Assembly (NCBI GenBank): GCA_044226205.1 | Contig: JBGAHL010000016.1 | Coordinates: forward strand, 8,208 to 72,207 | Origin: Saprospiraceae bacterium | GTDB lineage: Bacteria > Bacteroidota > Bacteroidia > Chitinophagales > Saprospiraceae | DNA length: 64,000 bases | Direction: 5' to 3' | In this document: piece by piece, positions 1-64,000 of the stretch | Layout: the number at the start of each line of letters is the position of its first letter | How positions within the stretch are numbered: position 1 is the stretch's first letter | Notes under the pieces: model-generated | What the model was told of the DNA's origin: nothing | The model's input: the letters and a program-made list of their open reading frames with translations, nothing else | The model's database searches: none | Program-made: the position numbers and the translations under genes

Positions 1-374
1 TCAACCGTTCCGTCTGCCTTTTTGCGCTCGGGCGCTTCGAAGAAGCCCTCGCCTCGATGCCCGAAACGTCGCCCTACGTGGGCTATCTGCTTATCCTGCG
101 CCGCCTTGAACTGAAAATCCTGTACGAAACCCAGTCCGACCTCCTGCCTTACAAAATCGATGCGTTCAAGATGTTTCTGAGCCGGGCATCCAACAAGTTC
201 CTTGCGCGCGCACTGCGCGAGTACCAGAACAATTTTGTCAACTTCCTTTACCAGATCACGCATTCCATCCGAGGCGACAAAAAACGCTCGGAGCGCCTTG
301 TCCGGCGTATTTCAACCCGAAAATTCGTGTCGGAACGCGAATGGCTGCTCGAAAAAGCGCGCCAATTGGCATGA
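1..374 (+). CDS. hypothetical protein, C-terminal fragment (gene begins upstream of the window)
   Basis: Frame 3 is open from nt 3 to the TGA at 372-374. The tracked ORF 57..374 is only the part after the first Met. No diagnostic motif recognised. Confidence 0.4.
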   Translation, partial: NRSVCLFALGRFEEALASMPETSPYVGYLLILRRLELKILYETQSDLLPYKIDAFKMFLSRASNKFLARALREYQNNFVNFLYQITHSIRGDKKRSERLVRRISTRKFVSEREWLLEKARQLA

Positions 375-611
375 TCAATCGGGAATACTCGTCCGGGCGC
401 GTTACAGTTTTAACTTTAAAATAATGCGATAGCAAGGGAAGGCGGGTCTTTTGTGCTGATTGTCAAGCATTTGGAGTCCTAATGTATGGCAGAATAGCCG
501 TAGAAAATCGTTATAGGCCGGTAAATGAAGGCAGGCCAGTTTTGCAGTATCAAAACAGCGCGTGCACCGCTGCCTCCTCCTTTCTTTACCTTCAAAACGA
601 TGTTTTTTACC

Positions 612-1046
612 ATGAAAAAACTCCTCTTTCTTCTCCCGGCCCTGGTCTTCGCCTTGTCGTATTGCAGCAAACAACAAACGGACGAACTCGTACCGGAAAC
701 CAACAGCACGGCTACCGAACGCACCATCTGCAACGTCGTGATCGGTGGCGACTCCGATTTCGAACTGTGCGGTACCCTCGCGCCGGGCACGGGCGCCTAT
801 TGCAACGCCTGCACGTCCGGCGGCTCCGGCTCCCTCCTTCACTATGGTACGCAGGCATTCCCGGCCGGCACCTGGGGGATTACGATCAATGCCCCCAGTC
901 CCCACTTCATCAGCATCCGCAACACGGGTAACCAGGTGGGCAATTACAAAATCGGCGCAGGCAGCAATCAGGTGCTGGTCACCCTGGCGCCCGGCGACTG
1001 TGAAGAACTGAAACTGGATGCCGGCTGCTTCGTGACGGTGATTTAA
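612..1046 (+). CDS. small secreted lipoprotein, unknown function
   Basis: An internal ATG at 612 gives MKKLLFLLPALVFALSYC, a signal peptide with a lipobox-like Cys. The upstream part of ORF 525..1046 has no signal-like character. A hairpin terminator follows. Confidence 0.6.
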   Translation: MKKLLFLLPALVFALSYCSKQQTDELVPETNSTATERTICNVVIGGDSDFELCGTLAPGTGAYCNACTSGGSGSLLHYGTQAFPAGTWGITINAPSPHFISIRNTGNQVGNYKIGAGSNQVLVTLAPGDCEELKLDAGCFVTVI

Positions 1047-1072
1047 ATTGCTGATTTACAACTACCTAAGAA

Positions 1073-1111
1073 AGTCGGGGCAGCCTTCGTGGCCGCCCCG
1101 ACTATTTTTTT
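1073..1111 (+). terminator. rho-independent terminator after the lipoprotein gene
   Basis: A 9-bp stem agtcggggc/gccccgact (1073-1081 with 1095-1103) is followed by a T7 run at 1105-1111. Confidence 0.6.
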
Positions 1112-1115
1112 ACGG

Positions 1116-1155
1116 TAAAAACTTAGGCAGGGGCGCTGCCCCTGCCTAAGTTTTT
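1116..1155. terminator. bidirectional hairpin terminator containing one copy of the GGGGCGCTGCCCCTGC repeat
   Basis: A 12-bp stem cttaggcagggg/cccctgcctaag (1122-1133 with 1139-1150) is flanked by an A-run on the left and a T-run on the right. It lies between the convergent lipoprotein and nadE genes. The same 16-mer recurs at 61812-61960. Confidence 0.55.
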
Positions 1156-1160
1156 ACTTT

Positions 1161-2912
1161 TTACGACAAATATTTCGCTTCAATCGGCATCCTTCGGCCC
1201 ATGCCGAATGCCTTGGGACTTACGCGCAGCACGGGCGCGGCCTGTTCTCTTTTGAATTCGCTGATATTGACCAGTCGCAACACCCGCGCCACCAAATCGT
1301 GATCGAAGCCCTGGGCTTCCAGTTCGCGGGGCCCCTGCCGCCGCTCGATGTACTGGTAGAGCAACTGATCGAGCACCTCGTAAGGCGGCAGGCTGTCGGT
1401 GTCTTTTTGTCCGGGCCGCAACTCGGCGCTGGGCGGTTTGGTGATGGAATTGAGGGGGATGAGACCGCCGCCGCGGAGGGCCCCACCCCCAACCCCTCCC
1501 CCCAAGGGGAGGGGAGCCGATCCGAGCTGGGAACCACTCCCCTCCCCTTGGGGGGAGAGGTTGGGGGTGGGGCCTCCCGCATAGCAATCATTTATGTACT
1601 TCGCCAGTTCGTACACCTCCGTTTTATACACGTCTGCCAGCACGGCGAGGCCGCCGCAAAGATCACCGTAGAGGGTGCCGTAGCCGACCGACATTTCGCT
1701 TTTGTTGGTCGTATTGAGCAGGATGTTGCCGAATTTGTTCGACATGGCCATCAGCAAGGTGCCACGTACGCGAGCCTGGATGTTTTCTTCCGTGACGTTG
1801 AACGGGAGATCCTTGAAAAAAGGCTGCAAAGCGCCCTCAAAGGCATCGTACATGTTTTTGATGGGGACAATGTCGTACTGGATGCCGAGGTTTTCGGCAA
1901 GGTCGCGGGCGTCGTCGACGGAGTGGCCGGTGCTGAACTGGCTGGGCAGGAGCAGCACCCGGACATTTTCCTTGCCCAGCGCCTTGACCGCCAGCACAGT
2001 CGTCACAGCCGAGTCGATGCCGCCGGAAAGGCCGAGAATGGCTTTTTTGAAGCCGAGTTTGTGGAAATATTCGCGGATGCCTTCTACCAGGGCATCGTGG
2101 ATGAGCCGGGTTTTGTCCTTGGGTTGCTCGGCATCGCGGCCGCCGCGCGCCACCTCGTCGAGGTCATACACGCGCAGGCATTCCTCAAAATAGGGCATCT
2201 CGTCGAACACCTTGCAGTCGGGCGAAACCACGAGGCTGCCGCCGTCGAAAATAATGTCGGTCTGGGCGCCCACGTGGTTGGCGTAGAACATGGGCACGCC
2301 GTAGCGCTCCACATTGGTTTTTACCGTGTGAATACGCAGGGTGGCGTGGGTGTAGTCGAAGGGCGAAGCGGAAAGGTTGAGGATGAAATCCGGGCGCTCG
2401 TCCATCATTTCATCGAGTGGACAAATTTTGTACAGCGGGTTTTCATTGCCCACATTCCAGATGTCTTCGCAGATCGAGAGCGCTATTTTTTTGCCTTTAA
2501 AATTAAAGGTATGAAACTCGGTGGCCGGCTCGAAGTAGCGGTACTCGTCAAAAATATCGTAGGTCGGCAACAGGGTTTTGTGCTGTACGCCCAAAATCCG
2601 GCCTTCCCAAAGGAAAAAAGCCGAGTTGTGCAGATCCTTGCCTTCCCGAACGGGGTTGCGTGTCGGCGAACCCACGACGATGGCGATATCGCGGGAGGCT
2701 TCGCGCAGTTTTTCCACGGAGGCGTCGCTGCGGCGGATAAAGTCGTCGAATTCAAGGAAGTCGCGGGGTGGGTAGCCGCAGGTGGCCAGTTCGCCGAAAC
2801 AAATCAGGTCGGCGCCCTGCCGGCGGGCCTCCGCCGCGGCATCGAGCATTTTCTGGAGGTTGCCTTCGAAGTTGCCGATATGGTAGTTGAGTTGAGCCAG
2901 GGCTATTTTCAT
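1161..2912 (-). CDS. nadE: glutamine-dependent NAD+ synthetase (N-terminal CN-hydrolase domain plus NAD synthase domain)
   Basis: Start taken at MKIALAQLNYH, Met19 of ORF 1161..2966. The nitrilase-type motifs CFGELATCGYP and ALSICEDIW and the PP-loop LGLSGGIDSAV are present. The C-terminal block ITKPPSAELRPGQKDTDSLPPY is typical of NadE. Confidence 0.93.
   Translation of the reverse strand: MKIALAQLNYHIGNFEGNLQKMLDAAAEARRQGADLICFGELATCGYPPRDFLEFDDFIRRSDASVEKLREASRDIAIVVGSPTRNPVREGKDLHNSAFFLWEGRILGVQHKTLLPTYDIFDEYRYFEPATEFHTFNFKGKKIALSICEDIWNVGNENPLYKICPLDEMMDERPDFILNLSASPFDYTHATLRIHTVKTNVERYGVPMFYANHVGAQTDIIFDGGSLVVSPDCKVFDEMPYFEECLRVYDLDEVARGGRDAEQPKDKTRLIHDALVEGIREYFHKLGFKKAILGLSGGIDSAVTTVLAVKALGKENVRVLLLPSQFSTGHSVDDARDLAENLGIQYDIVPIKNMYDAFEGALQPFFKDLPFNVTEENIQARVRGTLLMAMSNKFGNILLNTTNKSEMSVGYGTLYGDLCGGLAVLADVYKTEVYELAKYINDCYAGGPTPNLSPQGEGSGSQLGSAPLPLGGGVGGGALRGGGLIPLNSITKPPSAELRPGQKDTDSLPPYEVLDQLLYQYIERRQGPRELEAQGFDHDLVARVLRLVNISEFKREQAAPVLRVSPKAFGMGRRMPIEAKYLS
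1464..1586. repeat. nested palindromic repeat element inserted in-frame in nadE
   Basis: The 42-nt arms 1475-1516 and 1537-1578 are reverse complements at 39 of 42 positions, with a 20-nt spacer. Each arm contains a cccctcccc/ggggagggg mini-hairpin. The element is translated as a Gly/Pro-rich segment of about 41 aa. Confidence 0.7.
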
Positions 2913-2933
2913 GCGACGGGTAGTTTTATGCGG

Positions 2934-2941
2934 CAAATGTA
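2934..2941 (-). promoter_or_regulatory. Bacteroidota -7 box (TAcaTTTG) upstream of nadE
   Basis: The reverse complement of caaatgta is TACATTTG, matching the TAnnTTTG consensus. It lies about 22 nt upstream of the nadE ATG. Confidence 0.4.
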
Positions 2942-3115
2942 GTGCCTGCGGGCAGATGGGATCCAATGGATTTAGCGGCGCTGAAATTTATGGAAACGAA
3001 AAGATTCACTTTCAGCACGCTATTTTTCAACAAAATCCAAAGCCTGCTGTCTGACGTATCTTGTAAATCTTGACCAAGAAGCCCTCAAAACCAGTCCGCA
3101 AGCAACCGGAACGTT

Positions 3116-3123
3116 TACCTTTG
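3116..3123 (+). promoter_or_regulatory. Bacteroidota -7 box (TAccTTTG) upstream of ubiE
   Basis: TACCTTTG ends 10 nt before the ATG at 3134. Confidence 0.4.
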
Positions 3124-3133
3124 CGCCAGTTTT

Positions 3134-3868
3134 ATGAAAGAAAAATCTGTGGTCACTCCGTACAACGACGCCGAAGCCAAAAAAGCACAGGTGGAGCGCA
3201 TGTTCGACAACATCGCGCCGAAATACGACCTGCTCAACCGCGTGCTTTCACTCGGCATCGACATACAGTGGCGAAAAAAAGCCCTGAATTACCTGCGCGA
3301 CCTTGCGCCGCAAAGCCTGCTCGACGTGGCAACCGGCACGGCCGACGTGGCCATCATGGCCGCCCGCCGACTGGGGCCGAAACAAATCATCGGCATCGAT
3401 ATCGCCAACCAAATGCTCGATATCGGCCGCGACAAGATCGGGAAAGCGGGTTTGCAGGACACCATCAGCCTCGAAACCGGCGACAGCGAAAACCTGCGTT
3501 TTGCCGACAACAGCTTCGACGCGGTCACTGTGGCTTTCGGGGTGCGCAATTTTGAAAACCTGGAAAAAGGCCTCGCAGAAATGCTGCGCGTACTCCGCCC
3601 GGGCGGCCGTGTGGTCATTCTGGAATTCTCCAAACCGGGTATTTTTCCGATAAAACAGCTGTACAACAGCTACTTCAAATACGTTTTGCCCCTGATCGGG
3701 CGTTTAACCAGCCGTGACATGCGCGCTTACACCTATCTCTTCGAAAGTGTGCAGGCGTTTCCCGAAGGCAAGGACTTTCTCAACATTTTATCCAAAACCG
3801 GTTATCAAAATCCACAATGCGAACGATTGACGCTCGGAATATGCTCCATTTACACTGCAATAAAATAA
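3134..3868 (+). CDS. ubiE: demethylmenaquinone/ubiquinone C-methyltransferase (UbiE/MenG family)
   Basis: The N-terminal block VERMFDNIAPKYDLLNRVLSLGIDIQWRK and the SAM motif LLDVATGTADVA are present. The 244-aa length is typical of the family. Confidence 0.9.
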   Translation: MKEKSVVTPYNDAEAKKAQVERMFDNIAPKYDLLNRVLSLGIDIQWRKKALNYLRDLAPQSLLDVATGTADVAIMAARRLGPKQIIGIDIANQMLDIGRDKIGKAGLQDTISLETGDSENLRFADNSFDAVTVAFGVRNFENLEKGLAEMLRVLRPGGRVVILEFSKPGIFPIKQLYNSYFKYVLPLIGRLTSRDMRAYTYLFESVQAFPEGKDFLNILSKTGYQNPQCERLTLGICSIYTAIK

Positions 3869-4587
3869 TCGGGACGGCCTCCAGAGTGCTGGCGGTTTGC
3901 CTGTTGCTGAGCTTCGTGGCGGCGCCCGAGGCAAAAGCCCAGTTCTCTTCGGGCCAAAACCTGAACTACCGCGATTTTCAGAACAAGCCCTATTATTTCG
4001 GCATCACGCTGGGGTACAACCAGAGCGATTTCCGCATTTTTCACTCGAAAAACTTCATTGCCAGCGATTCTTTCAGCCGCGCGGAATCGGTCACTGGCCC
4101 CGGTTTTAACCTCGGTATCGTGTCGAACCTGAAAATCGGGGAGTACTTCGACGTGCGCTTTTTGCCGACGCTCTCCTTTGCCGAGCGCAACATTCGCTAC
4201 GCCCCGCCCGGCGAAAATTCCATCTTGCTCACCCGCCGCATTGAGTCGGTTTTTGTGGAAATGCCTTTTCATGTGCGCTACAAATCGGCGCCGTTCCACG
4301 ATTTCCGCCTTTTCGTCATCGGCGGCGTCAAGTACGTGTTCGACGTAGCGAGCGACTCCCGCACCCGGCAGGCGGCAGGTCTGGTCAAAATCGCGCCGAC
4401 CGACTTCCAGGTGGAATACGGGGCTGGCATCCAGTTCTTTTTCCCGTATTTTATTTTCTCCCCGGAGTTCAAAATCTCACAGGGCATCAACAATATCCTG
4501 ATCTACAACGACCGGCTCGAGCAAAGCACCATTCTGGAAAAAGTGATGTCGCGAACCTTTACCATTTCGCTGCACTTCGAAGGATAA
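3841..4587 (+). CDS. PorT-family outer-membrane beta-barrel protein (T9SS-associated family)
   Basis: A signal peptide ends in AAPEAKAQ. Alternating beta-strand patterns such as FGITLGYNQSDF, GFNLGIVSNL and VEMPFHVRYK are present, with a terminal aromatic-rich strand. Position directly after ubiE is a common Bacteroidota arrangement. The start is uncertain: ATG 3841 overlaps the ubiE stop, and GTG 3886 is an alternative. Confidence 0.6.
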   Translation: MLHLHCNKIIGTASRVLAVCLLLSFVAAPEAKAQFSSGQNLNYRDFQNKPYYFGITLGYNQSDFRIFHSKNFIASDSFSRAESVTGPGFNLGIVSNLKIGEYFDVRFLPTLSFAERNIRYAPPGENSILLTRRIESVFVEMPFHVRYKSAPFHDFRLFVIGGVKYVFDVASDSRTRQAAGLVKIAPTDFQVEYGAGIQFFFPYFIFSPEFKISQGINNILIYNDRLEQSTILEKVMSRTFTISLHFEG

Positions 4588-4615
4588 GCGCCGGATTTCC
4601 CGCAAAAAAAATTCC

Positions 4616-4662
4616 CAGATGTTACACAGAATCAAGGTCTTCTGTGTAACATCTGTTTTTTT
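4616..4662 (+). terminator. rho-independent terminator
   Basis: A perfect 16-bp stem cagatgttacacagaa/ttctgtgtaacatctg with an 8-nt loop is followed by T7. Confidence 0.75.
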
Positions 4663-4708
4663 ATATCAGGGGCAGGATGTCCTGAAAAGCCGCCCCGCCG
4701 GGAATTGC

Positions 4709-4716
4709 TATATTTG
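4709..4716 (+). promoter_or_regulatory. Bacteroidota -7 box (TAtaTTTG) upstream of dnaG
   Basis: TATATTTG ends 11 nt before the ATG at 4728. Confidence 0.4.
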
Positions 4717-4727
4717 CCAGACGACAA

Positions 4728-6698
4728 ATGATTACCGCCAAAACCGTCCGGGAAATCCTCGACGCAGTCCGTATCGAAGAAGTGATCGAGGAGTTTGTGA
4801 GCCTGCGCCGCCGCGGGATCAACCTGATTGGTTTGTGCCCTTTCCACCACGAAAAAACGCCGTCGTTCAACGTCAATCCTGCGCGCAACCTGTTCAAGTG
4901 TTTTGGCTGCGGCAAAGCCGGCGACGCCATCACGTTCCTGCGCGAACACGAGCAGTTCTCTTACCCGGAAGCCCTGCGCTGGCTGGCCAGAAAGTACAAT
5001 ATCGAGATCGAAGAGGCAGAACTCAGTCCCGAGCAGCGGGCCGCCGATCAGATGGCCGAGTCCTTGTACATCGTCAATGATTTTGGTCTGAAGCATTTTC
5101 AGGAGCAACTGTTCGACACCGACGAGGGCAAATCCGTGGCGCTTTCCTACTTCCGTCAGCGCGGCCTGCGCGAAGACACGATCCGCACTTTCGGGCTGGG
5201 CTACGCCCCCGACCAGCGCGACCTGCTCATGCAACGGGCGCGCACGACCGGCCACTCCGTGGAATTGCTCAAAAAAGTCGGGCTCTGCAGCAACGACGGT
5301 TCGCGGGATTTTTTTCGCGGACGAGTCATGTTCGCCATTCACAACCTCTCGGGAAAAGTGGCCGCTTTCGCGGGCCGCACGATGTCGGCCGACAAGTCGG
5401 TTCCGAAATACATCAACAGCCCGGAAACCGAGATTTATGTCAAAAACAAAACCCTTTACGGCGCATTTCAGGCTAAAAAAGCCATTCGCCAGCAGGATGA
5501 ATGCATCCTGGTCGAGGGTTATATGGACGTCATTTCGCTGTACCAGGCCGGCATCGAAAACGTGGTGGCCAGCAGCGGCACCTCGCTGACGGAAGGACAA
5601 CTCAACCTCATCCGCCGCAACACCAACAACCTCAAAATTCTGTACGACGGCGATCCGGCGGGCATCAAAGCAGCCCTTCGCGGCCTCGATCTGGCCCTCG
5701 AACAGGACCTCAATGTGCGCATCGTACTGTTGCCCGATGGCGAAGACCCTGACAGCTACGTGCAAAAGGTCGGCAGCGAGGCTTTTCTGGAATATGTGGC
5801 CCGCGAAGCGAAGGATTTTATCCTGTTCAAAACCCAGCTGTTGCTGTCGGAGATCAAAGGCGACCCGATCAAAAAAGCGGGTTTGGTGAAAGATATCGTT
5901 GCCAGTATTTCCCGTATTCCCGACCCGATCAAGCGCAGCGTTTACCAAAAAGAATGTGCCAGCCTGCTCGATGTAGCGGAGCCTGCGCTCGTGGAAGAAA
6001 CCAACAAACTGATCACGCAGGGCCTCAAAAAACAGGAAGAACGCAAGGCCCGCGCCCCCGAAGCAGCATCCGATTCGCCCGATGCGCAGCCCAACCCCGA
6101 GGTGCCGGTGGAAGATCCCGCGTTTGCACGGCCAAGGGAGCGTCCGATGGCACGCGGAGATGAGTTTCAGGAACGTTATATCATTCGACTTTTGGTGTTG
6201 TATGGCGATCAAATACTACCCGAAGGCGTATCCGTGGCCGAGTACATTTTGGCTGATATCGAGGATTCGCTAGGTAGTTTTGACAATCCGCTTTATGGGA
6301 AAATTGCGACGGAATGCCATGATTTACTGCTTCAAAATCAAAATGTGGATTCCAATTATTTCCTGAGTCATACGAATCGTGATGTGCAAAGTTTGGCGCT
6401 TGATTTTCTGAATGAGCCTGATGAATACTCACCCAATTGGGAAGAACGGTACAATTACCCCTTGCAAAACCAAAAGCCGCCCGAGTTCAATTTTGATCCT
6501 GATACGCGCCAGGCCTTGGATCGGTTCAAAATCCGGAAAATTGAAAAAATGGTAGACATCAATAAATCGCGCCTGAAATCGGCCCAGGAGCAAGGCGATG
6601 TAGAAAATGTGGAACGTTATGTAAAAATCCACATGAAACTGACCGATGCTCGTAACGACGTGATCCGCCGTGCAGGTACTGTGGTAATCCCCAAATAG
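4728..6698 (+). CDS. dnaG: DNA primase
   Basis: The zinc-ribbon CPFHHEKTPSFNVNPARNLFKCFGCGKAGD and the TOPRIM motifs LVEGYMDVISL and LYDGDPAG are present. Confidence 0.93.
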   Translation: MITAKTVREILDAVRIEEVIEEFVSLRRRGINLIGLCPFHHEKTPSFNVNPARNLFKCFGCGKAGDAITFLREHEQFSYPEALRWLARKYNIEIEEAELSPEQRAADQMAESLYIVNDFGLKHFQEQLFDTDEGKSVALSYFRQRGLREDTIRTFGLGYAPDQRDLLMQRARTTGHSVELLKKVGLCSNDGSRDFFRGRVMFAIHNLSGKVAAFAGRTMSADKSVPKYINSPETEIYVKNKTLYGAFQAKKAIRQQDECILVEGYMDVISLYQAGIENVVASSGTSLTEGQLNLIRRNTNNLKILYDGDPAGIKAALRGLDLALEQDLNVRIVLLPDGEDPDSYVQKVGSEAFLEYVAREAKDFILFKTQLLLSEIKGDPIKKAGLVKDIVASISRIPDPIKRSVYQKECASLLDVAEPALVEETNKLITQGLKKQEERKARAPEAASDSPDAQPNPEVPVEDPAFARPRERPMARGDEFQERYIIRLLVLYGDQILPEGVSVAEYILADIEDSLGSFDNPLYGKIATECHDLLLQNQNVDSNYFLSHTNRDVQSLALDFLNEPDEYSPNWEERYNYPLQNQKPPEFNFDPDTRQALDRFKIRKIEKMVDINKSRLKSAQEQGDVENVERYVKIHMKLTDARNDVIRRAGTVVIPK

Positions 6699-7165
6699 CT
6701 ACATACGTTTTGCCGCGATGCGGCGCCCTTCGATCCGCCGGCAACCATGTGCTACATACGTGATGCCGCGATGCGGCAGGGTTTGCTCCGTGTAAAATCA
6801 TGAGATTTGGATGCAAGGATTTTGGTTTTCGAGAATATTCAACTGATGCTTCAAAGTCTAGTTGTTTTCTATTGACCGAACCCTGCCGCATCACGCATGT
6901 AGCACATGGTTTTCCGGGGAATGAACCCTGCCGCATCGCGGCATCACGTATGTAGCACATGGTTTTCCGGGGATCGAGCCCTGCCGCATCGCGGCATAAC
7001 GTATGTAGCACATGGTTTGCCGGCGGATCGAACCCTGCCGCATCGCGGCATAACGTATGTAGCACATGGTTTTCCGGGGATCGAATCCTGTCGCATCGCG
7101 GCATCACGGTATGTAGCACATGGTTGTCGGCGGATCGAAGGGCACCGCATCGCGGCATAACATAT
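6699..7165. repeat. REP-like repeat array (about 53-54-bp units)
   Basis: Direct copies of gaaccctgccgcatcgcggcatcacgtatgtagcacatggttttccggggatc start at 6878, 6923, 6976, 7030, 7083 and 7137 (the last is partial). Two inverted copies lie at 6699-6790. Each unit has gccgc-N3-gcggc and catgt-N3-acatg hairpins and a GTAG tetranucleotide. The outermost units, 6699-6751 and 7112-7165, are inverted copies of each other. Confidence 0.8.
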
Positions 7166-7337
7166 AAATCAAAGCATCTCTGGGGTAATGTGTTTTTGCC
7201 TAAATATCTGATAGTCAATTCCTTAATGCTTGTTTTTTTGAAAAATATTTTCCCAGCAACCTGCGACTAACACCAACGGGCCTTTAAATTTCGACGCTTT
7301 TGATTTATTTTTCAAAACATAATGTGTCCGGAAAACA

Positions 7338-7799
7338 ATGGCCAATACTTACACTCAACTCTACATCCAGTTGGTTTTTGCTGTTAAACACAGAAATGCA
7401 CTCATTGAAAAAAGTTGGAAAGAGGAGATACACAGGTACATCACTGGGATCGTGGAAAATAATGGTCATAAACTACTGCGTGTACATGCCATGCCAGACC
7501 ACATCCACATTTTGATCGGTTATCATCCCGATCAGTCCATCGCGGATCTGGTAAAAGAAATCAAAATGTCGTCCAATCATTTTATCAATGAACAAAAGCT
7601 AAGTTCACGGCTGTTTGCCTGGCAAAAAGGATACGGAGCATTTTCTTACAGCCGCTCACAAGTACCGATGGTAGCGCGATATATTGAAAATCAAGAGCAG
7701 CATCACGCCGGCAAGAATTTTCAGCAGGAATATTTGAGTATCCTGAATAATGCCGGAGTTCCTTCCGATCCCCGTTATTTGTTCGAGTTTTTTGATTAA
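7338..7799 (+). CDS. IS200/IS605-like Y1 (HUH) transposase homolog, likely a REP-associated tyrosine transposase (RAYT-like)
   Basis: The protein is 153 aa, with the HUH motif PDHIHILIG and the Tyr region GYGAFSYSRSQVPMVARYIENQEQHH. It is a single gene without tnpB, lies next to the REP-like array, and has lower GC than its neighbours. Confidence 0.8.
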   Translation: MANTYTQLYIQLVFAVKHRNALIEKSWKEEIHRYITGIVENNGHKLLRVHAMPDHIHILIGYHPDQSIADLVKEIKMSSNHFINEQKLSSRLFAWQKGYGAFSYSRSQVPMVARYIENQEQHHAGKNFQQEYLSILNNAGVPSDPRYLFEFFD

Positions 7800-7809
7800 A
7801 ACCGAACTC

Positions 7810-8736
7810 ATGCAACTCACCATCCTCGGCAATGGCTCTGGCGGCCCGTTTCAGGGCAGGCATTACACGGCGCAGATTTTACAGGTCGATAACCATATTT
7901 ACCTGATCGATTGCGGCGAAGGTACCCAGATGCAAATGCATCGTTTTCAGGTGCGTTACGACCGGCTGGAACAAATTTTTATCAGCCACCTGCACGGCGA
8001 TCATGTGTTCGGACTGGTAGGTCTGCTGACCTCCTGGTGCCTCAAAAGACGCACCCTTCCGCTCGATATTTATGCGCCGCCGGGCATGGAAGAACTGATA
8101 ACCACCAACCTGCGCCTCTGCGGCGTACGGGTGCCGGTCACTTACCCCCTGCGATTCCACGTCGTGGATGCGGCGGTGTTTGCCAAAGTTTTCGAGACGC
8201 CGACCCTGGAAGTGTACAGCGTGCCGCTCGAACATCGGGGCGTGGAATGCTGCGGCTGGCTGTTTCGGGAAAAACCGCGCCTGCGCAACATCCGCCCCGA
8301 AAAAATTACCGAATACGACATTCCCTACACCCTGTTGCCGGGCATCAAGGCCGGGCAGGATCTCGTTTTGCCCGGCGGCCAGATCGTGCCCAACGAAGAC
8401 CTGACTTTGCCGCCCCGCGCCCCGCTCAGCTACGCTTTTTGCAGCGATACGTCGCCGTCCGAACGGGTCGCCGAATGGGTGCAAGTGGTCGATCTGCTGT
8501 ATCACGAAGCCACGTTCCTCTCCGAGCATACGACCGAGGCCGAACTGTCCGGGCACTCCACCGCCGCGCAGGCGGCGCAAATCGCACGACAGGCCGGCGT
8601 CGGGAAACTGCTTTTGGGACATTTTTCAGGCCGCTACAACGACACCGACGGGCATCTGGCCGAGGCGAGGGCAGTTTTTGACCGCACGGAAGCAGCAGAA
8701 GAAGGCAAAACCTACGAGGTGGAACACCGCGATTGA
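7810..8736 (+). CDS. rnz: ribonuclease Z (metallo-beta-lactamase fold)
   Basis: Start taken at MQLTILGNGSG, Met21 of ORF 7750..8736. The motif ISHLHGDHVFGL and the C-terminal HFSGRY are present. Confidence 0.85.
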   Translation: MQLTILGNGSGGPFQGRHYTAQILQVDNHIYLIDCGEGTQMQMHRFQVRYDRLEQIFISHLHGDHVFGLVGLLTSWCLKRRTLPLDIYAPPGMEELITTNLRLCGVRVPVTYPLRFHVVDAAVFAKVFETPTLEVYSVPLEHRGVECCGWLFREKPRLRNIRPEKITEYDIPYTLLPGIKAGQDLVLPGGQIVPNEDLTLPPRAPLSYAFCSDTSPSERVAEWVQVVDLLYHEATFLSEHTTEAELSGHSTAAQAAQIARQAGVGKLLLGHFSGRYNDTDGHLAEARAVFDRTEAAEEGKTYEVEHRD

Positions 8737-8781
8737 ACTTTTACCTCCTGCATAATTTCCCCGAAAAAGTATCTTCGCCCG

Positions 8782-9609
8782 ATGCAATTCAAGCGACTTT
8801 CCGGGCTTATTCTGGCGCTGCTGAGCAGTGCGGCGGTGCTGCATGCACAGGTTTTTATGCGGGCCTTCGATCCTGCTCCAGCGCTGGGCATGGGCGGCGC
8901 CAATGTGGCTTATCCCGACCCTACCGCCGGCCTGGCCAATGAAGCGGCGCTCGTATTCCAGCCCCGTTGGGGTTTGTTGCTGGGCTCCGCCCTGCCGTAC
9001 GCCGTGGAAGGCTGGACGACCGCGAATTTTCAGGCCTACACCAGCATCGACGCCAACAGCAGCGCCGCGATCGACATTGCCCACAATGGCACTGCCGCTT
9101 ATCAGGAACAGCGTTTTCGCCTGCAGTACGCGCGCCGTGCCGGCGCCAAGTTCGCGTTCGGGGGCAGCGCCGACCTGATGCGCGTGTCGGCGCAGGACTA
9201 CGGTTCCGCCAATGCGTTCAGTTTCGGACTCGGGGTGCTGGCCCAACCCGTCAAAAACCTCTGGCTGGGCGCCCGGGTGCAAAATCCGCTTCAAGTCAAA
9301 CTTGGCGACGATATCCTGCCCGCCACCTTGCGCGTAGGCGCCGCCTGGCGCAGCTCGAAAACCCTGCTGTGGCTGCTCGAAGCGGAAAAAGACCTCGAAC
9401 GCCCCGCACAAATTCGCGCAGGGCTGGAGTATCGCCCCTTGCCTTCCCTGTTTTTGAGAGCGGGCATTCGGAGTGCGCCCGGGAGGATGTCGCTCGGGGC
9501 AGGTTTTTTGTTAAAAAATGGACTGGCACTGCATGCCGCGGCCGAATGGCACCCGGTTTTGGGCGTCACACCAGCCGCCGGCATCAGCTACACGGCCGCC
9601 GCGAGATAA
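8782..9609 (+). CDS. outer-membrane beta-barrel protein, unknown function (PorV/PorQ-like features)
   Basis: A signal peptide ends in VLHAQ. The block LGMGGANVAYPDPTAGLANEAAL resembles the N-terminal motif of PorV/PorQ-type barrels, and amphipathic strands continue to the C-terminus. The family assignment is tentative. Confidence 0.5.
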   Translation: MQFKRLSGLILALLSSAAVLHAQVFMRAFDPAPALGMGGANVAYPDPTAGLANEAALVFQPRWGLLLGSALPYAVEGWTTANFQAYTSIDANSSAAIDIAHNGTAAYQEQRFRLQYARRAGAKFAFGGSADLMRVSAQDYGSANAFSFGLGVLAQPVKNLWLGARVQNPLQVKLGDDILPATLRVGAAWRSSKTLLWLLEAEKDLERPAQIRAGLEYRPLPSLFLRAGIRSAPGRMSLGAGFLLKNGLALHAAAEWHPVLGVTPAAGISYTAAAR

Positions 9610-9653
9610 ACCCCTGTCAACTTTTCCCCTGTATTCAAGCTAACTATCCAAAT

Positions 9654-10541
9654 ATGCACCACATTACAGTTATCGGCGGTGGCACCATGGGCAATGGCAT
9701 CGCACACGTTTTTGCACAATACGGATTCAAGGTCACACTCGTCGACGTGGCACAGGCCGCGCTCGACAAGGCCCGGGCGACCATTGAAAAAAACCTCGAC
9801 CGGCAGGTCGGAAAAGGCGCCATCAGCGAAGCCGACAAAGCCGCTACCCTCGACCGGCTGACTTTCCAAACTGACCTTGCCGCAGGCGTTCAACACGCTG
9901 ACCTGGTCGTGGAAGCCGCCACGGAAAACGTGAACCTGAAACTCAAGATTTTTATCGACATCGATCAGGTGGCGCCCGCCGGCTGCATTCTCGCGACCAA
10001 TACTTCCAGCATCAGCATCACGAAAATCGCCGCCGCGACAAAACGCCCCGACAAGGTGATCGGCATGCACTTCATGAACCCCGTGCCGGTAATGAAACTG
10101 GTCGAGGTGATTCGCGGCTACGCGACCTCCGACGAGGTGACGACCCAAATCATGGACCTGTCGCGGACGCTCGAAAAAGTGCCCGTGGAAGTCAATGATT
10201 ACCCCGGGTTCGTGGCCAACCGCATCCTCATGCCGATGATCAACGAAGCCATCTTCACCCTCTACGAGGGCGTGAGTGGCGTGGCGGAGATCGATACGGT
10301 GATGAAACTCGGCATGGCGCACCCCATGGGACCGCTCCAGTTGGCCGATTTTATCGGCCTCGATGTTTGTCTGGCCATCCTGCGTGTGTTGCACGAAGGC
10401 TTCGGCAACCCGAAATACGCGCCCTGTCCCTTGCTCGTCAACATGGTGACGGCCGGCAAGCTGGGCGCCAAAAGCGGGGAAGGGTTTTACACTTATACTC
10501 CCGGCTCCAAGGATCTGGTGGTTTCGCCGCGCTTTCGGTAA
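9654..10541 (+). CDS. hbd: 3-hydroxybutyryl/3-hydroxyacyl-CoA dehydrogenase
   Basis: Begins MHHITVIGGGTMGNGIAHVF (Rossmann GxGxxG). The blocks NTSSISIT, GMHFMNPVPVMKLVEV, PGFVANRILMPMINEA and HPMGPLQLADFIGLDV are present. The long ORF 8967..10541 is real only from ATG 9654. Confidence 0.87.
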   Translation: MHHITVIGGGTMGNGIAHVFAQYGFKVTLVDVAQAALDKARATIEKNLDRQVGKGAISEADKAATLDRLTFQTDLAAGVQHADLVVEAATENVNLKLKIFIDIDQVAPAGCILATNTSSISITKIAAATKRPDKVIGMHFMNPVPVMKLVEVIRGYATSDEVTTQIMDLSRTLEKVPVEVNDYPGFVANRILMPMINEAIFTLYEGVSGVAEIDTVMKLGMAHPMGPLQLADFIGLDVCLAILRVLHEGFGNPKYAPCPLLVNMVTAGKLGAKSGEGFYTYTPGSKDLVVSPRFR

Positions 10542-10616
10542 TTCGAGCCCGTGCAGGAGTCGGGCATCAAACATTGCGACTGAATGCCCGATTCCTGCGC
10601 CACATTTCACTGCCGT

Positions 10617-11180
10617 ATGGAACAACTCGAACGGGCCCTGGACCAGATTTATCCTTTGCCGCAGCCGGCGAGAGCCACTTTCCTGGCCGCGTGGAGCCGT
10701 GCCGAGTATCCCAAAGGGCATTTATTGCTGCCCGAAGGAAAAGTGAGCCATTACTTCTACTTCGTCAGGCAGGGCCTGGTCCGTATTTTTTATCATAAAG
10801 GCAAAAACGAGATCACGGAATGGCTGACGATGGACGGCCGCTTTTTCCTTTCCATTACCAGTTTTTTCAAACGCGCACCCAGCCGCCTCATCATTCAGTT
10901 GCTCGAACCCTCGGAGATCCTGTTTATCCATCACGATGCGTTCATGCAACTTTGCCGCGAATACCACGACGTGGAGCGGCTTTTCCGGCTCATGCTGACC
11001 GATTCTCTGCTGCTTTCGCAACAGCGCGTCGATTCTCTGCAGTTCGAGACCGCCCGTCAGCGTTATCAAAAATTGCTGACCTCGCATCCGGACATCGTGC
11101 AGCGCGTGCCGCTGGCGTACATCGCTTCTTTCCTCGGCATCACACAGGAGACCCTGAGCCGCATCCGCGCGGCATACTGA
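10617..11180 (+). CDS. Crp/Fnr-family transcriptional regulator (cNMP-binding domain plus HTH)
   Basis: A cNMP-binding-like beta-roll (GHLLLPEGKVSHYFYFVRQGLVRIFY) and a C-terminal HTH (PLAYIASFLGITQETLSRIR) are present. Start at Met12 is preferred. Confidence 0.75.
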   Translation: MEQLERALDQIYPLPQPARATFLAAWSRAEYPKGHLLLPEGKVSHYFYFVRQGLVRIFYHKGKNEITEWLTMDGRFFLSITSFFKRAPSRLIIQLLEPSEILFIHHDAFMQLCREYHDVERLFRLMLTDSLLLSQQRVDSLQFETARQRYQKLLTSHPDIVQRVPLAYIASFLGITQETLSRIRAAY

Positions 11181-11294
11181 CGCATTATTTGACATTTGTC
11201 AAAAGCAAACCTGCGCTCCTCCTCCCATCTTTGTTACCTCATTGCTGCGCAGCAAAAATTTGTTCCCGTTCAACGTTTCAACTGCTTGAAAACG

Positions 11295-13646
11295 ATGGTA
11301 AAATTTTTGCTTCCCGCCCTCTCGGGCCTCCTTTTTTGCTCCGCTCTTTTTGCCCAAAACACCGACTACCACGCCCGCGCCAAGGCGCTGGTGGCGCAAA
11401 TGACCCTTGAAGAAAAAGCCGGCCTGTGCTCCGGCCAGGATTTCTGGAGCACCAAGCCGATCCCCCGGCTCGGTATTCCCTCGGTGTTTATGACCGACGG
11501 CCCGCACGGCCTGCGCAAAGCCGTGGGCACCGACCTGGCCAACAGCGTGCCCGCTACCTGTTTCCCGACTGCTTCCGCACTGGCCTCCTCCTGGGACGTC
11601 GATCTCATCGGTCAGGTCGGGGTGGCGTTGGGACGCGAATGCCAGGCCAACGATGTGCAAATCCTGCTCGGGCCGGGCGTCAATATGAAGCGCTCCCCTT
11701 TGGGCGGCCGCAACTTTGAGTATTTTTCTGAAGATCCCGTGCTGTCGGGCCAGATTGCGGCCGCCCTGATCAACGGGGTGCAAAGCCAGGGCGTAGGCAC
11801 TTCGCTGAAACACTTCGCGGCCAACAACCAGGAATATGAGCGCATGACCATGAGTTCTAACCCCGATGAGCGCAGCCTGCATGAAATCTATTTTCCTGCC
11901 TTTGAAATTGCCGTAACCAAGGCGCAGCCCTGGTCGGTCATGTGCGCGTACAACAAACTGAACGGCGTGTATTGCGCCGAAAATCCCTACCTGCTCACCG
12001 ATGTGCTGCGGCGCGACTGGGGCTTTCAGGGCTTCGTGGTGTCCGACTGGGGCGCCGTCAACGACCGGCCGACGGGCGTCGCGGCGGGCCTGAACCTTGA
12101 AATGCCGTCGAGCGGCGGCCGCAACGACCAGAAAATCATTGCCGCCGTCCGCTCTGGTCAGTTGAAGGAGACCGATCTGGACCGCTCGGCGACCGACCTG
12201 CTGGCCGTGCTGTTGAAGGCTTACAATGCACGCCGTCCGGGTACGCGTGTCGACGTCAATGCGCAGCATGCGCTGGCTCGTCAGGTTTCGGCCGACTGTG
12301 TGGTGTTGTTGAAAAACGAAGGGCAAATCTTGCCGGTTCAGCCGGGCAAGGTGAAAAAAGTGGCGGTAATCGGGAGTTTTGCCAAAAATCCCCGCTTTCA
12401 GGGCAGCGGCAGTTCGCAGGTGCGCCCCACGCAGGTCGTTAATGCTTACGACGAATTGTCCAAAATTTTGTCGCCCGCGACCAGCCTGAGCTACGCCGAG
12501 GGCTACCGCCCCGACGGCAGCAGCAGTGAGGAATTGCTCGCCGAGGCGCGCCGACAAGCCAAAAACGCCGATCTGGCTATCGTTTTCGTGGGTTTGCCCG
12601 ACTCGTACGAGTCCGAAGGCTACGACCGCGCAGGCATCGATTTGCCCGAATGGCACAACCGGCTGGTGGCCGCCGTGGCTGCCGAACAATCCAACCTGGT
12701 CGTCGTGCTGATCAACGGCTCGGCCGTCGCGATGCCCTGGGCTGCGCAGGCCGATGCCATCGTGGAAGGCTGGCTCGGCGGGCAAGGCGGCGGTGGCGCT
12801 CTGGCCGATGTGCTCACGGGGCGCGTCAATCCGTCGGGCAAACTTTCCGAGACGTTCCCCGAACGACTGGAAGACACGCCTTGCTACCTCGATTTCCCGG
12901 GCAAAGGCGGCGAAGCGCGCTACGGCGAAGGTATTTTTATCGGCTACCGTTATTACGACAAGAAAAAAATCGCCCCCCTGTTCCCCTTCGGTTTCGGGTT
13001 GAGTTACACCACTTTTTCTTTTGAAAAAATGAGTCTCAGTGCGTCGTCTATCAAGGACACGGACCCGCTGACGGTTGACATTACGGTCAAAAACACAGGA
13101 AAAGTGGCCGGCAAAGAGGTCGTCCAGCTGTACGTCAGGGAGCCCAACGCCCCGGTCATCCGCCCGGAAAAAGAACTGCGGCATTTTGCCAAAGTCAGTT
13201 TGCAACCCGGCGAAAGCAAGGTGGTTCGTTTCGAACTGTCGTACCGCGATTTCGCCTGGTACGACCCGGCCGTACACGCCTGGCAGGTCAATTCGAATCA
13301 GTTCATCATCCTTGCCGGCGGCTCATCGGCCCAGTTGCCCCTTCAGCAAAATGTACAGGTGGAAGCAACGCGGAAATTGTACCCGCCCCTCTCGCGCAAT
13401 TCCATGTTGAAAGAATTTGCCGCCAACCCCAAAGGCCGGTTCGTGTACGACGAAATCACGGCATTGTTGACGGCCACCGATCCCAATGCGCCCAAAATGA
13501 CGCCCGAAGAGGCCGAAATACGCCGCAAATCGAGCGCCATGATGTTGACGTTCATGCAGGACATGCCGGTGTACAAAGTCGTGTACATGTCGCGCGGCCG
13601 CCTGACCGACGAACGCCTGAACGATATGTTGAGCCGGATCAAATAG
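11295..13646 (+). CDS. bglX: glycoside hydrolase family 3 beta-glucosidase, secreted
   Basis: The signal peptide is MVKFLLPALSGLLFCSALFAQ. GH3 blocks are present: DGPHGLR, GPGVNMKRSPLGGRNFEYFSEDP, and GFVVSDWGA with the nucleophile Asp. A C-terminal Fn3-like domain follows. Confidence 0.9.
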   Translation: MVKFLLPALSGLLFCSALFAQNTDYHARAKALVAQMTLEEKAGLCSGQDFWSTKPIPRLGIPSVFMTDGPHGLRKAVGTDLANSVPATCFPTASALASSWDVDLIGQVGVALGRECQANDVQILLGPGVNMKRSPLGGRNFEYFSEDPVLSGQIAAALINGVQSQGVGTSLKHFAANNQEYERMTMSSNPDERSLHEIYFPAFEIAVTKAQPWSVMCAYNKLNGVYCAENPYLLTDVLRRDWGFQGFVVSDWGAVNDRPTGVAAGLNLEMPSSGGRNDQKIIAAVRSGQLKETDLDRSATDLLAVLLKAYNARRPGTRVDVNAQHALARQVSADCVVLLKNEGQILPVQPGKVKKVAVIGSFAKNPRFQGSGSSQVRPTQVVNAYDELSKILSPATSLSYAEGYRPDGSSSEELLAEARRQAKNADLAIVFVGLPDSYESEGYDRAGIDLPEWHNRLVAAVAAEQSNLVVVLINGSAVAMPWAAQADAIVEGWLGGQGGGGALADVLTGRVNPSGKLSETFPERLEDTPCYLDFPGKGGEARYGEGIFIGYRYYDKKKIAPLFPFGFGLSYTTFSFEKMSLSASSIKDTDPLTVDITVKNTGKVAGKEVVQLYVREPNAPVIRPEKELRHFAKVSLQPGESKVVRFELSYRDFAWYDPAVHAWQVNSNQFIILAGGSSAQLPLQQNVQVEATRKLYPPLSRNSMLKEFAANPKGRFVYDEITALLTATDPNAPKMTPEEAEIRRKSSAMMLTFMQDMPVYKVVYMSRGRLTDERLNDMLSRIK

Positions 13647-13648
13647 CG

Positions 13649-15628
13649 CTATTGGCGCACCACCTTTTGAGAATACCGGCCTCCCCGGCTGGTTTCCACG
13701 GTGATGAAATACATGCCCCGTTCGGCCGGCAGCCAGATGGTGTTGTCGGCCGAACGATCCCAAACCAGTCGCCCTTTGGCGTCGTACGCGCGCACGCTGC
13801 GGAGGGTTTCGCCGGGCGCTGTCGAGACGAACACGCGACCGTCGTTGCTCAGGGTCGGGCTGATGCGCACTTGCGAGGCCGCTACGGGACGGGTGGAGAG
13901 CGGCGTGACGACCACCGGGCCGAGCGTTTTTTCCGCGACCAGCACGGGGCTGCGGTCGGCGGCTTCCAGCATGACCTTGAACGAATCGATCTCGGGCGAC
14001 GACCATTCGAAAATCGGCACCATCCATTTGGGCGGCAAACTTTGGTACCAAACCCGCGCCGTGACGGTCAGCGTGCCCTCGTAGCCGTCGAGCGGAATGC
14101 GGTAATGCACCCGGTCGGAGCCCGAACCTTCTACTCCGTCGGCATTAAAATTAAAATCAGGATCGCTCAACGCCCCGCCGACAATGGCTGTGGTGTCGTA
14201 GGTCGGGTCGCCGAGCGAGAAGCCGGCGGGCACGAGGCGGTTGTCTTTCATGGCGCTGTGGCAACGTTCGAGCACGTTGGTGAAATTGCCCGCCACATCG
14301 CCCGGCACGAGTTCGTAAATCTGCACCTGATCGGCCCGATTGATGACATTGTAGTGCGGTTCGAAATTGGGGTCTTCGTCGGGCAAACTGTAATCTGGGT
14401 CATAACGCCCGGAGTGGAACACCGTTTCTCCGCTTTCATTTTTCACCTCAAACTCGATCCATGCGCGGCGGGCCGGGTAGCCAGAGGGGAATTTGTGGCC
14501 CGCCTTGTTGACCAAACTCAGGTCGAACTGCACGGTGTCGCCGTTGAGGTCGGCTGCCGAGAGGGACATGTCGAGCGATTTTTGCTGCAACATGCGCAGG
14601 GTGGCGGCGATGGTGCTGTCGAATTGTTCCGCCTGCGCCGGAATCTGGAGCGCTTCCCGATTGTCGCGCAGCAATTTGAGCATAGTCACGTTGGCGCCGG
14701 CCAGTTCGTGCAGTCCGAAAGGCGATTTTGGGGTCAGAAACTGGTAGTTGGCGGAAATGATGATCTCGTCGTTGATCTGCGGGACGTGGCAGGTCTGGCA
14801 ACTGACGTTGTCGTGCTGCTTGTCGTAACGAGAGTTGAGCCACTCGTGGTAAGTCGCCTGCTCGACAAAACTCGTACCGGTCAGGTTGCCCTGCAAATCG
14901 ACGGCGTCGGTGATCAGGGTATGGCAGCCTGCGCAAAGTCCGCCGTCGGCGATGTGCGGGCCAAACAGCGGTGTGATGCCCACGAAGTTGTGCATGGGCG
15001 GCGCAAAAGAGAATTCATACGGCCCGTAGGCGATGCGAATAAAATTGGTGTCGAAATACAGGTTGCCGGAGTTGAGCAGGCCCAGCATTTGCGGCGATTG
15101 CGCATGACAAGCCTGGCAGGTGACGCCGTCGAGGCCCAGGGTGTCGGTGTAGAGGTCGGCGAGGGTGTAAAACTCCTCGTGGCGTTTCAGCTTGGCCTGG
15201 TAGTGGCCCGCCGGCGCATGGCAGGAGGTACACTTGTTTTGCAGTTCGTTGCTATGGGCCGGGTTGACCAGAATTTCATGGGTCACTTTGGCCCGCCAGA
15301 ACGGGTCGCGGGCGCTGTTGGCCATCATTGTGGAGCGCCAGTCGTCGTAAATGTTCACGTCTTTGCCGTCGGTGGTCACCAGCGCAAACATATTCGGATC
15401 GTGGCCGTGGCAGCCGCCGCAGGTTTTGGAGGTGGGAAAAAGAATGTTGGAATCGATAGGAAGCAGGTCGGGGGAGTTGTGACCGATGGCCTGGCCTTTC
15501 ATAAAAGCCTGGAAAAACTCCAGTTCAGCCGCACTGTGAAAAGTTTTTTGGTCGCGGGAAAAGGGGAAAAGTGCGAGCAGCACAACAGCGAGCGGCAGAG
15601 AAAAAGCCAGTAGCGTATATTTTTTCAT
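13649..15628 (-). CDS. multiheme c-type cytochrome (5 CxxCH) with a T9SS type-A C-terminal sorting domain
   Basis: A signal peptide is present. Heme motifs are CGGCH (aa 70-74), CTSCH (133-137), CQACH (171-175), CAGCH (232-236) and CQTCH (277-281). The last ~80 aa (RISPTLSNDGRVFVSTAPGE...GMYFITVETSRGGRYSQKVVRQ) look like a T9SS CTD. Confidence 0.75.
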   Translation of the reverse strand: MKKYTLLAFSLPLAVVLLALFPFSRDQKTFHSAAELEFFQAFMKGQAIGHNSPDLLPIDSNILFPTSKTCGGCHGHDPNMFALVTTDGKDVNIYDDWRSTMMANSARDPFWRAKVTHEILVNPAHSNELQNKCTSCHAPAGHYQAKLKRHEEFYTLADLYTDTLGLDGVTCQACHAQSPQMLGLLNSGNLYFDTNFIRIAYGPYEFSFAPPMHNFVGITPLFGPHIADGGLCAGCHTLITDAVDLQGNLTGTSFVEQATYHEWLNSRYDKQHDNVSCQTCHVPQINDEIIISANYQFLTPKSPFGLHELAGANVTMLKLLRDNREALQIPAQAEQFDSTIAATLRMLQQKSLDMSLSAADLNGDTVQFDLSLVNKAGHKFPSGYPARRAWIEFEVKNESGETVFHSGRYDPDYSLPDEDPNFEPHYNVINRADQVQIYELVPGDVAGNFTNVLERCHSAMKDNRLVPAGFSLGDPTYDTTAIVGGALSDPDFNFNADGVEGSGSDRVHYRIPLDGYEGTLTVTARVWYQSLPPKWMVPIFEWSSPEIDSFKVMLEAADRSPVLVAEKTLGPVVVTPLSTRPVAASQVRISPTLSNDGRVFVSTAPGETLRSVRAYDAKGRLVWDRSADNTIWLPAERGMYFITVETSRGGRYSQKVVRQ

Positions 15629-15735
15629 GGAAAGTCAGCAGCGGTTTGATTTGACCGGCCAAAAATAGGGGCTTGGTAAATGCAAGCGAGCGTTAGAATG
15701 CTATTTGTCAAAACGAGACGGAAAGGAGGGCGGAG

Positions 15736-15940
15736 AGGTGTGGGTTTGGTGGACAGGATTTACAGGATTTTTTTGATTAAAAAGGGGAGTAGACCTTGCC
15801 AATGTTGTTTTGGCGGTGGGAAAAGGAAAGGGCGGAGAATCTACCCGCACGCGGCCGCCCAGACAACCAATTACTCAACCACAATTTATCCCCATTTTAA
15901 TCAAAAAATCCTGTAAATCCTGTCCATCAACCCCACACCT
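15736..15940. repeat. MITE-like element with ~46-bp terminal inverted repeats
   Basis: The left arm 15736-15783 is aggtgtgggtttggtggacaggatttacaggatttttttgattaaaa. The right arm 15895-15940 is its reverse complement with a few mismatches or indels. The core is about 110 bp and non-coding. Confidence 0.6.
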
Positions 15941-15957
15941 GTCCCGCAAAAAAACGG

Positions 15958-17337
15958 TCAAAATTTGAGCATTTTGACTGTTTTTTTGCCTGAAAGCCAT
16001 CCCCTGATGATCCGCCCGGCATCGGGGTCGGGGCCGGGCAAACGCATCATTTCCAGCAGGTCCTCAGTGGTGCAGGCCTCTTCGGCGTTGGCAAATGCGT
16101 AGCCCAGAAACCGTCCGTCCTGCACCCCGACAATGGCGTTTTCGCCGGTGTTCCGACCGGGTTCAACCAGAAAAAAACTGCCGCTCAGCCGTTTGTCGAG
16201 CACCAGCAGCGCCTGTTCGAGACGGGCGTTGTAGTCTTCTGGCGATTCCTCACCCACACAGGCGCCGCGACATTGTTTGATGTTGTAATGAAAGCAGGCG
16301 GCCCCGCTGAAATCGAGGTTGCAAAGCCGGTCGCAGAGTTCGAACTGTCGCACCACGGCCTGCAAATGGTTGCGGGCGTGGTCGAGTTTGGGGTATTCGG
16401 CCACCAGTTCCAGGTCTTTTTTGATGCGGGCGGTGATCTTGCCCGGCGCCAGGCAGCGGTAGCCCCGTTCGTCGGTGTAGGCAAAAATACCGCCCACGAA
16501 ATGCTGGTTGCGCATGGCGCGGTTGACGGGCGGTTGCAGGCGTTTGATCTCGGCGCTTTCGAGCAGCAGCGCCACAAGTTCGGAGCCCGTGACCTCGAAG
16601 CTGAGGTCGGCTACGCCAGCGCGCAATTTTTCGCCCTTGGCCGTCGGGTCGCTGAAATGTTCGAACAGCCGCTTCTGGATGTTCAGGCTTTTTCCCACAT
16701 AAATCACCTGCCCCTCGCTGTTGTGAAAATAATACACCCCGCAAGCTGTCGGTATCTCGTGCAGGCGCTCGAGCGTGATGGCCTGCGGAAGTTTGGCCTC
16801 GCGCACGCCGCGGTTGACGAACTGCCGGATGCTTCCTTCGGCCGATTGCTCGGCGAGGATGAGTTCGAACAGGCGGGCCGTGGCCAGGGTGTCGTCGAGC
16901 GCGCGGTGGCTTTGTTCGGCGTGAATGCCAAAATGGCGTTTCAGGTTGCCCAGACTGTAGCTGGGCAGACCGGGAAACACCTTGCGGGCCAGGCGCACGG
17001 TGCAAAGTTGTTTGCGGTTGAACTCGAACCCCAGGCGGGCAAACTCTTCACGGACAAAGTGATAATCGAAACTCACGTTGTGAGCGACAAAGATTTTGCC
17101 TTCGGTCATTTCCACGATTTTACGCGCTACTTCGTAGAATTTCGGGGCATGGGCCACCATATCGTCGGTGATGCCGGTCAGTTGAGTGATGTTCCAGGGA
17201 ATGCTGCGCTCGGGGTTGAGCAGGGTGGAGAAGGTATCGACGACGCGCGCGCCGTCGTGCAACACGATGGCGATTTCGGTGATGCGTTCGTAGCGGGCCT
17301 GTCCGCCCGTGGTTTCGACGTCGATGATGGCGTACAT
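15958..17337 (-). CDS. DnaQ-like 3'-5' exonuclease fused to a GIY-YIG nuclease domain
   Basis: DEDDh exonuclease motifs (AIIDVETTG, FVAHNVSFDYHF, HRALDD) are followed by a GIY-YIG region (CGVYYFHNSEGQVIYVGKSLNIQKR). Confidence 0.85.
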   Translation of the reverse strand: MYAIIDVETTGGQARYERITEIAIVLHDGARVVDTFSTLLNPERSIPWNITQLTGITDDMVAHAPKFYEVARKIVEMTEGKIFVAHNVSFDYHFVREEFARLGFEFNRKQLCTVRLARKVFPGLPSYSLGNLKRHFGIHAEQSHRALDDTLATARLFELILAEQSAEGSIRQFVNRGVREAKLPQAITLERLHEIPTACGVYYFHNSEGQVIYVGKSLNIQKRLFEHFSDPTAKGEKLRAGVADLSFEVTGSELVALLLESAEIKRLQPPVNRAMRNQHFVGGIFAYTDERGYRCLAPGKITARIKKDLELVAEYPKLDHARNHLQAVVRQFELCDRLCNLDFSGAACFHYNIKQCRGACVGEESPEDYNARLEQALLVLDKRLSGSFFLVEPGRNTGENAIVGVQDGRFLGYAFANAEEACTTEDLLEMMRLPGPDPDAGRIIRGWLSGKKTVKMLKF

Positions 17338-17342
17338 GCGGG

Positions 17343-17795
17343 TTATTTGCCGGTTTTTTGTTTGCCTTTTTCACTCATGGCGAAGGAGCGGGTCATGGTT
17401 TTGATGTACTCGACCCGCCGAAAACGCAGCGCCGACCAGTCTTCGTCGACGGCCACCATCCGAACCGGCTCGAAGCCGAGTTTGCCCAGGGTTTGCCAGC
17501 CGTTGTCGCGGTTGAAGTCGCATTTGTAGCGTTTGGAGCTGCCTTTCGGGTAGGCAAACCACAGCTGCCCGTCGCCGTCCAGTTTGGCGTTCAGGAGCGG
17601 TGCAAGGGCTTCGATATGATCCTGTCGGGTGACGAAGGCCAGCGCGAAGCCGGTTTTTTCAGACCCGCCAGGATCGGTCAAAACGAGGGTGTCGGGCAAT
17701 GCGTTCGCGATTTTCGACACAAAATCATCGGGTGATTGCAGCACCAGCACGGGGTTTTGCCCCTTGTAATTCATTTTTTTCAACAACTCCTGCAT
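17343..17795 (-). CDS. conserved hypothetical protein
   Basis: The coding-looking ORF starts at MQELLKKMNYKG (Met17). It ends 6 nt upstream of the start of the exonuclease gene on the same strand. No motif recognised. Confidence 0.5.
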   Translation of the reverse strand: MQELLKKMNYKGQNPVLVLQSPDDFVSKIANALPDTLVLTDPGGSEKTGFALAFVTRQDHIEALAPLLNAKLDGDGQLWFAYPKGSSKRYKCDFNRDNGWQTLGKLGFEPVRMVAVDEDWSALRFRRVEYIKTMTRSFAMSEKGKQKTGK

Positions 17796-17926
17796 GGCTG
17801 CGCTGTGTTTTATTTTTTTAAAAATCGGCCAAATATAAAACAAACCGTGTTAAAAAATAAAATATGCACCCCCGGCCGATTCCGTTCGGGCAATTATACC
17901 TTGCACCGCCAGGTTTTGAGCGCGAC

Positions 17927-17970
17927 GGGGTTTTATAAACCCTTATAAACCATAATAAACCGCATAAACC
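17927..17970. repeat. tandem ~9-10-bp repeats (yATAAACC, about 4 copies)
   Basis: The sequence is ggggttttataaacccttataaaccataataaaccgcataaacc. It belongs to the same TTATAAACC family as the elements at 41903-42010 and 43721-43828. Confidence 0.6.
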
Positions 17971-17999
17971 TTGTGCTAAAATCTTCGCGGTGTGAAGTA

Positions 18000-18007
18000 T
18001 ACATTTG
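18000..18007 (+). promoter_or_regulatory. Bacteroidota -7 box (TAcaTTTG) upstream of the DUF1343 gene
   Basis: TACATTTG ends 7 nt before the ATG at 18015. Confidence 0.4.
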
Positions 18008-18014
18008 CCTTCCC

Positions 18015-19202
18015 ATGCTGATCCGAGTTATTCTGTTTGTTGGCCTGACCCTGGCCTCCGCCGTCGCGGCGCTTGCGCAAGCCGACTCTCTGCCGCGTGT
18101 AATCGTGGGCGCCGAACGCCTCGATGTTTACCTGCCCATGCTGGCTGGCAAACAGGTGGGGCTGGTCGTCAATCCCACGGCGCGGGTGGGCGCCACGCAT
18201 CTGTTGGATACCTTGCTGCGGCGTGGCGTGTGCGTTACGCGGATTTTTGCGCCGGAACACGGTTTTCGGGGCGAAGAAGAAGCCGGCGAAGAGGTGCGCA
18301 ATGGCCTCGATGTACGCACCGGCACCCCGGTTATTTCCCTCTACGGCCGCAAGAAAAAACCTTCCGCGGCCGATCTTGCCTTTGTCGACGTAGTGATTTT
18401 CGACATTCAGGATGTCGGCGCCCGGTTTTACACCTATATCTCCACGCTTTTTTACGTCATGGAGGCCTGCGCCGCCAATGACAAGCCGATCCTCGTGCTC
18501 GACCGGCCGAATCCGAACGGCCACCTCGTGGATGGCCCGCTGTTGGAGCCGGACCAGGAATCTTTCGTGGGGATCGCGCCGCTGCCCATAGCGCATGGCT
18601 GCACGGTGGGCGAACTGGCTCGTTATTTCACCGGGGAAGACTGGATATGGAAAGGCCCCAAGCCCGTGCTGACCGTCGTGCCCTGCCTCCACTACACCCA
18701 CCATACGCCCTACGACCTGCCGGTGAAACCTTCGCCAAACCTGCCCGATTCGCGTTCGGTGTTGCTGTATCCGTCCATTTGTCTGTTCGAAGGCACGGTG
18801 GTGAGCGTCGGGCGCGGCACCGACACGCCTTTTCAACTCGTCGGTCATCCGGATTTTCCGCTGCTCGACTTTTGTTTTATCCCCCGCTGCAACGCGGGCG
18901 CCAAGTCGCCCCTGTACGACGGTCAGCGCTGTTACGGCTACGATATGCGCGGTATTTCGATCGATTCGTTGCGAGCCCGCGACCAGCTGGACCTGCACTG
19001 GCTGCTCGATTTTTACTGCGAATACCCCGACAAGAGCCGCTTTTTTTTGAAAAATAATTTCTTCGATCTGCTCGCCGGCACACCGGAATTGCGACGGCAA
19101 ATAGAACTTGGTACCTCGGAAGACGAAATACGCGCTTCCTGGCAGCCCGGCCTGGATTTTTTCAAGTCGGTCCGCAAACCATATTTGTTGTACCCGGAGT
19201 GA
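18015..19202 (+). CDS. DUF1343 family protein (NamZ-like exo-beta-N-acetylmuramidase)
   Basis: The signal peptide is MLIRVILFVGLTLASAVAALAQ. Characteristic blocks are VGLVVNPTARVG, IFAPEHGFRG, VVIFDIQDVGARFYTYISTL and LVLDRPNPNG. Confidence 0.8.
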   Translation: MLIRVILFVGLTLASAVAALAQADSLPRVIVGAERLDVYLPMLAGKQVGLVVNPTARVGATHLLDTLLRRGVCVTRIFAPEHGFRGEEEAGEEVRNGLDVRTGTPVISLYGRKKKPSAADLAFVDVVIFDIQDVGARFYTYISTLFYVMEACAANDKPILVLDRPNPNGHLVDGPLLEPDQESFVGIAPLPIAHGCTVGELARYFTGEDWIWKGPKPVLTVVPCLHYTHHTPYDLPVKPSPNLPDSRSVLLYPSICLFEGTVVSVGRGTDTPFQLVGHPDFPLLDFCFIPRCNAGAKSPLYDGQRCYGYDMRGISIDSLRARDQLDLHWLLDFYCEYPDKSRFFLKNNFFDLLAGTPELRRQIELGTSEDEIRASWQPGLDFFKSVRKPYLLYPE

Positions 19203-19240
19203 GGCGGGAGAGGTGGGGTTGGAGGATTTTTTAAAAAGGT
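19203..19240. repeat. solo copy of the GGCGGrAGAGGTG...GGATTTTTT..AAAAAGG head module
   Basis: ggcgggagaggtggggttggaggattttttaaaaagg aligns with 15729-15786, the left end of the MITE-like element, and more loosely with 61761-61806. Confidence 0.5.
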
Positions 19241-19260
19241 GACTAAACCCAGTGATACAT

Positions 19261-19444
19261 TTTCACCGCAAAGACACAAAGACGCAAAGGGGGCGCGAAT
19301 TTCTTGGCGTCTTAGCGTCTTGGCGGTGAAAAGCAAAGGCACAAAGGGGCGCGAATTTCTTGGCGTCTTAGCGTCTTGGCGGTGAAAAGCAAAGGCACAA
19401 AGGGGCGCGAATTTCTTGGCGGCTTTGCGTCTTGGCGGTGAAAA
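19261..19444. repeat. three tandem copies of a 56-bp repeat with imperfect internal dyad symmetry
   Basis: gcgcgaat recurs at 19293, 19349 and 19405, giving a 56-bp period. The unit is tgaaaagcaaaggcacaaaggggcgcgaatttcttggcgtcttagcgtcttggcgg. Confidence 0.8.
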
Positions 19445-19523
19445 TGTGCAAGCGGGTATAGTCCTTACTCCCCCCTCTCTTTTCAATACAAATCCTCGCC
19501 TGCCGCTCCACAAAAAATTGCAA

Positions 19524-19889
19524 ATGGCAGAGCACATCGACACCGGGCGGCAAGGGGAGCGACTGGCCGCTGAATTGCTGGAAAGCAAAGGCTACCGCAT
19601 CGCGGCGCGGAATTTTCGCAGCGGACGGGGCGAAATCGATCTGATCGCCTGGAGCCCTGAAAACATCCTCGTTTTTGTGGAAGTTAAAACACGGGCCTAC
19701 GACAGTTTCGGCGGCCCCGAAGGCGCTGTGGCGAGCAAAAAAATGGACCTGATGGCCCGTGCCGCCGGGGTGTACATGGAAAGTATCGGCTACGAATGGG
19801 AGATACGTTTCGACGTGATCGGCGTGGTGCTGCGCAATGGCGAATTGCGCGAAATCCGCCATACGGAAGATGCATTTTGGCCGCGTTGA
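19524..19889 (+). CDS. YraN-family (UPF0102) endonuclease-like protein
   Basis: Start taken at MAEHIDTGRQGE (Met37 of the ORF). The motif GEIDLIAWSPENILVFVEVKTR is present. Confidence 0.8.
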   Translation: MAEHIDTGRQGERLAAELLESKGYRIAARNFRSGRGEIDLIAWSPENILVFVEVKTRAYDSFGGPEGAVASKKMDLMARAAGVYMESIGYEWEIRFDVIGVVLRNGELREIRHTEDAFWPR

Positions 19890-19999
19890 GTCGGAGAAAG
19901 ACGCCTTTTGGCGAAACGCTTCGGTCAATGGGTGATTGTTGACCCGAATTTTCGGACATTCGGGCACTTTTTTTAAATCGCTCAAAACGGTTCGTACTC

Positions 20000-21856
20000 A
20001 TGTTTCGATGGTTAAGCCTTTGCGGGGCCTTGCTTCTTTGCGCCCTGGTTCTTCCCGCCCAAAACCTCAACACCACTTTTCGCTCCAAAATGACTTTTAC
20101 CGGCCAAACCCTTGCGAACGTCTGGGGATATACGGCTGGGGGCCGTGAATATGCCCTGCTTGGCGCCCGCAACGGCCTTATTATCGTGGATATCACCGAC
20201 CCGGACAACCCGACCCAGATCGTCCAAATCCCCGGCCCGGCCAATTTGTGGAAGGAGATCAAAACCTATTCGCACTACGCTTACGTGGTGTCGGAAGGCG
20301 GTTGGGGCGTCCAGATCATCGATTTGTCCGGCCTGCCTTCTCCCAACCTCACCTACCACAGCTACAATGGCGACGGGGCGATCAATGGCCAGTTCAACAA
20401 GGCGCACGCCCTGCATATCGATACGACCAAAGGCTTTTTGTACGCCCACGGCAGCAACCTGTTCAGCGGCGGGCCGGTCATTCTGAACCTGAACCCCGAC
20501 CCCTACAATCCGACTTTTGCCGGCAAATACAACCAGCAAGGCTACGTGCACGACGGGTACGCCGACAACGATACCTTGTACGCAGGGCATATTTATGCGG
20601 GCACTTTTGCCATTGTGGATTGCACGGACAAGAACAATCCGGTCGTGCTGGCTACCCAGCAGACGCCCAACAATTTTACCCACAACACCTGGCCCTCGGC
20701 CGATAAAAAAACCTTGTTCACGACCGACGAAACCAACAACTCGTTTCTCGCCTCCTACGACATTTCCGACCCGACCGATATCAAATTGCTGGACAAAATC
20801 CAGAGCAACCCGGGCTCGAACTCCATTGTGCACAATACGCACATCCTCAATCAGTTCGCGGTAACTTCCTGGTACAAAGACGGCTTTACCATCGTGGATG
20901 TAACCCGCCCGGCCAACCTCGTTCAGGTGGGCAATTATGACACTTATCCGATTGGCGGCAGCGGCTTCGACGGCTGCTGGGGCGTGTATCCGTTTTTCCC
21001 GTCGGGCACCATCATCGCGTCCAATATCAATGCGCAGGGCACGAGTAACGGCGAATTATTCATCGTTACGCCCAACTACGTGCATGCCTGCTGGATCGAA
21101 GGAACCATTACCAGCGCGGCCACCGGCGCCGTGTTGTCGGGCGCGCAGGTGAGCGTTTTGGGGAGCAACCCGCTGACGCAGGGCCAAAGCGCCGTGGACG
21201 GGCAGTACAAAATCGGGCAGGAGCAGGCCGGGCTGTTTACCGTTCAGGTCAGCCTTGCGGGGTATCAAACTGCCAATATCCCGGTCCAGTTGGTCAATGG
21301 AGAACTGACGGCGCTCAACGTGGCTCTTTTTCCGCTGGGCGGTATCGTGGTGGATGGTGAAGTGCGCCGTTTCGGCACGCTGGAAACGGTGCCCGACGCC
21401 ACGGTCTGTTTGTACAGCGATGACAATACCTATTGCACCACGACCGATGCCTCCGGTCATTTTTCCATCTCCGACGTGCTGCCTGGCGTGTACGACGTGG
21501 CCGCCTCGGCCGACACGGTTGGCCTGACCATGCAATACCGGCAGGTGCTGGCGACCAATTCGTCGCTGGTGCTCGAACTTTACCCATACCATCGCCGCGA
21601 CGTGGCCGGGCCCGGGACGAGTGCTGCCGACTGCCTGGCCTCGCCCAATCCGTTTGCGACGGCGACCCGCCTTGCGTTTCATTTTTCCGGCGGCACGCAT
21701 GACATAAAAGTGTTCAATGTGGCGGGTAAAATGATCGAACGCCACATGCCCGAAGGGCAGGACGGGGTGATTGAACTGGGTGAAAACTGGTCGCCCGGCG
21801 TTTATCTGATCGGCATCGAGGGACAGGCGCCTTTGAAATTGATAAAAATGAAATGA
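20000..21856 (+). CDS. LVIVD-repeat (choice-of-anchor-B-like) beta-propeller protein with a CarboxypepD_reg-like domain and T9SS CTD (paralog 1)
   Basis: A signal peptide is present. LVIVD-type repeats include GLIIVDITDPDNP, GVQIIDLSGLP, FAIVDCTDKNNP, YDISDPTDI and FTIVDVTRPANL. The C-terminus is ASPNPFATATRLAF...GVYLIGIEGQAPLKLIKMK. Confidence 0.8.
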   Translation: MFRWLSLCGALLLCALVLPAQNLNTTFRSKMTFTGQTLANVWGYTAGGREYALLGARNGLIIVDITDPDNPTQIVQIPGPANLWKEIKTYSHYAYVVSEGGWGVQIIDLSGLPSPNLTYHSYNGDGAINGQFNKAHALHIDTTKGFLYAHGSNLFSGGPVILNLNPDPYNPTFAGKYNQQGYVHDGYADNDTLYAGHIYAGTFAIVDCTDKNNPVVLATQQTPNNFTHNTWPSADKKTLFTTDETNNSFLASYDISDPTDIKLLDKIQSNPGSNSIVHNTHILNQFAVTSWYKDGFTIVDVTRPANLVQVGNYDTYPIGGSGFDGCWGVYPFFPSGTIIASNINAQGTSNGELFIVTPNYVHACWIEGTITSAATGAVLSGAQVSVLGSNPLTQGQSAVDGQYKIGQEQAGLFTVQVSLAGYQTANIPVQLVNGELTALNVALFPLGGIVVDGEVRRFGTLETVPDATVCLYSDDNTYCTTTDASGHFSISDVLPGVYDVAASADTVGLTMQYRQVLATNSSLVLELYPYHRRDVAGPGTSAADCLASPNPFATATRLAFHFSGGTHDIKVFNVAGKMIERHMPEGQDGVIELGENWSPGVYLIGIEGQAPLKLIKMK

Positions 21857-21884
21857 ACGATCCTGCATTCAGGGTGTAAACAAG

Positions 21885-21926
21885 GCGGAGATTCGGGTAC
21901 AAAAAGCGGCCCGAATCTCCGCTTTT
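21885..21926 (+). terminator. rho-independent terminator
   Basis: A 13-bp stem gcggagattcggg/cccgaatctccgc is followed by TTTT. Confidence 0.65.
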
Positions 21927-22020
21927 CGTTTACAAGGTCACGCTCGTCGAAAAAAGAGCGTCCAATGAGCAACCCTGCACCCTTATTTGTGGTCTCCTGT
22001 CACAAAAAAATCACCTGGTT

Positions 22021-24435
22021 ATGAAATCAATTTTCCGACTCTTCTGTGTCGGCCTGTTCCTGTCGTTTGGCTTGTCTACCTTGTCTGCCCAAAACCTGAA
22101 CATTGCCTTCCGCTCCAAACTCACCATTCCCAACCAGACCCTGGCCAATATTTGCGGCTACGCCGCCAACGGGCATGAATACGCCTTGCTGGGCGCATCG
22201 AAAGGGTTGATTATCGTCGAAGTAACGAACCCTGACGCTCCCCAGCAAATCGTTCAGATCCCGGGTCCCGACAACCTGTGGAAAGAAATCAAAACCTACA
22301 AACACTACGCTTACGTGACCAGCGAAGGCGGCCAGGGCGTGCAAATTGTCGACCTCAACGGCTTGCCCGGCTCCACGCTCAATTACCATCACTATACCGG
22401 CGACGGCGACATCGCGGGCGAACTCAATACCATTCACGCCCTGCACATCGATACGACCAAAGGATTCCTGTACGCCTACGGCAGCAACCTGTTCAATGGC
22501 GGGGCCGTCGTACTCGACCTGAACGCGGACCCGTACAACCCCACTTATGCCGGTAAATTTGATGCCTACGGGTATATCCACGATGGCTGGGTCGACAACG
22601 ACACCCTGTACGGGTCGCACATTTACAACGGCTTCTTTTCCATTGTGAATATGGCGGACAAAAGCAATCCTGTGCCGCTCGGCCTCGAATTCACGCCCAA
22701 CAGTTTTACCCACAACACCTGGATGTCGAAAGATCGAAAAGTGATCTTCACGACCGACGAAGTGGACAACTCCTACCTCGGGGCATACGATATTTCCGAT
22801 CCGACGGATATCAAATTTTTGGATAAAATCCAGGCCAATCCCGGCTCCAACGCGGTCGTTCACAATACGCATATCCTTGAAAATTATGCCGTTACCTCCT
22901 GGTACACCGAGGGGGTGAGCATCGTGGATGTTACCGAGCCCGACAATCTGGTTCAGGTAGGATTATTCGATGTGGCGCCTGCATTTCAGGGCGGCGGCTT
23001 CGACGGCTGCTGGGGTGTGTATCCCTTCCTGCCGTCCGGCAATCTCATTGCATCCGTGATTCCCACGACCAGTTCGCCCGGCGGCGGCGAATTGTGGGTG
23101 CTGACGCCGACCTACACCCGGGCTTGCTACCTCGAAGGGGTGGTGACCGACGCGTCCAATTCCTTGCCCCTCAACGGCGCCAAGGTTGAAATTTTGGGCG
23201 GAGAAAATATCCAGGCGGCGCTGACCAATACCAGCGGCCAGTTCAAAACGGGACATGCCGCGGCTGGTACCGTCGATGTCAAGGTGAGTAAGCCGGGTTA
23301 CACGCCCGTCACTGTTTCGGTGCCCCTGGCCACGGCCGTCATTGCCGTGGTGAACGTGGCGCTGGTCCCCCTGCCTACGGTGACGGTCAGCGGTCAGGTC
23401 CTCGAAACCGGCACCAATGCCCCCGTCGCCAACGCGGTTGTCGCCCTCAGCAGCGATGACGGCCTCCATTTTGACGTGGCGACCGACGGTAACGGACAGT
23501 TCTCGCTGTCGGGTGTTTATTCCGGGCAGTACGACATGGTGGCCGGCGCCTGGGGCTACGGCTACGCCCTCAAAAACAACCAGAACGTCAATGGCGGCCA
23601 GTCATACAATTTCTTCCTGGCCAAAGGCTACCGCGACGATTTCGCGCTCGACTACGGCTGGGAAGTCAGCGGTACTTCGACCGAAGGCGTCTGGGAACGC
23701 GCCGAGCCGCAGGGTATCAACGTTGGCGTTGTGCTTTGCCCCGAAACCGATTTCTCGGGCGACGTGGGCGATCAGTGCTACGTCACCGGCAACGGCAACC
23801 CCGGCGTGGATGCCGACGACGTGGAAAGCGGCACCGCGATCCTTCGTTCGCCGGTCATGGACCTGACCACCTATACGCATCCTGTGGCTCGGGGCGTCTA
23901 TTTTTTCACCAGCATAACTTTTGACAACGAGTCGCTGGATTCCATCAAATTTTACATCGAAAACGGCACCGACGAGGCGCTGCTTCTGGCTGCGCCAGGG
24001 TTTAATTTTAGCTGGCAAATCCTCAACAAGCCCATCGAGCCGCTGATCGCCATCACCTCGACCATGCGCCTGCGCATCGAGTGTTACGACAACCCGAATT
24101 ACATCGGGGTAGATTCCTACGAAGCGGTTTTCGACGATTTTAAAATTGCGGCAGGAGCAGCCAGCGCTACCCTCGAACCCTTTGAAGGAGTGCAATTGAC
24201 CGTGCGTCCCAATCCTTTCCGGGGGCAAGCCATTCTCGATTACACCACGCCGGCAGGCGGCGAGTACCAGGTCGTGGTGACCGATCTGCTGGGTCGTGAG
24301 GTGGAAACGTACACGGTGGACGGCACCGGCGGCTACCTGTCGGTGGGCGCCGAACTGAGGCCGGGTGTTTACACAGCCCGCCTTCAGCGCGATGGACAAG
24401 TGTCGCAGCCGGTCAAATTGATCAAAGCCGAGTAA
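22021..24435 (+). CDS. LVIVD-repeat protein with two CarboxypepD_reg-like domains, a MAM/jelly-roll-like domain and T9SS CTD (paralog 2)
   Basis: By eye, the N-terminal ~330 aa are about 65% identical to paralog 1 (QNLN..FRSK.., WKEIKTY.HYAYV.SEGG.GVQI.DL). The C-terminus is VRPNPFRGQAILDY...GVYTARLQRDGQVSQPVKLIKAE. Confidence 0.8.
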   Translation: MKSIFRLFCVGLFLSFGLSTLSAQNLNIAFRSKLTIPNQTLANICGYAANGHEYALLGASKGLIIVEVTNPDAPQQIVQIPGPDNLWKEIKTYKHYAYVTSEGGQGVQIVDLNGLPGSTLNYHHYTGDGDIAGELNTIHALHIDTTKGFLYAYGSNLFNGGAVVLDLNADPYNPTYAGKFDAYGYIHDGWVDNDTLYGSHIYNGFFSIVNMADKSNPVPLGLEFTPNSFTHNTWMSKDRKVIFTTDEVDNSYLGAYDISDPTDIKFLDKIQANPGSNAVVHNTHILENYAVTSWYTEGVSIVDVTEPDNLVQVGLFDVAPAFQGGGFDGCWGVYPFLPSGNLIASVIPTTSSPGGGELWVLTPTYTRACYLEGVVTDASNSLPLNGAKVEILGGENIQAALTNTSGQFKTGHAAAGTVDVKVSKPGYTPVTVSVPLATAVIAVVNVALVPLPTVTVSGQVLETGTNAPVANAVVALSSDDGLHFDVATDGNGQFSLSGVYSGQYDMVAGAWGYGYALKNNQNVNGGQSYNFFLAKGYRDDFALDYGWEVSGTSTEGVWERAEPQGINVGVVLCPETDFSGDVGDQCYVTGNGNPGVDADDVESGTAILRSPVMDLTTYTHPVARGVYFFTSITFDNESLDSIKFYIENGTDEALLLAAPGFNFSWQILNKPIEPLIAITSTMRLRIECYDNPNYIGVDSYEAVFDDFKIAAGAASATLEPFEGVQLTVRPNPFRGQAILDYTTPAGGEYQVVVTDLLGREVETYTVDGTGGYLSVGAELRPGVYTARLQRDGQVSQPVKLIKAE

Positions 24436-24488
24436 AGTCGGAGCAGTGCAAAAACGAAAGAGGCTGTCTCATAAGTCCTTGCGGCCAA

Positions 24489-24520
24489 CTGACGGGGTGA
24501 CTACAAAGTCACCCCGTCAG
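24489..24520 (+). terminator. strong hairpin, possible terminator (no T-run)
   Basis: A 13-bp stem ctgacggggtgac/gtcaccccgtcag has a 6-nt loop. No U-tract follows. Confidence 0.4.
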
Positions 24521-24554
24521 TAATAACCTGAAGGCAAATAAACCTGCCGCGGCG

Positions 24555-24562
24555 TACATTTG
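24555..24562 (+). promoter_or_regulatory. Bacteroidota -7 box (TAcaTTTG) upstream of dapB
   Basis: TACATTTG ends only 6 nt before the ATG at 24569. Confidence 0.4.
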
Positions 24563-24568
24563 CCGGGT

Positions 24569-25291
24569 ATGAAAATCGGACTTTTCGGCTACGGCAAAAT
24601 GGGTCGTGCCATTGAACAAATAGGGCTTGCGCAAGGCCACGACATCGCCTGGCGCATCAATCGCTCCAGTCAGCAAGAGCTGACGCCGGAACTGCTCCGG
24701 CAAGCCGATGTGGTCATCGAATTCACCCGCCCCGACGCGGCTTTTGACAATGTCATGTTTTGCCTGAGCCATGGCGTGCCGGTTGTCAGCGGCACCACGG
24801 GCTGGCTCGACCGGCTGCCGGCCGCGCAGGAGTTTTGTGTCGACAAGGGCGGCGCCTTGCTCTGGGCTTCCAATTTCAGCGTGGGCGTCAACCTGTTTTT
24901 TGCCCTCAACCGCTACCTCGCCAGGCTGATGAACACCCGTGCCGAATACGAAGCCGCCGTGACCGAGACCCACCACATCCACAAACTGGATGCACCCAGC
25001 GGAACGGCGCTCACGCTCACCCAGGATATCCTCGCGGCCGTCGACCGGCTCGAAGGCTGGGCGTTCGATGCTGGTTCGGCCGAAGGCTCGGGGATCGTTC
25101 CTGTAACGGCTATTCGCGAGGGCGAGGTGCCCGGCACGCACCAGATTCGCTGGACCGGGCCGGTGGACGAGATCACGATCGAACACAAAGCCCGGTCGCG
25201 CACAGGGTTTGCCGCCGGCGCAGTGCTGGCAGCCGAATGGTTGCTGGGCCGAAAAGGGGTGTTCTGTATGGGGGATGTGCTGGGTTTGTGA
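24569..25291 (+). CDS. dapB: 4-hydroxy-tetrahydrodipicolinate reductase
   Basis: Begins MKIGLFGYGKMGRAI (NAD(P)-binding). The signature ETHHIHKLDAPSGTA is present. Confidence 0.9.
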   Translation: MKIGLFGYGKMGRAIEQIGLAQGHDIAWRINRSSQQELTPELLRQADVVIEFTRPDAAFDNVMFCLSHGVPVVSGTTGWLDRLPAAQEFCVDKGGALLWASNFSVGVNLFFALNRYLARLMNTRAEYEAAVTETHHIHKLDAPSGTALTLTQDILAAVDRLEGWAFDAGSAEGSGIVPVTAIREGEVPGTHQIRWTGPVDEITIEHKARSRTGFAAGAVLAAEWLLGRKGVFCMGDVLGL

Positions 25292-25419
25292 GTTACTGAG
25301 GGCTCTACTCACTTAAAAGGCTTGTTCGGCTTTCGTTTAGTGGTATTGGATAAGTAGGGGGGACGTTGATTCAAAAAGCGGGATTCTTTTGTTTCCGAAA
25401 AAACTCAAGACAAAAGACT

Positions 25420-27816
25420 ATGCGCCCAATTTGTAACACCGTCCTGATCGCCGTTTTGTTGACGGCTGTTTTCGGCCTCTCCGCCCAGAACCTGAACATA
25501 GCTTATCGCTCCAAGCTATTTTTCCCGGAAAGAACATTATACAATGTCGGCGGTTATGCCTCGGATGGCAAGGAGTATGCCCTGGTTTGTACTGGCGAAG
25601 CGCTTGCCATCGTCGATGTTTCCAACCCGGACCAGCCCGAATGGATCACAGAGATACCCTGTTCATATTCGGTTGAGGTGAAAACCTATTCTCACTATGC
25701 GTACACGAGTGGTGATTGGAACGATGGTGTCACGATCATTGATTTGTCCGGCTTGCCAGGCTCTATCCTCGATTGGTATTTATTCGAGGGCGAAGGGGCA
25801 GTTGCTAACCAAATACCGGGTTGTCACACCCTGCATATCGATACAACCAGCGGTTATTTGTATACCTATGGCGTGGCGTTTTCCGGGGGCGCTGTGGTGT
25901 TTGATTTGAACGACGACCCCTATCACCCGGTGTTTGCCGGGAAATATGACCAATACGGCTACATACATGATGGGTTCGTGGACCATGACACCTTGTACGC
26001 TGCGCACATAAGCAGCGGCTTGTTTACCATTGTGGACATGACAGACAAATCCGCTCCGTCGGTGCTGGGCGTGCAATCTACACCCGGCAATTTTACCCAT
26101 AGCACATGGCTGACCAATGACCGGAAAACCTTGCTGACCTCAGACGAGGTAACGGGGGGCTACCTGTCTGCATTCGACGTGAGTGACCCGACTGATATTC
26201 ATTTGCTGGATAAAATCCGGGTCATGCCGCTCAATGCCACTCCGACAATCCACAATATACATGTCCGGGGCAATTTTTCGGTCAATTCCTGGTATTCGGC
26301 AGGTGTCACGATCGTGGATATTACACACCCCGACAACCTGGTGGAAGTCGGGAGATTCGATGTTTATCCATTCAGCGACGTAGCCGGGTTTGACGGGTGT
26401 TTTGGTGTTTACCCCTATTTACCCTCCGGCAATCTGCTGGCTTCCGTTATGAACAACGGGACGGGAGGCGGAGAGCTATGGGTGCTGACACCCGATTATC
26501 AGCCTGCCTGTTTCCTTACCGGTCTGGTCACCGATGCATCGTCTGGAAATCCGCTCAACGGGGTACTGACCAAACTTCAAAACGGAGAAGAAGGCACGAC
26601 ACTACATACAGGAAGCGACGGCATTTTCCGGATGGGGCAGGCCTCGGGAGGGCAGTTTAATCTAATTGTTAGCAAACCTGGCTACTGGCCTCAATCCATT
26701 CCGGTAACGCTCTCACCGTCTTTAATCGTCGATTTGAATGTTGCCCTGGTTCCTGTTCCCACGATCACCCTGAACGGTCAGGTGCTCACGGCAGACAACC
26801 AGCCTGTCCCCCAGGCCAGGGTGGCCGCCTGGGCTGTAAACGGGCTGTATTTCGAAACGGAAACGGATGAAGAAGGCAATTATCTCTTGTCGGGCGTGAG
26901 TGAAGGGACATACCACCTTGTCGCCGGCGCCTGGGGCTTTGGGTACGAGGTAAATAGTAGCGTTCAACTTGCTGATGATCAGGAAATCAATTTTCTGATT
27001 GATCGGAAATATATCGACGACTTCTTTTTTGATTACGGCTGGGAAGTAAGCGGTACTTCCCCGACCGGCATCTGGGAACGCTGCGACCCGGTTGTCGCGG
27101 CCGATGAGTCAGGGTTAGTCATTGTACCGGAAAATGATGTGCCGGTGGGCGATATTGGTAGTTTGTGCTACACTACTGGAAACGGCCCTACATCCAGCCT
27201 GAACACCGTGCACGACGGAAGCGCAATACTCCGCTCTCCTGCAATGGATTTGAGCGCTTACAGCCAGCCGGTTTTTTCCGGAAAGGTATATTTTGCCTAC
27301 GGATTTGCTGCGAACCCGGTGTTCGACTCGCTGACAATCTATATTGAAAATGGCGATACGGAAAAAGTGCTTGCCCGTTTTGGCCGGGGATTCAACTGGC
27401 AAACCCTGAATGCCGTTATGCCGGGAGACATGGCGCTGAGTTCAAACATGCGCATCCGGGTTGAATGCAATTCCACGACAGTAGCACCGTCTATAGGTCT
27501 TGAAGCCACCTTCGATCATTTTGCCGTAATGGAAGGTGCGTCAAGCCAGGTTGCTTTGCCCGACAGAAACATCTTTGTAAAAAGCAGCCCCAATCCTTTT
27601 GTTTCCAATACCCGGCTCGAATGTGTCTTGAACAACGGTGAGCATTGGCAGCTGGTCGTCCGTGACGTGCTTGGCCAAAAGGTGTGGCAAAACGAGGTGC
27701 AAGGCCCGGACTGCAGTCTCGAAATTGGAAATGACTGGCAGCCCGGTTTCTATTTCGCACGACTTGAGCAAGCCGGCCGTGTTAGCCCGGCGCTAAAAAT
27801 CGTCAAAACAAAATAA
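25420..27816 (+). CDS. LVIVD-repeat protein with CarboxypepD_reg-like, MAM/jelly-roll-like and T9SS CTD domains (paralog 3, more diverged)
   Basis: The signal peptide is MRPICNTVLIAVLLTAVFGLSAQ. The domain order matches paralog 2. The C-terminus is SSPNPFVSNTRLEC...GFYFARLEQAGRVSPALKIVKTK. GC is visibly lower than in paralogs 1 and 2. Confidence 0.8.
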   Translation: MRPICNTVLIAVLLTAVFGLSAQNLNIAYRSKLFFPERTLYNVGGYASDGKEYALVCTGEALAIVDVSNPDQPEWITEIPCSYSVEVKTYSHYAYTSGDWNDGVTIIDLSGLPGSILDWYLFEGEGAVANQIPGCHTLHIDTTSGYLYTYGVAFSGGAVVFDLNDDPYHPVFAGKYDQYGYIHDGFVDHDTLYAAHISSGLFTIVDMTDKSAPSVLGVQSTPGNFTHSTWLTNDRKTLLTSDEVTGGYLSAFDVSDPTDIHLLDKIRVMPLNATPTIHNIHVRGNFSVNSWYSAGVTIVDITHPDNLVEVGRFDVYPFSDVAGFDGCFGVYPYLPSGNLLASVMNNGTGGGELWVLTPDYQPACFLTGLVTDASSGNPLNGVLTKLQNGEEGTTLHTGSDGIFRMGQASGGQFNLIVSKPGYWPQSIPVTLSPSLIVDLNVALVPVPTITLNGQVLTADNQPVPQARVAAWAVNGLYFETETDEEGNYLLSGVSEGTYHLVAGAWGFGYEVNSSVQLADDQEINFLIDRKYIDDFFFDYGWEVSGTSPTGIWERCDPVVAADESGLVIVPENDVPVGDIGSLCYTTGNGPTSSLNTVHDGSAILRSPAMDLSAYSQPVFSGKVYFAYGFAANPVFDSLTIYIENGDTEKVLARFGRGFNWQTLNAVMPGDMALSSNMRIRVECNSTTVAPSIGLEATFDHFAVMEGASSQVALPDRNIFVKSSPNPFVSNTRLECVLNNGEHWQLVVRDVLGQKVWQNEVQGPDCSLEIGNDWQPGFYFARLEQAGRVSPALKIVKTK

Positions 27817-27822
27817 AGGGGC

Positions 27823-29355
27823 TCAAACCTCCGGCCGCATCTGTGGAAAGAACAACACTTCCTGAATGCTCGTCTGTCCCGTAAACAACATCGTCAGGCG
27901 GTCGATGCCGAAGCCGATGCCGGCCGTGGGCGGCATGCCGTATTCGAGGGCGCGCAGGAAATCATCGTCGAGGGCCATGGCTTCCTCGTCGCCGCGGGCG
28001 GCCAGGCGTAGTTGCTCCTCGAAGCGTTCGCGCTGATCGATCGGGTCGTTGAGCTCGGAGTAGGCGTTGCCCACTTCCTTGCCGTTGACGAACAACTCGA
28101 AACGCTCGACCAGCCCCGGTTTGGAGCGGTGCTTTTTGGTCAGGGGTGACATTTCCACGGGGTAATCGATCAGGAAAGTCGGCTGTATGAGGTGGGGTTC
28201 CACTTTTTCTCCGAAAATCTCGTCGATCAGTTTGGCCTTGCCCATCGTGGCGTCGATTTCGATGCCGTTTTGGCGGCAATAATTGCGCAGGGCGCTTTCG
28301 TCGGCGGTTTCCACGTTCAGGCCGGTGTATTGCTGGATGGCATCGAACATCGTCAGGCGGGTGTAGGGCCCTGCAAAATTGATGTCGTGATCGCCGACGC
28401 GCATCACGGCGCCGCCGTCGGGACTGAGGGCGCGGGCGACGCGTTCGAGCATTGTTTCGGTCACGTCCATGAGCCAGAAATAATCCTTGTAGGCGACGTA
28501 AAATTCGAGCATGGTGAACTCGGGATTGTGGGTCCGGTCCATGCCTTCGTTGCGAAACATTTTGCCCATCTCATACACCCCGTCGAAACCGCCTACGATC
28601 AGTCTTTTGAGGTATAACTCATTGGCAATCCGCATGTAAAGCGGCATGTCCAACGTGTTGTGGTGGCTTTTGAAAGGGCGTGCGGAAGCGCCGCCGTGGA
28701 TGGGTTGCAGGATGGGCGTTTCCACTTCCAGCAGGCCCAGCTCGTCGAGGTAGGCGCGGATGGTTTTGATCAGTTTGGTGCGTTTGATAAACGTCTCGCG
28801 CACTTCCGGATTGACCGTCAGATCGACGTAGCGCATGCGGTAGCGGTGCTCCGGATCGGTAAAAGCGTCGAACACGTTGCCTTCGGCATCGCGTTTGACA
28901 ATGGGCAGCGGGCGCAGGCTTTTGGACAGGAATTTGAACTCCTGCACGTGTACGGAAACCTCACCCGTTTTGGTGCGAAAAGCAAACCCGCGAATACCGA
29001 TATAATCGCCCAGATCAAGCAGTTTTTTAATGACCGTGTCGAACATCGGCGAGTTTTCATCGCCGCCGTTGATCTCCTCGCGCCGCAGATACAGTTGAAT
29101 GCGGCCGCTGGAATCCTGCATGTTCATAAACAGGGCTTTGCCCGCTTCGCGCATGGCCATGACGCGGCCGGCGAGGGCGACATCCTGGTAATTCAGGCGG
29201 TTTTTCGTGCCGTCGTCGAGCAATTCTTCCTGGTAGTTGGCTACAATATCAGCGGCATGGGCGCTCACCGGGAACATTTCGGCGGGGTAGGGGTCGATGC
29301 CCAGGGCCTGTAATTCCTTGAGTTTGTCGCGGCGGATGATTTCCTGTTCCGTCAT
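27823..29355 (-). CDS. lysS: lysine--tRNA ligase (class II)
   Basis: Start taken at MTEQEIIRRDKLKEL (Met17). Class II motifs MFRNEGMDRTHNPEFTMLEFY and GIGFGIDRLTMLF are present. Confidence 0.93.
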   Translation of the reverse strand: MTEQEIIRRDKLKELQALGIDPYPAEMFPVSAHAADIVANYQEELLDDGTKNRLNYQDVALAGRVMAMREAGKALFMNMQDSSGRIQLYLRREEINGGDENSPMFDTVIKKLLDLGDYIGIRGFAFRTKTGEVSVHVQEFKFLSKSLRPLPIVKRDAEGNVFDAFTDPEHRYRMRYVDLTVNPEVRETFIKRTKLIKTIRAYLDELGLLEVETPILQPIHGGASARPFKSHHNTLDMPLYMRIANELYLKRLIVGGFDGVYEMGKMFRNEGMDRTHNPEFTMLEFYVAYKDYFWLMDVTETMLERVARALSPDGGAVMRVGDHDINFAGPYTRLTMFDAIQQYTGLNVETADESALRNYCRQNGIEIDATMGKAKLIDEIFGEKVEPHLIQPTFLIDYPVEMSPLTKKHRSKPGLVERFELFVNGKEVGNAYSELNDPIDQRERFEEQLRLAARGDEEAMALDDDFLRALEYGMPPTAGIGFGIDRLTMLFTGQTSIQEVLFFPQMRPEV

Positions 29356-29400
29356 GGATAAAATTTTAAATAATTCGTACTGCTTGTGGTTTGGGCGGCG

Positions 29401-29408
29401 CAAAAATA
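29401..29408 (-). promoter_or_regulatory. Bacteroidota -7 box (TAttTTTG) upstream of lysS
   Basis: The reverse complement of caaaaata is TATTTTTG. It lies about 46 nt upstream of the lysS ATG. Confidence 0.35.
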
Positions 29409-29560
29409 GGCGTTCGGCTCGGGAAAACGGGCAATCGCCTCAAACGAGTTCCCCATTGTTTCCAACATCTTTATTTTTTCTTAATCACAAGCTGGTTAAA
29501 TTTAGGGCTTCAAACCCTGCATTTTTTTTAAAAACCATTGAATATCAAATTCCTCTGGAT

Positions 29561-31243
29561 ATGAGCAGACTGGCCGACATAGTTCTGGATTTGAAATCCC
29601 GTATTGGAGAAGGTATTGAGCCAGCGCTCAAATTTCTCGAGCAAATACTGTCCCCCGGGTCAGACAATTACAACGATTATATTCAGATCAAGGGCCGATA
29701 CAACAGCCTCCAGCGGGAATTGTTGCTCGGCACCCTCGATCAGGCGACCTACGACAAGGCGCGCAACGGCATCAGTCAGTCCCTGCTCGTGCTGGCCGAT
29801 ACCTTGCAGGAAGACGACCTGAAGCCGGAGGCCATTCAGCCTGCCCCCTCACCCGACAAACGCGGCGAAATTCTTTACCGTATTCCCGACCGTATGCAAA
29901 TCGGGCACGAGGAAAAGTGCGTCGTGCGGCTGGCCTGGCTCTTGGACAATTTGTTGCGCGACTGGGAAAAGTCGGAAGCCGACGTCGTCAAAAATATCCG
30001 GATGGCCGAGGTGATGGGCGTCGTGCTGCTCAATGTGGATGAAAACAACCCGTTTGCGATCCGCACCGTGACCGAGCCGGTCCAGTTTGTGGACAAGGAC
30101 GACTACACGGAATGGCTTTTTTACGTCAAACCTTTGATCGTCGGCTCCTTCCCGCTGCTGCTGCGGGTTTCCGTGATCGAAATGATCAATGGAAAAGAGT
30201 ACAAAAAAGACATCGTGCTCGAAGAGCAGATCATGGTGGTGAACGAGGAGGTTCCCCCGGTTGAAAATTTTAAAAAGGCCGACGACAGCCTTGTCGCCGG
30301 CGGCACGGAAGGCGCCCGTTCGGCGGCAGCCCCTGAGTCATCGGCCGAAGGGGATACCTCGGTGAAGGTCAAACGAAATACCGGCAAATGGCTCGGAATT
30401 GCGTTGAGCACGGTCGCGCTGGCCACCATCGGCGTCTTTGTCGGCGTGCCTTATTTCCGCGAAGAACAAGCCTGGCGCGGCGCCGTTAAAGGCGGACAAA
30501 AACGAGATTACGAGATCTTTTTGTCGCAATATCCCGATGGCTGGCGCCGACAGGATGCGCTGGACTCCCTCCGGCGTTTCCAGACTGCTGCGCCCGATAC
30601 GATTCCCGTTGCGCCGGTCGAGCCCGAGCGACCCGATTCCTCCGCAGTGATTGCCCCGCCGTCAGACGACGCTCCGCCGCCGCCTGTTGAAAAAAAGAAG
30701 GATACGCGCAAAAACCAGTCACAGACCAGCGCTCCTAAACCGGCGGAAAAGCCCAGTCGGCCCGACCCCTTGCCTTCTCGCCCTGCCAACCCCGGCCCTA
30801 CCTCCACCAGCGCAATCCCGGTGCTGAGCGGCCAGGTCACGCCGTTCGACATGTCGCCTTTTTCCGTGTTAACTGACGCCAATACCACCCTGGAAATCAA
30901 GTTCATGGAGTTCAACGAAAAAGGACAGTCGCGCGCTACCGTGTTTTTTAAAGGCAACTGGACCTTGAAACAGGGCCAGGATATGACGTTTTTGATGGAC
31001 AAAGGCCGTCAGGTGAAAACCCGCCTGGCATACGTTGCACAGAGCGCCAACAAAACGGAAGGCGCTACCGGGTACTTTTTTATGGAAAAAAAGGACCTGG
31101 AAATGCTGGCCGACCGCGGGGTGAAATCCATTCGTTTTCAGGACCTTAAAAAACCCGGGCTCAATGGCTACAACCTCAGCGACGGCGGTCGTCGCGAATT
31201 GCGACAAAAAGCCAAACGCGCCTATCAAAAACTGCCCGACTAG
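29561..31243 (+). CDS. single-pass membrane protein: helical N-terminal module, beta-rich cytoplasmic domain, TM helix, Pro-rich linker and C-terminal domain; unknown function
   Basis: Start taken at MSRLADIVLDLK (Met89 of ORF 29297..31243, which otherwise overlaps lysS). One hydrophobic helix, WLGIALSTVALATIGVFVGVPYF, is present. A Pro/Ser/Lys-rich linker of about 90 aa follows. Confidence 0.55.
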   Translation: MSRLADIVLDLKSRIGEGIEPALKFLEQILSPGSDNYNDYIQIKGRYNSLQRELLLGTLDQATYDKARNGISQSLLVLADTLQEDDLKPEAIQPAPSPDKRGEILYRIPDRMQIGHEEKCVVRLAWLLDNLLRDWEKSEADVVKNIRMAEVMGVVLLNVDENNPFAIRTVTEPVQFVDKDDYTEWLFYVKPLIVGSFPLLLRVSVIEMINGKEYKKDIVLEEQIMVVNEEVPPVENFKKADDSLVAGGTEGARSAAAPESSAEGDTSVKVKRNTGKWLGIALSTVALATIGVFVGVPYFREEQAWRGAVKGGQKRDYEIFLSQYPDGWRRQDALDSLRRFQTAAPDTIPVAPVEPERPDSSAVIAPPSDDAPPPPVEKKKDTRKNQSQTSAPKPAEKPSRPDPLPSRPANPGPTSTSAIPVLSGQVTPFDMSPFSVLTDANTTLEIKFMEFNEKGQSRATVFFKGNWTLKQGQDMTFLMDKGRQVKTRLAYVAQSANKTEGATGYFFMEKKDLEMLADRGVKSIRFQDLKKPGLNGYNLSDGGRRELRQKAKRAYQKLPD

Positions 31244-32577
31244 GGCGTTTTGACCAGTTTGACCAAAACCTGACGGCCCGCAGGGTCGGACAATTGCAAA
31301 ACGTACAAACCTGCCGGCCAGTCCTGTGCTCCGATCACCAACCGGCTCTCCGGCAAGCCGGCTGCCGACCAGACAACCGATCCGCCGGCATTCCGTACAA
31401 CGGCTTGAACGGGTGCAAACCCGGCATCGACGAGCCAGCCGCCCGCACTGGGGTTGGGTGAAACCTGCGGCGCTGCAAGTGCAGGTTCCTGATTGCTGCT
31501 GGCGCCACATTCCAGCGCGTTGAGCCGTGCCCAAAGCTGGTTGTCAAAGCCGATCGGTACGTCGTTGCCGCCAGGGCCGGTGATACTCGCCGCATTGCCC
31601 TGACGCACCACCACCCAACCTTTGGAGGGCGCCACGTGGATTTTCTGGTCGTTTTTGCCCAGCGCGGCAAACATATCGGCCGGCGCATTGGGAATCATAG
31701 GCCCTGGAAGCACCAGTTGCAGGCCCGGCAGCATGAAAGTTTGCTGCCCGTTGAGCCACCAGAGGTAGCCGTAGCTTTTGTTCAGGTCCTGCGAACTGTG
31801 TGTCATGGCGTTGAAATAGGTCTGGTCGTGCAACAAGGTGTCGCCATCCCACACCCCATGCGCCTGAATGAGCAACCCGAAGCGCGCCATATCGCGGGCA
31901 CGGCCGTACATCACGTCGGATACCCACAAACCTTTCATGCCGGTGCGGTCGAGCAGCCGGTTTTTTGTAAACTGGTTGATGGTTTGACCGCTGGCCTCGG
32001 CTATGACGTCCTGCAACAAGCGGTACGCGCCGGTATGGTAAGCCCAGCGCGTGCCCGGCGGCACGAGGTACTGGAGGCAGGAGGGGTCGGTGCAATTGTT
32101 CGGATCAGGCTCGGCGCTGGTCGGCGTATCGTCGAGACCGGTGGTCATGGTCAGCTGGTGCCGCAATGTAATGGCGGCTTCCTGCGCGGGCGTGCACGAG
32201 GTCCAGCCGACGCCCAGATAGTCTGTCGTCGGGTCATCGATGTCGAGCAGGCCTTCTTCCTGCGCCTGTCCGACGAGGAAGGCTGTGAGGGATTTTCCGG
32301 CCGAAGCCCAGTACCAGATCGAGTCCTGGACAAAGGCGCCGAAGTATTTTTCCAGCACGATTTTGCCGTCTTTCAGCAGGAGGAAAGACTTGGTATTGTT
32401 GGCTTCCAGGAACTGGTACAAGCTGTCGATCTGTTCGGGGCAAAAGCCAAGCGTCGAGGGCGATGTCGTGCTCCAGGTGTTCCCGGTTTTGGGAGGGAAG
32501 TACAAAGCGCCGGATTGCGACCAGAGCGAGGCGTTGCAGAGCAATGCGAGAAACAGCGTAAAAAAATGACGAGTCAT
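31240..32577 (-). CDS. serine hydrolase (beta-lactamase / PBP4-like family) with T9SS CTD
   Basis: A signal peptide and the S-x-x-K motif WASAGKSLTAF are present. The C-terminus VSPNPSAGGWLV...GLYVLQLSDPAGRQVLVKLVKTP is CTD-like. Confidence 0.8.
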   Translation of the reverse strand: MTRHFFTLFLALLCNASLWSQSGALYFPPKTGNTWSTTSPSTLGFCPEQIDSLYQFLEANNTKSFLLLKDGKIVLEKYFGAFVQDSIWYWASAGKSLTAFLVGQAQEEGLLDIDDPTTDYLGVGWTSCTPAQEAAITLRHQLTMTTGLDDTPTSAEPDPNNCTDPSCLQYLVPPGTRWAYHTGAYRLLQDVIAEASGQTINQFTKNRLLDRTGMKGLWVSDVMYGRARDMARFGLLIQAHGVWDGDTLLHDQTYFNAMTHSSQDLNKSYGYLWWLNGQQTFMLPGLQLVLPGPMIPNAPADMFAALGKNDQKIHVAPSKGWVVVRQGNAASITGPGGNDVPIGFDNQLWARLNALECGASSNQEPALAAPQVSPNPSAGGWLVDAGFAPVQAVVRNAGGSVVWSAAGLPESRLVIGAQDWPAGLYVLQLSDPAGRQVLVKLVKTP

Positions 32578-32698
32578 GAGCGGATCGGATGTTTGAGCCA
32601 GGGTTAGACGGGCAAGCCACGGCGAGGTTTAGCGTGCCGAGGCACAAAAATCAAAGCAGGGGCGGATTAGGGCTTTTTTGAAAAATATTCACCCTGAA

Positions 32699-32732
32699 TA
32701 AAAAAGCCCGGCAACGCATTGGTTGCCAGGCT
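32699..32732 (-). terminator. rho-independent terminator (minus strand) after the adenylate cyclase gene
   Basis: On the minus strand a stem gcctggcaac/gttgccgggc (one G-U pair) is followed by a T-run (plus-strand A-run 32700-32705). Confidence 0.5.
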
Positions 32733-32863
32733 TATCCATTTTTTCAACTATTTGGGAATACCCGTACAGGTTAGTTTAGTTCAGTCAGTATCACAGGTTT
32801 GACAGTACAAAATTACGGGTTCCTACCGAGTCTTTCCTTAGAACGAAATTAGAATGTAGTTGT

Positions 32864-34399
32864 TCAGTTTTCGACAAAATACATATCGATTTCGCCCTTG
32901 TTTTTGGCCGGGATCTTGCCCCGGTATTTGCAGGGAACATAGTTTTTGAGCACTTCGTAAGCTTCCCCTGAAATATTGATCCGGCCGCCTTCGCCGGCCT
33001 GTTCGATCCGTGCGGCAATGTTGACGGTGTCGCCCCAGATGTCGAACGCGAATTTTTTGGACCCGACGACACCTGCCACCACGGGGCCGCGATGGATGCC
33101 GATGCGGGCGTCGAAGCGCGGCAAACCTTTGGCTTGCCGGATGGCATTCCAGTCGGCCAGCCAGGTTTGCATGGCGCGCGCGGCATCCACCATGTTGCGC
33201 AGGTGGTTGTCGTTGCTGTCCGGAATGCCGCCGGCGCACATGTAGGCATCGCCGATGGTTTTGATTTTTTCAAGTCCGTATCGGGCGATTATTTCATCAA
33301 AAGCCTGAAAACAGGTGTCGAGTTCAGTCACGAGTTGTTGCGGGGTGAGTTGCTCCGTGATTTTGCTAAAACCCACAAAATCAGCAAACAACACGCTGAC
33401 ATCTTCGAAATAGCGGGCATTGGTGCGCCCCATTTTTTTCAATTCGTCGGCTACAAGGGCGGGCAACACGTTGAGCAGCAGGTTCTCGGAACGTTGTTGC
33501 TCTTCCCGTATGATGTTGTTTTTTTCGGCCAGGATACGGGCATTCTGGCGGGCGCGAATAAAGCCGAATGCGGCGCCGCCGGCCAGCAGCAGCAGAATAC
33601 CCATGATGGCATAGTTAAACCGGCGATTGCTTTCCGCTTCGCGGAGCGCCAGGTTCCAGTTGCTCAGCGACATGGAGTCGAGTTTGCTCCGGTAGGAGAG
33701 CGAGTCGAGCATTTGACGGGTCTGGAGCAGCAAAAATTCATTCTTGATCTGGGTCTCGGTCATCTCGCTGATGGCGGCTTCCTTGGCAGCGAGCTGGGCT
33801 TGCAGTTCCTTACTTTCATCCAGCAGCTTTTGCTCCCGCTCGTCGGTCGACGTAATGATCACATTGGAACCTGAAAATGCAGACTGACCGCCGCTGCCGG
33901 TGTGGGCGGAGCCGCCGCCTTTGAGTTGTTCGATACGGGCGTCGAGTTCCACGACCTCGCCATTTCGGCCGGCGCGCAGGGCGAGTGCCCGCAGGTTTTC
34001 AAGATTGTCGAGCGCCAGGGTGCGGTTGTTGATGCCCGATTCGCGGAGAATGTCGGCGCTAAGTCGAAACTTCGGCGCCGCGCGTTCTTTGTTGCCGAAA
34101 AGGCCGCCGCGTTTGTCGGCTTTCATCAAGGCCTTGCCCTGGAGGTTGAGGGCGAGGGCGCGTTGTTCGGGGCGTTTCAATCGCCGGGCCATGTCGGCGG
34201 TATTTTCGGCCCACTCAATGGCCTTTTCCATGTTGCCGGCATTGAAATAGGCATTGGCGACGATCAGCATCTTGTCCACCCGCGCAGGGCCGGAGGTGCC
34301 GTTAGCATCGTTTTCCAGATCGATAATTGACGTTGATTGTGCCGTAACAAATTGACAGACAACGAACAGGAGGGAGAGGGAGACAAAAAATGATTTCAT
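32864..34399 (-). CDS. class III adenylate/guanylate cyclase with an N-terminal TPR-like periplasmic region and a TM helix
   Basis: Start taken at MKSFFVSLSLLFVVCQFVTAQ. Cyclase blocks are VLFADFVGFS, KTIGDAYMCAGG, RIGIHRGPVVAGVVG and FDIWGDTVNIAARIE. Confidence 0.85.
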   Translation of the reverse strand: MKSFFVSLSLLFVVCQFVTAQSTSIIDLENDANGTSGPARVDKMLIVANAYFNAGNMEKAIEWAENTADMARRLKRPEQRALALNLQGKALMKADKRGGLFGNKERAAPKFRLSADILRESGINNRTLALDNLENLRALALRAGRNGEVVELDARIEQLKGGGSAHTGSGGQSAFSGSNVIITSTDEREQKLLDESKELQAQLAAKEAAISEMTETQIKNEFLLLQTRQMLDSLSYRSKLDSMSLSNWNLALREAESNRRFNYAIMGILLLLAGGAAFGFIRARQNARILAEKNNIIREEQQRSENLLLNVLPALVADELKKMGRTNARYFEDVSVLFADFVGFSKITEQLTPQQLVTELDTCFQAFDEIIARYGLEKIKTIGDAYMCAGGIPDSNDNHLRNMVDAARAMQTWLADWNAIRQAKGLPRFDARIGIHRGPVVAGVVGSKKFAFDIWGDTVNIAARIEQAGEGGRINISGEAYEVLKNYVPCKYRGKIPAKNKGEIDMYFVEN

Positions 34400-34745
34400 T
34401 GGCAAATTTCGTGCAGGCGATGTGCCAGACATTGAGGCGACGAAGGTAATTGTACTGTGAGTGTTGCGGTTCAGGAATTTCTATTCCTGCCAAAACAGGA
34501 CTTTTTGGGAGGTTTCGGTTGGGGTTTTTATCTTGATATGCAATTAAAAAAAATCTGATTTGTATCGAAATTCAGGAAAATACAGGCTGTGATGGCCAGT
34601 AGTTTTGTTGCAAAAATGTTGCCATGAAACACTTTTTCTGGTTCTCCTGATATTTTTTCTGCATACAAATTTGCGCCTCTGGTCCGGGTGTTCTCAGGTC
34701 TGGGCGCGAGCCGCGTAAAAGGAAAGTTAGAAATCGTGCCCATCC

Positions 34746-37187
34746 TCACACCGGATCGACATCCACCGCGACCTGCACCTGCCCAAAGCCTTTTTCGCCA
34801 ACGACGATCTCCGTGGTCGCCCTGATCAGGTTTTTGGTCCACAGCAGCAGACGGGCGTCCTTTTCCAGTTTAAGCAAAATATCCTGTCCGTACAGACCGC
34901 GCAACCGTGAAATCGGCGGCTGAACCGGCCCCAGCACCCGCTCGCCGAGTTTTTCCCTCAACACACGGGCAAACAGCGCGGCGGCGGCTTGCACGGTTCT
35001 TTCCTCCTTGTGGCGCAGGGTGAGCTGGATCATTCGTACAAAAGGCGGATAATTGAACTCCCGGCGTTCGGCCAGTTCGCGCCGCAGGTGACCGGCAAAA
35101 TCGCCGCTCAGCACTTCCTGCAGCACCGGGTGGGTAGGGTTGTAGGCCTGGAGCAGCACGCGCCCGCGTTTGTTTTTGCGGCCCGCACGTCCGGCAACCT
35201 GCGTCAGCAATTGGTAAGCGCGTTCACCCGCACGGAAGTCGGGGAAGCGCACGAGTTGATCGGCGCCGAGCACGCCGACCAGCCCGACATTTTCGAAATC
35301 GAGGCCTTTGGTCACCATTTGTGTGCCGACGAGCACGTCGAGTTCTTTTTCTTCAAATGCCGCGAGCAACGCGCCTAGACTGGTTTTCGATCCGGCCGTA
35401 TCGAGATCAAGCCGCCCAACGCGGGCTTCGGGCAAGAGGAGTTTGAGGTCGTCCTCGATCTTTTCCGTGCCGAATCCGAGCAGGGTCACCTTGCCGCTGC
35501 CGCAGGCCGGGCAAACCTTCACGGGCTCCTGCTGGTAGCCGCAATAATGGCAACGAAGCCGGTCGCTGAACTTGTGGTAGGTCAGGCTGACGTCGCAATG
35601 GCGGCACTGGGCCGTCCAGCCGCACACCTGACATTCCATGATAGGAGCGAATCCGCGGCGATTCTGGAACAGGATGACCTGTTCGCCGTTGGCGAGTGCT
35701 GCTTGCAGGCTGTCGAGCAGGGCGCTTGAAAAAATACCCTGCATGCGGCGGGTTTTTAGTTGATCGCGCAGGTCGACAGTGTCGATTTCGGGCATTTCCA
35801 CGCCGCCGAAGCGCTCGCGAAGTTCGACGAGGCCGTATTTGCCGCTGCTGGCGTTGAAATAGGTTTCGAGCGCAGGGGTGGCAGTGCCCAGCAAGACTTT
35901 GGCGCCGTACAGTCCGGCCAGGTAAATAGCCGTGTCGCGGGCGTGGTAGCGGGGAGCGGGGTCGTATTGTTTGAACGAAGGGTCGTGCTCTTCGTCTACG
36001 ATGACGAGTTGCAGGTTTTGAAAAGGCAAAAAAAGCCCGGAGCGCGCGCTCAGGATCACCGGCTGGCCGGCGGCGGTATTGCGCCAGAGTTCGACGCGTT
36101 CGTGGTAATTTATTTTTGAGTGATAAACCGAGATGTCGCCACCCAGTACTTTTTTTAAACGGTTGATAATCTGGGTAGTAAGGGCGATTTCCGGCAAAAG
36201 ATAAAGCACCTGGCCGCCTTGCCGGATGGTCTGCTGAATGAGTTCGACGTACACCCGGGTTTTGCCCGAGCCGGTGACGCCGTGGAGCAGTACCACGTTT
36301 TTTTCACGAAAATGCGCTTCGATCTCTTCCAATGCCCGTTGCTGGTGCGGCGAGAGCTCGCCGGCTTCGGCAAATTCGTCGTCGTAACCGGCCACACGGC
36401 TCACTTCGCGTTCAAAAATTTCAAGGATGCCATTTTTGACCAGGGTGTTTAGCGAGGAGGGGGAGGCGCCGGATTTTTTCAGCAATTCGGACCGCCGGAC
36501 GAGGGGTTGTTGCCTCGACAGGTGCAGATAGGCCAGCAGGGCTTCCATCTGTTTCTCCCGTTTTTCCAGTTCTGCCATTACTTCGCGCAGCTGTTCAGGC
36601 GCCGAACGGTAGGGCTCGGCCAGCCGCACGGCCGTGATCATGCGGGGCCGGTATTTTTCCTGCAAATCTTCCCGCAAAAACAACAGCCCGCGATTGAGCA
36701 GGCGCTGGATGACGGGGAAAACCGTCTTTTTGTTCAGGATTTTGCGCACGTCGTCGATGGAAACGGCATTCTGGATTTGCAGGGCTTCGGCCACCAGGTA
36801 CTCGTCGTCGTCGAATTCGCCGAAGTCGTCGCCATAGGACGGATTCAGTACCACTTTCGTCTCGCTGGTCAGTTTGAGGTGGCCGGGCATGGCCGCAGCC
36901 ATCACTTCACCGAGCGTGCAGCAATAATATTCGGAGAGCCAGTCCCACATTTTCAGTTGCTGCGGGCTCACTACGGAGACCTCATCGAGCACTGCCTGAA
37001 TGCTTTTGACGCGATAATCGGGCTTTTCATCGTGGACACGCTCCACCAGACCGCTGTACAGTTTGCTGGGCCCGAACTGCACCTCGACGCGAACGCCTTT
37101 CTGGATGTAGGCAGCGAGGCTGTCCGGCACCGCGTAGGTGTAGGTGCGTTTGGGCAGGGCAAGCGGCAGGATAATATCGGCGTACAT
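34746..37187 (-). CDS. priA: primosomal protein N' (replication restart helicase)
   Basis: Start taken at MYADIILPLALP (Met45). Walker A GVTGSGKT, DEAH-type VDEEHD and the Cys-rich zinc region CQVCGW..CRHC...CHYCG...CPACGS are present. Confidence 0.92.
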   Translation of the reverse strand: MYADIILPLALPKRTYTYAVPDSLAAYIQKGVRVEVQFGPSKLYSGLVERVHDEKPDYRVKSIQAVLDEVSVVSPQQLKMWDWLSEYYCCTLGEVMAAAMPGHLKLTSETKVVLNPSYGDDFGEFDDDEYLVAEALQIQNAVSIDDVRKILNKKTVFPVIQRLLNRGLLFLREDLQEKYRPRMITAVRLAEPYRSAPEQLREVMAELEKREKQMEALLAYLHLSRQQPLVRRSELLKKSGASPSSLNTLVKNGILEIFEREVSRVAGYDDEFAEAGELSPHQQRALEEIEAHFREKNVVLLHGVTGSGKTRVYVELIQQTIRQGGQVLYLLPEIALTTQIINRLKKVLGGDISVYHSKINYHERVELWRNTAAGQPVILSARSGLFLPFQNLQLVIVDEEHDPSFKQYDPAPRYHARDTAIYLAGLYGAKVLLGTATPALETYFNASSGKYGLVELRERFGGVEMPEIDTVDLRDQLKTRRMQGIFSSALLDSLQAALANGEQVILFQNRRGFAPIMECQVCGWTAQCRHCDVSLTYHKFSDRLRCHYCGYQQEPVKVCPACGSGKVTLLGFGTEKIEDDLKLLLPEARVGRLDLDTAGSKTSLGALLAAFEEKELDVLVGTQMVTKGLDFENVGLVGVLGADQLVRFPDFRAGERAYQLLTQVAGRAGRKNKRGRVLLQAYNPTHPVLQEVLSGDFAGHLRRELAERREFNYPPFVRMIQLTLRHKEERTVQAAAALFARVLREKLGERVLGPVQPPISRLRGLYGQDILLKLEKDARLLLWTKNLIRATTEIVVGEKGFGQVQVAVDVDPV

Positions 37188-37450
37188 GCGAAAAAGAAGA
37201 GAGGAGAAAGAATCCGTGCAGCAAATTTGAAACAAATTATTTGCAATGGGCCCCGGTTTTTTTATCTTCCGAGGCCGGGCGAAGCACTGCTCCTTCAAGA
37301 TGTTAAAAAATTCTCGCAAAATGAACTCATAACATAAACGTTAAGTTTTACTTTTGTGCAAACAAGAGCGCTGGGTACGCGGGTCTTTCCGGGTATCCAC
37401 TTTTTTTTGCCCTGTTTGGGCGGTATTTTTTAACAAAACAACTTGATTCA

Positions 37451-38104
37451 TTGGCATTAAAACCTTCCTATCCTTCCCGGCCGGGCGGTAACCGGCCCGG
37501 AGGCAACCGGCCCGGAGGCGGTGGTCGTCCTTACGACCGGCGTTTCCCGCAAGCACCCGAACACAACATCAACGAATACATCCGTGCCCCCGAGGTGCGT
37601 TTGGTTGGCGACAACCTGGCGGAAATCAGCGAGGCTGTCGGGCAAAACGTAGAGACGGGCATTTTTCCCACGGGCACCCTGCGGCGCTGGGCCGAAGAAA
37701 TGGGACTCGACGTGGTGGAAATCACCCCGAACGCCGAGCCGCCGGTCGTCCGAATTACCGACTACAACAAGTTCCTTTACCAGAAGAAAAAACGCGAAAA
37801 GGAACTGAAAGCCAATGCGGTCAAGCAGGAACTGAAAGAGATCCGCTTTGGTCCCGAAACCGGCGAACACGACTTCGAATTCAAACTGCGGCATGCCAAA
37901 AACTTCCTCGCGGAAGGCAACAAGGTGAAAGCCTACGTGCAATTCCGGGGCCGAGCCATCATGTTCAAAGACCGTGGCGAATTATTGTTGCTGCGTTTTA
38001 TCAAAGAACTCGAAGAACTGGGCGCCGCCGAACAACTACCCAAACTCGAAGGCAAACGAATGATGGTCATCCTCGCTCCCAAAAAGGGTGTGGTGAAAAA
38101 ATAA
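37451..38104 (+). CDS. infC: translation initiation factor IF-3
   Basis: The blocks [16 protein letters not shown] and [15 protein letters not shown] and the C-terminal domain are present. The ORF as tracked starts at TTG 37451, and there is no in-frame ATG upstream of the conserved core. The N-terminus carries an RPGGN repeat extension. Confidence 0.9.
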
Positions 38105-38182
38105 GTGGAAAAGATCAGGCCGCAGGCATCTTACACGGCCAACTTTTTTCCCTGCATTCTTTTGTCGTTCGCCGGGAGCGGT

Positions 38183-38190
38183 TACCTTTG
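38183..38190 (+). promoter_or_regulatory. Bacteroidota -7 box (TAccTTTG) upstream of rpmI
   Basis: TACCTTTG lies 30 nt upstream of the ATG at 38221. Confidence 0.4.
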
Positions 38191-38220
38191 CGCTCCATTT
38201 TCAAAAAATACTGATTTATC

Positions 38221-38415
38221 ATGCCGAAAATGAAAACCCACTCCAGCGCCAAGAAGCGTTTCAAGGTGACTGGCACGGGTAAAATCAAGCGTAATCGGGC
38301 TCGTATGCGCCACCTGATGCGCAAAAAAACGACAAAAGCCAAGCGCCACCTGCGCAACGGAGTGATCGTGGATCAATCCGAACACGCACGTATCGAGCGC
38401 CTGCTGGCTATGTAA
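38221..38415 (+). CDS. rpmI: 50S ribosomal protein L35
   Basis: Begins MPKMKTHSSAKKRFKVTGTGKIKR, typical of L35. Length is 64 aa. Confidence 0.95.
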   Translation: MPKMKTHSSAKKRFKVTGTGKIKRNRARMRHLMRKKTTKAKRHLRNGVIVDQSEHARIERLLAM

Positions 38416-38540
38416 TTCAGCGCATAATGTCCCGTTTTTAGCGGGAGATTAGAACCTTATTTTTTAACGAGAATTTCGGAAAAAGCATTTGTCGGCCTTT
38501 TGCGCCTCAAATCCCGGAATTGCACTAAAAAAATTCGCTC

Positions 38541-38891
38541 ATGCCAAGAGCTACCAACAACCCGGCCAGCCGCGCCCGCCGGAAAAGAATTATGCTCGCC
38601 GCCCGCGGTTATTTCGGCGCGCGTTCCAAAGTTTACACCGTTGCCAAGAACACCCTTGAAAAAGGCTGGCAGTACGCTTTCCGCGACCGCAAGTTCAAAA
38701 AACGCGTGTACCGCCGCCTGTGGATCGCCCGTATCAACGCTGCAACGCGTGCTCAGGGCATCACGTACAGCCGCTTTATTCATGCCTTGTCTGAAAAAGA
38801 CATTGCCCTGAACCGCAAAGCCCTGGCTGACCTGGCCCTCAACCACCCGGCAACGTTCAAAGCCATCGTCGATTCGGTGAAGAACAAATAA
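38541..38891 (+). CDS. rplT: 50S ribosomal protein L20
   Basis: [30 protein letters not shown] and WIARINAA are typical of L20. The infC-rpmI-rplT gene order is canonical. Confidence 0.95.
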
Positions 38892-38935
38892 GCCGTTTTA
38901 CGGGTCTGGTACCCGAAATTCCGGCCTGCCATTTT

Positions 38936-38976
38936 CGCGAGCCATCCTGATCGATCAGGATGGCTCGCGTTTTTTT
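38936..38976 (+). terminator. rho-independent terminator of the infC-rpmI-rplT cluster
   Basis: A perfect 34-nt palindrome cgcgagccatcctgatcgatcaggatggctcgcg is followed by T7. Confidence 0.8.
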
Positions 38977-39117
38977 GCCGCCCTGCAAGGCTTCAGAAAT
39001 TACTTTTTTGACAAATCCCTTTCTTTTGTTGCGCTCCAATCGGAGAATTACCGGAACTTCGGCTTCTGTTTCCAAACCGATTAAACATTTAACCTTACTT
39101 ACACTTTGCTTTACCCT

Positions 39118-39903
39118 ATGAAAAAAGCACTACTCTCCTTTGTTCTGCTCTGTGTCGCAGGTTTTGTTTCAGCCCAGGACTGCCAGGTGGATTCCAGCCT
39201 TCTGCAAACCGGCGGCTTGCTTTCTCCCACCCCGTATTCCGATCAAAATCCGCAGTACAACCTCGCTGTTGCCTGTATCGGATCGCCGTACAACCAATCG
39301 GTCACCGTCAATGTGCCTTCTACTTTTTCGGGCTTCCCGATCGATAGCGTAGGCATCGCGGCAGCGGGCGCCATTGGCAACCTGCCGGCTGGCCTGCAGT
39401 ACAGCTGCGAGCCGCCGAACTGCATTTTCTACCCGGGCACACTCGGCTGTATCCTCATGTACGGCACGCCCAGCGGCTCCAACCCTGCCCCCGACACACT
39501 CGATCTTACCATCACCGCGACGGTTTACACCCCGCTGATCGATATTCCGATCGGTTTTCCGGGTCAGGCCGCCCCGGGCAACCACTACTACCTGATCCTC
39601 AACCAGGCAGGTAACTGCGCCAGCGCGGCTACCGAACCGTCCGGCGCAATCAGCAGCCTCAAAAGCGCCCCCAACCCGTTCAGCGTCCAGACGACCATCG
39701 AAGTGGTATCCGTTCAGGCCGGCCAGTTCCAGTTCGAAGTATTCGATCTGCTCGGCCAGCGTGTTTTCTTTGAAAACATCCGCCTCGTGGAAGGTTCCAA
39801 CACCTTCACCTTCGATGCCGGCGACCTTGCCAACGGCTCCTACTTCTACAGCATCGGCAATGGCGAAGGCAAATTGTCGAAAATGTTCGTCGTAGCGCGA
39901 TAG
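39118..39903 (+). CDS. secreted hypothetical protein with T9SS CTD
   Basis: The signal peptide is MKKALLSFVLLCVAGFVSAQ. The C-terminus is APNPFSVQTTIEVV...GSYFYSIGNGEGKLSKMFVVAR. Confidence 0.65.
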   Translation: MKKALLSFVLLCVAGFVSAQDCQVDSSLLQTGGLLSPTPYSDQNPQYNLAVACIGSPYNQSVTVNVPSTFSGFPIDSVGIAAAGAIGNLPAGLQYSCEPPNCIFYPGTLGCILMYGTPSGSNPAPDTLDLTITATVYTPLIDIPIGFPGQAAPGNHYYLILNQAGNCASAATEPSGAISSLKSAPNPFSVQTTIEVVSVQAGQFQFEVFDLLGQRVFFENIRLVEGSNTFTFDAGDLANGSYFYSIGNGEGKLSKMFVVAR

Positions 39904-39910
39904 TTTTTTT

Positions 39911-39988
39911 AGTGATGAGTGATGAGTGATGAACGATGAGTTTTACGATTGGAATAAACTCATCACTCATCACTCATCACTCATCACT
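39911..39988. repeat. long hairpin built from GTGATGA heptamer repeats (terminator-like)
   Basis: The left arm is agtgatgagtgatgagtgatgaacgatgagttt (39911-39943). The right arm 39956-39988 is its reverse complement with 2 mismatches. The loop contains ttttacgatt, and TCTTTT follows. Confidence 0.7.
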
Positions 39989-40089
39989 TCTTTTAATCGG
40001 CTTGTGAAAAGTTGTTGCCGCCTTCGGACCGACCGTCCATTCTCTCCTTTTTTGCAACATAATTTTATCACAAACCAACCCCGTTGCTT

Positions 40090-41898
40090 ATGCGACAAAT
40101 CGCGCTTTCCCTTTTGCTGGGCGTATTTGCCATTTCCGCGCTCTCTGCCCAAATCGGCTGCCCCGGCTGCCAAACCAACCTGCCTCCTCTTCCTGCCGAT
40201 ACCCTTTATCTTCAAAATTTGCCGGATGGCGAACAAGGGCAGACGTACGATCACGACATCTCTTTTCGCGTTCCCAAAACCACCACGCCGGTCAATGCTG
40301 TAGACAGCGTGACACCGCCGGGTCTGCCTATTTCCAAAATTGAAATTGTGTCGCTGGAAGGGCTCCCTCCCGGCCTCAACTGGCAGCCCAGCCAGTGGAG
40401 TTTTCAGACGGATAGCGAAACGGACGGCTGCATCCGTATTTGCGGTACGCCAGAAGTGGCCGATTCGTTCGTCTTGATCGTCAAACTGAAAGCCACGGTC
40501 TTTATCATCACCCAGGAAGCCAGCTTCCCGATGTCGCTGTATATCGCGCCGCCCACGGTAAGCAACGACGGCTTCTCCATGGCGAATTATGCCGGCTGCG
40601 GCAGTACCACGGTGTCGTTTACCAACAATCACCCCTCCGGTGGCAGTCCGGATTACACCTATGCCTGGGATTTTGGCGATGGGACCACATTTGATGGCGA
40701 AAACCCGCCGCCGCACACCTACAATACGCCAGGCGTGTATCCTGTCAATTATTATGCGGCTATCGATACCGGCCGCTACGTACTCAAAAACGCCACCGTC
40801 ATTGATGTCGATTGCGTGGATCAACTGGGGCTCGGAGCCCCCGACCTTTATTTATTGGTAAAAGGCCCGGACGGTCAGTTGCTGTTCGACTCATCACCGG
40901 ATGTAGAAAACACCTCGTTGCCGTTCACATTTCCGGTTGGTTTGGCGCTCGATGCCGGCAATTACACCATCGAGGTGTGGGATGAAGATTCCGGACTGAA
41001 AGGCAGCGACGACCCTTGCGGCACGGTTTCGTTCAATTATTTGAGCAATGACACCCTTGTAGCAGGCGGATTTGAAGTCGCGCTGGTTATCGAAAAACCG
41101 GTGACGGAATTGTTCTCCGTCGATACCGTATTCGTGTACGAGCAGCCTGCCGCCCCGACCGTAACGGCGCCGAACGGCTTGTCCAATTGCACCGGCAACC
41201 CGACCCTGTCGCTGGAATCTTCTTCTACCGACAACAACCAGTGGTTGCTCGATGGCGATCCGCTCGCCGGCGCCACGAGCAACATCTACGTACCGCAAGT
41301 CACCGGCTATTATCAGGTTCAAATTACCAATGCGGAAGGCTGTAAAGCCGTTTCCGACAGCGTTTTGGTTGGGCTTTACACCCCGCCCGCAGAACCCGTT
41401 TTCGCGAATCACCTGAACCTGCTGTATCTGACTGATTCGATTGGCGTTCCGGCTTCGTATGATTTTCAATGGTTCCTGTCCGGCGTCCCGATCCCGGGAG
41501 AAACAGGCTGGACGCTATGTACTGCCGAGAACGGTGTTTATGGTCTGGTTGTGACGGACGCCAACACCGGCTGCTCCAATTTTTTTGCAGGATCGGTTAC
41601 CTACGACCCCAATTACCCCGATTGCATCAGCGGTACGAAGGACATTGCTATTGCGCCTATGAGTCTTTTTCCCAATCCCGCATCTACGGAAGTGACGCTG
41701 CAATGGCAGGAAGGCGGCAATGCCCCCGCTGTTTTGCGCATGTTTGATACTGCAGGCCGTATGGTGAAACAGGAAACGATCCCAGGCGGCGTTCAGGCCC
41801 ACACGTTCTCCTGTTCCGGCTTGTCGCCCGGCGTTTACACCCTTTCGCTGTCCGGCGAACGGAGCCTGTTTGTAGGCCGCTTGGTGATTATGAAATGA
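40090..41898 (+). CDS. PKD-domain protein with T9SS CTD
   Basis: The signal peptide is MRQIALSLLLGVFAISALSAQ. A PKD signature YAWDFGDGTTFDGENPPPHTYNTPGVY is present. The C-terminus is LFPNPASTEVTLQW...GVYTLSLSGERSLFVGRLVIMK. Confidence 0.72.
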   Translation: MRQIALSLLLGVFAISALSAQIGCPGCQTNLPPLPADTLYLQNLPDGEQGQTYDHDISFRVPKTTTPVNAVDSVTPPGLPISKIEIVSLEGLPPGLNWQPSQWSFQTDSETDGCIRICGTPEVADSFVLIVKLKATVFIITQEASFPMSLYIAPPTVSNDGFSMANYAGCGSTTVSFTNNHPSGGSPDYTYAWDFGDGTTFDGENPPPHTYNTPGVYPVNYYAAIDTGRYVLKNATVIDVDCVDQLGLGAPDLYLLVKGPDGQLLFDSSPDVENTSLPFTFPVGLALDAGNYTIEVWDEDSGLKGSDDPCGTVSFNYLSNDTLVAGGFEVALVIEKPVTELFSVDTVFVYEQPAAPTVTAPNGLSNCTGNPTLSLESSSTDNNQWLLDGDPLAGATSNIYVPQVTGYYQVQITNAEGCKAVSDSVLVGLYTPPAEPVFANHLNLLYLTDSIGVPASYDFQWFLSGVPIPGETGWTLCTAENGVYGLVVTDANTGCSNFFAGSVTYDPNYPDCISGTKDIAIAPMSLFPNPASTEVTLQWQEGGNAPAVLRMFDTAGRMVKQETIPGGVQAHTFSCSGLSPGVYTLSLSGERSLFVGRLVIMK

Positions 41899-41902
41899 TG
41901 AT

Positions 41903-42010
41903 AAGGTGGGTTGATGAGGTTGATATAGTTTATTAGGTTGATGAGGTTTATAAGATTGATGGTCAAGTGTTTATAAACCTCGTCAACCTTATAAACCCTA
42001 TCAACCCTAT
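41903..42010. repeat. hairpin element built from GGTTGATGA / GGTTTATAA 9-mers
   Basis: aggttgatgaggtttataag (41935-41954) pairs with ttataaacctcgtcaacct (41971-41989). Additional ggttgat and ttataaacc units flank the stem. Confidence 0.55.
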
Positions 42011-42011
42011 T

Positions 42012-42050
42012 AAAAAAGAGCCGTCATGTCGAACATGGCGGCTCTTTTTT
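42012..42050. terminator. bidirectional rho-independent terminator
   Basis: An 11-bp stem agagccgtcat/atggcggctct (one G-U pair) is flanked by A5 and T5-6. It lies between convergent genes. Confidence 0.75.
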
Positions 42051-42068
42051 AATAGGGGACGATTCGTT

Positions 42069-43679
42069 TTAGTCGAACATCACGATTTTGGTCATAAAGC
42101 CTTCTTTGAAACTCACCTTGATTACATACAAACCTGAAACAAGCCCGTTGCGTTCGATGGTGAAGTTGTTGGCATTTACGTTGTTGTGCATTTGCACGAG
42201 ACGGCCGGTGCGGTCGTACACCTGAATAGCAAGCATCGGGTGTTCAACTTCGCTGGTCAGACGGATTTCGCTGCTGGCAGGGTTCGGAGCGGCGTTGAGC
42301 GCGATATTTTGTGCCTGCGGCTCGTTCTGGCCAACCACGGCGTCGATGCACTCCTGCAGGCCCAGTGCGAAGCAGGCGCGCGGTGCATAGAAACGCATCA
42401 CCGTATCCACATAAGCGATAGCATAGGCTTTGTCGTTGTTGCAGGTAGCCGGTGCGGCAGGCTGGAAGCTCGTCCATTCCCACGGAGCCGTGGTAGCGGG
42501 CGGGTTGCCCGGCTGAAGGAAGGGATAGAGGCCCGGGGTCGGGTCGGACACATCGACATTGCCCGGCTGGAGCAGGGGAGAGTTGGCAAAAGCGAGTTCC
42601 TGCTCGGCAGTCAGGTCGAACACGACGCCTGCATCAGCAAAAAGCGTATTGTTGCCATAGGCCTCGGCTTTTTGCTGGGCGAAGTAGCTGCCCACTACGC
42701 GAACAACCTGCAGGGGCGTGCCCGGAACGTTCACGATACCTTCATTGTAAGGAGCATAGATGTCGGTCGGTACGTGATAGGAGATCATCGGCGGTTGGCC
42801 GGGGCTAAGCCAGGTTGAGTCGCCGACAGCGCCGGCCATGTTGACGCAGAGCTGGAAATCGGAGGAATAGCCCACGTGGTTGGGATAGCACAGGGTATCG
42901 AGGCCGTTGGGCGCCGATGCGTTGGGTACCTGGCCTACGCTGGTGCCGTAGATGTCGCCGTTGACCGGTTCGATGATCATCGGGATCGGCGGCGTGTTGG
43001 GATTCTGGTCGTGGTCCCAAACGAATTTACCACCCGAGGCAGTCGGGATTTTGAGGTAATTATCGAGCGCCGCAGTGTTCAGCGTGATGTAACCGCCCGT
43101 GCCCTGGCCCCAAAGCACGATTTTGTTGGGGTCGATGCCCCAGGGGTTGCCGGCTTCGGCAACGGTTTTGCGGAAATAGCGAATGGCCGTACGGGCATCC
43201 TGAACGCCGCGATAGGCAGCGTTGATCAGGCCGTAACGGCGGTCAACGTCGGTCGGAGCAAGAGGGTTCCAGCCGAGACGGTAGTCGACGGAAGCAACTA
43301 CATAACCCATGCTGGCCAGGCGATGTGCGGCTTCCACAGGGAAAGAGTCGGTCCGCGTACCGCCGCAGGCGCCGTTAAAGCCGCCTTGCGTGGGGTTGGA
43401 AGGGTTGTAGAAAGGCAGGAAGTTGCCGGTGTGGAAAATGAGCACCAGCGGACGGTTTGTAGCCGTATCGCCTTCCGGACGGTACACGTCGAGTTTCAAT
43501 GCTTCGGGAACAGCCTGACCCAGTACCGAGTAGTACAGCACCGTGGCATTGACCCCGTACACGACTCCGCCGTCTTTTGTCACGTTGTCGAATACAGGCT
43601 GCAGATAGCGGGTTTGTGCCGTGATCATACCAGAGGCGAAGCTGGCAATCAGCAGAAGAAGTACAGGTAATTTTTTCAT
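42069..43679 (-). CDS. alpha/beta-hydrolase-fold (HSL/carboxylesterase-like) protein with T9SS CTD; catalytic Ser apparently absent
   Basis: Start taken at MKKLPVLLLLIASFASGMITAQ (Met31). HTGNF is found where HGGG(F) is expected, and GQGTGG where GDSAGG is expected. The C-terminus is AAPNPASSEIRLTS...GLYVIKVSFKEGFMTKIVMFD. Confidence 0.68.
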   Translation of the reverse strand: MKKLPVLLLLIASFASGMITAQTRYLQPVFDNVTKDGGVVYGVNATVLYYSVLGQAVPEALKLDVYRPEGDTATNRPLVLIFHTGNFLPFYNPSNPTQGGFNGACGGTRTDSFPVEAAHRLASMGYVVASVDYRLGWNPLAPTDVDRRYGLINAAYRGVQDARTAIRYFRKTVAEAGNPWGIDPNKIVLWGQGTGGYITLNTAALDNYLKIPTASGGKFVWDHDQNPNTPPIPMIIEPVNGDIYGTSVGQVPNASAPNGLDTLCYPNHVGYSSDFQLCVNMAGAVGDSTWLSPGQPPMISYHVPTDIYAPYNEGIVNVPGTPLQVVRVVGSYFAQQKAEAYGNNTLFADAGVVFDLTAEQELAFANSPLLQPGNVDVSDPTPGLYPFLQPGNPPATTAPWEWTSFQPAAPATCNNDKAYAIAYVDTVMRFYAPRACFALGLQECIDAVVGQNEPQAQNIALNAAPNPASSEIRLTSEVEHPMLAIQVYDRTGRLVQMHNNVNANNFTIERNGLVSGLYVIKVSFKEGFMTKIVMFD

Positions 43680-43720
43680 TGTCAGAGGATTGTGATGTAG
43701 AATGGTTGGTTGCAATGAAT

Positions 43721-43828
43721 GTTGATTATGGTTGATAAGGGTTGATGAGGGTTTATAAAAATTGATCATTCACGAACAAAATCAACCTTTATAAACCTTT
43801 ATAAACCTTCATAAACCCTTATCAATCA
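43721..43828. repeat. hairpin element built from GGTTGATrAGG / TTTATAAACC units
   Basis: gttgattatggttgataagggttgatgagggtttataaaa lies opposite tttataaacctttataaaccttcataaacccttatcaa. The right end overlaps the stop codon of the TonB-dependent receptor gene. Confidence 0.55.
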
Positions 43829-46768
43829 ATCTTTTTTCTCAAAATTATACACGAGTGAAATGTAAGCCAGACGCCCGATCCGCGGACCGCCGTAAGTCTG
43901 GTACTGACGGTTGTCGAACATGGCGTCGAGTTTGGAGCGGCCGCCATTTTCGGCATCGCTGCGGAACAGGGGCGCAAGGCCAAAGATATTGGTAGCGCCG
44001 ATTTTCAGTACGGTATGCAGGCGTTCGAGCTCGCAGTTCCACTGGGCATCGACCATGTCGTAGGTGGGGATTTCGCCGGTAAACTGGGGCGAGCCCTCAA
44101 ACAGGAAGCCCTGGATCCACTTGTAATTTACGCTGAATCCCGTTTTTTTCAACTTGCCGATCGGCAGATCGCGGGCCGACAAACCGACATTAAATTTGTG
44201 CTCCGGCGTGTTGAATGCCGGGATGATCGGGTCATCTACGTCCAGTTTGTTCAGTTTGTTCCACGAATAGTTGCCACTCAGCTGGTAATAGTCGCTGAAG
44301 TAATAATTCATCCCGACGTTGAAGCCCTGCGTGGTCACCTGGTTGGTCGAGTTGGCTGCAACGCGATACACTTTGATGCTGGCCGGGTTGAGCACGCCTT
44401 GCGAAATAACGGCGTCGATACCGATGTTGTAGCCGATGAAGTCGTTGTAAATGTTGAAATAATACCCGCCGTCAATGTACAAACGGTTGAAAAGGGTCGT
44501 GCGATAGCCCACTTCGAAAGTTTTGACTTTCTCCGGCTGAATTGGCGGAGCGTTGAAATATTCGAACAGGTTGTAATTGTTGGCTTTAAGGCCGTCCTGA
44601 AAAGATTGCAAACTGATCAGGTTGTTGAAGCCGTCGAGATTGCCCAGCAGTGTTGCCCGGCCCACGTTCAATTGCAGGTACTGGTCGGTGAGTGTCGGGT
44701 TGCGGATGGCCGAGGAGAAGGAGAAACGAAGGAAATTCGTCTTGTTGGGCGTGTACACCACCGAGGCAGCCGGGGTGAAGAGCCAGTCGAAATTCTGGTT
44801 TTTATCCATACGTATCGTTCCAGACAGGATGAAGCGATCGTTCAGGATCTTTTTGTCCACGCCGGTGTAGAGGCCGAATTCGTAGTTGGTAATCTTGCGA
44901 TAGGAAGAATCGAGCACAACGCCTCCCGCCCCGTAGGTGCGCGTGATGGTATCGGAGAAAATAGTGCCTTCCGAGCGCGGCGTGTAGAGGCGGAAATTGC
45001 CGCCCACAACCCAGCGTTCGAGCCAAAGCGGCTGAAACTGGTATTCGCCATGCACGTGGTAGAGCGCCGATTTGTCAAAAAATCGCGTGCCGCCGTAACT
45101 GCCCGATTTGGTCTTGGTGATGCGGTCGAATTCCTGCTGAAACTCCGGTGAGCCCGGTTGAAACAGGTCGTACGACTTGGTATCGGGGCGCGTCGACTGC
45201 TTGTTGGCATATTCGAGCGCGGCAGTGTGCCAGGCCGCGAGCGTGTCGCGGTAATCGGTAAACCACTGTGTTGCCGCGGCGTCGTCGAAGGTAAAGGTAA
45301 ACGTCACCGGATCGAACACCAGTTGCGGGTAGCCGAGGGCAGCCATACGGCCCGAATAGTTTTGGGCGGCCCAGAAATTGGTGTAGTCGCCACGGAAAAC
45401 ATCGTTGCTTTTGGCTGTTTCCTGAAGGCGAAGGGCGGTGAAATAGGGGTCGTAAGAATCGCCGGCATCTTCGTTGGTGGCGTATGCGCGGATGAAAAAC
45501 TTGTCTTTCTGGCGCAATTCCAGGCGGTTCTGGAAAAACAGAATATTGCGCAGACTGAACCGGTTGTCGCCCTGATACACCGTGGTGCCGCTACCGAAAC
45601 TCGAAGCCAGAATCAACTCCGGCGATTCGAAATCTTTTGAAGGATTGAGCCGGAAATGGAAGCTGGCGCTTGCCTTGTAGTTGCGGGTGTTGTAATCTAC
45701 CAGATCCACTTCGTTGTAACCCGAACGGTGGTATTGTTGCAACCCGTAGAATTGCGCCCAGGCCGATTCTCCGGTGGCATCGAAACCTGCGTAGTACTCG
45801 TCGCCATAGCGGTTGACGGCGTCGTAGCGACCCGGGTTTTCGAGCGGGGTGAAGTAGCGGCCTGCTTCGGTACCATCGACGGGCTGGTAGTTGTCGGCCA
45901 CCCAGTCGTAGGCCCGCAGGTAGAAAAAGTTGAGTTTATAGGCAAAAACGTCGTTGCCCGATTTGTTTTTGAAGGCGTCGGCCCAGCGAATGCAGCCTTC
46001 GAAAAGATCGCGTTCGCCGCCTTTGACCGAAGCGGAAAGCCCTTTATGAATAAAAGGGTCTTTGGTTTTAATGCTGATCACACCGTTGAAGGCATTGGGA
46101 CCGTAAAAAGGCCCGCTGGCGCCGGCGACCAGTTCTACGCCGTTGGCATCGAGTTCGGAGCAGCCCAGAAAGTTGCCGAGGGAAAAGTTGAGTCCCGGCG
46201 CCTGGTTGTCCACCCCGTCGATAATCTGGAGCGAACGCACCGGACTGGTGGAGTTGAAGCCCCTCATATTGATGATGGTAAAACCGAGCGAAGCGGTGGT
46301 AAGGTCCACGCCTTTAAGGTTTCCGAGGCCGTTGTAGAAGCTCACGGCAGGCGTTTCCTTGATGGCGATGGCGTCGAGGTTTTCCACCGTCAGCGGCGCC
46401 GATTTTTGCCGGTCGTCGATGCGCTGGCCGCGAATGACGGCTTCCTCGATGACGATGGTGTTGGTTTCCAGTTTGATGGAAATGCGCTCGTCGGCGCTTT
46501 CCACAAGTACTTCCTGGGCCGTGTAGCCGGTGTACGAGATTTTCAGGGTAGCGGGCAGGGCAGGTACTTTGACAGAGAAACTGCCTTCGTAATCGGTGAC
46601 TGCACCTCCTTCCACACCGACAATCTGAATTGCTGCACCGATCAGGTCTTCTCCGCTGAGTGCGTCTTGTACTTTACCCCTTACGACAACCTGCGAAGAG
46701 GCGGAATAGGCAAAACTGAGAAAAAGAAGACTGGCAGTCAAAAATTTGTTGAATTGCTTCATACGCAT
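43826..46768 (-). CDS. TonB-dependent outer-membrane receptor with an N-terminal CarboxypepD_reg-like domain
   Basis: A signal peptide is followed by VVRGKVQDALSGEDLIGAAIQIVG (CarboxypepD_reg-like) and plug blocks (NLDAIAIKETPAVSFYNGLGNLKGV, INMRGFNS). A long beta-barrel follows. The start may be Met3 at 46762. Confidence 0.9.
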   Translation of the reverse strand: MRMKQFNKFLTASLLFLSFAYSASSQVVVRGKVQDALSGEDLIGAAIQIVGVEGGAVTDYEGSFSVKVPALPATLKISYTGYTAQEVLVESADERISIKLETNTIVIEEAVIRGQRIDDRQKSAPLTVENLDAIAIKETPAVSFYNGLGNLKGVDLTTASLGFTIINMRGFNSTSPVRSLQIIDGVDNQAPGLNFSLGNFLGCSELDANGVELVAGASGPFYGPNAFNGVISIKTKDPFIHKGLSASVKGGERDLFEGCIRWADAFKNKSGNDVFAYKLNFFYLRAYDWVADNYQPVDGTEAGRYFTPLENPGRYDAVNRYGDEYYAGFDATGESAWAQFYGLQQYHRSGYNEVDLVDYNTRNYKASASFHFRLNPSKDFESPELILASSFGSGTTVYQGDNRFSLRNILFFQNRLELRQKDKFFIRAYATNEDAGDSYDPYFTALRLQETAKSNDVFRGDYTNFWAAQNYSGRMAALGYPQLVFDPVTFTFTFDDAAATQWFTDYRDTLAAWHTAALEYANKQSTRPDTKSYDLFQPGSPEFQQEFDRITKTKSGSYGGTRFFDKSALYHVHGEYQFQPLWLERWVVGGNFRLYTPRSEGTIFSDTITRTYGAGGVVLDSSYRKITNYEFGLYTGVDKKILNDRFILSGTIRMDKNQNFDWLFTPAASVVYTPNKTNFLRFSFSSAIRNPTLTDQYLQLNVGRATLLGNLDGFNNLISLQSFQDGLKANNYNLFEYFNAPPIQPEKVKTFEVGYRTTLFNRLYIDGGYYFNIYNDFIGYNIGIDAVISQGVLNPASIKVYRVAANSTNQVTTQGFNVGMNYYFSDYYQLSGNYSWNKLNKLDVDDPIIPAFNTPEHKFNVGLSARDLPIGKLKKTGFSVNYKWIQGFLFEGSPQFTGEIPTYDMVDAQWNCELERLHTVLKIGATNIFGLAPLFRSDAENGGRSKLDAMFDNRQYQTYGGPRIGRLAYISLVYNFEKKD

Positions 46769-46932
46769 AAACGTTTGATTTCAGAAAGAAAACTAAACGA
46801 AACACCGTCTTTTCTGAAACGCTGTTTGCTTCGCAAAAGAAGAAAGAAAATTTGATTCCAAATCAAAAATGCGGGCTTTCTACCAATCCGGGCAAAATGC
46901 GGTCGATCGCCGGGATAGGTGAAAATGGGGAT

Positions 46933-47619
46933 TCACGCCGAAGTTTCCTCTTTCAGCACATAACCCTGCCCGAAAAGCGTATGGATCAGGCGTTGTCCGT
47001 AGCCCTTGTCCACTTTGTTGCGGAGGTAATTCACATAAACTTCCACCACGTTGGTGCCGGTATCGAAGCCTACGTCCCACACTTTTTCCGCGATTTCGGT
47101 TTTGGACAGCACCCTGCCGGGGTGGCGCATAAAAAATTCGAGCAAGGCAAATTCTCGGGGCGTCAGGCTGATGGGTTTGCCGGCCCGGCGCACGGCACGG
47201 CTGTACTGGTCGAGTTCGAGGTCGGCAAAGCGCAGGATGTTGTCGGGCTGGAATGTCCCCGTCGGCCGGCGCGCAAGCGCTTTGGCGCGGGCCAGGAATT
47301 CGCGAAATTCAAAAGGTTTGGTGAGGTAGTCGTCTGCGCCTGCTTCGAGGCCACTCACCTTGTCGTCGGTTTCGCCCAGGGCCGAGAGCAGCAGGATAGG
47401 GGTTTTAAGGCCCTCGCGGCGGAGCTGTCGGCACAATTCAAGTCCGTTGATGCCCGGCACGATGATGTCGGACACGATCACGTCGTACTCATTCTTGAGT
47501 GCGAGCCGCCGGCCGGTATCGCCGTCGTAGGCCATATCGACCGTCCACTGGTTTTCTTCCAGCCCCTGGCGGAGCGACTGGATGGTTTTGACTTCGTCTT
47601 CGATGAGGAGTATGCGCAT
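46933..47619 (-). CDS. OmpR-family response regulator (receiver plus winged-helix)
   Basis: Start taken at MRILLIEDE (Met8). A phospho-acceptor context (VIVSDIIVPGING) and LTKPF are present. The wHTH region is LTPREFALLEFFMRHPGRVLSKTEIAEKVW. Confidence 0.88.
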   Translation of the reverse strand: MRILLIEDEVKTIQSLRQGLEENQWTVDMAYDGDTGRRLALKNEYDVIVSDIIVPGINGLELCRQLRREGLKTPILLLSALGETDDKVSGLEAGADDYLTKPFEFREFLARAKALARRPTGTFQPDNILRFADLELDQYSRAVRRAGKPISLTPREFALLEFFMRHPGRVLSKTEIAEKVWDVGFDTGTNVVEVYVNYLRNKVDKGYGQRLIHTLFGQGYVLKEETSA

Positions 47620-47698
47620 GCAGGGGTGTGCCGTATGCAAGCAAAGTTACGAAGGCAAACGCAGTCGCGGGAAAAAGTTGGCCGAAGGGCCGAAATGC

Positions 47699-47932
47699 CT
47701 ACCGTACCATCAGGTCGTCGACTGGTCGGACGATCAGTTGATCGACCGGGATTTCCAGCGCGTTGGCAATGTCTTCGATGTGGGACAGCCTGATGTCGGT
47801 TTCTCCCGCCTCGATTTTGCTGTACGCGGGCTGGGAGATGCCCAGTTGATCGGCGATGGCGGTTTGTGAAAGTTTTTTTCTGGAGCGGATTGAACGGATT
47901 TTAAGCAACAGTTCCGAGGTGAAGGAAGCCAT
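47699..47932 (-). CDS. XRE-family helix-turn-helix transcriptional regulator
   Basis: The protein is 77 aa with the HTH LSQTAIADQLGISQPAYSKIEAGE. Confidence 0.75.
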   Translation of the reverse strand: MASFTSELLLKIRSIRSRKKLSQTAIADQLGISQPAYSKIEAGETDIRLSHIEDIANALEIPVDQLIVRPVDDLMVR

Positions 47933-48134
47933 TGGGTTCGGGTTATAAAGGTGAATGAATGTTCAACTCGGCAGGCTACAATAATACGGGGGGGAGCATT
48001 AATGATGCAAATATGCACTTGTGTTTTTTTGTAAAAGTGAAATTATAACCTGTGGTTGTTGGACTGGAACAGCAAGGAAGACATCTTTGTAAGTTAGTAC
48101 GTGAAAATGTAATCTGTAACCCTTTGCTATTTTT

Positions 48135-48761
48135 ATGAATAAGATTGTCGCTCCGTTCGTCGCAATTTTTTACCTGCTTTTGATTACTTCCGGTTGCGGA
48201 AAAAAATCAGAAGACAACACGCCGGAAATCACCTATCCGTTGTTGTTCGCCATTCAGGGCCTCGAATTTCAGCCCTCTCATTTTTATGCCCTCAATGCCG
48301 GGTCGTTTGTTGAAATACCGCCAGCGGGTTCTTTTGTTCCAGTGGATGCATTTCTGGAGCCGGAACTGGAAGATGCCGCCAGCTTCATCGAACTGGAAAA
48401 AATCGAACTGCTGGACGAGTCACAGGCCAAAATTTATTTCTTCGACAACACGGGCATTCCGGAGATAACGGCGGACTACACTTCCGACAATAATCGTATT
48501 CGTATTGTCCTGGAGCCAGGCGCCGATCCTGTGTTCTTTGACATCGATTACGAGGCCGGCACTGCCAGACTCGGTTTGGAAAGTACTTATTTCAGTTTCC
48601 ACGATTCTTCCGGCGACGTCGATTATTCTCCGCTGGATGTTGAGTTTAAAGTGCCTGGTTCTGCTGGCGACGTCATCTCGGCGCTCAAAACTCAGTACGA
48701 TTTGGCTGATGGCGACACGATCATGATTAATTGGTCCGCGGTGTTGTATAAGACGGAATGA
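48135..48761 (+). CDS. lipoprotein, unknown function (intermediate GC)
   Basis: The signal peptide with lipobox is MNKIVAPFVAIFYLLLITSGC. The mature part is acidic. No motif recognised. Confidence 0.55.
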   Translation: MNKIVAPFVAIFYLLLITSGCGKKSEDNTPEITYPLLFAIQGLEFQPSHFYALNAGSFVEIPPAGSFVPVDAFLEPELEDAASFIELEKIELLDESQAKIYFFDNTGIPEITADYTSDNNRIRIVLEPGADPVFFDIDYEAGTARLGLESTYFSFHDSSGDVDYSPLDVEFKVPGSAGDVISALKTQYDLADGDTIMINWSAVLYKTE

Positions 48762-49104
48762 GGGGTTGGGTAAGGTAAATGGTAGCAACAACTGATTTCT
48801 GAATATCGGAAGAGGGATATTTTCATTAGAGTTGTTGTATCCTAATGCGTTGATTTTCAATAGATAATGCAACTATTTTTCTTACAGATTGAAACCTTTG
48901 CATTTCAAATAAAAATCATTGTCAGTGACCTTGCCTTAAAAATCATAAAAAGTTGATTTTCATATTGCAACAAGGATAACTAAACAAGATATAACCCTGA
49001 TTCAAAGTTTTTTACTATAAATCTATCGCTGTTAAGACTCATCAATGACGAAAATTAATTTAACTTGCATATTTTAAACTATGATTTAATTGCTTAAAAA
49101 TATT

Positions 49105-50049
49105 ATGAAAGCGAATTCAAAATTACTGAGTGTTTGTAATTGGGCATTAATAGTAATCTTATTTTTTCTATTTTCATTACAAAGCTTTGGCCAAAAAGCA
49201 AAGGTCATAATTAATCAAGACCCAAACCGACCTGAGGGTTTTAGTTTTATTGATTCATTGGGCAAAGAGTCCGCTTACCTTACTACATCAGACCTCTGTA
49301 AGAGAAACCCTTATTCAAAAATAACTTTGATGCCAAGGAGCGGAGGTGTTCCTGGCAATTATCAAGCATTTGATACTGAGGGTTTGTCAGTACATCAAAT
49401 TAAGGCAGGATTAAACAATACTATAAAAGAATTTCCAATAGATTCTGTGCTTGAAAAAGCAAAAAAAATTACTGCGTCATATAATTGGTATTATGATTAT
49501 CAACATGAAAATTATCTGACAATCATATACACGCTGACAATTTATGATGAAGAATTAATTGAGATATGGGTGGAATCGGAAATAAATGTATATGAAAGCA
49601 TTGATAGGCCAATCTTGGTTTTTACAGACTATCATAATTTGCAACAAATATGTATTTCGCCTGATGGAGAGTATATGATCACGGGGCAAGTTTTGTCAAT
49701 GATTGGAGACGGGGCTTCTGATTTACCGATTGGAATGCTATTGTTTAACTTAAAAAATAAAACCTATATCGGGGCAATGCCAAATGTAATTGGGAATGTT
49801 GAACAGGCACAATACGAACAGGGTTTTTTTTTATTATATGCATATATAGATTATGATGCTTTTGTTATAAATGACAATATCCCTGTAAAGGTTGTTGTCG
49901 ATCCTGAAAATAGAAAAATTTATACAAAGAAATACAATTGGTTGGCAAGTGATCTGACAGAAGATAACCTTTTACATATAAAATCAATCTCTTTCCCTAA
50001 TGGGGAGGATATTATGACTTATAAATCAAGTCCTTTAATACGAAAATGA
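49105..50049 (+). CDS. exported hypothetical protein (AT-rich island)
   Basis: Begins MKANSKLLSVCNWALIVILFFLFSLQSFGQ (signal or anchor). The ORF is 314 aa with no recognised motif. A T9 run lies at 49824-49832. Confidence 0.5.
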   Translation: MKANSKLLSVCNWALIVILFFLFSLQSFGQKAKVIINQDPNRPEGFSFIDSLGKESAYLTTSDLCKRNPYSKITLMPRSGGVPGNYQAFDTEGLSVHQIKAGLNNTIKEFPIDSVLEKAKKITASYNWYYDYQHENYLTIIYTLTIYDEELIEIWVESEINVYESIDRPILVFTDYHNLQQICISPDGEYMITGQVLSMIGDGASDLPIGMLLFNLKNKTYIGAMPNVIGNVEQAQYEQGFFLLYAYIDYDAFVINDNIPVKVVVDPENRKIYTKKYNWLASDLTEDNLLHIKSISFPNGEDIMTYKSSPLIRK

Positions 50050-50176
50050 ATTTTTGTACTGCTATTTTTTGAGTATAATGTTATAGTTGAATACAAGAAG
50101 GAGGTGTAAATAGGCTTAATGTCCGGGGCCGCTTCTTGAAAAGGACGATATTTTTTTGGACTAATCAGCAAATTCC

Positions 50177-50443
50177 TTATCGAAGTATATTATTGTGGCG
50201 CTTGACATGGGGTTTGGCCAGATCCTGTGCTTGCCATTTGATGCCTGTTAGATCAATAATATTTTCGTGTACCTCCCAAGGATCGCTAACGAGAAACAAC
50301 GGTGATATTCTCTGGGGGCCACACTCCTTGCACTTGTACTTGGGGTTTATAGAACTATTGCTCTCGTTTTTGACGAGCTCTAATTGAGACAGTTTTTGTT
50401 CATCTACTATGTAATAGAACTTCTTACAAAGAAGTTCAACCAA
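50177..50443 (-). CDS. questionable small ORF (TTG start; single CxxC: KCKECG), possibly a gene remnant
   Basis: This is the only ORF of any length in the 483-bp gap upstream of the giant gene. There is no ATG start and no recognised family. Confidence 0.2.
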   Translation of the reverse strand: MVELLCKKFYYIVDEQKLSQLELVKNESNSSINPKYKCKECGPQRISPLFLVSDPWEVHENIIDLTGIKWQAQDLAKPHVKRHNNILR

Positions 50444-50532
50444 AAAATGGACGCTGTCGAATTTATAATTGTAAAATTATTTGTTAATACTTCATACTAA
50501 TGGTTTAATGTTTACGCCCAAAATTCGACGCT

Positions 50533-53500
50533 ATGAAAAAAATATTCCTGCTATTGCTTGCCTTTTCCTATTTTAAAGGCGTGTTTGGGCAAAATGGAAT
50601 GCTAATATCTTTGCAATATAAATTATGTAGCCAGTGCCCAAATGGTGATAACCAGTCAATTGACTACTCATATGATAATGACGCAAGCTCTTATATAACA
50701 GAAAATATAGAGAGTGATTATGATATGCGTGTTGCCGATGGTACCAGGTTTCACCAAGGGATTGATTACCTTCCTCGTAATGATTGCAGGGGAGATGCCA
50801 TCTTAAATGTAGAACAAGGTGTATGTACTGTAATGTACGTGGGGGGGGGGAACTCATCCCTTAAAAATATTGTGCTTCAAAATCAGGATGGTACACGTGC
50901 TTTTGTATATATGCATTGTTTTGTTAATGCCAATATTGGGCCTGACGGTTTGCGATCGGGAGACTTCCTAATTAAAAGGATTGATAATAGTACTGAACTT
51001 ACAATCATTAATATGAATAGTAGTCCTGTTGTTGCATATGCTAAAACTCCAAATAGAACTGTAACATACAAGCGTTATGTTAATTCAACAACTACATCTA
51101 CCGTTCAAACGACGAATCATGTAGACCCTGGTGCTATGATTGCACCAATTGGTGATTCAGGTGAGGTGCCAGGTGTACACCTTCATATTTCTCTAATTGA
51201 GAGCCCAACTCTAAATGATCCAGCCTTTCGTGGGGGGCGTGACAATAATCGATCTGTTGACCCCTGGACTGTACTAGAGCACCCTCAAACCAATTTTTTT
51301 CAACAAATACGAACTCGAAAGATTGGCAATTTTGATGCTTCAATATGTGAACATACGGGGCCTGGTACTGATAGTTGGGGTCAAATAGTACCTGATTATT
51401 CAGGCGATACTAGAAACACAATTGAAATTGAGGTTGCTCTGGATGGAGCCGCTCCAAGACCAAATGACGATTCCAGATATGCCAATAAGTGTATGGACCA
51501 AGAAGAGGTTGTTCTTGGAATTAAAAATCTCAACTTTAATTCCGATTTTTCAGTTGCAACGGGGTCGGATTTTGAATCCAAATTTATTATCAACCCAATT
51601 GGTGATAAAATTATTTACCCATTTACCATGCTACTGCCTAATGGGACTGCTTATGGCTCCCCGACAAGGAATGGAATGAGCCCATTTGCCTACCGTGATT
51701 ATATAGGGTTTCATCCTCATGACTATTATTTTGTCTCTGATTTTTATATGCGAATTAGCAAAAACGACAATCTGTTACCTGCCCCAGTTCCCCACATGCC
51801 CCCTCCTGTTTCTACTCATACCTTAGCGCAATTTCCATGGGATGCTAGATACCCGGATGGCGATTATCAGATGCGGCCAAGCATCTTAGAAGTCAATAGC
51901 TCATCATGGCAGCCAATGGCAAATCCTGTAGATTTCAAAATTGACAATTTTAAACCTTTTATTGTTAAGGTAGGATTATTTGTGGGTAATGTGACTTCTA
52001 GTAGCACACCCGCATATTATCGAGCTTGGAGTACTGATGGGGCACCTCCTGGCAGTTTACGTTTATCTGGCTTATCAGGCAAGCAGCCGTCTTCAACAAG
52101 TAATCAACCAATTACAGTTTATGTCGTCGCGAGTGAATCTATGTCTAAAGTTCGGGCATTTATCAACGGCCTAACAGGCTGGGTTGATGGAACTACATTG
52201 CCTTTTGATTCCAACGATCCTGATAGTTGGGGTCATCAAAAATGGGAATTTCAATTTGGGACCTATACTCTTGATCCAGATATCTGCTACAACATAGTTT
52301 TTGAGGGTGAAGATTTATCAGGTAACAAGTTATTGAATTTACCTCAGCCTCTTTATTGTAATACAGGGTCAAATTTAATCTTTACACCACCACATCGCAC
52401 AGGTAGTAATTCGTGGAGCAACAACTCCATAGGGCAAGGTTCTGATTGGGTACACAAGTTTCGACTAGACGATTGTGGGGGAATTTTTAATCTTAGTCCC
52501 TCTGACCCATGCATAACATCAGAAGATGTACAATATTCTCTAAAATTTTCCGAGCCCCAATCTCATACTGGTAGCATTGATATGGATATTTCGGCGAATA
52601 CTAATGGCGCCTCGTTTACCTGGAGCGACGAATCCGGAGCGGTCATAAGTAATTCGGAAGACATATCTAACTTGCCCCCTGGCGTTTACTGCATCGAAAT
52701 CCTGAAAGACTGCTGTTCGTTTAATGATTGTTTGGAAATCGGGACTTGCGCGCTTAACGTGACAGAATCGCATACCAACCCTTCTAATAATGAGCATAAT
52801 GGCGAAATCACTTTGCTCCCTGAGCAAGGAATTGAGCCTTATTCGTATCATTGGAACACGGGTGAGACCACTGATGCCTTGTTTGATTTGCCTGCCGGCA
52901 CATATACGTGTACAGTAACTGATCATGTAGCCTGTCAGGCAGTTGTCAGCATTACGCTAATTAATTGCTCACCAATTGAAGTAGAACCTCATTACACAAA
53001 TGTAGTTCAGCCTACTTCCTGCGATTCTGATGATGGTTCCTTTCGCGTCCTGTCTGTTTCTACACCAACCGGCGGCACTCCTCCATATTCCTATCATTGG
53101 GAAGATCAGGATGGGAATACTTTATCAGGTGGCCCAGTATACTCTGGTTTGGGGCCAGGGCAATATTGTATTGTTGCAACTGATGCGAATGGCTGCACTG
53201 GTACAAGTTGCTTAACGCTTCAAGCATTGAGTGATATCTATGTTTCGGAGACGATTTACCCAGCTTGTGAATTAGATTACAATGGGTCTATATCTGTTTT
53301 TGCTTCAACTTCAACGGGGGGATACTGCGATTTTTACTGGGACACTGATTTCCAAAATAATAATGATCAATTTTCAACAATAACCGGACTTGCAAGTGGT
53401 ACTTATTGCGTCACGGTTACGCCCGCTGATGAGCCCAATTGCATCACTACCAGCTGCTATGAGGTGCCATCAGTTTGGCCAGAACCCATGAACTTGTCCT

Positions 53501-56500
53501 ATAATGTTATCCATCCTTGCCCATCTCAGCATAATGGGTCAATTAATTTGACGATAACAGGAGGGTACCCGCCTTTGAAATTTAAATGGGAGGATATTAT
53601 TAATGATACGGATAATAGGACTATGTTGGGCGATGGGACATATACGGTTACTGTTACGGATTATTGCGGAAGTTCTATTTCTAAAACATTTATTTTGAAG
53701 TCACTTGAACAGCCGATGTTAGTTTCCCATCCTGGTTGCGAAGGCGAAGGTTCAATTGAATGTAATACTGTTCATGGTGGCAATTCGCCAGTTACCCTCA
53801 AATGGAGTACAGGTAGTACAAATTATGGGACAGCCGGGACCATAAATTACCTTCATTCAGGGAATTATTGTGTAACTGCAACTGAATCAGAAGGTTGCAC
53901 AAGCGTGAATTGCATAACTTTGAATAATATATGGTACACAATTTCAAAAGAAGAGCCATGTCCTGGATCTCATAATGGGTTAATCACTATTCATGTAAAT
54001 AACCCCAATGAGGGTGAGGTTAGCGCATCATTGGAAGGTGTTCAAGTTTTTTTCAATGCTCATGCTCCACAAAATTTCGATATCGAAGTTCCTTCTTTGG
54101 AAGGGGACAAAAATTACAATTTTGTCTTTTCGATAGACAATTGTATATATTCGGAGATAGTCCATCTTGCTAACTCACCGCTGGAAAAAGAATTTCTGGA
54201 ATACAATGGCGCGAACCATACATGTATATACCAAAACACCTGTAATGGAGAACCTATTCCTGGTAGTATAGTTGTTAATGATGCCGCATATAATTATTCT
54301 ATGGCAAGTGGAGGTTTCTTTGTAGGGTGTGAAATACCCGTTTCTTGTGACGGGGTACAACAGGATGTGTTGCATATCGATAAGATAACAATTCGTGCGG
54401 CTCAATATGAGCAAATACTTCTCCATGTCGCGCCACAGTATTTTAGTATAGACGTGGTTGAGTCACTACTTCAAGCATTTTATAACCAACATTTTTGCGA
54501 TTGCACATGGGTGAGATATTGCCCTGCAAATTTGGAAATAACATCTGTTATAGAAGGTCTTCCAGGGAGATGTGGCAATGCAACTCCTATTGAAGGCGAG
54601 TATGGTTGCTTTTCGTTGCATTGTGGTATTTTTGGTATAAATGATGAAAGTTTTTGTTTAGGGCAATATAGTGAAGGCTATCCAGTGAATATAATACCAT
54701 CCGTATTTGAAAATTATAATTATGAAACAACAGTTGAGGACTGCAACCCTGTAACGATTAATTTATATCAGTTAATCGTTTGGGCAAATGATTTAGATGA
54801 ATATTATCAGGATCAGGATTTTCAAAGTTCTCCATTGTACTATTATATAAATAATTACCAATCCGATCCTAGGGCTAAATGCGCAACCATTACATTTTGT
54901 TCGTCTAATTTACAGGTGCTATATTGCGATGTCGAACTTGTGAATTGTGAGGATTATGAGAATATATATCTTGATCCGGCAGATTGTAGCCATTGGGGGG
55001 ATTTATTTGGAGAAGATGATAGTCATTGTGAATATTTTTTATGTGCTGATCCAAATGAAAATAACATGTTAGCAGTTAATCATCTTGTTGCAGGAGATGT
55101 ACCATCTACTAGTTATATCCACGGCCATCTCCAAAAGGTTTGCGATGACTTTCCAGGGCACTTTTTTTCCTCGCCTGATGAAAGCGATGAAAAGCTATAT
55201 CTGGGCTATTCACCAAATGAGAGTTTAATAAACTTTGGAATAACTCGATTTCAAAATGAAATTTATCCAAAGGGGATACTTCGTGTAGGAGAAGTCGGGA
55301 TCTATTTGGACTACGCTCTTACTATGAAGTATGATCGAAAAGAAATAATTCCAAATATTTCTTATTTCGTTGACGATTGGGATAATAATCGCCTGGCTTA
55401 CGTTGAAAATGTACAAAATGGGAAATCCATATTAATGGGTTGCCAAAATAATATTTTAGATTGGAATTATGACCTTCACAGCGATAATTTCTTGTCTGTA
55501 AATTATTTTAATCAAAGAGACAGTTTTTATTTCGTGGGGGGAGAATTTCAAGGGAATCTGATGCATGGCGAGACAGTTATCGCTAGTGGAAATAACAAGT
55601 CTGGCTATCTTATGAAAATAGGTAAAGATGGCTCTACGTTATCTACTGATATATTCAGAATGCAAAACCCAAATCAGGCGTTAATTTTCGAATCTTCTGA
55701 CAATGGGATTCATGTATTAGGGCGAGGTGGGGATCAGCCTTTGTCGATAAATGGAGTGAATCAACTTGTGGCAAACAATAGCATTTTTGATTTGCTTATT
55801 ACAAATCAAGGTTTGGCAAGTGTGTATAGTAGCGTGCCATTTGACCCTACAAAGACAATTGTAAGGTCTGCCTATTCGAGTGATGGGTCATATAAAACCT
55901 TTCTCCTTCGTGATAATAATATTACGGGATCTGAGGCTAATAGCAATTTGACTATTTATACAGAGTCAACAAATGGAAATTATTGGACTGAAACAATAGA
56001 TGGTAATATAACAAACGATGACGTTAGCGTTGTGTGTTCTACTGATAGCTCTATAATTGTAGGGGTGTCTTTTCAAGGCACTTTGTCACTTCAAGATGTA
56101 GAAATTCAAAATTATGGAAGCACGGATATTGCGTTGTTGAAGTTTTCTACTAATGGTGAATTGCTGGGATATTTGAATTATGGAACGCCTGCAAGTGAAA
56201 ATATCTCCCAACTACTTGTTAATGATAGTATTGTGTATTTTGGCGGCGAATATCAATCTACGTTAGATGAACGCGCTATCGGCCGGCATAATTTCAAATC
56301 GCCTCCTAATGGTATGACAGTACCATATCTGTCTTACGTGGAGCTTTCTGATTTTCAATTAGTCAATAATTTTAAACCCAATTTGGAAAGGTCAGATGCC
56401 CCAATTAATTTGTCTCATTTGCAAATACGGCCTAATCCCTTTAATCAAAATTTCGAAATCCTTCTTGATTTAACGGAGGATTCAAATGTTCAAATTTCCA

Positions 56501-56667
56501 TATTTGATCCATTGGGCAGGGTTTTGAAAAATATATCAAGAAATGCTCCACGCGGGATATCTAGTATTTCTGTTAGTGATCTTTCTAGTTTGCCTTCTGG
56601 TACTTATTATCTCAAAGTTATTGTTGGTGGTAATCTGTGTAAAAATATATGTATAATTAAGAAATAG
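50533..56667 (+). CDS. 2044-aa T9SS cargo: M23/LytM-type metallopeptidase domain, unknown region, about 7 SprB repeats, a 20-Cys module, SBBP-like beta-propeller repeats and a T9SS type-A CTD
   Basis: The signal peptide is MKKIFLLLLAFSYFKGVFGQ. M23 motifs are HQGID (aa 74-78; His codon at 50752) and GVHLHIS (aa 214-220; His216 codon at 51178). SprB-type repeats include NGEITLLPEQGIEPYSYHWNTGETT..LPAGTYTCTVTD and DDGSFRV..GGTPPYSYHWEDQDGN..GPGQYCIVATDANGC (aa ~655-1212). The C-terminus is IRPNPFNQNFEILLDL...SGTYYLKVIVGGNLCKNICIIKK. Confidence 0.85.
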   Translation: MKKIFLLLLAFSYFKGVFGQNGMLISLQYKLCSQCPNGDNQSIDYSYDNDASSYITENIESDYDMRVADGTRFHQGIDYLPRNDCRGDAILNVEQGVCTVMYVGGGNSSLKNIVLQNQDGTRAFVYMHCFVNANIGPDGLRSGDFLIKRIDNSTELTIINMNSSPVVAYAKTPNRTVTYKRYVNSTTTSTVQTTNHVDPGAMIAPIGDSGEVPGVHLHISLIESPTLNDPAFRGGRDNNRSVDPWTVLEHPQTNFFQQIRTRKIGNFDASICEHTGPGTDSWGQIVPDYSGDTRNTIEIEVALDGAAPRPNDDSRYANKCMDQEEVVLGIKNLNFNSDFSVATGSDFESKFIINPIGDKIIYPFTMLLPNGTAYGSPTRNGMSPFAYRDYIGFHPHDYYFVSDFYMRISKNDNLLPAPVPHMPPPVSTHTLAQFPWDARYPDGDYQMRPSILEVNSSSWQPMANPVDFKIDNFKPFIVKVGLFVGNVTSSSTPAYYRAWSTDGAPPGSLRLSGLSGKQPSSTSNQPITVYVVASESMSKVRAFINGLTGWVDGTTLPFDSNDPDSWGHQKWEFQFGTYTLDPDICYNIVFEGEDLSGNKLLNLPQPLYCNTGSNLIFTPPHRTGSNSWSNNSIGQGSDWVHKFRLDDCGGIFNLSPSDPCITSEDVQYSLKFSEPQSHTGSIDMDISANTNGASFTWSDESGAVISNSEDISNLPPGVYCIEILKDCCSFNDCLEIGTCALNVTESHTNPSNNEHNGEITLLPEQGIEPYSYHWNTGETTDALFDLPAGTYTCTVTDHVACQAVVSITLINCSPIEVEPHYTNVVQPTSCDSDDGSFRVLSVSTPTGGTPPYSYHWEDQDGNTLSGGPVYSGLGPGQYCIVATDANGCTGTSCLTLQALSDIYVSETIYPACELDYNGSISVFASTSTGGYCDFYWDTDFQNNNDQFSTITGLASGTYCVTVTPADEPNCITTSCYEVPSVWPEPMNLSYNVIHPCPSQHNGSINLTITGGYPPLKFKWEDIINDTDNRTMLGDGTYTVTVTDYCGSSISKTFILKSLEQPMLVSHPGCEGEGSIECNTVHGGNSPVTLKWSTGSTNYGTAGTINYLHSGNYCVTATESEGCTSVNCITLNNIWYTISKEEPCPGSHNGLITIHVNNPNEGEVSASLEGVQVFFNAHAPQNFDIEVPSLEGDKNYNFVFSIDNCIYSEIVHLANSPLEKEFLEYNGANHTCIYQNTCNGEPIPGSIVVNDAAYNYSMASGGFFVGCEIPVSCDGVQQDVLHIDKITIRAAQYEQILLHVAPQYFSIDVVESLLQAFYNQHFCDCTWVRYCPANLEITSVIEGLPGRCGNATPIEGEYGCFSLHCGIFGINDESFCLGQYSEGYPVNIIPSVFENYNYETTVEDCNPVTINLYQLIVWANDLDEYYQDQDFQSSPLYYYINNYQSDPRAKCATITFCSSNLQVLYCDVELVNCEDYENIYLDPADCSHWGDLFGEDDSHCEYFLCADPNENNMLAVNHLVAGDVPSTSYIHGHLQKVCDDFPGHFFSSPDESDEKLYLGYSPNESLINFGITRFQNEIYPKGILRVGEVGIYLDYALTMKYDRKEIIPNISYFVDDWDNNRLAYVENVQNGKSILMGCQNNILDWNYDLHSDNFLSVNYFNQRDSFYFVGGEFQGNLMHGETVIASGNNKSGYLMKIGKDGSTLSTDIFRMQNPNQALIFESSDNGIHVLGRGGDQPLSINGVNQLVANNSIFDLLITNQGLASVYSSVPFDPTKTIVRSAYSSDGSYKTFLLRDNNITGSEANSNLTIYTESTNGNYWTETIDGNITNDDVSVVCSTDSSIIVGVSFQGTLSLQDVEIQNYGSTDIALLKFSTNGELLGYLNYGTPASENISQLLVNDSIVYFGGEYQSTLDERAIGRHNFKSPPNGMTVPYLSYVELSDFQLVNNFKPNLERSDAPINLSHLQIRPNPFNQNFEILLDLTEDSNVQISIFDPLGRVLKNISRNAPRGISSISVSDLSSLPSGTYYLKVIVGGNLCKNICIIKK
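50841..50850 (+). repeat. G10 homopolymer tract inside the M23-coding region
   Basis: The sequence is gtacgt-gggggggggg-aactc, read as V-G-G-G-N (aa 103-107). It sits in an otherwise AT-rich gene. Confidence 0.9.
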
Positions 56668-56694
56668 CAAGATATAGCAGATTGCTTATGAATA

Positions 56695-56745
56695 GGGCCC
56701 GAGAAACGGATGTCTATGTGATATTCGTTTCTTGGGCCCTTTTTT
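56695..56745 (+). terminator. rho-independent terminator after the giant gene
   Basis: A 14-bp stem gggcccgagaaacg/cgtttcttgggccc (one G-U pair) is followed by T6. Confidence 0.7.
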
Positions 56746-56772
56746 ATCTTGCTTAAATAAATATGCATCTCC

Positions 56773-56780
56773 TACATTTG
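56773..56780 (+). promoter_or_regulatory. Bacteroidota -7 box (TAcaTTTG)
   Basis: TACATTTG ends 5 nt before the ATG at 56786. Confidence 0.4.
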
Positions 56781-56785
56781 CCCCC

Positions 56786-57325
56786 ATGCCCACCCTCAGC
56801 ACCCGCCAGCTTGCCCAGCGCCTCGAACGCCTCGAAAAGGAAGATCTGGTACAGGAAATCCTGAAAATTTGCGCGCGTTTCCGCGAAGCCAAGCAGTATT
56901 GCCAGATGGAATACGGCGATGCGCCCCATCAGGAAGCGCTGCTGGCGGCCTTCAAGGACAAAATTGTCAAACATTTTTTTCCCGAACGCCGATCCCGCCG
57001 GCACCGCGCACGGACGAGCCGTCTGCGCAAAATCACCGGCGATTTCAAAAAAATAGCCGTTTTTCCCCACCACCTCGCCGACGTACTGCTGTATTGGCCC
57101 GAACAGGCCGTGATGTATCTCGACCAGCGCGGCTACGTCAAAGACACTTTTTTCCCGCCCACCGTGGCGGCTTTCGAAGAAGCCTGCCAGCTGATTGCCG
57201 ACAACGAACTGCACGATTACTTCCGCGAGCGCATCGAAAACCTCCTGCAATCGGCCGGCGCCCTTCGCGGCCGACAGGATTTTGCCGCGGCGCTCTCTGC
57301 CGCGGTTGCCCGCATCGGGTATTAA
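56786..57325 (+). CDS. conserved hypothetical protein (helical, cytoplasmic)
   Basis: Start taken at MPTLSTRQLAQRLERLEKEDL (Met19). GC is back at the high core level. No motif recognised. Confidence 0.5.
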   Translation: MPTLSTRQLAQRLERLEKEDLVQEILKICARFREAKQYCQMEYGDAPHQEALLAAFKDKIVKHFFPERRSRRHRARTSRLRKITGDFKKIAVFPHHLADVLLYWPEQAVMYLDQRGYVKDTFFPPTVAAFEEACQLIADNELHDYFRERIENLLQSAGALRGRQDFAAALSAAVARIGY

Positions 57326-57386
57326 AAGCAATCAAGCCGGCTTCGAAAAAAAAGACCGCACCTTTTGCCTGACGTCAAAATGCCGC

Positions 57387-57394
57387 TATCTTTG
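57387..57394 (+). promoter_or_regulatory. Bacteroidota -7 box (TAtcTTTG) upstream of tRNA-Val
   Basis: TATCTTTG ends 11 nt before the tRNA 5' end. Confidence 0.45.
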
Positions 57395-57405
57395 CCGCCC
57401 TCATC

Positions 57406-57480
57406 CGGAGCATAGCTCAGTCGGTTTAGAGCGCACGCTTCACACGCGTGAGGTCGTAGGTTCGAATCCTACTGTTCCGA
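57406..57480 (+). tRNA. tRNA-Val: tRNA-Val (anticodon CAC)
   Basis: A manual cloverleaf fits. The acceptor is cggagca/tgttccg (one G-U pair), the D stem gctc/gagc, and the anticodon stem cacgc/gcgtg. The loop ttCACac places U33 before the anticodon. The T arm is gtagg-ttcgaat-cctac and the discriminator is A. No CCA is encoded. Confidence 0.9.
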
Positions 57481-57488
57481 CAAATTTC

Positions 57489-57527
57489 AAGGCTAACATT
57501 CTGACCATCAGAACGTTAGCCTTTTTT
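57489..57527 (+). terminator. rho-independent terminator after tRNA-Val
   Basis: A stem aaggctaacattctga/tcagaacgttagcctt (one mismatch) is followed by T6. Confidence 0.75.
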
Positions 57528-57549
57528 ATTTTCCCTGTTTTTTATCCAT

Positions 57550-57590
57550 AAAAAAATCCCCGCGCGGTATCTGGCGACTCCTGCGCGGGG
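57550..57590 (-). terminator. hairpin terminator (minus strand) after the low-complexity protein gene
   Basis: An 8-bp GC stem ccccgcgc/gcgcgggg is present. The plus-strand A7 run at 57550-57556 becomes the trailing T-run on the minus strand. Confidence 0.55.
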
Positions 57591-57633
57591 AAAACAATTC
57601 CAGAATCAATCCTGGTAAAACCGCTACTCCTTC

Positions 57634-58071
57634 TCAGTTCTTGTTACCGCTGCTTTTGGGGGCAGCGCTGGGGGCCGGCTTGCCGGGGGGCGTTTTGGCC
57701 GTGTTGCTCGAAGAAGAGGCCGGTTTTTTGTGCGTGGTATGGCGTTTTTTCATGCTTTTGCATGTGCCGGACGTCGATTTGGAGCCCGTCGAAGCCGACT
57801 TGGCGGAAGTCGAGGCCGGTTTGGCAGAGGCCGGCGCAGGCTTGGTGGAAGCAGATTGCGGCTTGGCGGTAGCCGAACCCGTGGCCGGATTTTGGGTGGG
57901 GGCTTTGCTTACTGCGGGCGTCTGGACGGCGGAACTGACGCCGGGAGATTTGCTCAGCGAGGATTGCGTCGCAGTTGGGCGCGGTTTCTGGGTATTGTTG
58001 GCGGCGGGCGTTTGGGCATAAACACCGGCGACGAACAAGCTCAGGAAGCAGGCAAAGAGGGTCTTTTTCAT
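57634..58071 (-). CDS. secreted low-complexity Ala/Ser/Pro/Lys/Thr-rich basic protein
   Basis: Start taken at MKKTLFACFLSLFVAGVYAQ (Met25). The rest is compositionally biased (AKPASTSAKSASTGSKSTSG...). Coding status is plausible but not certain. Confidence 0.45.
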   Translation of the reverse strand: MKKTLFACFLSLFVAGVYAQTPAANNTQKPRPTATQSSLSKSPGVSSAVQTPAVSKAPTQNPATGSATAKPQSASTKPAPASAKPASTSAKSASTGSKSTSGTCKSMKKRHTTHKKPASSSSNTAKTPPGKPAPSAAPKSSGNKN

Positions 58072-58173
58072 AGGAATGACATTGAATGTTGAAAAAATGT
58101 TGTTGGACTGCGTCGGCATCCCTGAATCGGATGACTGGTACAAAAGTGCGGTCCGGGCATTCCCCGAGAAAGC

Positions 58174-58201
58174 AAAAACCCCGACAGGCGGGCAGTCGGG
58201 G
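58174..58201 (-). terminator. hairpin terminator (minus strand) after the LytS/LytTR pair
   Basis: A stem ccccgac/gtcgggg has a 9-nt loop. The plus-strand A5 run precedes it, which gives a T-run after the hairpin on the minus strand. Confidence 0.5.
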
Positions 58202-58240
58202 CTTTGAAACAGGCAAAACGGCGCCTGAAATTTCGAGGCG

Positions 58241-58996
58241 CTACATCCGTTCCATCCAGCGCAAAAAATCGCCGGCTTTGGCCTTGCTCACGACAAGCGC
58301 GTCGCGGGTATTCACATTGAGTTTGAGCAGGAGTTTTCGGGCAAAATATTGCTGCACCTCCTGTACTGCCTTGAAATTGACCAAAAACTGGCGGTTGGCC
58401 CGGTAAAACTGATCGGGATCGAGGCTTTGCTCCAGTTCTTCCAGCGTGAAATTCACGACGAAACGCCGCCCGTCGAAAGTGTGCAAAAACGTGACTTCGT
58501 GCTCGATATGAAAATAGGCCACGTCTTCGGCCGCGATGGGCAGAAGCCGGTCGCGCTGACTGACCAGAAAGGTGTTTTTTCGCGCCGCGGGCCGGACGCC
58601 GGCGGGCAGCCGCTCACCCGCGACCCTGTGCTGAAAATAATTCTCCAGCCGCCGCACCTTGTCGAGCGCCCGGGCGATGGCAGACCGGTCGAAGGGCTTG
58701 AGCACGTAGTCGATCCCATTGGTCTGGAACGCCTGAAGCGCATATTCGTCGAAAGCCGTGCAAAACACCACCGGGCACTTTACCTCCACCTCTTCAAACA
58801 CGTCAAAACTGCTTCCATCGGCCAGTTGCACGTCAAAAAACGCCAGATCGGGCGGGGGCTGGGTTTGAAAAAAACGCACAGCCGCCGCTACCGTGTCGAT
58901 CACGGGCAGAAACATGGCTTCCGGCTCCAGTTCAAACAGGGTGGCCTGCAGATCGAGGGCCGTGCGGTATTCGTCTTCAATAATCAGGATTTTCAT
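58241..58996 (-). CDS. LytR/AlgR-family response regulator (receiver plus LytTR DNA-binding domain)
   Basis: Begins MKILIIEDE. An acceptor context (LAFFDVQLADGS) and YVLKPF are present. The C-terminal LytTR-like region is FHIEHEVTFLHTFDGRRFVVNFTLEELE. Confidence 0.88.
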   Translation of the reverse strand: MKILIIEDEYRTALDLQATLFELEPEAMFLPVIDTVAAAVRFFQTQPPPDLAFFDVQLADGSSFDVFEEVEVKCPVVFCTAFDEYALQAFQTNGIDYVLKPFDRSAIARALDKVRRLENYFQHRVAGERLPAGVRPAARKNTFLVSQRDRLLPIAAEDVAYFHIEHEVTFLHTFDGRRFVVNFTLEELEQSLDPDQFYRANRQFLVNFKAVQEVQQYFARKLLLKLNVNTRDALVVSKAKAGDFLRWMERM

Positions 58997-60042
58997 GATC
59001 GAGCCGGTATGATGGGCAAGCGTACGACAAAATACTTGTCCGATTTTTCAATAGAAATTTCCTGCCGGGTGAGCAGATAATAGCGCCGGCTGATGTTGGC
59101 CAGGCCGATGTGCGCGCCCTCGTCGGTCGAGCGCCGGGGCTGCAGATTGTTGCGGACAACCAGTTGCTGCCCTTCTGCAAAAAACTCGATTTGCAGGGGC
59201 GCATCGTGGCTGACGACATTGTGTTTTATGGCGTTTTCAACAAGCATTTGAAGCGTAAACGGGGGGATGGCACTCTGCAACAAGGCGGCGTCGATCCGGC
59301 GTTCGAACCGGATTTTGTCTTCAAACCGCGCTTTTAACATAAATAAATAGTGATCGAGCGCGGTTAGTTCTTCACTCAGCGTGACTTTTTCCCGCCGCTC
59401 TACCGCCAGCAGGCCGCGATACAACTCGGCCAGCCGGACGACGTATTCCTCGGCTTTCCCATCGTGGTTTTTGACGAGGGTTTTCAAAATGTTGAAGGAG
59501 TTGAATAAAAAATGCGGGTTGACCTGCTGTTTGAGCATCTCGAATTGCGCCAGCGCGTTCTCGTGCTCAAGCCGCTCATTTTCCCAGCGGGTTTGATAAA
59601 AACGTTTGACCGTGTCGAGCAAAAAAGCCAGTAAAACCACTGCCCCGGCGACCAGCATGGCCCTGAATTCGTTGGAATATTCCGGGTAGGCATAATCCTC
59701 CAGCGTGGAGTCTATTTGTAAAATTTGAAGGCGTTCATCGAGCCAAACGACCAGAAATCCGGTCAAAATCGTGCTGCAGGCGCGTACCAGCGCCTTTGAA
59801 CTGTACGTGTTGTGTCGCAGAAAAATGCGCTCCAGCGCCGGGAAGGCGCTGAGGTTGTACCACCACATCAGCCCGGTGTACAAAAGCCCGAACAGGGCTT
59901 CGCGCCAGTAGGCCGTGGTGTCGAACCCCTTGCGGAAAATCGCCCCCATGCCGAAAAGCAAGGCGACCAGCAGGGTGCTGCCGGCCGCAATCCGCCAGTA
60001 AAATCGCGGGCTGATCTGCCGCATTTTTTCAAGTCGAGGCAT
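58993..60042 (-). CDS. LytS-type sensor histidine kinase (His_kinase / 2TM-5TM family)
   Basis: Several N-terminal TM helices are followed by QQVNPHFLFNSFNILKTLV and an ATPase region (ENAIKHN). The gene overlaps the response-regulator gene by 4 nt. Confidence 0.85.
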   Translation of the reverse strand: MPRLEKMRQISPRFYWRIAAGSTLLVALLFGMGAIFRKGFDTTAYWREALFGLLYTGLMWWYNLSAFPALERIFLRHNTYSSKALVRACSTILTGFLVVWLDERLQILQIDSTLEDYAYPEYSNEFRAMLVAGAVVLLAFLLDTVKRFYQTRWENERLEHENALAQFEMLKQQVNPHFLFNSFNILKTLVKNHDGKAEEYVVRLAELYRGLLAVERREKVTLSEELTALDHYLFMLKARFEDKIRFERRIDAALLQSAIPPFTLQMLVENAIKHNVVSHDAPLQIEFFAEGQQLVVRNNLQPRRSTDEGAHIGLANISRRYYLLTRQEISIEKSDKYFVVRLPIIPARS

Positions 60043-60106
60043 GGTGCGAAATTAGGGGGATTTTGGCAGGCATGGGCAATTTTGGCCCATGCCTGCCGGC
60101 TGTCGC

Positions 60107-61615
60107 CTATTTGCCGAAGGCGTAATAATAAGTACCCGAACTGCCCGGGTACATCCCTTCGAGCATGATCCCGCCATTGGCTTTTTCGATGACAGAGGCG
60201 AGTTCTTCCGCGGTTCGCACCGCGATGTTGTTTACCCTGACCACGACAAAACCTTCGTGCATGTCGGTCTGATTGGCAATTTTGCCAGCGCCGAGACGGG
60301 CAACTTTTACGCCGCCGCTGATGCCCATACGCTCCGCTTCGCGGGCTCCGAGCGTCTCGAATTCGGCCCCGAGCGCGTTGAGCACCTGGTCCTGATCCTG
60401 TTTGGTGACGCGGTCGGTATTGCCGTCGCGATTTTTCAGGACCACGCTGATCGTGCGTTCATCGCCCTCGCGCAGCACGCTGAGGTTGAGTTTGTCGCCC
60501 GGCCGGTGCTTCCCGACGATTTCAAGCAGTTCGGGGGCCGCTTTGACGGCCTGCCCGTCCACGTGGGTGATGAGGTCGCCTTTGCGGATACCTGCTGCGC
60601 CGGCAGCGCTGTTGGCCACCAGGCTGTCGACCAGCACGCCCGGCGTGAAATTGCGGTGGCTGTTTTCGGCCAGTTCCTGGGTGTTGTCGCGGATGGTGAT
60701 ACCCAGATAACCGCGTTGTACCACGCCGAATTGCCGCAGGTCGTCGACCACTTTGGCGACCAGATTGGACGGTATGGCGAAAGCGTAGCCCGCGTACACA
60801 CCGGTGGGCGATGCGATGGCGGTGTTGATACCGATGAGTTCACCCTGCAAATTGACCAGGGCGCCGCCCGAGTTGCCGGGGTTGACGACGGCATCGGTCT
60901 GAATGAAACTTTCCACAGGTGCTTTGTCCTGTACGATGTGCAGGTCGCGGCCTTTGGCGCTCACGATGCCGGCCGTGACGGTGCCCGATAGGTTGAATGG
61001 ATTGCCAATGGCGACCACCCATTGCCCGATTTGCACGTCGTCAGAATTGCCGAAACGCATGAACGGCAGCCCTTCTGCATCAATTTTGACCACGGCAAGG
61101 TCGGTGGAAGGGTCTGTTCCGATCACTTTTGCCGTGTAACGCCGCTTGTCGTTCAGCGTCACGGTCAGTTCGTCGGCATCGCGCACCACGTGGTTGTTGG
61201 TGACAATGTATCCGTCTGCACTCAGGACAACGCCGCTTCCGGAGCCTTGGGCCTGCTCGTCGTCGCCCTGAGGGCTGTCGGGCATGGGCGATTGCGGGAG
61301 ATTGAAAAAATGGCGGAAAGGAGCCGGTAAATCCTGAAAGTCAAATTGTTGCATACCGCCGGCTTGCCGCCCGTTGCGGTGCATGGTCGCCTGAATATGC
61401 ACCACTTCAGGCAGGGCCGCCTGTGCCGCGCCGGTAAAATCGGCCACGACCGAAGGCCCTTGTCCTTCCGACCAACCAGTGTAATGGGCCGGCGCCGTAT
61501 CGAACGCACTTTGCGGTGCATGTTGCGTGTGCCAGCCCAAGAGTCCTGCGCCCAGCAAAGCCAGGCAGGCGCCTGCGAGCGCCGAGCCGCTCATCCAGAT
61601 AAACTGATTTTTCAT
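60107..61615 (-). CDS. Do/DegP/HtrA-family periplasmic serine protease with two PDZ domains
   Basis: Start taken at MKNQFIWMSGSALAGACLALLGAG (Met33). The catalytic triad contexts TNNHVV and GNSGGALVN are present. Two PDZ-like segments follow. Confidence 0.9.
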   Translation of the reverse strand: MKNQFIWMSGSALAGACLALLGAGLLGWHTQHAPQSAFDTAPAHYTGWSEGQGPSVVADFTGAAQAALPEVVHIQATMHRNGRQAGGMQQFDFQDLPAPFRHFFNLPQSPMPDSPQGDDEQAQGSGSGVVLSADGYIVTNNHVVRDADELTVTLNDKRRYTAKVIGTDPSTDLAVVKIDAEGLPFMRFGNSDDVQIGQWVVAIGNPFNLSGTVTAGIVSAKGRDLHIVQDKAPVESFIQTDAVVNPGNSGGALVNLQGELIGINTAIASPTGVYAGYAFAIPSNLVAKVVDDLRQFGVVQRGYLGITIRDNTQELAENSHRNFTPGVLVDSLVANSAAGAAGIRKGDLITHVDGQAVKAAPELLEIVGKHRPGDKLNLSVLREGDERTISVVLKNRDGNTDRVTKQDQDQVLNALGAEFETLGAREAERMGISGGVKVARLGAGKIANQTDMHEGFVVVRVNNIAVRTAEELASVIEKANGGIMLEGMYPGSSGTYYYAFGK

Positions 61616-61756
61616 GACAGTTACGCTTATTGTTGTGGTTATGGTTCTTGTCCACAAAAAAGCGCAAACCTGCCAGCCCATTTCAAGCGACTTTACGTTA
61701 AAACAGGCCAAAAAGAGGTTAAAGCGGGCAATTTTTAACCTGATTGTAAAAACCTG

Positions 61757-61980
61757 GATAGAGGGCGAAAGGTGGAGGGCAGAAGGTTTTTACGATTTTT
61801 TTAAAGGCCTAGCAGGGGCAGCGCCCCGAAAGATTTGTAGTAAATGGCGGAGAAAACAGGCCAGGAGGGGCAGCGCCCCGAAACATCTTTCGGGGCGCTG
61901 CCCCTCCTGAATGGATTTTGGTACTAAAAGACTACAAATATTACGGGGCGCTGCCCCTGCCAAAGTTTTTTACGATTTGT
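61757..61980. repeat. composite palindromic repeat cluster built on GCAGGGGCAGCGCCCC
   Basis: A perfect 21-bp-stem hairpin lies at 61863-61908 (aggaggggcagcgccccgaaa-catc-tttcggggcgctgcccctcct). It is bracketed by an outer inverted pair 61812-61841 / 61931-61960 and by direct tttttacgattt motifs at about 61788 and 61966. Confidence 0.75.
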
Positions 61981-61987
61981 CCAAATG

Positions 61988-64000
61988 TCAGCGCAACAAG
62001 GTCAGTTCGCCTTTGAACTGTTGCGTCCGGCCGTCGTAGTACACCACCTCCGCCGTCCAGAATAACACATCGGAGGGATAGTCGCGACCATTCACCTTGC
62101 CGTCCCACCCGGTGGAGGGGTTGTTCGGGTCGAGGTTGAACCCGCCGTACACCTCCGTACCCCAGCGCGACCAGACGTGCAAAGAGCGGATGCTGTACAC
62201 ACAGGGGTCGGTGAGGAGGTAAAAAGTGTCGTTGGTGCCGTCGCCGTCGGGGCTGAATGCCGTGGGCGCCCGAACCGCACACATGTCGCTGACAGTCAGT
62301 GTAATGGCATCGGTGGCGGTGCAGCCGTTGGCGTCGGTGGCCAGTACGTTGTAGGTGACGGTCTGGAGTGGCGCAGCGGTCGGGGTCGGGCAATCGTCGC
62401 AACTCAGGCCGCCGGGGGGCGTCCATTGGTACTGCAAGGAAGCACTGCCGGGCGACAAAACCGCGAGGGGGAGTTCCGCGCCGATTTTCAGGCTGGTGTC
62501 GGCCGGCAGTTGTACCTGAAGTGGCGGGAAAATGTTGATCATGGCCGTCAGTTCGAGATCGCAACCGTCGGCCGTCACGAAATCCAGTGTCAGGGTGGTA
62601 TCGGCGCCGGAGGGCAGGCTTTGCCCCAGGTATTCGAGCGGCGCGCCGATGCAGATCGTGGTGTCGAGCACGGCGTCGAGTATCTGCGGGCCGACGCGGA
62701 TGGTATCTGTGCTCAGGCAGCCATCGGCATTTTGCGCGGTGACCACGTAATTGACGACATTTTCCGGGTAAATTGCCACAAGGGGGCAGGTGTCGCAACT
62801 CAAAGACAGGTCGGGCGACCATTGCCAGGACTCAAAATTGTCGGGCAATTCGAAACTCGTACCGGCCAGTCGGCAAACCACCCGGTTGGGGCCCAGATCG
62901 AGTTGCGAGCCGTGATCTACCGTGATCTTGACCGTATCGCGCTGCGCATTGCCGCAGGCATCCCAAACGGTGACCCAGTAAACGCCGGGGTAAGAAGTGG
63001 TCAGGGTCTGATCGGCTGTGCCATCCTGCCAGCGATAGCGGGCGTAGCCCGCCCCGGCATCGAGTTTAAAGACGCCATTTTCGCATACTTTGATGTCGGG
63101 ACCCAGGTTGAGTGCGGGCGCTTCGTCGTCGCTTACCGTGATGTACAGGGTATCGGTTTTCAGGCCGCATTTGAACCATGCTTTTGCCACAAGCCGGTAC
63201 GTGCCCGTGTCCAGATATTGAACAAAATATTCCTCCACATTAAAAACGCCCCCTATGCCGCCGCTTTGCTCCCAGCGCACGCTGTCGGCGCCGGCGCAAA
63301 GGAGGGAGCCGAGGGTGTAAACGCTCTGGGCCGGCAGGCCGCAAAGGGAGTCGGCTCCCTGGATATGGATGGGCCGTTCGGCATTGAGCAGCCAGGGCGC
63401 GATGCAGGGCAATCCGTATCTCACCCGGCCTGTACCCAGGGTTTGGGCATTGGCCTGGTACTGGCAGGCGGCGCCGGCCTCGTTGGGGTAAAAAATTAAG
63501 TCGAGCGCATCGGCAGGCGCTCCCGCTCCCGTGGCGATGTACAATTTGCCGTTGGGCCCCATTTGTATGGCGCCAAAACGCGGCGTAGCGCTGCTGGCCA
63601 GCGTCACCCTCGATGCCTTGATGGCCTGGGCATCGTCTGAAATCAGGTCGAACTGATACAAACCGGTGGGGGTGGCCACGTAGAGGAAACGGTCGTTGGG
63701 AGAAAATTCGAGGGTGTAAGCTTCCGCGAGCTCAGCTTGCCGGATGGAAATGACGTCCGACAGGCCGCCCAGAATCGGGTCGAAATGAAGGAGGTCGAAG
63801 CCGCTGGAGTTGGGCAGGGCGTCGGCGAGCAGGGTGCCCGCATGGTTGAATTTCATTTGGGCAATGATATTGCTCCCTGAGGTGTTCTGATCCAGTTCGC
63901 CGATATCGATGGAAAAAGGCTGAACCCCGACACTGTTGTCGGGCAGGACCTGGGTGATCAGAAATTGTGCCGTGTTTTGCCTTTTACGCAACACCCATTT
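61988..64000 (-). CDS. large surface protein with a T9SS type-B (gliding-motility-associated, CHU_C) C-terminal domain; N-terminus lies beyond the window
   Basis: The C-terminus is APTAFSPDGDGTNDTFYL...GWDGKVNGRDYPSDVLFWTAEVVYYDGRTQQFKGELTLLR, typical of the type-B sorting domain. The ORF is open to the window end. Confidence 0.8.
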   Translation of the reverse strand, partial: KWVLRKRQNTAQFLITQVLPDNSVGVQPFSIDIGELDQNTSGSNIIAQMKFNHAGTLLADALPNSSGFDLLHFDPILGGLSDVISIRQAELAEAYTLEFSPNDRFLYVATPTGLYQFDLISDDAQAIKASRVTLASSATPRFGAIQMGPNGKLYIATGAGAPADALDLIFYPNEAGAACQYQANAQTLGTGRVRYGLPCIAPWLLNAERPIHIQGADSLCGLPAQSVYTLGSLLCAGADSVRWEQSGGIGGVFNVEEYFVQYLDTGTYRLVAKAWFKCGLKTDTLYITVSDDEAPALNLGPDIKVCENGVFKLDAGAGYARYRWQDGTADQTLTTSYPGVYWVTVWDACGNAQRDTVKITVDHGSQLDLGPNRVVCRLAGTSFELPDNFESWQWSPDLSLSCDTCPLVAIYPENVVNYVVTAQNADGCLSTDTIRVGPQILDAVLDTTICIGAPLEYLGQSLPSGADTTLTLDFVTADGCDLELTAMINIFPPLQVQLPADTSLKIGAELPLAVLSPGSASLQYQWTPPGGLSCDDCPTPTAAPLQTVTYNVLATDANGCTATDAITLTVSDMCAVRAPTAFSPDGDGTNDTFYLLTDPCVYSIRSLHVWSRWGTEVYGGFNLDPNNPSTGWDGKVNGRDYPSDVLFWTAEVVYYDGRTQQFKGELTLLR

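Follow-up and report, generated by a model that had tools for sequence, protein, structure and literature searches.

How does an essential gene come to carry a near-perfect palindrome of 108 nucleotides within its translated sequence? The question is raised by nadE in the window, the whole stretch of 64,000 nucleotides of Saprospiraceae DNA analyzed here. The open reading frame spans 1161..2966 on the minus strand, with a likely start at the ATG at 2912, and the gene (1161..2912) encodes a glutamine-dependent NAD+ synthetase of 583 amino acids, with Pfam domains CN_hydrolase at residues 2-252 and NAD_synthase at residues 273-558. The protein is 99% identical to P0001 and 73-91% identical to NAD+ synthases of Saprospiraceae and Lewinellaceae. 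A sequence-only reading of this DNA, made without database searches, had placed an in-frame, stop-free insert within the gene, at a position where other NadE proteins have a handful of residues. The reading frame and the orthologues agree with it. The insert, delimited by orthologue alignments, occupies 1464..1586 on the minus strand, 41 codons (residues 443-483) encoding a Pro/Gly-rich peptide, DCYAGGPTPNLSPQGEGSGSQLGSAPLPLGGGVGGGALRGGG, that falls between ...VYELAKYIN and LIPLNSITKPPSAELRP. The same loop is 3 residues long in 76 of 113 close orthologues, it is a 5-residue connector in PDB 5kha, and in a sister lineage (L126/P0003) the site is empty.

The gene around the insert gives every sign of being at work. 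Its dN/dS of 0.03-0.12 speaks of strong purifying selection, and the catalytic motifs are invariant in the alignment, which contradicts the pseudogene that the same reading had named as an alternative to an essential host gene. By these comparisons, the insert is lineage-specific, in frame, and within a functional essential gene. It comes right after a helix (residues 430-445) and ahead of the conserved segment IP..KPPSAELRP. An AF2 model predicts a disordered loop, with pLDDT of 26-31 for the insert and residues 446-481 devoid of secondary structure (the mean pLDDT of the whole model is a mediocre 63). Translational bypass or excision of the segment was considered and judged unlikely, the frame being kept by every length variant in every lineage.

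The palindrome itself is built of smaller parts. On recount, nucleotides 1475-1516 and 1537-1578 are indeed reverse complements at 39 of 42 positions, as had been claimed, separated by a non-palindromic spacer of 20 nucleotides, CCGATCCGAGCTGGGAACCA (1517..1536). A repeat search lengthens the palindrome to 1473..1580 (arms of 54 nucleotides, 1473-1526 and 1527-1580, 87% complementary), taking in an outer stem, GCGGAGGG/CCTCCCGC. Within each arm is a module of 34 nucleotides with the general form CCCCTCCCC-N4-GGGGAGGGG-TT-GGGGGTGGGG: a C-stem of 9 nt, a loop of 4 nt, a complementary G-stem of 9 nt, a turn of 2 nt, and finally another G-stem, the mirror image of the first one, in which T stands opposite A. 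The G-strand of the module, with its four tracts, is a candidate for a G-quadruplex. Module A (1481..1514, on the minus, coding strand), evident in scans for triplex motifs and G-quadruplexes, reads CCCCTCCCC-TTGG-GGGGAGGGG-TT-GGGGGTGGGG, and Module B (1539..1572, plus strand) reads CCCCTCCCC-TTGG-GGGGAGAGG-TT-GGGGGTGGGG, with one mismatch in the stem. The two form an inverted doublet, tails out. It had been supposed that each arm contains a 9-bp hairpin of its own; that of one arm (1493-1501/1506-1514) is perfect, but that of the other (1539-1547/1552-1560) pairs at 8 of 9 positions. All six frames of the element are without stops, though the frame 1220..1591, at first put on the opposite strand, is actually another frame of the nadE strand. 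When folded as RNA, the palindrome region reaches -126.2 kcal/mol, compared with -74.6 +/- 4.4 for shuffled sequences (z = -11.8; none of 200 as stable), and a 30-nt pattern taken from the arm found no chance match in 100 shuffles. Rfam offered nothing above threshold, just models of microRNA-precursor hairpins, the generic noise that long hairpins produce.

Is the element one of many? The likeness that had been seen between its G-rich arm and intergenic repeats elsewhere in the window does not survive a search: GGGAGAGGTTGGGGGTGG, with up to 3 mismatches allowed, matches the two nadE arms and nothing else in the 64 kb. A rule-based scan for triplex motifs (stems of 8-9 nt or longer, at most 1 mismatch) and G-quadruplexes finds just the same two arms in the window, whose loops measure 4 and 2-3 nt. 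No second copy of the module lies in the window, nor does one lie in some 60 kb of flanking sequence from relatives. The center of the element, AGGGGAG..TCCNAGCTNGGA..CTCCCCT, had no match in a scan of metagenomes, hence no sibling with the same spacer; that collection seems not to include the species, given that the nadE site itself is also missing there. A second metagenome scan, for GGGGAGGGGAG N16-26 CTCCCCTCCCC, gave mainly hairpins of mirror topology; complete tails-out doublets made up 5 of its 120 matches, and the spacer of the window was in none of the 5. The 42-aa insert peptide retrieved nothing usable from a protein database, no candidate having three 5-residue words in common with it, and other host proteins were therefore located through DNA.

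Through DNA, the module is found widely. Genomes of many phyla supplied 143 CCCCTCCCC/GGGGAGGGG hairpins, of which 99 have a one-sided G4-5TG4-5 tail and none has a tail on both sides. The full three-block pattern, with 28 specified bases, is present in 71 viral contigs. None of 182 complete modules from elsewhere has conserved flanks, and for 56 of them (31%) an inverted partner lies no more than 200 nt away. Other genomes contain the module in several copies, most of them lying outside genes, and one Lewinellaceae MAG (L109) has an array of four. About 7-9 of the 143 lie in frame in genes, which by Pfam encode LeuRS (34 residues, against 9 in 6q89), IleRS (two cases), PurL, MnmG (a 17-residue insertion relative to 3cp2), MutS, and nSTAND1. 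Two cases are uncertain, one at a carA/carB junction (L098) and another in L008, and long stop-to-stop frames over modules in L058, L037, L032, L094, L081, L101, L108, and L112 were left uncounted as read-through of two genes or as lacking Pfam support. It is by architecture that the nadE arms belong to this family.

Then there is the evidence from NadE itself. Within Saprospirales, no fewer than four lineages have gained modules at the same loop, each independently. One (L129) carries CCCCTCCCC-CCTT-GGGGAGGGG-AT-GGGGGTGGGG, and modules are found also in L130, in L128 (C7/G7/G8), and in L127, whose perfect hairpin of 22 bp shares this core, all four scattered among clades whose loops have 3 residues. 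Random insertion and filtering do not by themselves explain why a single loop should be hit again and again in genomes seemingly poor in the motif. Nor is the element static. NadE proteins of 581, 583, and 585 amino acids are found, besides one of 623 with a third arm and a collapsed form of 570, all in frame, and close relatives differ by in-frame indels of 6 nt within the element. In the close relatives L204 and L205 the spacer has the opposite orientation (21 of 22 positions match in reverse complement, 13 of 22 directly), and the flip changes the peptide from GSGSQLGSA to GSRSELGAT. The palindrome has been kept in three lineages since they split. In one lineage, L001, the structure has been lost and the gene is functional under the same constraint; support for the homology of its insert to that of the window is modest, 6 of 500 shuffles reaching the alignment score, and is strengthened by the intermediate form in L205. 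Comparing the window with L205, four-fold degenerate sites differ at 0 of 19 positions in the modules, where 5.5 differences would be expected, and at 3 of 27 in the whole loop versus 71 of 247 (28.7%) elsewhere (P = 0.028), both comparisons being post hoc and covering one or two branches. Such low divergence hints at constraint or conversion, which a neutral passenger would not predict. The element is old, conserved in its nucleotides, and rearranged in situ, and this goes beyond what is expected of a selfish insert that is passively tolerated.

I propose, with a probability of roughly 0.6, that the element is a REP-like, structure-prone doublet of repeats tolerated in a permissive, disordered loop of NadE. 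A copy of the module would have lodged in the DNA encoding this putative surface loop, presumably pasted from an existing module by some agent or by templated repair. The module consists almost entirely of runs of C and G and is therefore open in all six frames, hence any insertion with a length of 3n reads through as a disordered peptide rich in Pro and Gly. Selection on the essential enzyme would purge variants that break the frame and no others, the peptide being probably neutral. The module may form a triplex or G-quadruplex. At the level of DNA the palindrome acts as other triplex or hairpin repeats do: slippage would yield the 6-nt indels in its G/C tracts, arms are duplicated or lost, recombination from arm to arm would invert the spacer, and the arms stay nearly unchanged either by maintaining each other or by selection. 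Around the nadE element no flanking direct repeat of the kind that goes with MITEs was found in the window, though the element is an inverted repeat from end to end. Since neither target-site duplication, nor a link to a transposase, nor a within-species polymorphism of empty and filled sites was found for it, it is recurrence from which mobility is inferred. A bolder view, which may hold something but is probably wrong, is that the module is a copy-and-paste DNA family that crosses phyla, travels on viral contigs as well, and colonizes coding and intergenic DNA with equal ease, being stop-free in all six frames. Once inside genes, essential bacterial ones included, such coding palindromes would be actively maintained at the nucleotide level, by selection on hairpin, G-quadruplex, or triplex or by conversion between arms, could flip in situ, and would land by preference at certain sites, the NadE loop among them.

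An alternative view is that the structure of the nucleic acid (hairpin, G-quadruplex, or triplex, in nadE mRNA or DNA) is functional and selected and that the peptide is its by-product. The structure might impose a translational pause between segments of NadE, govern mRNA stability or regulation, or act as a signal for replication or recombination. This would explain why arms in the window and L205 are nearly identical down to their four-fold sites, why the palindrome persisted in three lineages after their split, why third codon positions stay C or G when Pro and Gly codons are four-fold degenerate, and why one and the same loop was a target in four or more lineages. However, the gene in L001 does well without the structure, most orthologues have no insert at all, and PIT/TMECO motifs, discussed below, have no effect on promoter, terminator, or polymerase in vivo (PMC4666352). 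Conversion from arm to arm would yield equal conservation with no selection, and the statistics, as noted, are post hoc. A selected structure is unlikely. So, by a little more, is the idea that no repeat was ever inserted, that a flexible Pro/Gly loop arose in situ and was selected as protein, the palindromic DNA coming along with it, since CCN for Pro is the reverse complement of GGN for Gly, and being sharpened by slippage and template switching at quasi-palindromes. The loop does vary in length and has many P/G variants, among them an LPLG...NGE class with 21 sequences; indels of the type made by slippage are observed, and the window has no further copy. But an origin as protein does not explain why the 34-nt module, third block and turn included, recurs across many phyla in non-coding DNA, and in viral contigs too, nor why independent NadE lineages have the core CCCCTCCCC/GGGGAGGGG/GGGGGTGGGG in common. 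The +7 LPLG class (L132) lacks such DNA, flipping the spacer alters the peptide without consequence, and the inserted peptides vary widely between lineages.

Could a mobilizing enzyme be close at hand? A Y1 transposase is encoded in the window at 7338-7799, 5.8 kb from the element, and also in L005, and it is preceded by an array of 53-nt REPs at 6698-7165 that carry GTAGC. The nadE doublet has the architecture of a REPIN, and its spacer and one REP unit both contain CGATCC..GG.AACCA, a pattern recognized post hoc. If the enzyme is a REP-associated transposase (RAYT), then the doublet could be a REPIN that it mobilized. However, neither GTAG nor CTAC occurs in 1464-1586, leaving the element without the GTAG/CGTC tag, and its hairpin differs from those of the repeats flanking the transposase gene. 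The gene is missing at the locus in L204, L205, and L001, and the first two keep an intact doublet. The doublet is older than the insertion of the RAYT. Mobilization by this enzyme is accordingly rejected as the main explanation and is very improbable. There is next to no chance that the palindrome is an artefact of assembly or that nadE is a pseudogene in decay. Chimeric reads can create palindromes, but independent ENA, Logan, and NCBI assemblies also have the element, slightly varied (P0001, P0121-P0125, P0127, and P0131 are among these cases, one of them seen on 15 contigs), and the synteny is conserved. The frame and catalytic motifs described above are not those of a decaying gene.

If the element is a tolerated repeat doublet, it gives a new face to an old class. 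Intrastrand-triplex repeats of the BoxC type have been known for 25 years, yet neither a function nor a mechanism of spread is established for them. What is new is a variant of the triplex motif resident inside essential genes and read in the translated frame, where the copies in E. coli have been described as strictly intergenic. The variant outlasts long divergence with its nucleotides nearly intact, inverting between its own arms, and it recurs at one loop of NadE, in several aminoacyl-tRNA synthetases, and in other core genes across phyla. These cases are natural experiments on the mobility of the motif, on selection acting on non-B DNA and RNA structures, and on the tolerance of proteins for Pro/Gly inserts of 12-80 residues. 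For annotation, they account for a class of odd, low-complexity loops rich in Pro and Gly within conserved enzymes.

How does the element compare with repeats already described? REPs and REPINs with their RAYTs (PMC3733652) resemble the module in being short hairpin repeats that occur as singlets and inverted doublets, and the window encodes a Y1 transposase accompanied by a REP array, though that array is of a different repeat. The coding palindromes of Nematomorpha mitochondria (PMC6649704) are also long inverted repeats translated within essential genes, but they are mitochondrial, from animals, and of another type of sequence. Rickettsia palindromic elements (RPEs), to which the sequence-only reading had likened the insert, and other in-frame MITEs (QMITE of Coxiella, intragenic ERIC; PMC10969869) are palindromic repeats of about 100-150 bp lying in frame, as in nadE. 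RPEs are translated and tolerated in surface loops, and the likeness is one of behavior. It is a real one, because the repeat family of the arms sits in frame in the housekeeping genes of other bacteria. In contrast to RPEs, the nadE module is a set of G/C tracts of about 34 nt with no conserved encoded peptide, and it is spread across phyla, where the RPE is in one genus. The comparison therefore stands for behavior but not for kinship or for passive tolerance, since the element is conserved beyond the latter and a different, known class of repeat is the closest described.

That class, judging from sequence, is the BoxC/PIT/TMECO family of intrastrand-triplex motifs (Hoyne et al. 2000; Holder et al. 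2015, PMC4666352). The consensus of TMECO is 5'-CCCTCNCCC N3-6 GGGNGAGGG N3 GGGNGAGGG, and E. coli K-12 has 23 copies, all intergenic, with five inverted pairs. It forms a triplex in vitro, formation in vivo being unsupported, and it is a place of local genomic instability, its palindromic pairs undergoing small deletions after which a hairpin remains (PMC4666352). Related blocks are found in the Methanomicrobiaceae motif GGGGGGTGGGGG-CA-GGGGAGGGGG-CTCG-CCCCCTCCCC, which switches amongst hairpin, triplex, and G-quadruplex (PMC8044849), and in the G4-hairpin-duplex switch of E. coli (PMC5100583); these have GGGGGTGGGG, GGGGAGGGG, and CCCCTCCCC as nadE does. For the archaeal motif, competition among the three structures has been shown in vitro, but that motif has mirror topology (G-tail, G-arm, loop, C-arm), is exclusively intergenic, and, unlike the nadE element, has not been described as doublets in coding DNA. 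Both nadE arms have the three blocks of a class II purine motif, the predicted architecture of a triplex. They do not match the strict TMECO consensus, their stems being CCCCTCCCC/GGGGAGGGG/GGGGGTGGGG in place of CCCTCNCCC/GGGNGAGGG/GGGNGAGGG, and because the interrupting base is placed elsewhere, they would be a sequence variant rather than TMECO in the strict sense. TMECO copies are multiple and interspersed between genes, whereas the window has a single locus, within a translated gene, in a member of the Bacteroidota (Saprospirales). What the two have in common is a length of about 34-37 nt, occurrence singly or as inverted pairs, an absence of conserved flanks and of an associated mobility gene, and instability with small deletions that keep the hairpin, to which the nadE element adds duplication, collapse, and inversion among close relatives and, in distinction from TMECO, conservation over a long span of time.

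The gene that houses the doublet (1161-2912, minus strand) encodes a glutamine-dependent NAD+ synthetase, a 583-aa product with CN_hydrolase and NAD_synthase domains whose nearest relatives are MAG proteins labelled Saprospiraceae or Lewinellaceae. The doublet is an inverted repeat of 54+54 nt (1473-1580), 87% complementary, containing two 34-nt modules in opposite orientations (1481-1514, minus; 1539-1572, plus). The sequence-only reading had its anatomy right: 42-nt arms, reverse complementary at 39 of 42 positions, surround the 20-nt spacer CCGATCCGAGCTGGGAACCA, and each arm carries its own 9-bp mini-hairpin, CCCCTCCCC/GGGGAGGGG. The predicted RNA fold of the palindrome region reaches -126.2 kcal/mol, against -74.6 +/- 4.4 for shuffled sequences (z = -11.8). 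Two smaller claims fell: ORF 1220..1591, taken to oppose nadE, lies on the same strand, and the G-rich arm, said to resemble the head of other intergenic repeats, has no such counterpart in the window. A scan of the 64 kb for G4- or triplex-type motifs found nothing beyond the two nadE arms.

The stretch 1464-1586 corresponds to NadE residues 443-483, opposite which the solved structure 5kha has 5 residues. The insertion is lineage-specific, as had been supposed: at this site 76 of the 113 close orthologues parsed show three residues, a loop of the D-G-E type, and the sister of the window clade (protein P0003, locus L126) has a short loop. Nor does nadE show signs of being a pseudogene. The catalytic or ATP-binding residues E41, K112, C148 and SGGIDS are invariant in the alignment, dN/dS is 0.034, 0.048 and 0.12 against the relatives' loci L005, L001 and L126, respectively, and gene order at the locus is kept in five relatives. 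In an AlphaFold model of only moderate confidence (mean pLDDT 63 overall), residues 446-481 have a pLDDT of 26-31 and no secondary structure, immediately past a helix at 430-445. The doublet is read in frame as part of a connector that is predicted to be disordered, within a protein that is an essential enzyme.

It also rearranges in situ, with the frame unbroken. This emerges from members of two 90% clusters of the window clade and their DNA. NadE forms of 583, 581 and 585 aa reflect 6-nt indels in C- or G-tracts. The 623-aa protein of L205 (GCA_963169315.1) has the doublet intact plus a third, decayed arm, and the 570-aa protein of L001 keeps only the outer ends, with a modest similarity whose score was reached by 6 of 500 shuffles. 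L204 and L205 carry the 20-nt spacer inverted: theirs matches the reverse complement of the window spacer at 21 of 22 positions versus 13 of 22 directly, so that the peptide centre GSGSQLGSA becomes GSRSELGAT. The reading frame is intact in every loop variant of the clade. Taken together, these forms make the doublet older than the split of the lineages. The flip is the outcome expected of recombination between the arms. Between the window and L205, 28.7% of four-fold sites of nadE differ outside the loop. Within the loop only 3 of 27 differ (P = 0.028), and within the two modules 0 of 19, where 5.5 were expected, both regions having been chosen post hoc. Such low divergence points to one of two causes, arm-to-arm conversion or nucleotide-level selection.

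The same loop has been invaded elsewhere. L129, a relative's locus, carries CCCCTCCCC-CCTT-GGGGAGGGG-AT-GGGGGTGGGG, one module on its own, virtually the same as an arm of the window's doublet. In L130 the loop reads CCCCTCCCC-TCGG-GGGGAGGGG-CT-GGGGGTGAAG, in L128 C7-GCC-G7-CT-G8, and in L127 there is a perfect 22-bp hairpin, ACCCCACCTCTGGCCCCTCCCC / GGGGAGGGGCCAGAGGTGGGGT. A rule-based scan of L005, L127 and L128 placed their triplex-type motifs in the NadE loop alone. On a loop-masked tree, clades with 3-residue loops lie between the module-bearing lineages, from which I infer at least four independent acquisitions, an approximate count given a shallow NJ tree.

What was acquired belongs to a known structural class. 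BoxC/PIT/TMECO elements have the form 5'-CCCTCNCCC N3-6 GGGNGAGGG N3 GGGNGAGGG and adopt a class II purine-motif intrastrand triplex in vitro; E. coli K-12 has 23 copies, all intergenic, with five inverted pairs, no known mobility gene, and neither promoter nor terminator activity (PMC4666352). The window arms conform in structure: their stems are 9 nt long, their loops 4 and 2-3 nt, and a third-block T faces the A of the G-stem, as in the triplex definition. They do not match the TMECO sequence consensus, and so are filed as a sequence variant of this kind. A methanogen motif, GGGGGGTGGGGG-CA-GGGGAGGGGG-CTCG-CCCCCTCCCC, which in vitro interconverts among hairpin, triplex and G-quadruplex forms, has blocks identical to those of the window arms in mirror-image order (PMC8044849).

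The variant is a genuine repeat family. A scan for the mini-hairpin alone, with one genome per species and flanking sequence left free, gave at least 143 hairpins; in 99 of the 143 among the matches listed, G4-5-T-G4-5 lies on one side only, 2-3 nt past the G-stem, exactly as in the window arms. Carriers include Alphaproteobacteria, Cyanobacteria, Chloroflexota, Clostridia, Bacteroidota and others, and 71 viral contigs hold matches to the 28-base three-block pattern. Flanking sequence is not conserved among 182 complete modules, 31% of which lie within 200 nt of an inverted partner. A Lewinellaceae MAG (MFD03250.bin.1.64; L109, 3794-4018) has four triplex-type modules head-to-tail at ~63-66 nt spacing, alternating between CCCCTCTCCC-GGAG-GAGAGGGG-CC-GGGGGTGAGG and CCCCTC(T/C)CCCC-T-GGGGAGGGG-CC-GGGGGAGAGG. 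The mirror topology also appears in metagenomes, notably of the gut, where a conserved repeat, GG(T)GGGG-TTT-GGGGAGGGGAG...long hairpin...CTCCCCTCCCC-AAA-CCCCACCCC, is near-identical across human-gut contigs (L207, L209, L210, L214, L224, L230, L239, L246).

Other genes harbour modules in frame, as judged by long open frames crossing modules (143 among the matches listed) with Pfam domains of one protein on both sides. The hosts are LeuRS in Sphingobium (L111, a doublet), IleRS in Sphingomonadales (L056) and Caulobacterales (L073), PurL in bacterium isolate ELA214 (L030, a MAG), MnmG in an uncultured Alphaproteobacteria bacterium (L120, a MAG), MutS in Rhizobiaceae (L080) and an nSTAND1 NTPase in a cyanobacterium (L107). 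Solved structures confirm the insertions in LeuRS (34 residues versus 9) and MnmG (17 residues). L008 and L098, at the carA/carB junction, are uncertain, and several other long frames were dropped as read-through of neighbouring genes. In the PurL gene of L030 (1893-5654, minus strand; about aa 84-120) the G-tail block stands three times in tandem (GEGSGVGSCPGEGSGVGSCPGEGPGVG), so a third block can amplify within a gene. Only ~5% of the modules sampled (143 among the matches listed) lie inside genes, far below the coding-density expectation and consistent with strong filtering.

I propose that a pre-existing module was copied into nadE, and that the doublet would be tolerated since the module, which lacks stops in all six reading frames, encodes a flexible Pro/Gly peptide. 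Its instability may arise when a hairpin, triplex or G4 forms during replication, as proposed for TMECO loci, which are unstable and suffer small losses from palindromic pairs with the hairpin kept (PMC4666352). A candidate mobiliser lies nearby, an IS200-like Y1 transposase gene (7338-7799, plus strand; Pfam Y1_Tnp, E = 1.8e-28) between dnaG and a metallo-beta-lactamase-fold gene. Upstream is a REP-like array (6698-7165) of about eight 53-nt units that all carry a GTAGC tag and the hairpin GCCGCGATGCGGC, two of them (6698-6802) inverted relative to the others; together they look like a classic REP/RAYT locus. The window and L005 both have this locus, whereas L001, L204 and L205 lack it at the same place. 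The transposase is not the mobiliser, because its repeats are unlike the nadE modules and the doublet persists in relatives that lack the gene. The nadE spacer CGATCCGAGCTGGGAACCA (1517-1536) is similar to a REP-unit segment, CGATCCGCCGGCAACCA (6731-6747); the pattern CGATCC N1-7 GGNAACCA, built from these two, matches only them in the 64 kb.

The window holds further repeats. A perfect 43-nt palindrome, GTAAAAACTTAGGCAGGGGC|GCTGCCCCTGCCTAAGTTTTTAC (1105-1147), lies 14 nt past the nadE stop, and an inverted-repeat cluster at 61811-61960 contains its core GCAGGGGCGCTGCCCCTGC again, with 3 mismatches; the two sites may share bidirectional terminators or belong to another small family of repeats. 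Three 56-nt tandem units (19287-19454; 98% and 77% identical) are enclosed by 49-nt inverted repeats (19241-19289 / 19415-19463). Three paralogous stretches of ~2-3.4 kb within 20054-27090 (starts ~20054, 22084 and 25480; blocks 62-94% identical) suggest that related large genes stand here as a family in tandem. Intergenic DNA holds two 55-nt inverted arms 103 nt apart (15732-15944), an (AGTGATG)n heptamer palindrome with 33-nt arms, 94% complementary (39911-39988), and inverted pairs of TTATAAACC-type decamers (17931-17968, 41911-42057, 43729-43828).

For the BoxC/PIT/TMECO class, the papers searched contain no description of in-frame coding residence, no account of orientation flipping and no report of recurrent capture by one protein loop. 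By sequence the nadE element is a distinct variant. Its suggested resemblance to Rickettsia palindromic elements survives in part: it is like them in behaviour, while in architecture it is instead like BoxC/PIT/TMECO.

Follow-up and report, generated by a model that had tools for sequence, protein, structure and literature searches.

An AT-rich block in an uncultured activated-sludge Saprospiraceae bacterium is probably a replacement-type flexible genomic island (fGI), in which cassettes are exchanged by homologous recombination. The block occupies positions 48766-56776 of the window, the 64,000-nucleotide stretch of DNA that was analysed. The slot would be bordered by an orphan lipoprotein gene and by a DUF6155 gene, and co-occurring strains would hold different AT-rich cassettes there, deeply diverged from one another. 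The cassette of the window would form one operon-like module, composed of a 314-aa partner protein and a 2044-aa T9SS cargo.

Related clonal lineages may exchange these cassettes via homologous recombination in the conserved flanks, using no integrase or transposase, as suggested by a substitution peak at the boundary and by the near-identity of the island across many samples. The low G+C content may reflect the origin of the cassettes in, and their ongoing traffic through, a Saprospiraceae flexible pool that includes low-GC lineages. Selection on the exposed giant surface protein, diversifying or frequency-dependent, is the likely driver; possible agents are recognition by phages or grazers, or specificity in attaching to or lysing other bacteria.

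Organization of the locus

Table 1. Features of the variable slot and its flanks, by position in the window
Feature	Positions	Strand	Description
OmpR-type response regulator	46933..47640	-	Pfam Response_reg and Trans_reg_C; conserved core gene left of the variable slot
XRE-type HTH regulator, 77 aa	47702..47932	-	Pfam HTH_3, E 1e-13
Orphan 208-aa lipoprotein gene	48135..48761	+	Left conserved flank (homology arm), GC3 0.55
Substitution peak, left boundary	48662..48765	+	11 mismatches vs L009 in 104 nt; recombination tract or anciently linked flank
AT-rich block, probable replacement island proper	48766..56776	+	8011 bp, 37.8% G+C; edges set by strain comparison
314-aa beta-rich partner protein, predicted exported	49105..50049	+	319-aa ORF from TTG 49090; likely start ATG 49105
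Spacer	50050..50532	.	483 bp, AT-rich, no convincing gene; contains a doubtful 88-aa ORF at 50177-50443
2044-aa T9SS type-A cargo	50533..56667	+	Signal peptide, M23-like metallopeptidase motifs, SprB repeats, Cys-rich module, C-terminal sorting domain
Intrinsic terminator	56695..56739	+	20-pair stem with 10 G-C pairs, then TTTTTT; closes the putative island operon
DUF6155 gene	56786..57325	+	Pfam DUF6155, 1.5e-17; conserved right flank
tRNA-Val(CAC)	57406..57481	+	ARAGORN; Rfam 69 bits

On the left, three strain contigs (L009, L012 and L030) have no similarity to the window beyond 48765, and the X7 contig ends at this base. On the right, the X6 contig is similar only from 56777, where it is preceded by 628 nt of unlike sequence, and the X8 contig begins at 56777; this right junction of the alternative form is known solely as contig breaks and unlike sequence, with no read-through. 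In the sister genome L001, homology picks up again at 56771.

The gene content described in a sequence-only reading of the window (a 319-aa ORF, a doubtful 88-aa ORF and the 2044-aa T9SS cargo) is as found here, and the terminator placed at the end of the block is present. The 88-aa ORF, together with an 83-aa ORF of the same 483-bp spacer, is rejected as a gene. The former has no Pfam match, stops occur throughout all six frames of the spacer and tblastx against homologous loci returns nothing. Neither this spacer nor the 328-bp spacer of the island carries a coding signal, and no RNA families are detected within the island. Matches to sigma-70 promoters are uninformative in AT-rich Bacteroidota DNA.

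Of the flanking genes, the response regulator is syntenic in three sister-species MAGs (L001, L002 and L003) and in strain contig L009. The XRE regulator is common to L001 (9300-9545) and L009 and absent from L002 and L003. The lipoprotein has no Pfam or NCBIfam match, finds no relative among the genome contigs searched and has only one other cluster (99% identical) among 5.8 billion proteins. Its gene is identical up to 48661 in strains with either cassette, and a decayed 5' remnant is located at 9729-9881 of L001 (alignment score 34.5 vs 12.7±1.8 for shuffles). The intermediate composition attributed to this gene holds, as seen in its GC3; the gene itself lies outside the island, as its conserved left flank. 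The DUF6155 gene is syntenic in L001-L004 (77-89% aa identity). It intervenes between the island and the tRNA-Val gene, which lies ~630 nt to the right and is not the insertion site; the sequence-only reading had likewise judged the tRNA gene to be separated from the block.

Composition of the block

Base composition supports a block that is foreign to its surroundings. The G+C content of 48766-56776 is 0.378, vs 0.556 in the remaining window. In 500-nt windows, G+C drops sharply to 0.30-0.45 from ~48750 to 56750 and is 0.53-0.63 on either side (means of 0.382 inside and 0.556, sd 0.045, outside). The GC3 values are 0.269 for the 319-aa ORF and 0.311 for the 2044-aa gene, compared to 0.57-0.74 for 13 host genes. 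The GC2 of the island genes (~0.40) is the same as that of the host; thus, the drop is not explained by amino-acid composition. The intergenic segments of the island are likewise AT-rich (G+C 0.29 and 0.37). The island lies at a tetranucleotide distance of 0.0516 from the remaining window, vs 0.0103±0.0014 for eleven 8-kb control segments, a separation of ~29 sd, and the GC-normalised tetranucleotide correlation is 0.444 for the island vs 0.911±0.048 for the controls. The GC, GC3 and tetranucleotide profiles, therefore, confirm the AT-rich block of ~8 kb with abrupt change that had been noted earlier, and a GC3 of 0.27-0.31 bears out its A/T-ending codons; the host, which had been put at ~60% GC, is instead ~56% G+C.

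Two other T9SS cargo genes of the window (42069-43769 and 61988-63994), which bear type-A and type-B (CHU_C) CTDs and indirectly suggest that the host encodes a T9SS, have host-level GC. Thus, low GC is not a general trait of the T9SS cargo genes here.

Strain variation at the slot

Strain contig L009 differs from the window by one mismatch in 46834-48661 (1828 nt) and then enters the substitution peak of the left boundary. Of the 10 coding changes in this peak, seven are synonymous and three conservative, and the identical 11 positions are altered in L012, L030 and the X5 and X8 contigs. Four nucleotides past the lipoprotein stop, L009 diverges totally into a different AT-rich cassette (37% G+C). 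On the right, a substitution cluster at 56950-57013 in the DUF6155 gene, ~175 nt from the edge, holds 8 changes in 64 nt; 8 of the 9 differences of the X8 contig over 56777-57455 fall within it.

The first gene of the alternative cassette encodes a 327-aa exported protein, a homologue of the 314-aa protein at 22% identity (254 aa aligned, E 4e-5); both carry a VVVDPxNRK motif. The second ORF has no similarity to the giant protein in the 1.3 kb of cassette recovered, and functional equivalence, with only these 1.3 kb known, covers one gene. An exact-protein look-up for a longer alternative cassette yields only contigs of 1.5-1.6 kb, the contigs from JGI and Logan terminate at the same base, and a homologue search returns only the query itself. 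The presence of a different cassette at the exact site, the distant homology of its first gene to the 319-aa gene and the boundary peak together point to allelic replacement by homologous recombination; a mobile element with later-lost mobility genes is not required. Instead of a recent exchange, the boundary peak could also record an old balanced polymorphism to which the flank has long been linked.

The two forms are found together in one JGI metagenome (L011, the window form, and L012, the alternative), in runs X5 and X8 and in one metatranscriptome. Metatranscriptome contigs cover both cassette forms, including 49808-50314 and 50366-51234 of the window, and do not cover the flanking response-regulator and DUF6155 genes. 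Across runs from at least six studies, pieces of the island show 98.9-100% identity. The flanks in some of these runs are more divergent than the island (in X11, 4/2046 nt in the island and 9/562 in the right flank), a comparison that is only suggestive because the metagenome contigs are unphased and mostly of 2-8x depth. An empty-site joint across 48766-56776 is found in none of 11 runs; one joint in X2 (48295->53352, depth 2.7, 20-nt side) is taken as spurious.

Replacement fGIs are recognized by boundary peaks of mostly synonymous substitutions and by genes for surface structures (PMC4033161). In the locus described here, the same slot between conserved genes is found in close strains (a common break at 48765/48766 and right breaks at 56777), mostly synonymous substitution peaks are present in both the left and right boundaries, and the island has neither mobility genes nor att sites.

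Distribution in relatives

The three sister-species Saprospiraceae MAGs align on both sides of the block and are without it, a point in favour of the earlier reading of an acquired block. In these genomes, the response-regulator side and the DUF6155 gene are 0.3-0.45 kb apart, and the slot of L002 and L003 holds an unrelated 116-aa gene. Relatives of both island genes are present at 14 loci, 12 of which are in Saprospirales/Saprospiraceae MAGs, some of low GC; four of the low-GC relatives (L014, L016, L019 and L023) have a GC3 of 0.25-0.30. As the relatives are almost all Saprospirales/Saprospiraceae, the source would be a flexible gene pool within the family and not a distant donor. No donor can be named, since the closest homologue is only 38% identical. 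As judged from sequence searches, the pairing of the 314-aa partner with an M23/SprB giant T9SS cargo is previously unnamed and almost confined to Saprospirales.

The two island proteins

The 2044-aa protein has both marks of a type-A cargo, an N-terminal Sec signal peptide (MKKIFLLLLAFSYFKGVFGQ, visible in the translation) and a C-terminal type-A sorting domain. SprB (2.8e-12) and Por_Secre_tail (PF18962, 1e-10) are matched above the curated Pfam cut-offs, and TIGR04183 is matched at E 8e-13 (48 bits vs a cut-off of 23). The HxxxD and HxH metal-binding/catalytic motifs of M23 peptidases are also present. Across 10 homologues, H74 and D78 are near-invariant, and the 6-sequence alignments show no variation in them; H216 and H218 are invariant in all homologues aligned. 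The Pfam Peptidase_M23 score is 25.1 bits, under the 28.7 cut-off; in a profile search of the PDB, the M23 peptidase 5kqb is matched weakly (E 0.0023) with both motifs aligned, and the N-terminal 500 aa, searched as a single sequence, find nothing there. An AF2 model of residues 1-470 has a pLDDT of 41 and is unusable for fold. The contig index holds no record of the exact 2044-aa protein. On these features, the cargo is predicted to be displayed on the cell surface and to have M23-type peptidase activity.

The 314-aa protein is predicted to be exported, with a signal peptide visible in the translation. It has no Pfam match and belongs to a small family (10 proteins at E<=1e-10 among 1.84 billion representatives). 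Its AF2 model (pLDDT 86.7) is mostly beta. The fold search with this model yields only weak matches to propeller blades, with TM below 0.3 and E above 1e-3, and thus no fold is assigned. A member of this family is directly upstream of the giant gene at 10 loci (11 genes), i.e., at every homologous locus with upstream sequence and a match.

There is a small but real chance that the two genes form a T9SS-delivered bacteriolytic module. The cargo would be the effector, in which a giant surface stalk carries an M23 peptidoglycan endopeptidase. Its cognate partner, in the periplasm, would shield or chaperone the producing cell as the cargo passes through, and the pair would be diversified among coexisting strains in the manner of polymorphic toxin-immunity loci. 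If so, epiphytic or predatory sludge Saprospiraceae would have in the island a weapon or a determinant of attachment that is specific to the strain.

Alternative origins of the block

The sequence-only reading had taken the block for a horizontal acquisition that later lost its mobility functions. Foreign composition and absence from sister genomes agree with this view, whereas the distant donor and the lost mobile element are not supported. A single event in which a mobile element (an integrative island, ICE or phage remnant) brought in the block from a distant low-GC Bacteroidota donor, with later decay of the integrase and att sites, is unlikely. Such an event would fit the strongly foreign composition, the lack of the block in three sister species, the tRNA-Val gene 0.6 kb to the right and the low-GC relatives of matching GC3. 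However, no integrase, transposase or remnant of one is found in the island, in which the three ORFs have no recombinase domains and the 483-bp and 328-bp spacers are non-coding. The repeat search finds no direct, inverted or att-like repeats of note at the boundaries, and searches of plasmids and phages with the island return no match. In these respects, the ORF inventory and repeat search bear out the earlier statement that the block lacks an integrase, transposase or flanking repeat. Furthermore, a syntenic core gene separates the tRNA from the block, a strain whose flanks are almost identical has a homologous but deeply diverged cassette at this very site, with a boundary peak, and the homologues are almost all from Saprospirales/Saprospiraceae.

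An ancestral resident locus that was lost in the sister species, and is AT-rich by selection or local mutational bias (e.g., expression control or the nature of a giant repeat protein), is quite improbable. That the block might be kept AT-rich for other reasons had been raised earlier and has some support, as most family members in other hosts are GC-poorer than their own flanks (by 0.04 to 0.14). The truncated lipoprotein of L001 sits exactly where a deletion removing the island would leave a remnant, and the block is transcribed in situ. Against such a history, GC3 and intergenic G+C are very low while GC2 is normal, the GC-normalised tetranucleotide r is 0.44 vs 0.91 for the host, and the other T9SS cargo genes of the window are at host-level GC. 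The slot of L002 and L003 is filled by an unrelated gene, and vertical descent in one lineage cannot yield alleles that are without nucleotide similarity between flanks that are 99.9% identical.

An assembly or binning artefact, in which an AT-rich contig of another organism was misjoined to a high-GC Saprospiraceae scaffold, might be suspected from the MAG-type sequence, the complex sludge community and assembly graphs that branch at both island edges, but is effectively refuted by two X2 contigs of 11.0 and 10.9 kb (~150x), which cross both junctions at even depth and with 0 differences, and by 100% identical contigs that cross a junction from JGI (L010, 47481-49156; L011, 48485-50352) and Logan (L027, 50930-61841; L028, 54767-60091).

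Implications and comparison with known systems

In a high-GC Bacteroidota genome, an abruptly bounded AT-rich stretch that lacks mobility genes does not have to be the relic of a mobile element; the block described here would be one allele of a strain-variable surface-protein slot that is maintained by recombination. For wastewater microbiology, it offers a locus that is transcribed and tells strains apart within an abundant Saprospiraceae population, and the gene pair may bear on attachment to, or attack on, other cells.

Similarly to classical tRNA-linked integrative islands, ICEs and prophage remnants, the block is foreign, absent from relatives and near a tRNA gene. By contrast, it has no integrase, direct repeats or insertion in the tRNA 3'-end, and an alternative homologous cassette fills the same site. 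The cargo resembles SprB-type T9SS adhesins (Flavobacterium johnsoniae SprB and its paralogues) in its very large size, SprB repeats and T9SS C-terminal sorting domain. It differs in that its CTD is of type A (TIGR04183) and that of SprB is of type B, in its M23-like N-terminus, Cys-rich module and strictly linked upstream 314-aa partner, and in having no sprC/sprD-like genes at the locus. With M23 (LytM/lysostaphin-type) peptidoglycan endopeptidases, the cargo family shares conserved HxxxD and HxH motifs, both of which are spanned by the weak profile match to M23 structures; unlike these enzymes, its Pfam score is below the gathering threshold and a long insertion separates the motifs.

Replacement fGIs are exemplified by O-chain or giant-surface-protein islands of Alteromonas, Pelagibacter and Haloquadratum (Lopez-Perez, Martin-Cuadrado and Rodriguez-Valera 2014, PMC4033161). 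Compared to these, the island of the window is small (8 kb, two genes) and is from a wastewater Saprospiraceae; its cargo is a T9SS-secreted M23/SprB-repeat giant with a dedicated partner instead of a glycosylation cluster, and it is known from metagenome contigs, with one partly known alternative allele, rather than from complete genomes. It shares with the replacement fGIs (PMC4033161) a fixed chromosomal position with conserved neighbours, cassettes that resemble each other little or not at all in co-occurring close strains, genes for the exposed surface (here predicted), the lack of mobility genes, an atypically low G+C, a mostly synonymous boundary peak and near-identity of the island across samples. 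The phenomenon is ordinary in kind, a familiar form of genome variation of which this island is a new example.

Composition of the AT-rich block

The sliding G+C profile plunges from 0.53-0.63 to 0.30-0.45 between ~48.75 and 56.75 kb and, at the right edge of the block, is back at 0.56 inside one 500-nt window. The island is 37.8% G+C compared to 55.6% in the remaining window, where 500-nt windows average 0.556 (sd 0.045); the host value is thus ~56% and not the ~60% of the sequence-only reading, which had the gene content, terminator and tRNA-Val right. GC2 is ~0.40 both in and out of the island, GC3 falls to 0.269 in the 319-aa gene and 0.311 in the 2044-aa gene, versus 0.57-0.74 in 13 host genes, and the spacers within the island are 29% and 37% G+C; thus, amino-acid composition is not the cause of the drop. 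The tetranucleotide distance from the island to the remaining window is 0.0516 versus 0.0103±0.0014 for eleven control segments and, with the effect of base composition removed, the correlation is 0.44 for the island versus 0.91±0.05. The tetranucleotide usage of the island is foreign. Together, the three profiles (sliding G+C, GC3 and tetranucleotide) confirm the abrupt change of composition and a block unlike its host, both first proposed from sequence. Two further T9SS cargo genes of the window (table) have host composition. Milder dips, to a G+C of 0.47, are noted at window positions 6001-8000 and 43500-44000.

Features of the AT-rich block and its surroundings (window positions)
Feature	Position	Strand	Remark
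T9SS cargo gene	42069-43769		type-A CTD
Response regulator	46933-47640	-	left flank
XRE gene	47702-47932	-	left flank
Lipoprotein gene	48135-48761	+	208 aa
AT-rich island	48766-56776		
Partner gene	ATG at 49105 (probable start)		314-aa product of a 319-aa ORF
Giant T9SS cargo gene	50533-56667		2044 aa
G10 homopolymer	50841-50850		in AT-rich M23-coding region
Terminator	56695-56739		
DUF6155 gene	56786-57325	+	right flank
tRNA-Val	57406-57481		
Anti-hemB sRNA match (Rfam)	57550-57671	-	sub-threshold
T9SS cargo gene	61988-63994		CHU_C

The partner and giant genes

The 2044-aa protein combines a signal peptide with SprB repeats (E 2.8e-12) and a T9SS sorting domain of type A (TIGR04183, E 8e-13); surface display is predicted from this architecture. 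Its N-terminal region matches Peptidase_M23 below threshold (25.1 bits, cut-off 28.7). Of the two M23 motifs of this region, H74-x3-D78 is near-invariant among ten homologues (30-38% identical) and invariant in six-sequence N-terminal alignments, while H216-x-H218 has no exception in any homologue aligned; a profile of the family aligns both motifs with the M23 structure 5kqb (E 0.0023). The giant protein may therefore be an M23 enzyme. An AlphaFold model of residues 1-470 (pLDDT 41) is too poor for use. The G10 homopolymer in the M23-coding region has no length variant in the contigs of 11 runs and independent contigs, a form of data that drops rare variants.

The 314-aa partner is exported and has no Pfam or NCBIfam match. 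Its family is very small: 1.84 billion representatives include 10 proteins at E<=1e-10. The predicted structure, of high confidence (pLDDT 86.7), consists mainly of beta structure and has only weak matches to solved structures, as isolated propeller-like blades; the role of the protein is putative. In the homologous loci with scorable upstream sequence (10 loci, 11 genes), the giant gene is directly preceded, on its own strand, by a member of the partner family. Thus, the partner and giant genes form a conserved module. Their intervening 483-bp spacer shows no sign of coding, and an 88-aa ORF considered there is not a gene.

Turnover of the slot in sister loci

Four Saprospiraceae MAG loci (L001-L004) were recovered with the right-flank DUF6155 gene as query. 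L001 (~84% nucleotide identity) is collinear with window 42016-48062 and 56771-61744, retains the XRE gene and has 334 bp in place of the intervening 8.7 kb. In L002 and L003, which are more distant relatives, 0.45 kb separates the response regulator from DUF6155 and includes an unrelated 116-aa gene (L002 9571-9921 and the same position in L003, - strand); thus, the slot turns over at deeper evolutionary levels as well. The upstream context of L004 differs. Comparison of synteny with relatives, as the sequence-only reading had advised, therefore finds the block absent and the flanking genes close together in L001, L002 and L003.

The 208-aa lipoprotein is an orphan with no family match, the sole other cluster among 5.8 billion proteins being 99% identical. 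In L001, a decayed 5' remnant of its gene (9729-9881; start codon, signal peptide and lipobox Cys, then a TAA stop) immediately precedes the promoter region of DUF6155, with an alignment score of 34.5 versus 12.7±1.8 for shuffles. Thus, the lipoprotein gene is older than the split from L001 and lies outside the foreign block. The 126 bp after the remnant match nothing in the window.

An alternative cassette in a nearly identical strain

The 99%-identical relative of the lipoprotein is encoded on a 2.25-kb Logan contig (L009), which differs from window 46834-48661 by a single mismatch, accumulates 11 over the following 104 nt, and from 48766, 4 nt past the lipoprotein stop codon, has no similarity to the window. 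Of the 10 coding changes in this boundary peak, 7 are synonymous and 3 conservative. The variant recurs on a JGI contig (L012) and a second Logan contig (L030), which run 1.3 kb further. The extension is AT-rich as well (37% G+C), and its first gene (GC3 0.35) codes for an exported protein of 327 aa, distantly homologous to the 314-aa partner (22% identity over 254 aa, E 4e-5); a C-terminal VVVDPxNRK motif is common to both. The second ORF, cut after 89 aa, has no resemblance to the giant protein. L012 (at position 1603) and L030 end at the identical base, which suggests that the assembly graph branches again within the alternative cassette, owing to more strain variation or a repeat.

The window form (JGI contigs L010 and L011) and the alternative form (L012) share a metagenome or stem from similar ones, and both are present in sequencing runs X5 and X8. 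In run X15, the lipoprotein stop is followed by window-like sequence with 3 mismatches in 30 nt (window 48766-48795), a third variant; thus, the window-type island also has diverged copies. At the right junction, the match of an X6 contig starts at 56777, preceded by 628 nt of unlike sequence, and an X8 contig begins at 56777 with 8 of its 9 differences packed into 56950-57013. In 11 runs, no contig leads straight from one flank to the other, and thus no empty site is seen. An assembly artefact is excluded, as both junctions are crossed by ~150x contigs in run X2 and, independently, by contigs from JGI and Logan.

Distribution and transcription

Runs from activated sludge and wastewater in at least six studies contain the window-type island, with an identity of 98.9-100%. 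In several runs the flanks diverge from the window more than the island does (e.g., 4 differences/2046 nt in the island versus 9/562 in the right flank in X11, and 1/1535 versus 12/622 in X7); as these contigs are unphased and of low depth, better conservation of the island is only suggestive.

Contigs of X5, a metatranscriptome, cover the XRE and lipoprotein genes, the spacer, both forms of the cassette and several stretches of the giant gene; none lie over DUF6155, the tRNA or the response regulator (window 46901-47301 and 56926-57727). This pattern argues for real transcripts, with DNA carry-over a less likely source, and the coverage suggests that the variable module is relatively highly expressed in situ. 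The anti-hemB sRNA match in the right flank (23.9 bits, gathering score 49.5) is most likely due to chance.

Origin of the island

The closest homologue of the giant protein is just 38% identical, and thus no donor can be named. A family-profile search places 12 of 14 genome loci in Saprospirales/Saprospiraceae MAGs; the other two, in a Bacteroidales and a Lentimicrobiaceae MAG, are very distant (25-26% identity). Several genomes have two or three copies, and in most hosts the giant-family gene is 0.04-0.14 lower in G+C than its own flanks. Some hosts are low-GC (0.38-0.44), with family members of GC3 0.25-0.30, like the island of the window.

The sequence-only reading envisaged acquisition from a low-GC donor followed by loss of mobility functions. 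Its foreign block stands, as does the lack of an integrase or transposase; the search of the boundaries for att-like repeats, which it had proposed, finds no flanking repeat, and the island has no plasmid or phage match. Cassette replacement, which would draw on the Saprospiraceae gene pool, is a more economical account than a mobile element that came from a distant donor and decayed. Directly observed are the composition and boundaries of the island, its absence from sister species, the second allele, the peak of substitutions and the linkage of the two genes; homologous recombination would be the mechanism that swaps cassettes in the slot, presumably under some selective driver of cassette variation. 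What remains of interest is the unnamed, Saprospirales-specific partner/giant M23-SprB module, with a possible part in cell-cell attack or attachment.

The feature is real, clearly delimited and ordinary in kind, another case of a known class. Replacement flexible genomic islands are exchanged between clonal frames by homologous recombination (PMC4033161), and the feature set of the island fits theirs: a fixed slot with deeply diverged alleles that have one homologous gene, a mostly synonymous substitution peak at the boundary, an island near-identical across many samples, genes for a surface protein predicted to be exposed, low G+C and a lack of mobility genes.

Follow-up and report, generated by a model that had tools for sequence, protein, structure and literature searches.

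We analysed a 64-kb window of DNA from a Saprospiraceae bacterium, in which an open reading frame with an ATG start (50533..56667; this and all genes, domains and signals below lie on the forward strand) encodes a giant protein of 2044 aa. Its parts follow in the order signal peptide, M23-like domain, Ig/FN3-like region, SprB-type repeats, Cys-rich module, beta-propeller and type-A T9SS CTD. A first-pass annotation of this DNA had proposed this layout, with short M23 signatures interrupted by an insertion of about 60 aa, about seven SprB-type repeats, a module with 20 Cys and a type-A CTD, and an element-by-element check upheld it; the sole correction concerns a region of 400 aa behind the M23 domain. 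The Sec signal peptide (aa 1-19, MKKIFLLLLAFSYFKGVFG followed by Q; 50533..50589) was read directly from the translation and leaves Gln as the mature N-terminus; hydrophobic N-terminal leaders align across the family of giant proteins to which this one belongs. An intrinsic-terminator-like hairpin with a 20-bp stem, 10 GC pairs and a T-run (56695..56739) is situated 28 nt past the stop codon. Upstream of the giant gene are a partner gene of 319 aa with a signal peptide (49090..50049) and the gene of a 208-aa lipoprotein (48135..48761).

The M23 metallopeptidase domain (aa ~55-255, 50695..51297) contains the motifs S61-D-Y-D-M-R66, H74-x-x-x-D78 (RFHQGIDY), H128 (YMH) and H216-x-H218 (GVHLHIS), the last three exactly as first annotated. 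Motifs this short might arise by chance within 2044 aa. The domain is identified by profile, fold and residue conservation, and the three levels agree. Pfam Peptidase_M23 (PF01551) matches aa 1-300 with an E value of 2.1e-5 and 25.1 bits, scores for the domain (18.6-25.1 bits) being below the gathering cut-off of 28.7 bits. The family profile compared with the PDB matches M23 peptidases only, with best E values from 1e-6 to 1e-4; the matches fall into two stretches, one on each side of the insertion. The AF2 model of the M23-bearing N-terminal part is a confident M23 fold (pLDDT 84, pTM 0.81) which Foldseek aligns with the active enzymes LytM (2b13, TM 0.71), EnpA (6smk, 0.68) and lysostaphin (4qpb, 0.66), with a probability of 1.0 in each case. 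Among 109 relatives spanning 22-60% identity, H74, D78, H128, H216 and R66 are invariant, H218 is kept in 108 and G64 in 99. The M23 domain at the N-terminus of this T9SS cargo is real and, with good support from sequence and model, probably catalytically competent. The fallback offered initially, a degenerate LytM-type domain serving only to bind, was rejected on the grounds that none of the five active-site residues is lost in more than one of the 109 relatives.

An all-beta insertion (aa ~131-195, 50923..51117), defined by spacing and by the model, separates the third catalytic His from HxH. While the distance from the central His to HxH is about 31 residues in LytM and lysostaphin, H128 and H216 are 88 residues apart here and 73-111 (median 86) in the 109 relatives, so that a structured insertion of ~55 aa is a family-wide feature. 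It is modelled with a pLDDT of 93-97 as six strands, and its presence could mean that specificity for peptidoglycan is altered or lost.

The M23 domain is followed by ~400 aa (aa 262-659, 51316..52509) that had been called uncharacterised. The region is indeed present, but the label does not hold, since AF2 and Foldseek confidently predict an Ig/FN3-like beta-sandwich: the model is all-beta with high pLDDT and gives partial matches to FN3/Ig-like domains, while no sequence match was found in Pfam or the PDB. D397, D471 and N472 are invariant in the family, and this region together with the M23 domain is the ~620-aa N-terminal module that defines it. At E<=1e-30 the module recovers at least 270 clusters of giant proteins at 50% identity, a lower bound, mostly with a T9SS CTD. 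Nearly all clusters span the whole 620 positions, in proteins of 1200-3000 aa. Pfam detects M23 in only 2 of 24 full-length relatives, 20 of which have the CTD. No description of a giant M23/SprB-type T9SS architecture was found in the literature searched, in line with the first-pass annotation, but a family of this size means that it is not a one-off fusion.

The next section (aa 660-1216, 52510..54180) consists of seven Cys-framed SprB-type repeats of ~73-88 aa, the final unit degenerate, as delineated by repeat alignment and HMM scan, with 27 Cys in all; Pfam SprB independently matches four stretches (E 1.2e-15). We presume that these repeats form a stalk. The Cys-rich module (aa 1217-1560, 54181..55212) has no Pfam or PDB match; it is also kept in the giant proteins of four other loci (L001, L002, L003 and L005), and 14 of its 20 Cys are invariant across 5 homologues. 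For aa 1561-1965 (55213..56427), a beta-propeller of SBBP-like blades had been suggested. The propeller was recovered with a profile of four sequences, which matches the CylK beta-propeller (7fh8) in 4-5 repeated stretches (E 3.5e-12), but the single giant-protein sequence has no Pfam SBBP match. The SprB repeats, the Ig-like domains and the beta-propeller are all features typical of adhesins, and the protein might be mainly an attachment fibre, for instance one by which the cell settles epiphytically on other bacteria or on particles, its M23-like head binding peptidoglycan or a peptide and having hardly any catalytic activity or none. Many domains of the LytM type lack catalytic activity, the fold matches of the head include EnvC and DipM, and the overall design resembles the GhpA grappling hook discussed below. 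However, non-catalytic LytM domains have lost their metal ligands, and conservation of the five catalytic or ligand residues in nearly every relative is hard to explain without catalysis, which leaves the attachment fibre improbable.

The protein ends in a type-A T9SS CTD (aa 1966-2044; 56428..56667 with the stop codon), recognised by TIGR04183 (48.2 bits, cut-off 23) and PF18962 (42.2 bits, cut-off 27). T9SS core genes were not found within the 64-kb window; further CTD-bearing cargo genes occur in the same host region, and predicted export by Sec and the T9SS is well supported. The conserved active site and the CTD would also suit a nutrient-scavenging or matrix-degrading protease, the active head cutting proteins outside the cell or on surfaces (Gly-rich or elastin-like ones, or the sheath or S-layer proteins of neighbours) while the remainder only keeps the enzyme at the cell or close to it. 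LasA-type M23 enzymes are able to cut such proteins and many T9SS-secreted hydrolases are kept at or near the cell. A non-canonical substrate would fit the family-specific insertion, an M43 peptidase of 2198 aa that bears a CHU_C sorting domain is encoded in the same region of the host, and T9SS cargo consists mostly of peptidases and glycoside hydrolases (PMC11205867). Against this, the nearest structural matches are peptidoglycan-directed enzymes, and the conserved, close linkage to a lipoprotein partner in a strain-variable, horizontally exchanged locus is less expected of a housekeeping scavenger. We regard the protease as the less probable reading, though one with an appreciable chance.

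The partner was characterised by sequence comparison, HMM and gene position. It belongs to a family of ~320-375 aa (about 340), mostly with lipoprotein-type signals, whose genes always directly precede the giant gene; the window and 8 other loci have a gene of this size in that position. The partner is 33% identical to a protein of L001 (99-1151) and 25% to the upstream ORF of L003, and its HMM matches the independent loci L015 (7e-35, 1e-23) and L016 (4e-22), but does not recognise the upstream gene of L014. It contains a single WD40/PD40-like blade motif and nothing more, with no Pfam or NCBIfam match, and for the partner proteins no resemblance to any known fold of an immunity protein or inhibitor was found. 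We propose that the partner may be a periplasmic inhibitor or immunity factor, or a helper in export or anchoring. The 208-aa lipoprotein, with a signal ending in LLITSGC followed by GKK, represents a family of ~205 aa that recurs near giant M23-headed genes (5 loci). By sequence comparison and HMM it is homologous to L002_dn209 (E 3e-12) and L004_213 (3e-6), and the family HMM matches L016_233 at 3e-29; no Pfam, NCBIfam or PDB match was found for it. Its gene lies in the conserved flank of the host, outside the variable segment, and is 99.7% identical in sibling strains without the giant gene; it is therefore not strictly dedicated to the latter.

The partner and giant genes, with the terminator-like hairpin, fill a low-GC segment (48828..56776; 7,949 bp) that varies between strains and was delimited by blastn against the sibling strains L011/L012 and by GC content. 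Identity to the siblings is 99.66% up to 48827 and restarts at 56777 at 98.3%, the slot there being occupied by 1,485 bp with one unrelated gene for a 416-aa secreted protein. The GC content is 38% in the segment versus 55.6% in the host, and GC3 27-31% versus 65-70%. The flanking genes are found on 16-24 contigs and the exact giant-protein sequence on one, and in a relative the giant gene adjoins an integrase and IS21/IS66/Mu transposases. We propose that this strain-variable pair is horizontally mobile. The partner genes, foreign composition and variability had not figured in the first-pass annotation. Strongly foreign composition and occurrence on a single contig are also what one would expect of a decaying or non-functional passenger with no present role in the host. 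The partner-to-giant spacer is an unusual 484 bp against at most 90 bp in relatives, and homologues on two metagenome contigs have in-frame TAG stops or a frameshift. In the window, however, the ORF of 6.1 kb is uninterrupted and retains its signal peptide, active site, CTD and terminator; in AT-rich DNA an ORF this long would not remain open by chance, and we consider a mere passenger improbable.

The bacteriolytic M23 enzymes (lysostaphin, LytM, EnpA, zoocin A, LasA/beta-lytic protease; MEROPS M23, PF01551) share with the giant protein the fold (TM 0.56-0.71), all five residues of the active site (HxxxD, central His, HxH) and, upstream of these, the S-x-F/Y-G-x-R motif; that they are exported and act on the walls of other cells we count as a further likeness. 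They differ in being small enzymes with an SH3b-type targeting domain, whereas here a domain scoring below the PF01551 gathering cut-off, with its ~55-aa beta insertion, heads a 2044-aa T9SS cargo and is followed by family-specific Ig-like domains. SprB of Flavobacterium johnsoniae is likewise a large T9SS-dependent surface protein with SprB repeats (PF13573). We rejected the giant protein as a SprB orthologue: its sorting domain is type-A rather than type-B, it has 2044 aa while SprB has about 6,500, its head is enzymatic, and no sprC/sprD/sprF-like neighbours were detected. With CylK only the propeller scaffold is common; nothing indicates CylK-like alkylation chemistry. T6SS peptidoglycan-hydrolase effector/immunity pairs (Tae-Tai/Tse-Tsi type) resemble the locus in the tight linkage of a hydrolase gene to small genes for signal-peptide or lipoprotein products, in foreign composition and in strain-variable content, but the giant protein would take the T9SS route to surface display and come into contact with the wall of its producer only while passing through the periplasm. 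That the partners confer immunity or inhibit the enzyme we purely infer.

A system of similar design is the grappling hook GhpA of Aureispira, a giant T9SS substrate that serves ixotrophic predation (bioRxiv 10.1101/2024.01.29.577165; PMC12428579). Aureispira is likewise a member of the Saprospiraceae, a family that includes known contact-dependent predators which capture prey by means of a giant T9SS substrate. Both proteins combine Sec/T9SS export, an N-terminal head, a repeat stalk with Ig-like/SprB-like domains and a C-terminal sorting domain, and in both cases accessory genes adjoin the giant gene. However, GhpA has 5,898 aa, forms heptamers anchored by the downstream-encoded PorP/PorE-like GhpB/C and carries a non-enzymatic, flagella-binding hook as its head, killing by Aureispira being ascribed to a T6SS (bioRxiv 10.1101/2024.01.29.577165; PMC12428579). 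The giant protein of the window has instead, as neighbours, two lipoprotein-type proteins that lack annotation and match neither PorP nor OmpA.

The reading that we favour, with about an even chance of being correct, is that of a surface M23 endopeptidase which cuts the peptidoglycan of neighbouring cells, or a Gly/Ala-rich peptide, for competition or feeding. After Sec export the protein would cross the outer membrane via the T9SS, steered by its CTD. Characterised type-A cargo provides the analogy for the next step, in which the CTD would be cleaved off and the C-terminus so created attached to the cell surface, even if type-A cargo is released rather than anchored in many Bacteroidota. In type-A cargo it is the N-terminus that lies farthest from the anchor. 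This would place the beta-propeller and Cys-rich module proximally, make the seven repeats the stalk, and hold the Ig-like domains and the zinc M23 endopeptidase, the working end, at the distal tip, with the substrate groove of the enzyme probably reshaped by the family-specific insertion. Cleavage of cross-links in exposed peptidoglycan, or of another Gly/Ala-rich peptide, would lyse or weaken the neighbour. The ~340-aa partner and the ~205-aa lipoprotein might shield the wall of the producer during periplasmic transit of the enzyme, or else assist export or anchoring. We infer surface tethering, action on other cells and the roles of the partners, and likewise that the substrate is peptidoglycan, that action depends on contact and that it serves predation. 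M23 enzymes acting from outside have access only to exposed peptidoglycan, as in Gram-positive or already damaged cells; Gram-negative prey would therefore need another factor. The partner genes, foreign composition and strain variability provide circumstantial support for a role in competition or as a weapon. The giant protein belongs to a large family that lacks annotation and whose members may serve on the cell surface as weapons against other bacteria.

The open reading frame at 50533-56667 on the plus strand starts with ATG and encodes a protein of 2044 amino acids, as the first-pass annotation had it. The motifs on which an N-terminal M23 peptidase domain had been proposed, RFHQGIDY (H74, D78), YMH (H128) and GVHLHIS (H216, H218), were all found in the translation together with the quoted repeat and propeller-like motifs. 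However, HxxxD and HxH are so short that they are expected to occur by chance in 2044 residues, and the M23 claim therefore needed independent support. A Pfam search with the whole protein gave Peptidase_M23 only 18.6 bits over profile positions 46-89, and with aa 1-300 the match to PF01551 rose to 25.1 bits (E 2.1e-5), still under the gathering cut-off of 28.7 bits, which is an operational threshold and not a biological property. The score falls short because an insertion splits the domain. A phmmer search of the PDB with the single sequence of aa 1-300 returned no matches. By contrast, a profile of aa 40-262 compared with all PDB sequences found M23 peptidases only, with 5gt1 (1e-6) and 9gy1 (2.5e-6) followed by LytU, 6jmx, LytM, zoocin A and lysostaphin, each matched in two stretches, one on each side of the insertion. 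Significant matches to M23 domains were thus obtained from both databases.

Modelling points the same way. A first AF2 model built from 8 sequences was mediocre (pLDDT 66.5), and its six best Foldseek matches were all M23/LytM domains. The second model, of aa 1-669 and built from 27 diverse N-terminal modules, reached a pLDDT of 84 and a pTM of 0.81; Foldseek superposed its M23 core, with TM normalised by target and a probability of 1.0 in each case, on active LytM (2b13, TM 0.71), EnpA (6smk, 0.68), the lysostaphin catalytic domain (4qpb, 0.66), DipM (7qrl, 0.58) and zoocin A (5kvp, 0.56). The predicted structure of the N-terminal domain is therefore the M23/LytM β-fold that had been anticipated. 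The unusual insertion described at first pass between YMH and HxH is also real. The central histidine lies ~31 residues from the HxH motif in LytM and lysostaphin; here H128 and H216 are 88 residues apart, and across 109 relatives with a complete module (22-60% identity to the window protein) the spacing is 73-111 with a median of 86. The insertion consists of six predicted β-strands modelled by AF2 at a pLDDT of 93-97, the highest confidence in the whole model.

In an alignment of 8 family members H74, G76, D78, Y126, H128, G207, S209, H216 and H218 are invariant. Among the 109 relatives H74, D78, H128 and H216 are present in every one and H218 in 108; R66 and G64, which form part of the classical upstream S-x-F/Y-G-x-R motif, are kept in 109 and 99, respectively. 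Non-catalytic LytM domains of the EnvC/NlpD/DipM type are defined by the loss of metal ligands or of the catalytic histidine. Since all five of these residues are retained in 108 or 109 of the 109 relatives, the alternative put forward at first pass, a degenerate LytM domain acting as a binding module, is rejected. The same conservation speaks against an adhesin whose head only binds, which we consider improbable. The head is a real, if divergent, member of the M23 family that looks catalytic from its sequence and predicted fold, and the protein is very probably an active, exported M23 enzyme.

A Sec-type signal peptide, MKKIFLLLLAFSYFKGVFG followed by Q, can be read straight from the translation, and a Pfam search with the whole protein matched SprB (2.8e-12) and Por_Secre_tail (1e-10). 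The type-A T9SS sorting domain (CTD) described at the C-terminus exceeds both curated cut-offs, with 48.2 bits for NCBIfam TIGR04183 (cut-off 23) and 42.2 bits for PF18962 (cut-off 27). From these two signals the giant protein is predicted to be T9SS-exported cargo. T9SS core genes were not found within the window; in the same host, the surroundings of the locus hold further genes for CTD proteins (Por_Secre_tail, CHU_C). They include two Por_Secre_tail proteins at ~40-43.8 kb, left of the TonB-dependent receptor, and at 61988-64000 on the minus strand another giant T9SS-type cargo (compare L011:639-7235 on a sibling-strain contig), of 2198 aa with Peptidase_M43, PKD and a type-B CHU_C domain.

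Between the head and the CTD, aa 262-659 gave no sequence match in Pfam or in a PDB profile search of aa 262-660. This region is conserved along with the M23 domain, with D397, D471 and N472 invariant, and is predicted to fold into β-sandwiches, for which Foldseek found FN3/Ig-like relatives. The idea of a second, conserved metal site ('HPHD') was discarded, D397 alone being invariant, and so was that of an N-terminal CxxC serving as a latency switch throughout the family, since only ~50 of the 109 members have one. The SprB-type repeats follow at aa 660-1216 as seven Cys-framed units of ~80 aa each, four of which are recognised independently by Pfam (PF13573, E 1.2e-15). The Cys-rich module, aa 1217-1560, indeed counts 20 Cys, 14 of them unchanged across five homologues, and a PDB profile search found no relative of known structure. 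The SBBP-like propeller suggested for aa 1561-1965 fared less uniformly: PF06739 did not match the single sequence, but a four-sequence profile matched the β-propeller of CylK at 3.5e-12 in several repeated stretches, mainly the C-terminal blades, which would fit a propeller of this kind. A terminator-like hairpin with a 20-bp stem comes after the stop codon of the giant gene.

The giant is, judging from profile searches, a member of a widespread family and not a one-off fusion. An exhaustive HMM search of 1.84 billion representatives with the N-terminal module gave 1581 matches at E≤1e-3, of which 270 were at E≤1e-30. Nearly all of the best 150 of the 1581 span the entire ~620-position module in proteins of 1200-3000 aa, and one of the matches, P0008, is the window protein itself (100% identical). 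This overturned the impression of an extremely rare protein left by a word-index homologue search, which had returned only 7 matches for the N-terminal module and none for aa 1217-1956. A pattern-based locus scan for the 4 closer sequences likewise reached no more than 2 species-representative genomes and 3 metagenome loci, its sparseness being due to its reliance on exact peptide patterns. Where the relatives have a named source, it is a MAG labelled 'Bacteroidota bacterium' or 'Saprospirales bacterium'. Pfam recognised Por_Secre_tail in 20 of 24 full-length members, SprB repeats in 18 and PKD domains in 6, and Peptidase_M23 at E≤1e-3 in only 2, so that the predicted catalytic head is invisible to routine annotation. 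The complete architecture, including the Cys-rich module and the propeller, is common to the homologues at loci L003 (33% identity end to end), L001 and L005, and the C-terminal parts of those at L004 and L002 differ from the window protein.

Some of these loci have peculiarities of their own. On two independent metagenome contigs the homologous giant genes (L001:2775-7274 and L002:1163-6076) are each cut by an in-frame TAG, and that of L001 is additionally frameshifted near 2790. The stops could stem from assembly error, decay or read-through, and that both are TAG could be coincidence. Another relative, P0013, on a 612-kb contig, lies in a mobile-element-rich region (L008:1018-21808) that contains a phage-type integrase, two copies of the partner gene discussed below (63% identical) and a copy of the M23 module truncated to 392 aa, after which come IS21, IS66 and Mu-like transposases.

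The giant gene lies in a segment that is foreign in composition, horizontally exchanged and strain-variable. The window has a GC content of ~56% with a GC3 of 65-70%, and the values are 32% and 27% for the partner gene (49090-50049, plus strand, 319 aa) and 39% and 31% for the giant gene. The flanking TonB-dependent receptor clusters at ≥90% identity with NCBI Saprospiraceae bacterium proteins. In public assemblies the flanking genes are found on 16-24 contigs, whereas the exact sequence of the giant protein is found on one. Two contigs from sibling strains run collinear with the window up to 48827 (99.66% identity) and again from 56777 (98.3%); in between, the window holds 7,949 bp with the partner and giant genes and the siblings only 1,485 bp with one gene. 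The latter (L011:12329-13579, minus strand, 38% GC) encodes a 416-aa secreted protein with no detectable relation to the partner family; that it might be a divergent partner homologue was dismissed, with an hhalign probability of 12.5% and sub-threshold β-propeller matches only. An inert passenger gene, which such a mobile setting might bring to mind, is a very unlikely reading of the giant. As to the means of exchange, neither an integrase in the island nor convincing att-like or flanking direct repeats were found in the window. A tRNA-Val(CAC) gene (57406-57481, plus strand), followed by a 16-nt perfect-stem hairpin (57489-57523), is not the junction itself, since it lies 630 bp to the right of the variable segment, from which a DUF6155 gene of host GC separates it. 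Together with the lack of integrase and repeats, this led us to reject an integrative element at tRNA-Val. Further to the right, the siblings lose similarity for ~250 bp at 61746-61991 and identity beyond falls to 95.9%, which points to a further, smaller site of variation in the intergenic region between the HtrA and M43-protein genes.

The giant gene is directly preceded, in the window and in L001, L002, L003, L004, L008, L014, L015 and L016, by an unannotated gene for 320-375 aa, in most cases with a lipoprotein-type signal. Homology of these partners could be demonstrated in 8 of the 9 loci, pairwise and by an HMM that also matches loci outside its building set, L015 (7e-35, 1e-23) and L016 (4e-22); the upstream gene of L014 was not recognised by this HMM. 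A second family, of ~205-aa lipoproteins, adjoins the pair in the window (48135-48761, plus strand, 208 aa) and in L002, L004, L008 and L016; in the window its gene sits in the conserved flank, outside the variable segment. Neither family has a Pfam, NCBIfam or PDB annotation, including in a PDB profile search with the 208-aa lipoprotein, and the partner family shows just a single WD40/PD40-like blade motif with an E-value inflated by repeat-protein targets. The gene layout resembles that of an effector-immunity module, with a putative hydrolase gene tightly linked to a gene for a conserved small exported protein at a strain-variable locus. T9SS cargo acquires its fold in the periplasm, prior to its passage through the outer membrane; the partners may therefore reasonably be taken for a dedicated inhibitor or immunity factor in the periplasm, or for an export helper.

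Several smaller features surround these genes. The spacer between the partner and giant genes (50050-50532) measures 484 bp compared to 2-90 bp in the relatives. It is somewhat higher in GC and may be the remnant of some insertion; an 88-aa ORF on its reverse strand (50177-50443) includes a 'CKECG' motif and gave no Pfam match. Just left of the lipoprotein gene, at 47699-47932 on the minus strand, lies a gene for a 77-aa XRE/RstR-like HTH repressor; small HTH_3-type genes adjoin the cassettes in L014 and L016 too. A weak 22-nt inverted repeat (48111-48132 and 56662-56683, 73% complementary) close to both ends of the three-gene module is probably due to chance.

The first-pass annotation had regarded this architecture as undescribed, and this holds for the searchable literature, in which neither an M23 peptidase exported by the T9SS nor one fused to SprB repeats was found; M23 goes unmentioned in a 2024 review of T9SS cargo (PMC11205867). 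Among characterised systems the nearest in design is GhpA, which serves Aureispira, another member of the Saprospiraceae, as a grappling hook (bioRxiv 10.1101/2024.01.29.577165; PMC12428579). GhpA, too, is a giant T9SS substrate; it has a functional head at its N-terminus and an Ig-like stalk, and accessory genes lie next to its own. Its head, however, binds flagella, and killing in the Aureispira system is ascribed to a T6SS. With the gliding adhesin SprB the giant has the SprB repeats in common, in seven units. However, its CTD is of type A, not type B, and its neighbours include no sprF/PorP-type Pfam match as expected for an sprCDBF-like operon; it is therefore not an SprB orthologue.

The idea of an enzyme-tipped T9SS cargo is supported by the M23 profile, the predicted fold, the conserved active site and the CTD. 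In the account that we favour, the protein would be exported by Sec and the T9SS, with an active M23 endopeptidase at its far end, away from the C-terminal anchor. The head would act on exposed peptidoglycan of neighbouring cells or on another Gly/Ala-rich peptide substrate, while the dedicated partners would handle self-protection or export. Whether the giant has an anti-bacterial role at the cell wall is, in our estimate, evenly balanced. An externally acting M23 enzyme cannot cross the outer membrane, which leaves Gram-positive or pre-damaged cells as plausible targets and limits the initial reading of predation as far as Gram-negatives are concerned. A protease that scavenges or degrades matrix, acting on a substrate other than peptidoglycan, would equally make use of an active head, and we hold it to be rather unlikely. 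More speculatively, and with considerable doubt, the lipoprotein, partner and giant genes together might constitute an unrecognised interbacterial weapon: a lytic spear displayed by the T9SS, its active M23 head borne on a long stalk, that lyses neighbouring cells on contact, with the periplasmic lipoprotein(s) protecting the producer during export, exchanged horizontally and swapped between strains like the effector-immunity cassettes of T6SS or CDI.

T9SS cargo is known in the form of adhesins, proteases and glycanases, and antibacterial killing in Bacteroidota is normally ascribed to the T6SS or to diffusible factors. What is new here is a putative M23 subfamily with a conserved insertion, predicted to form the head of widespread, unannotated giant T9SS cargos with conserved lipoprotein partners. 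The giant-cargo family is large and essentially unannotated, its predicted catalytic domain being missed by Pfam in 22 of 24 members. The conserved partners and the strain-variable slot provide a tractable case of cassette exchange in the uncultured but abundant Saprospiraceae. Contact-dependent lysis has long been described for Saprospiraceae and other gliding Bacteroidota. If these proteins are indeed surface-mounted cell-wall hydrolases, they could explain part of it and would provide a directly testable gene, and enzybiotic work would gain a new M23 subfamily marked by its conserved insertion. Should the lytic spear prove true, the T9SS itself would be a platform for delivering antibacterial activity on contact and, with at least 270 clusters, a widespread one among environmental Bacteroidota.
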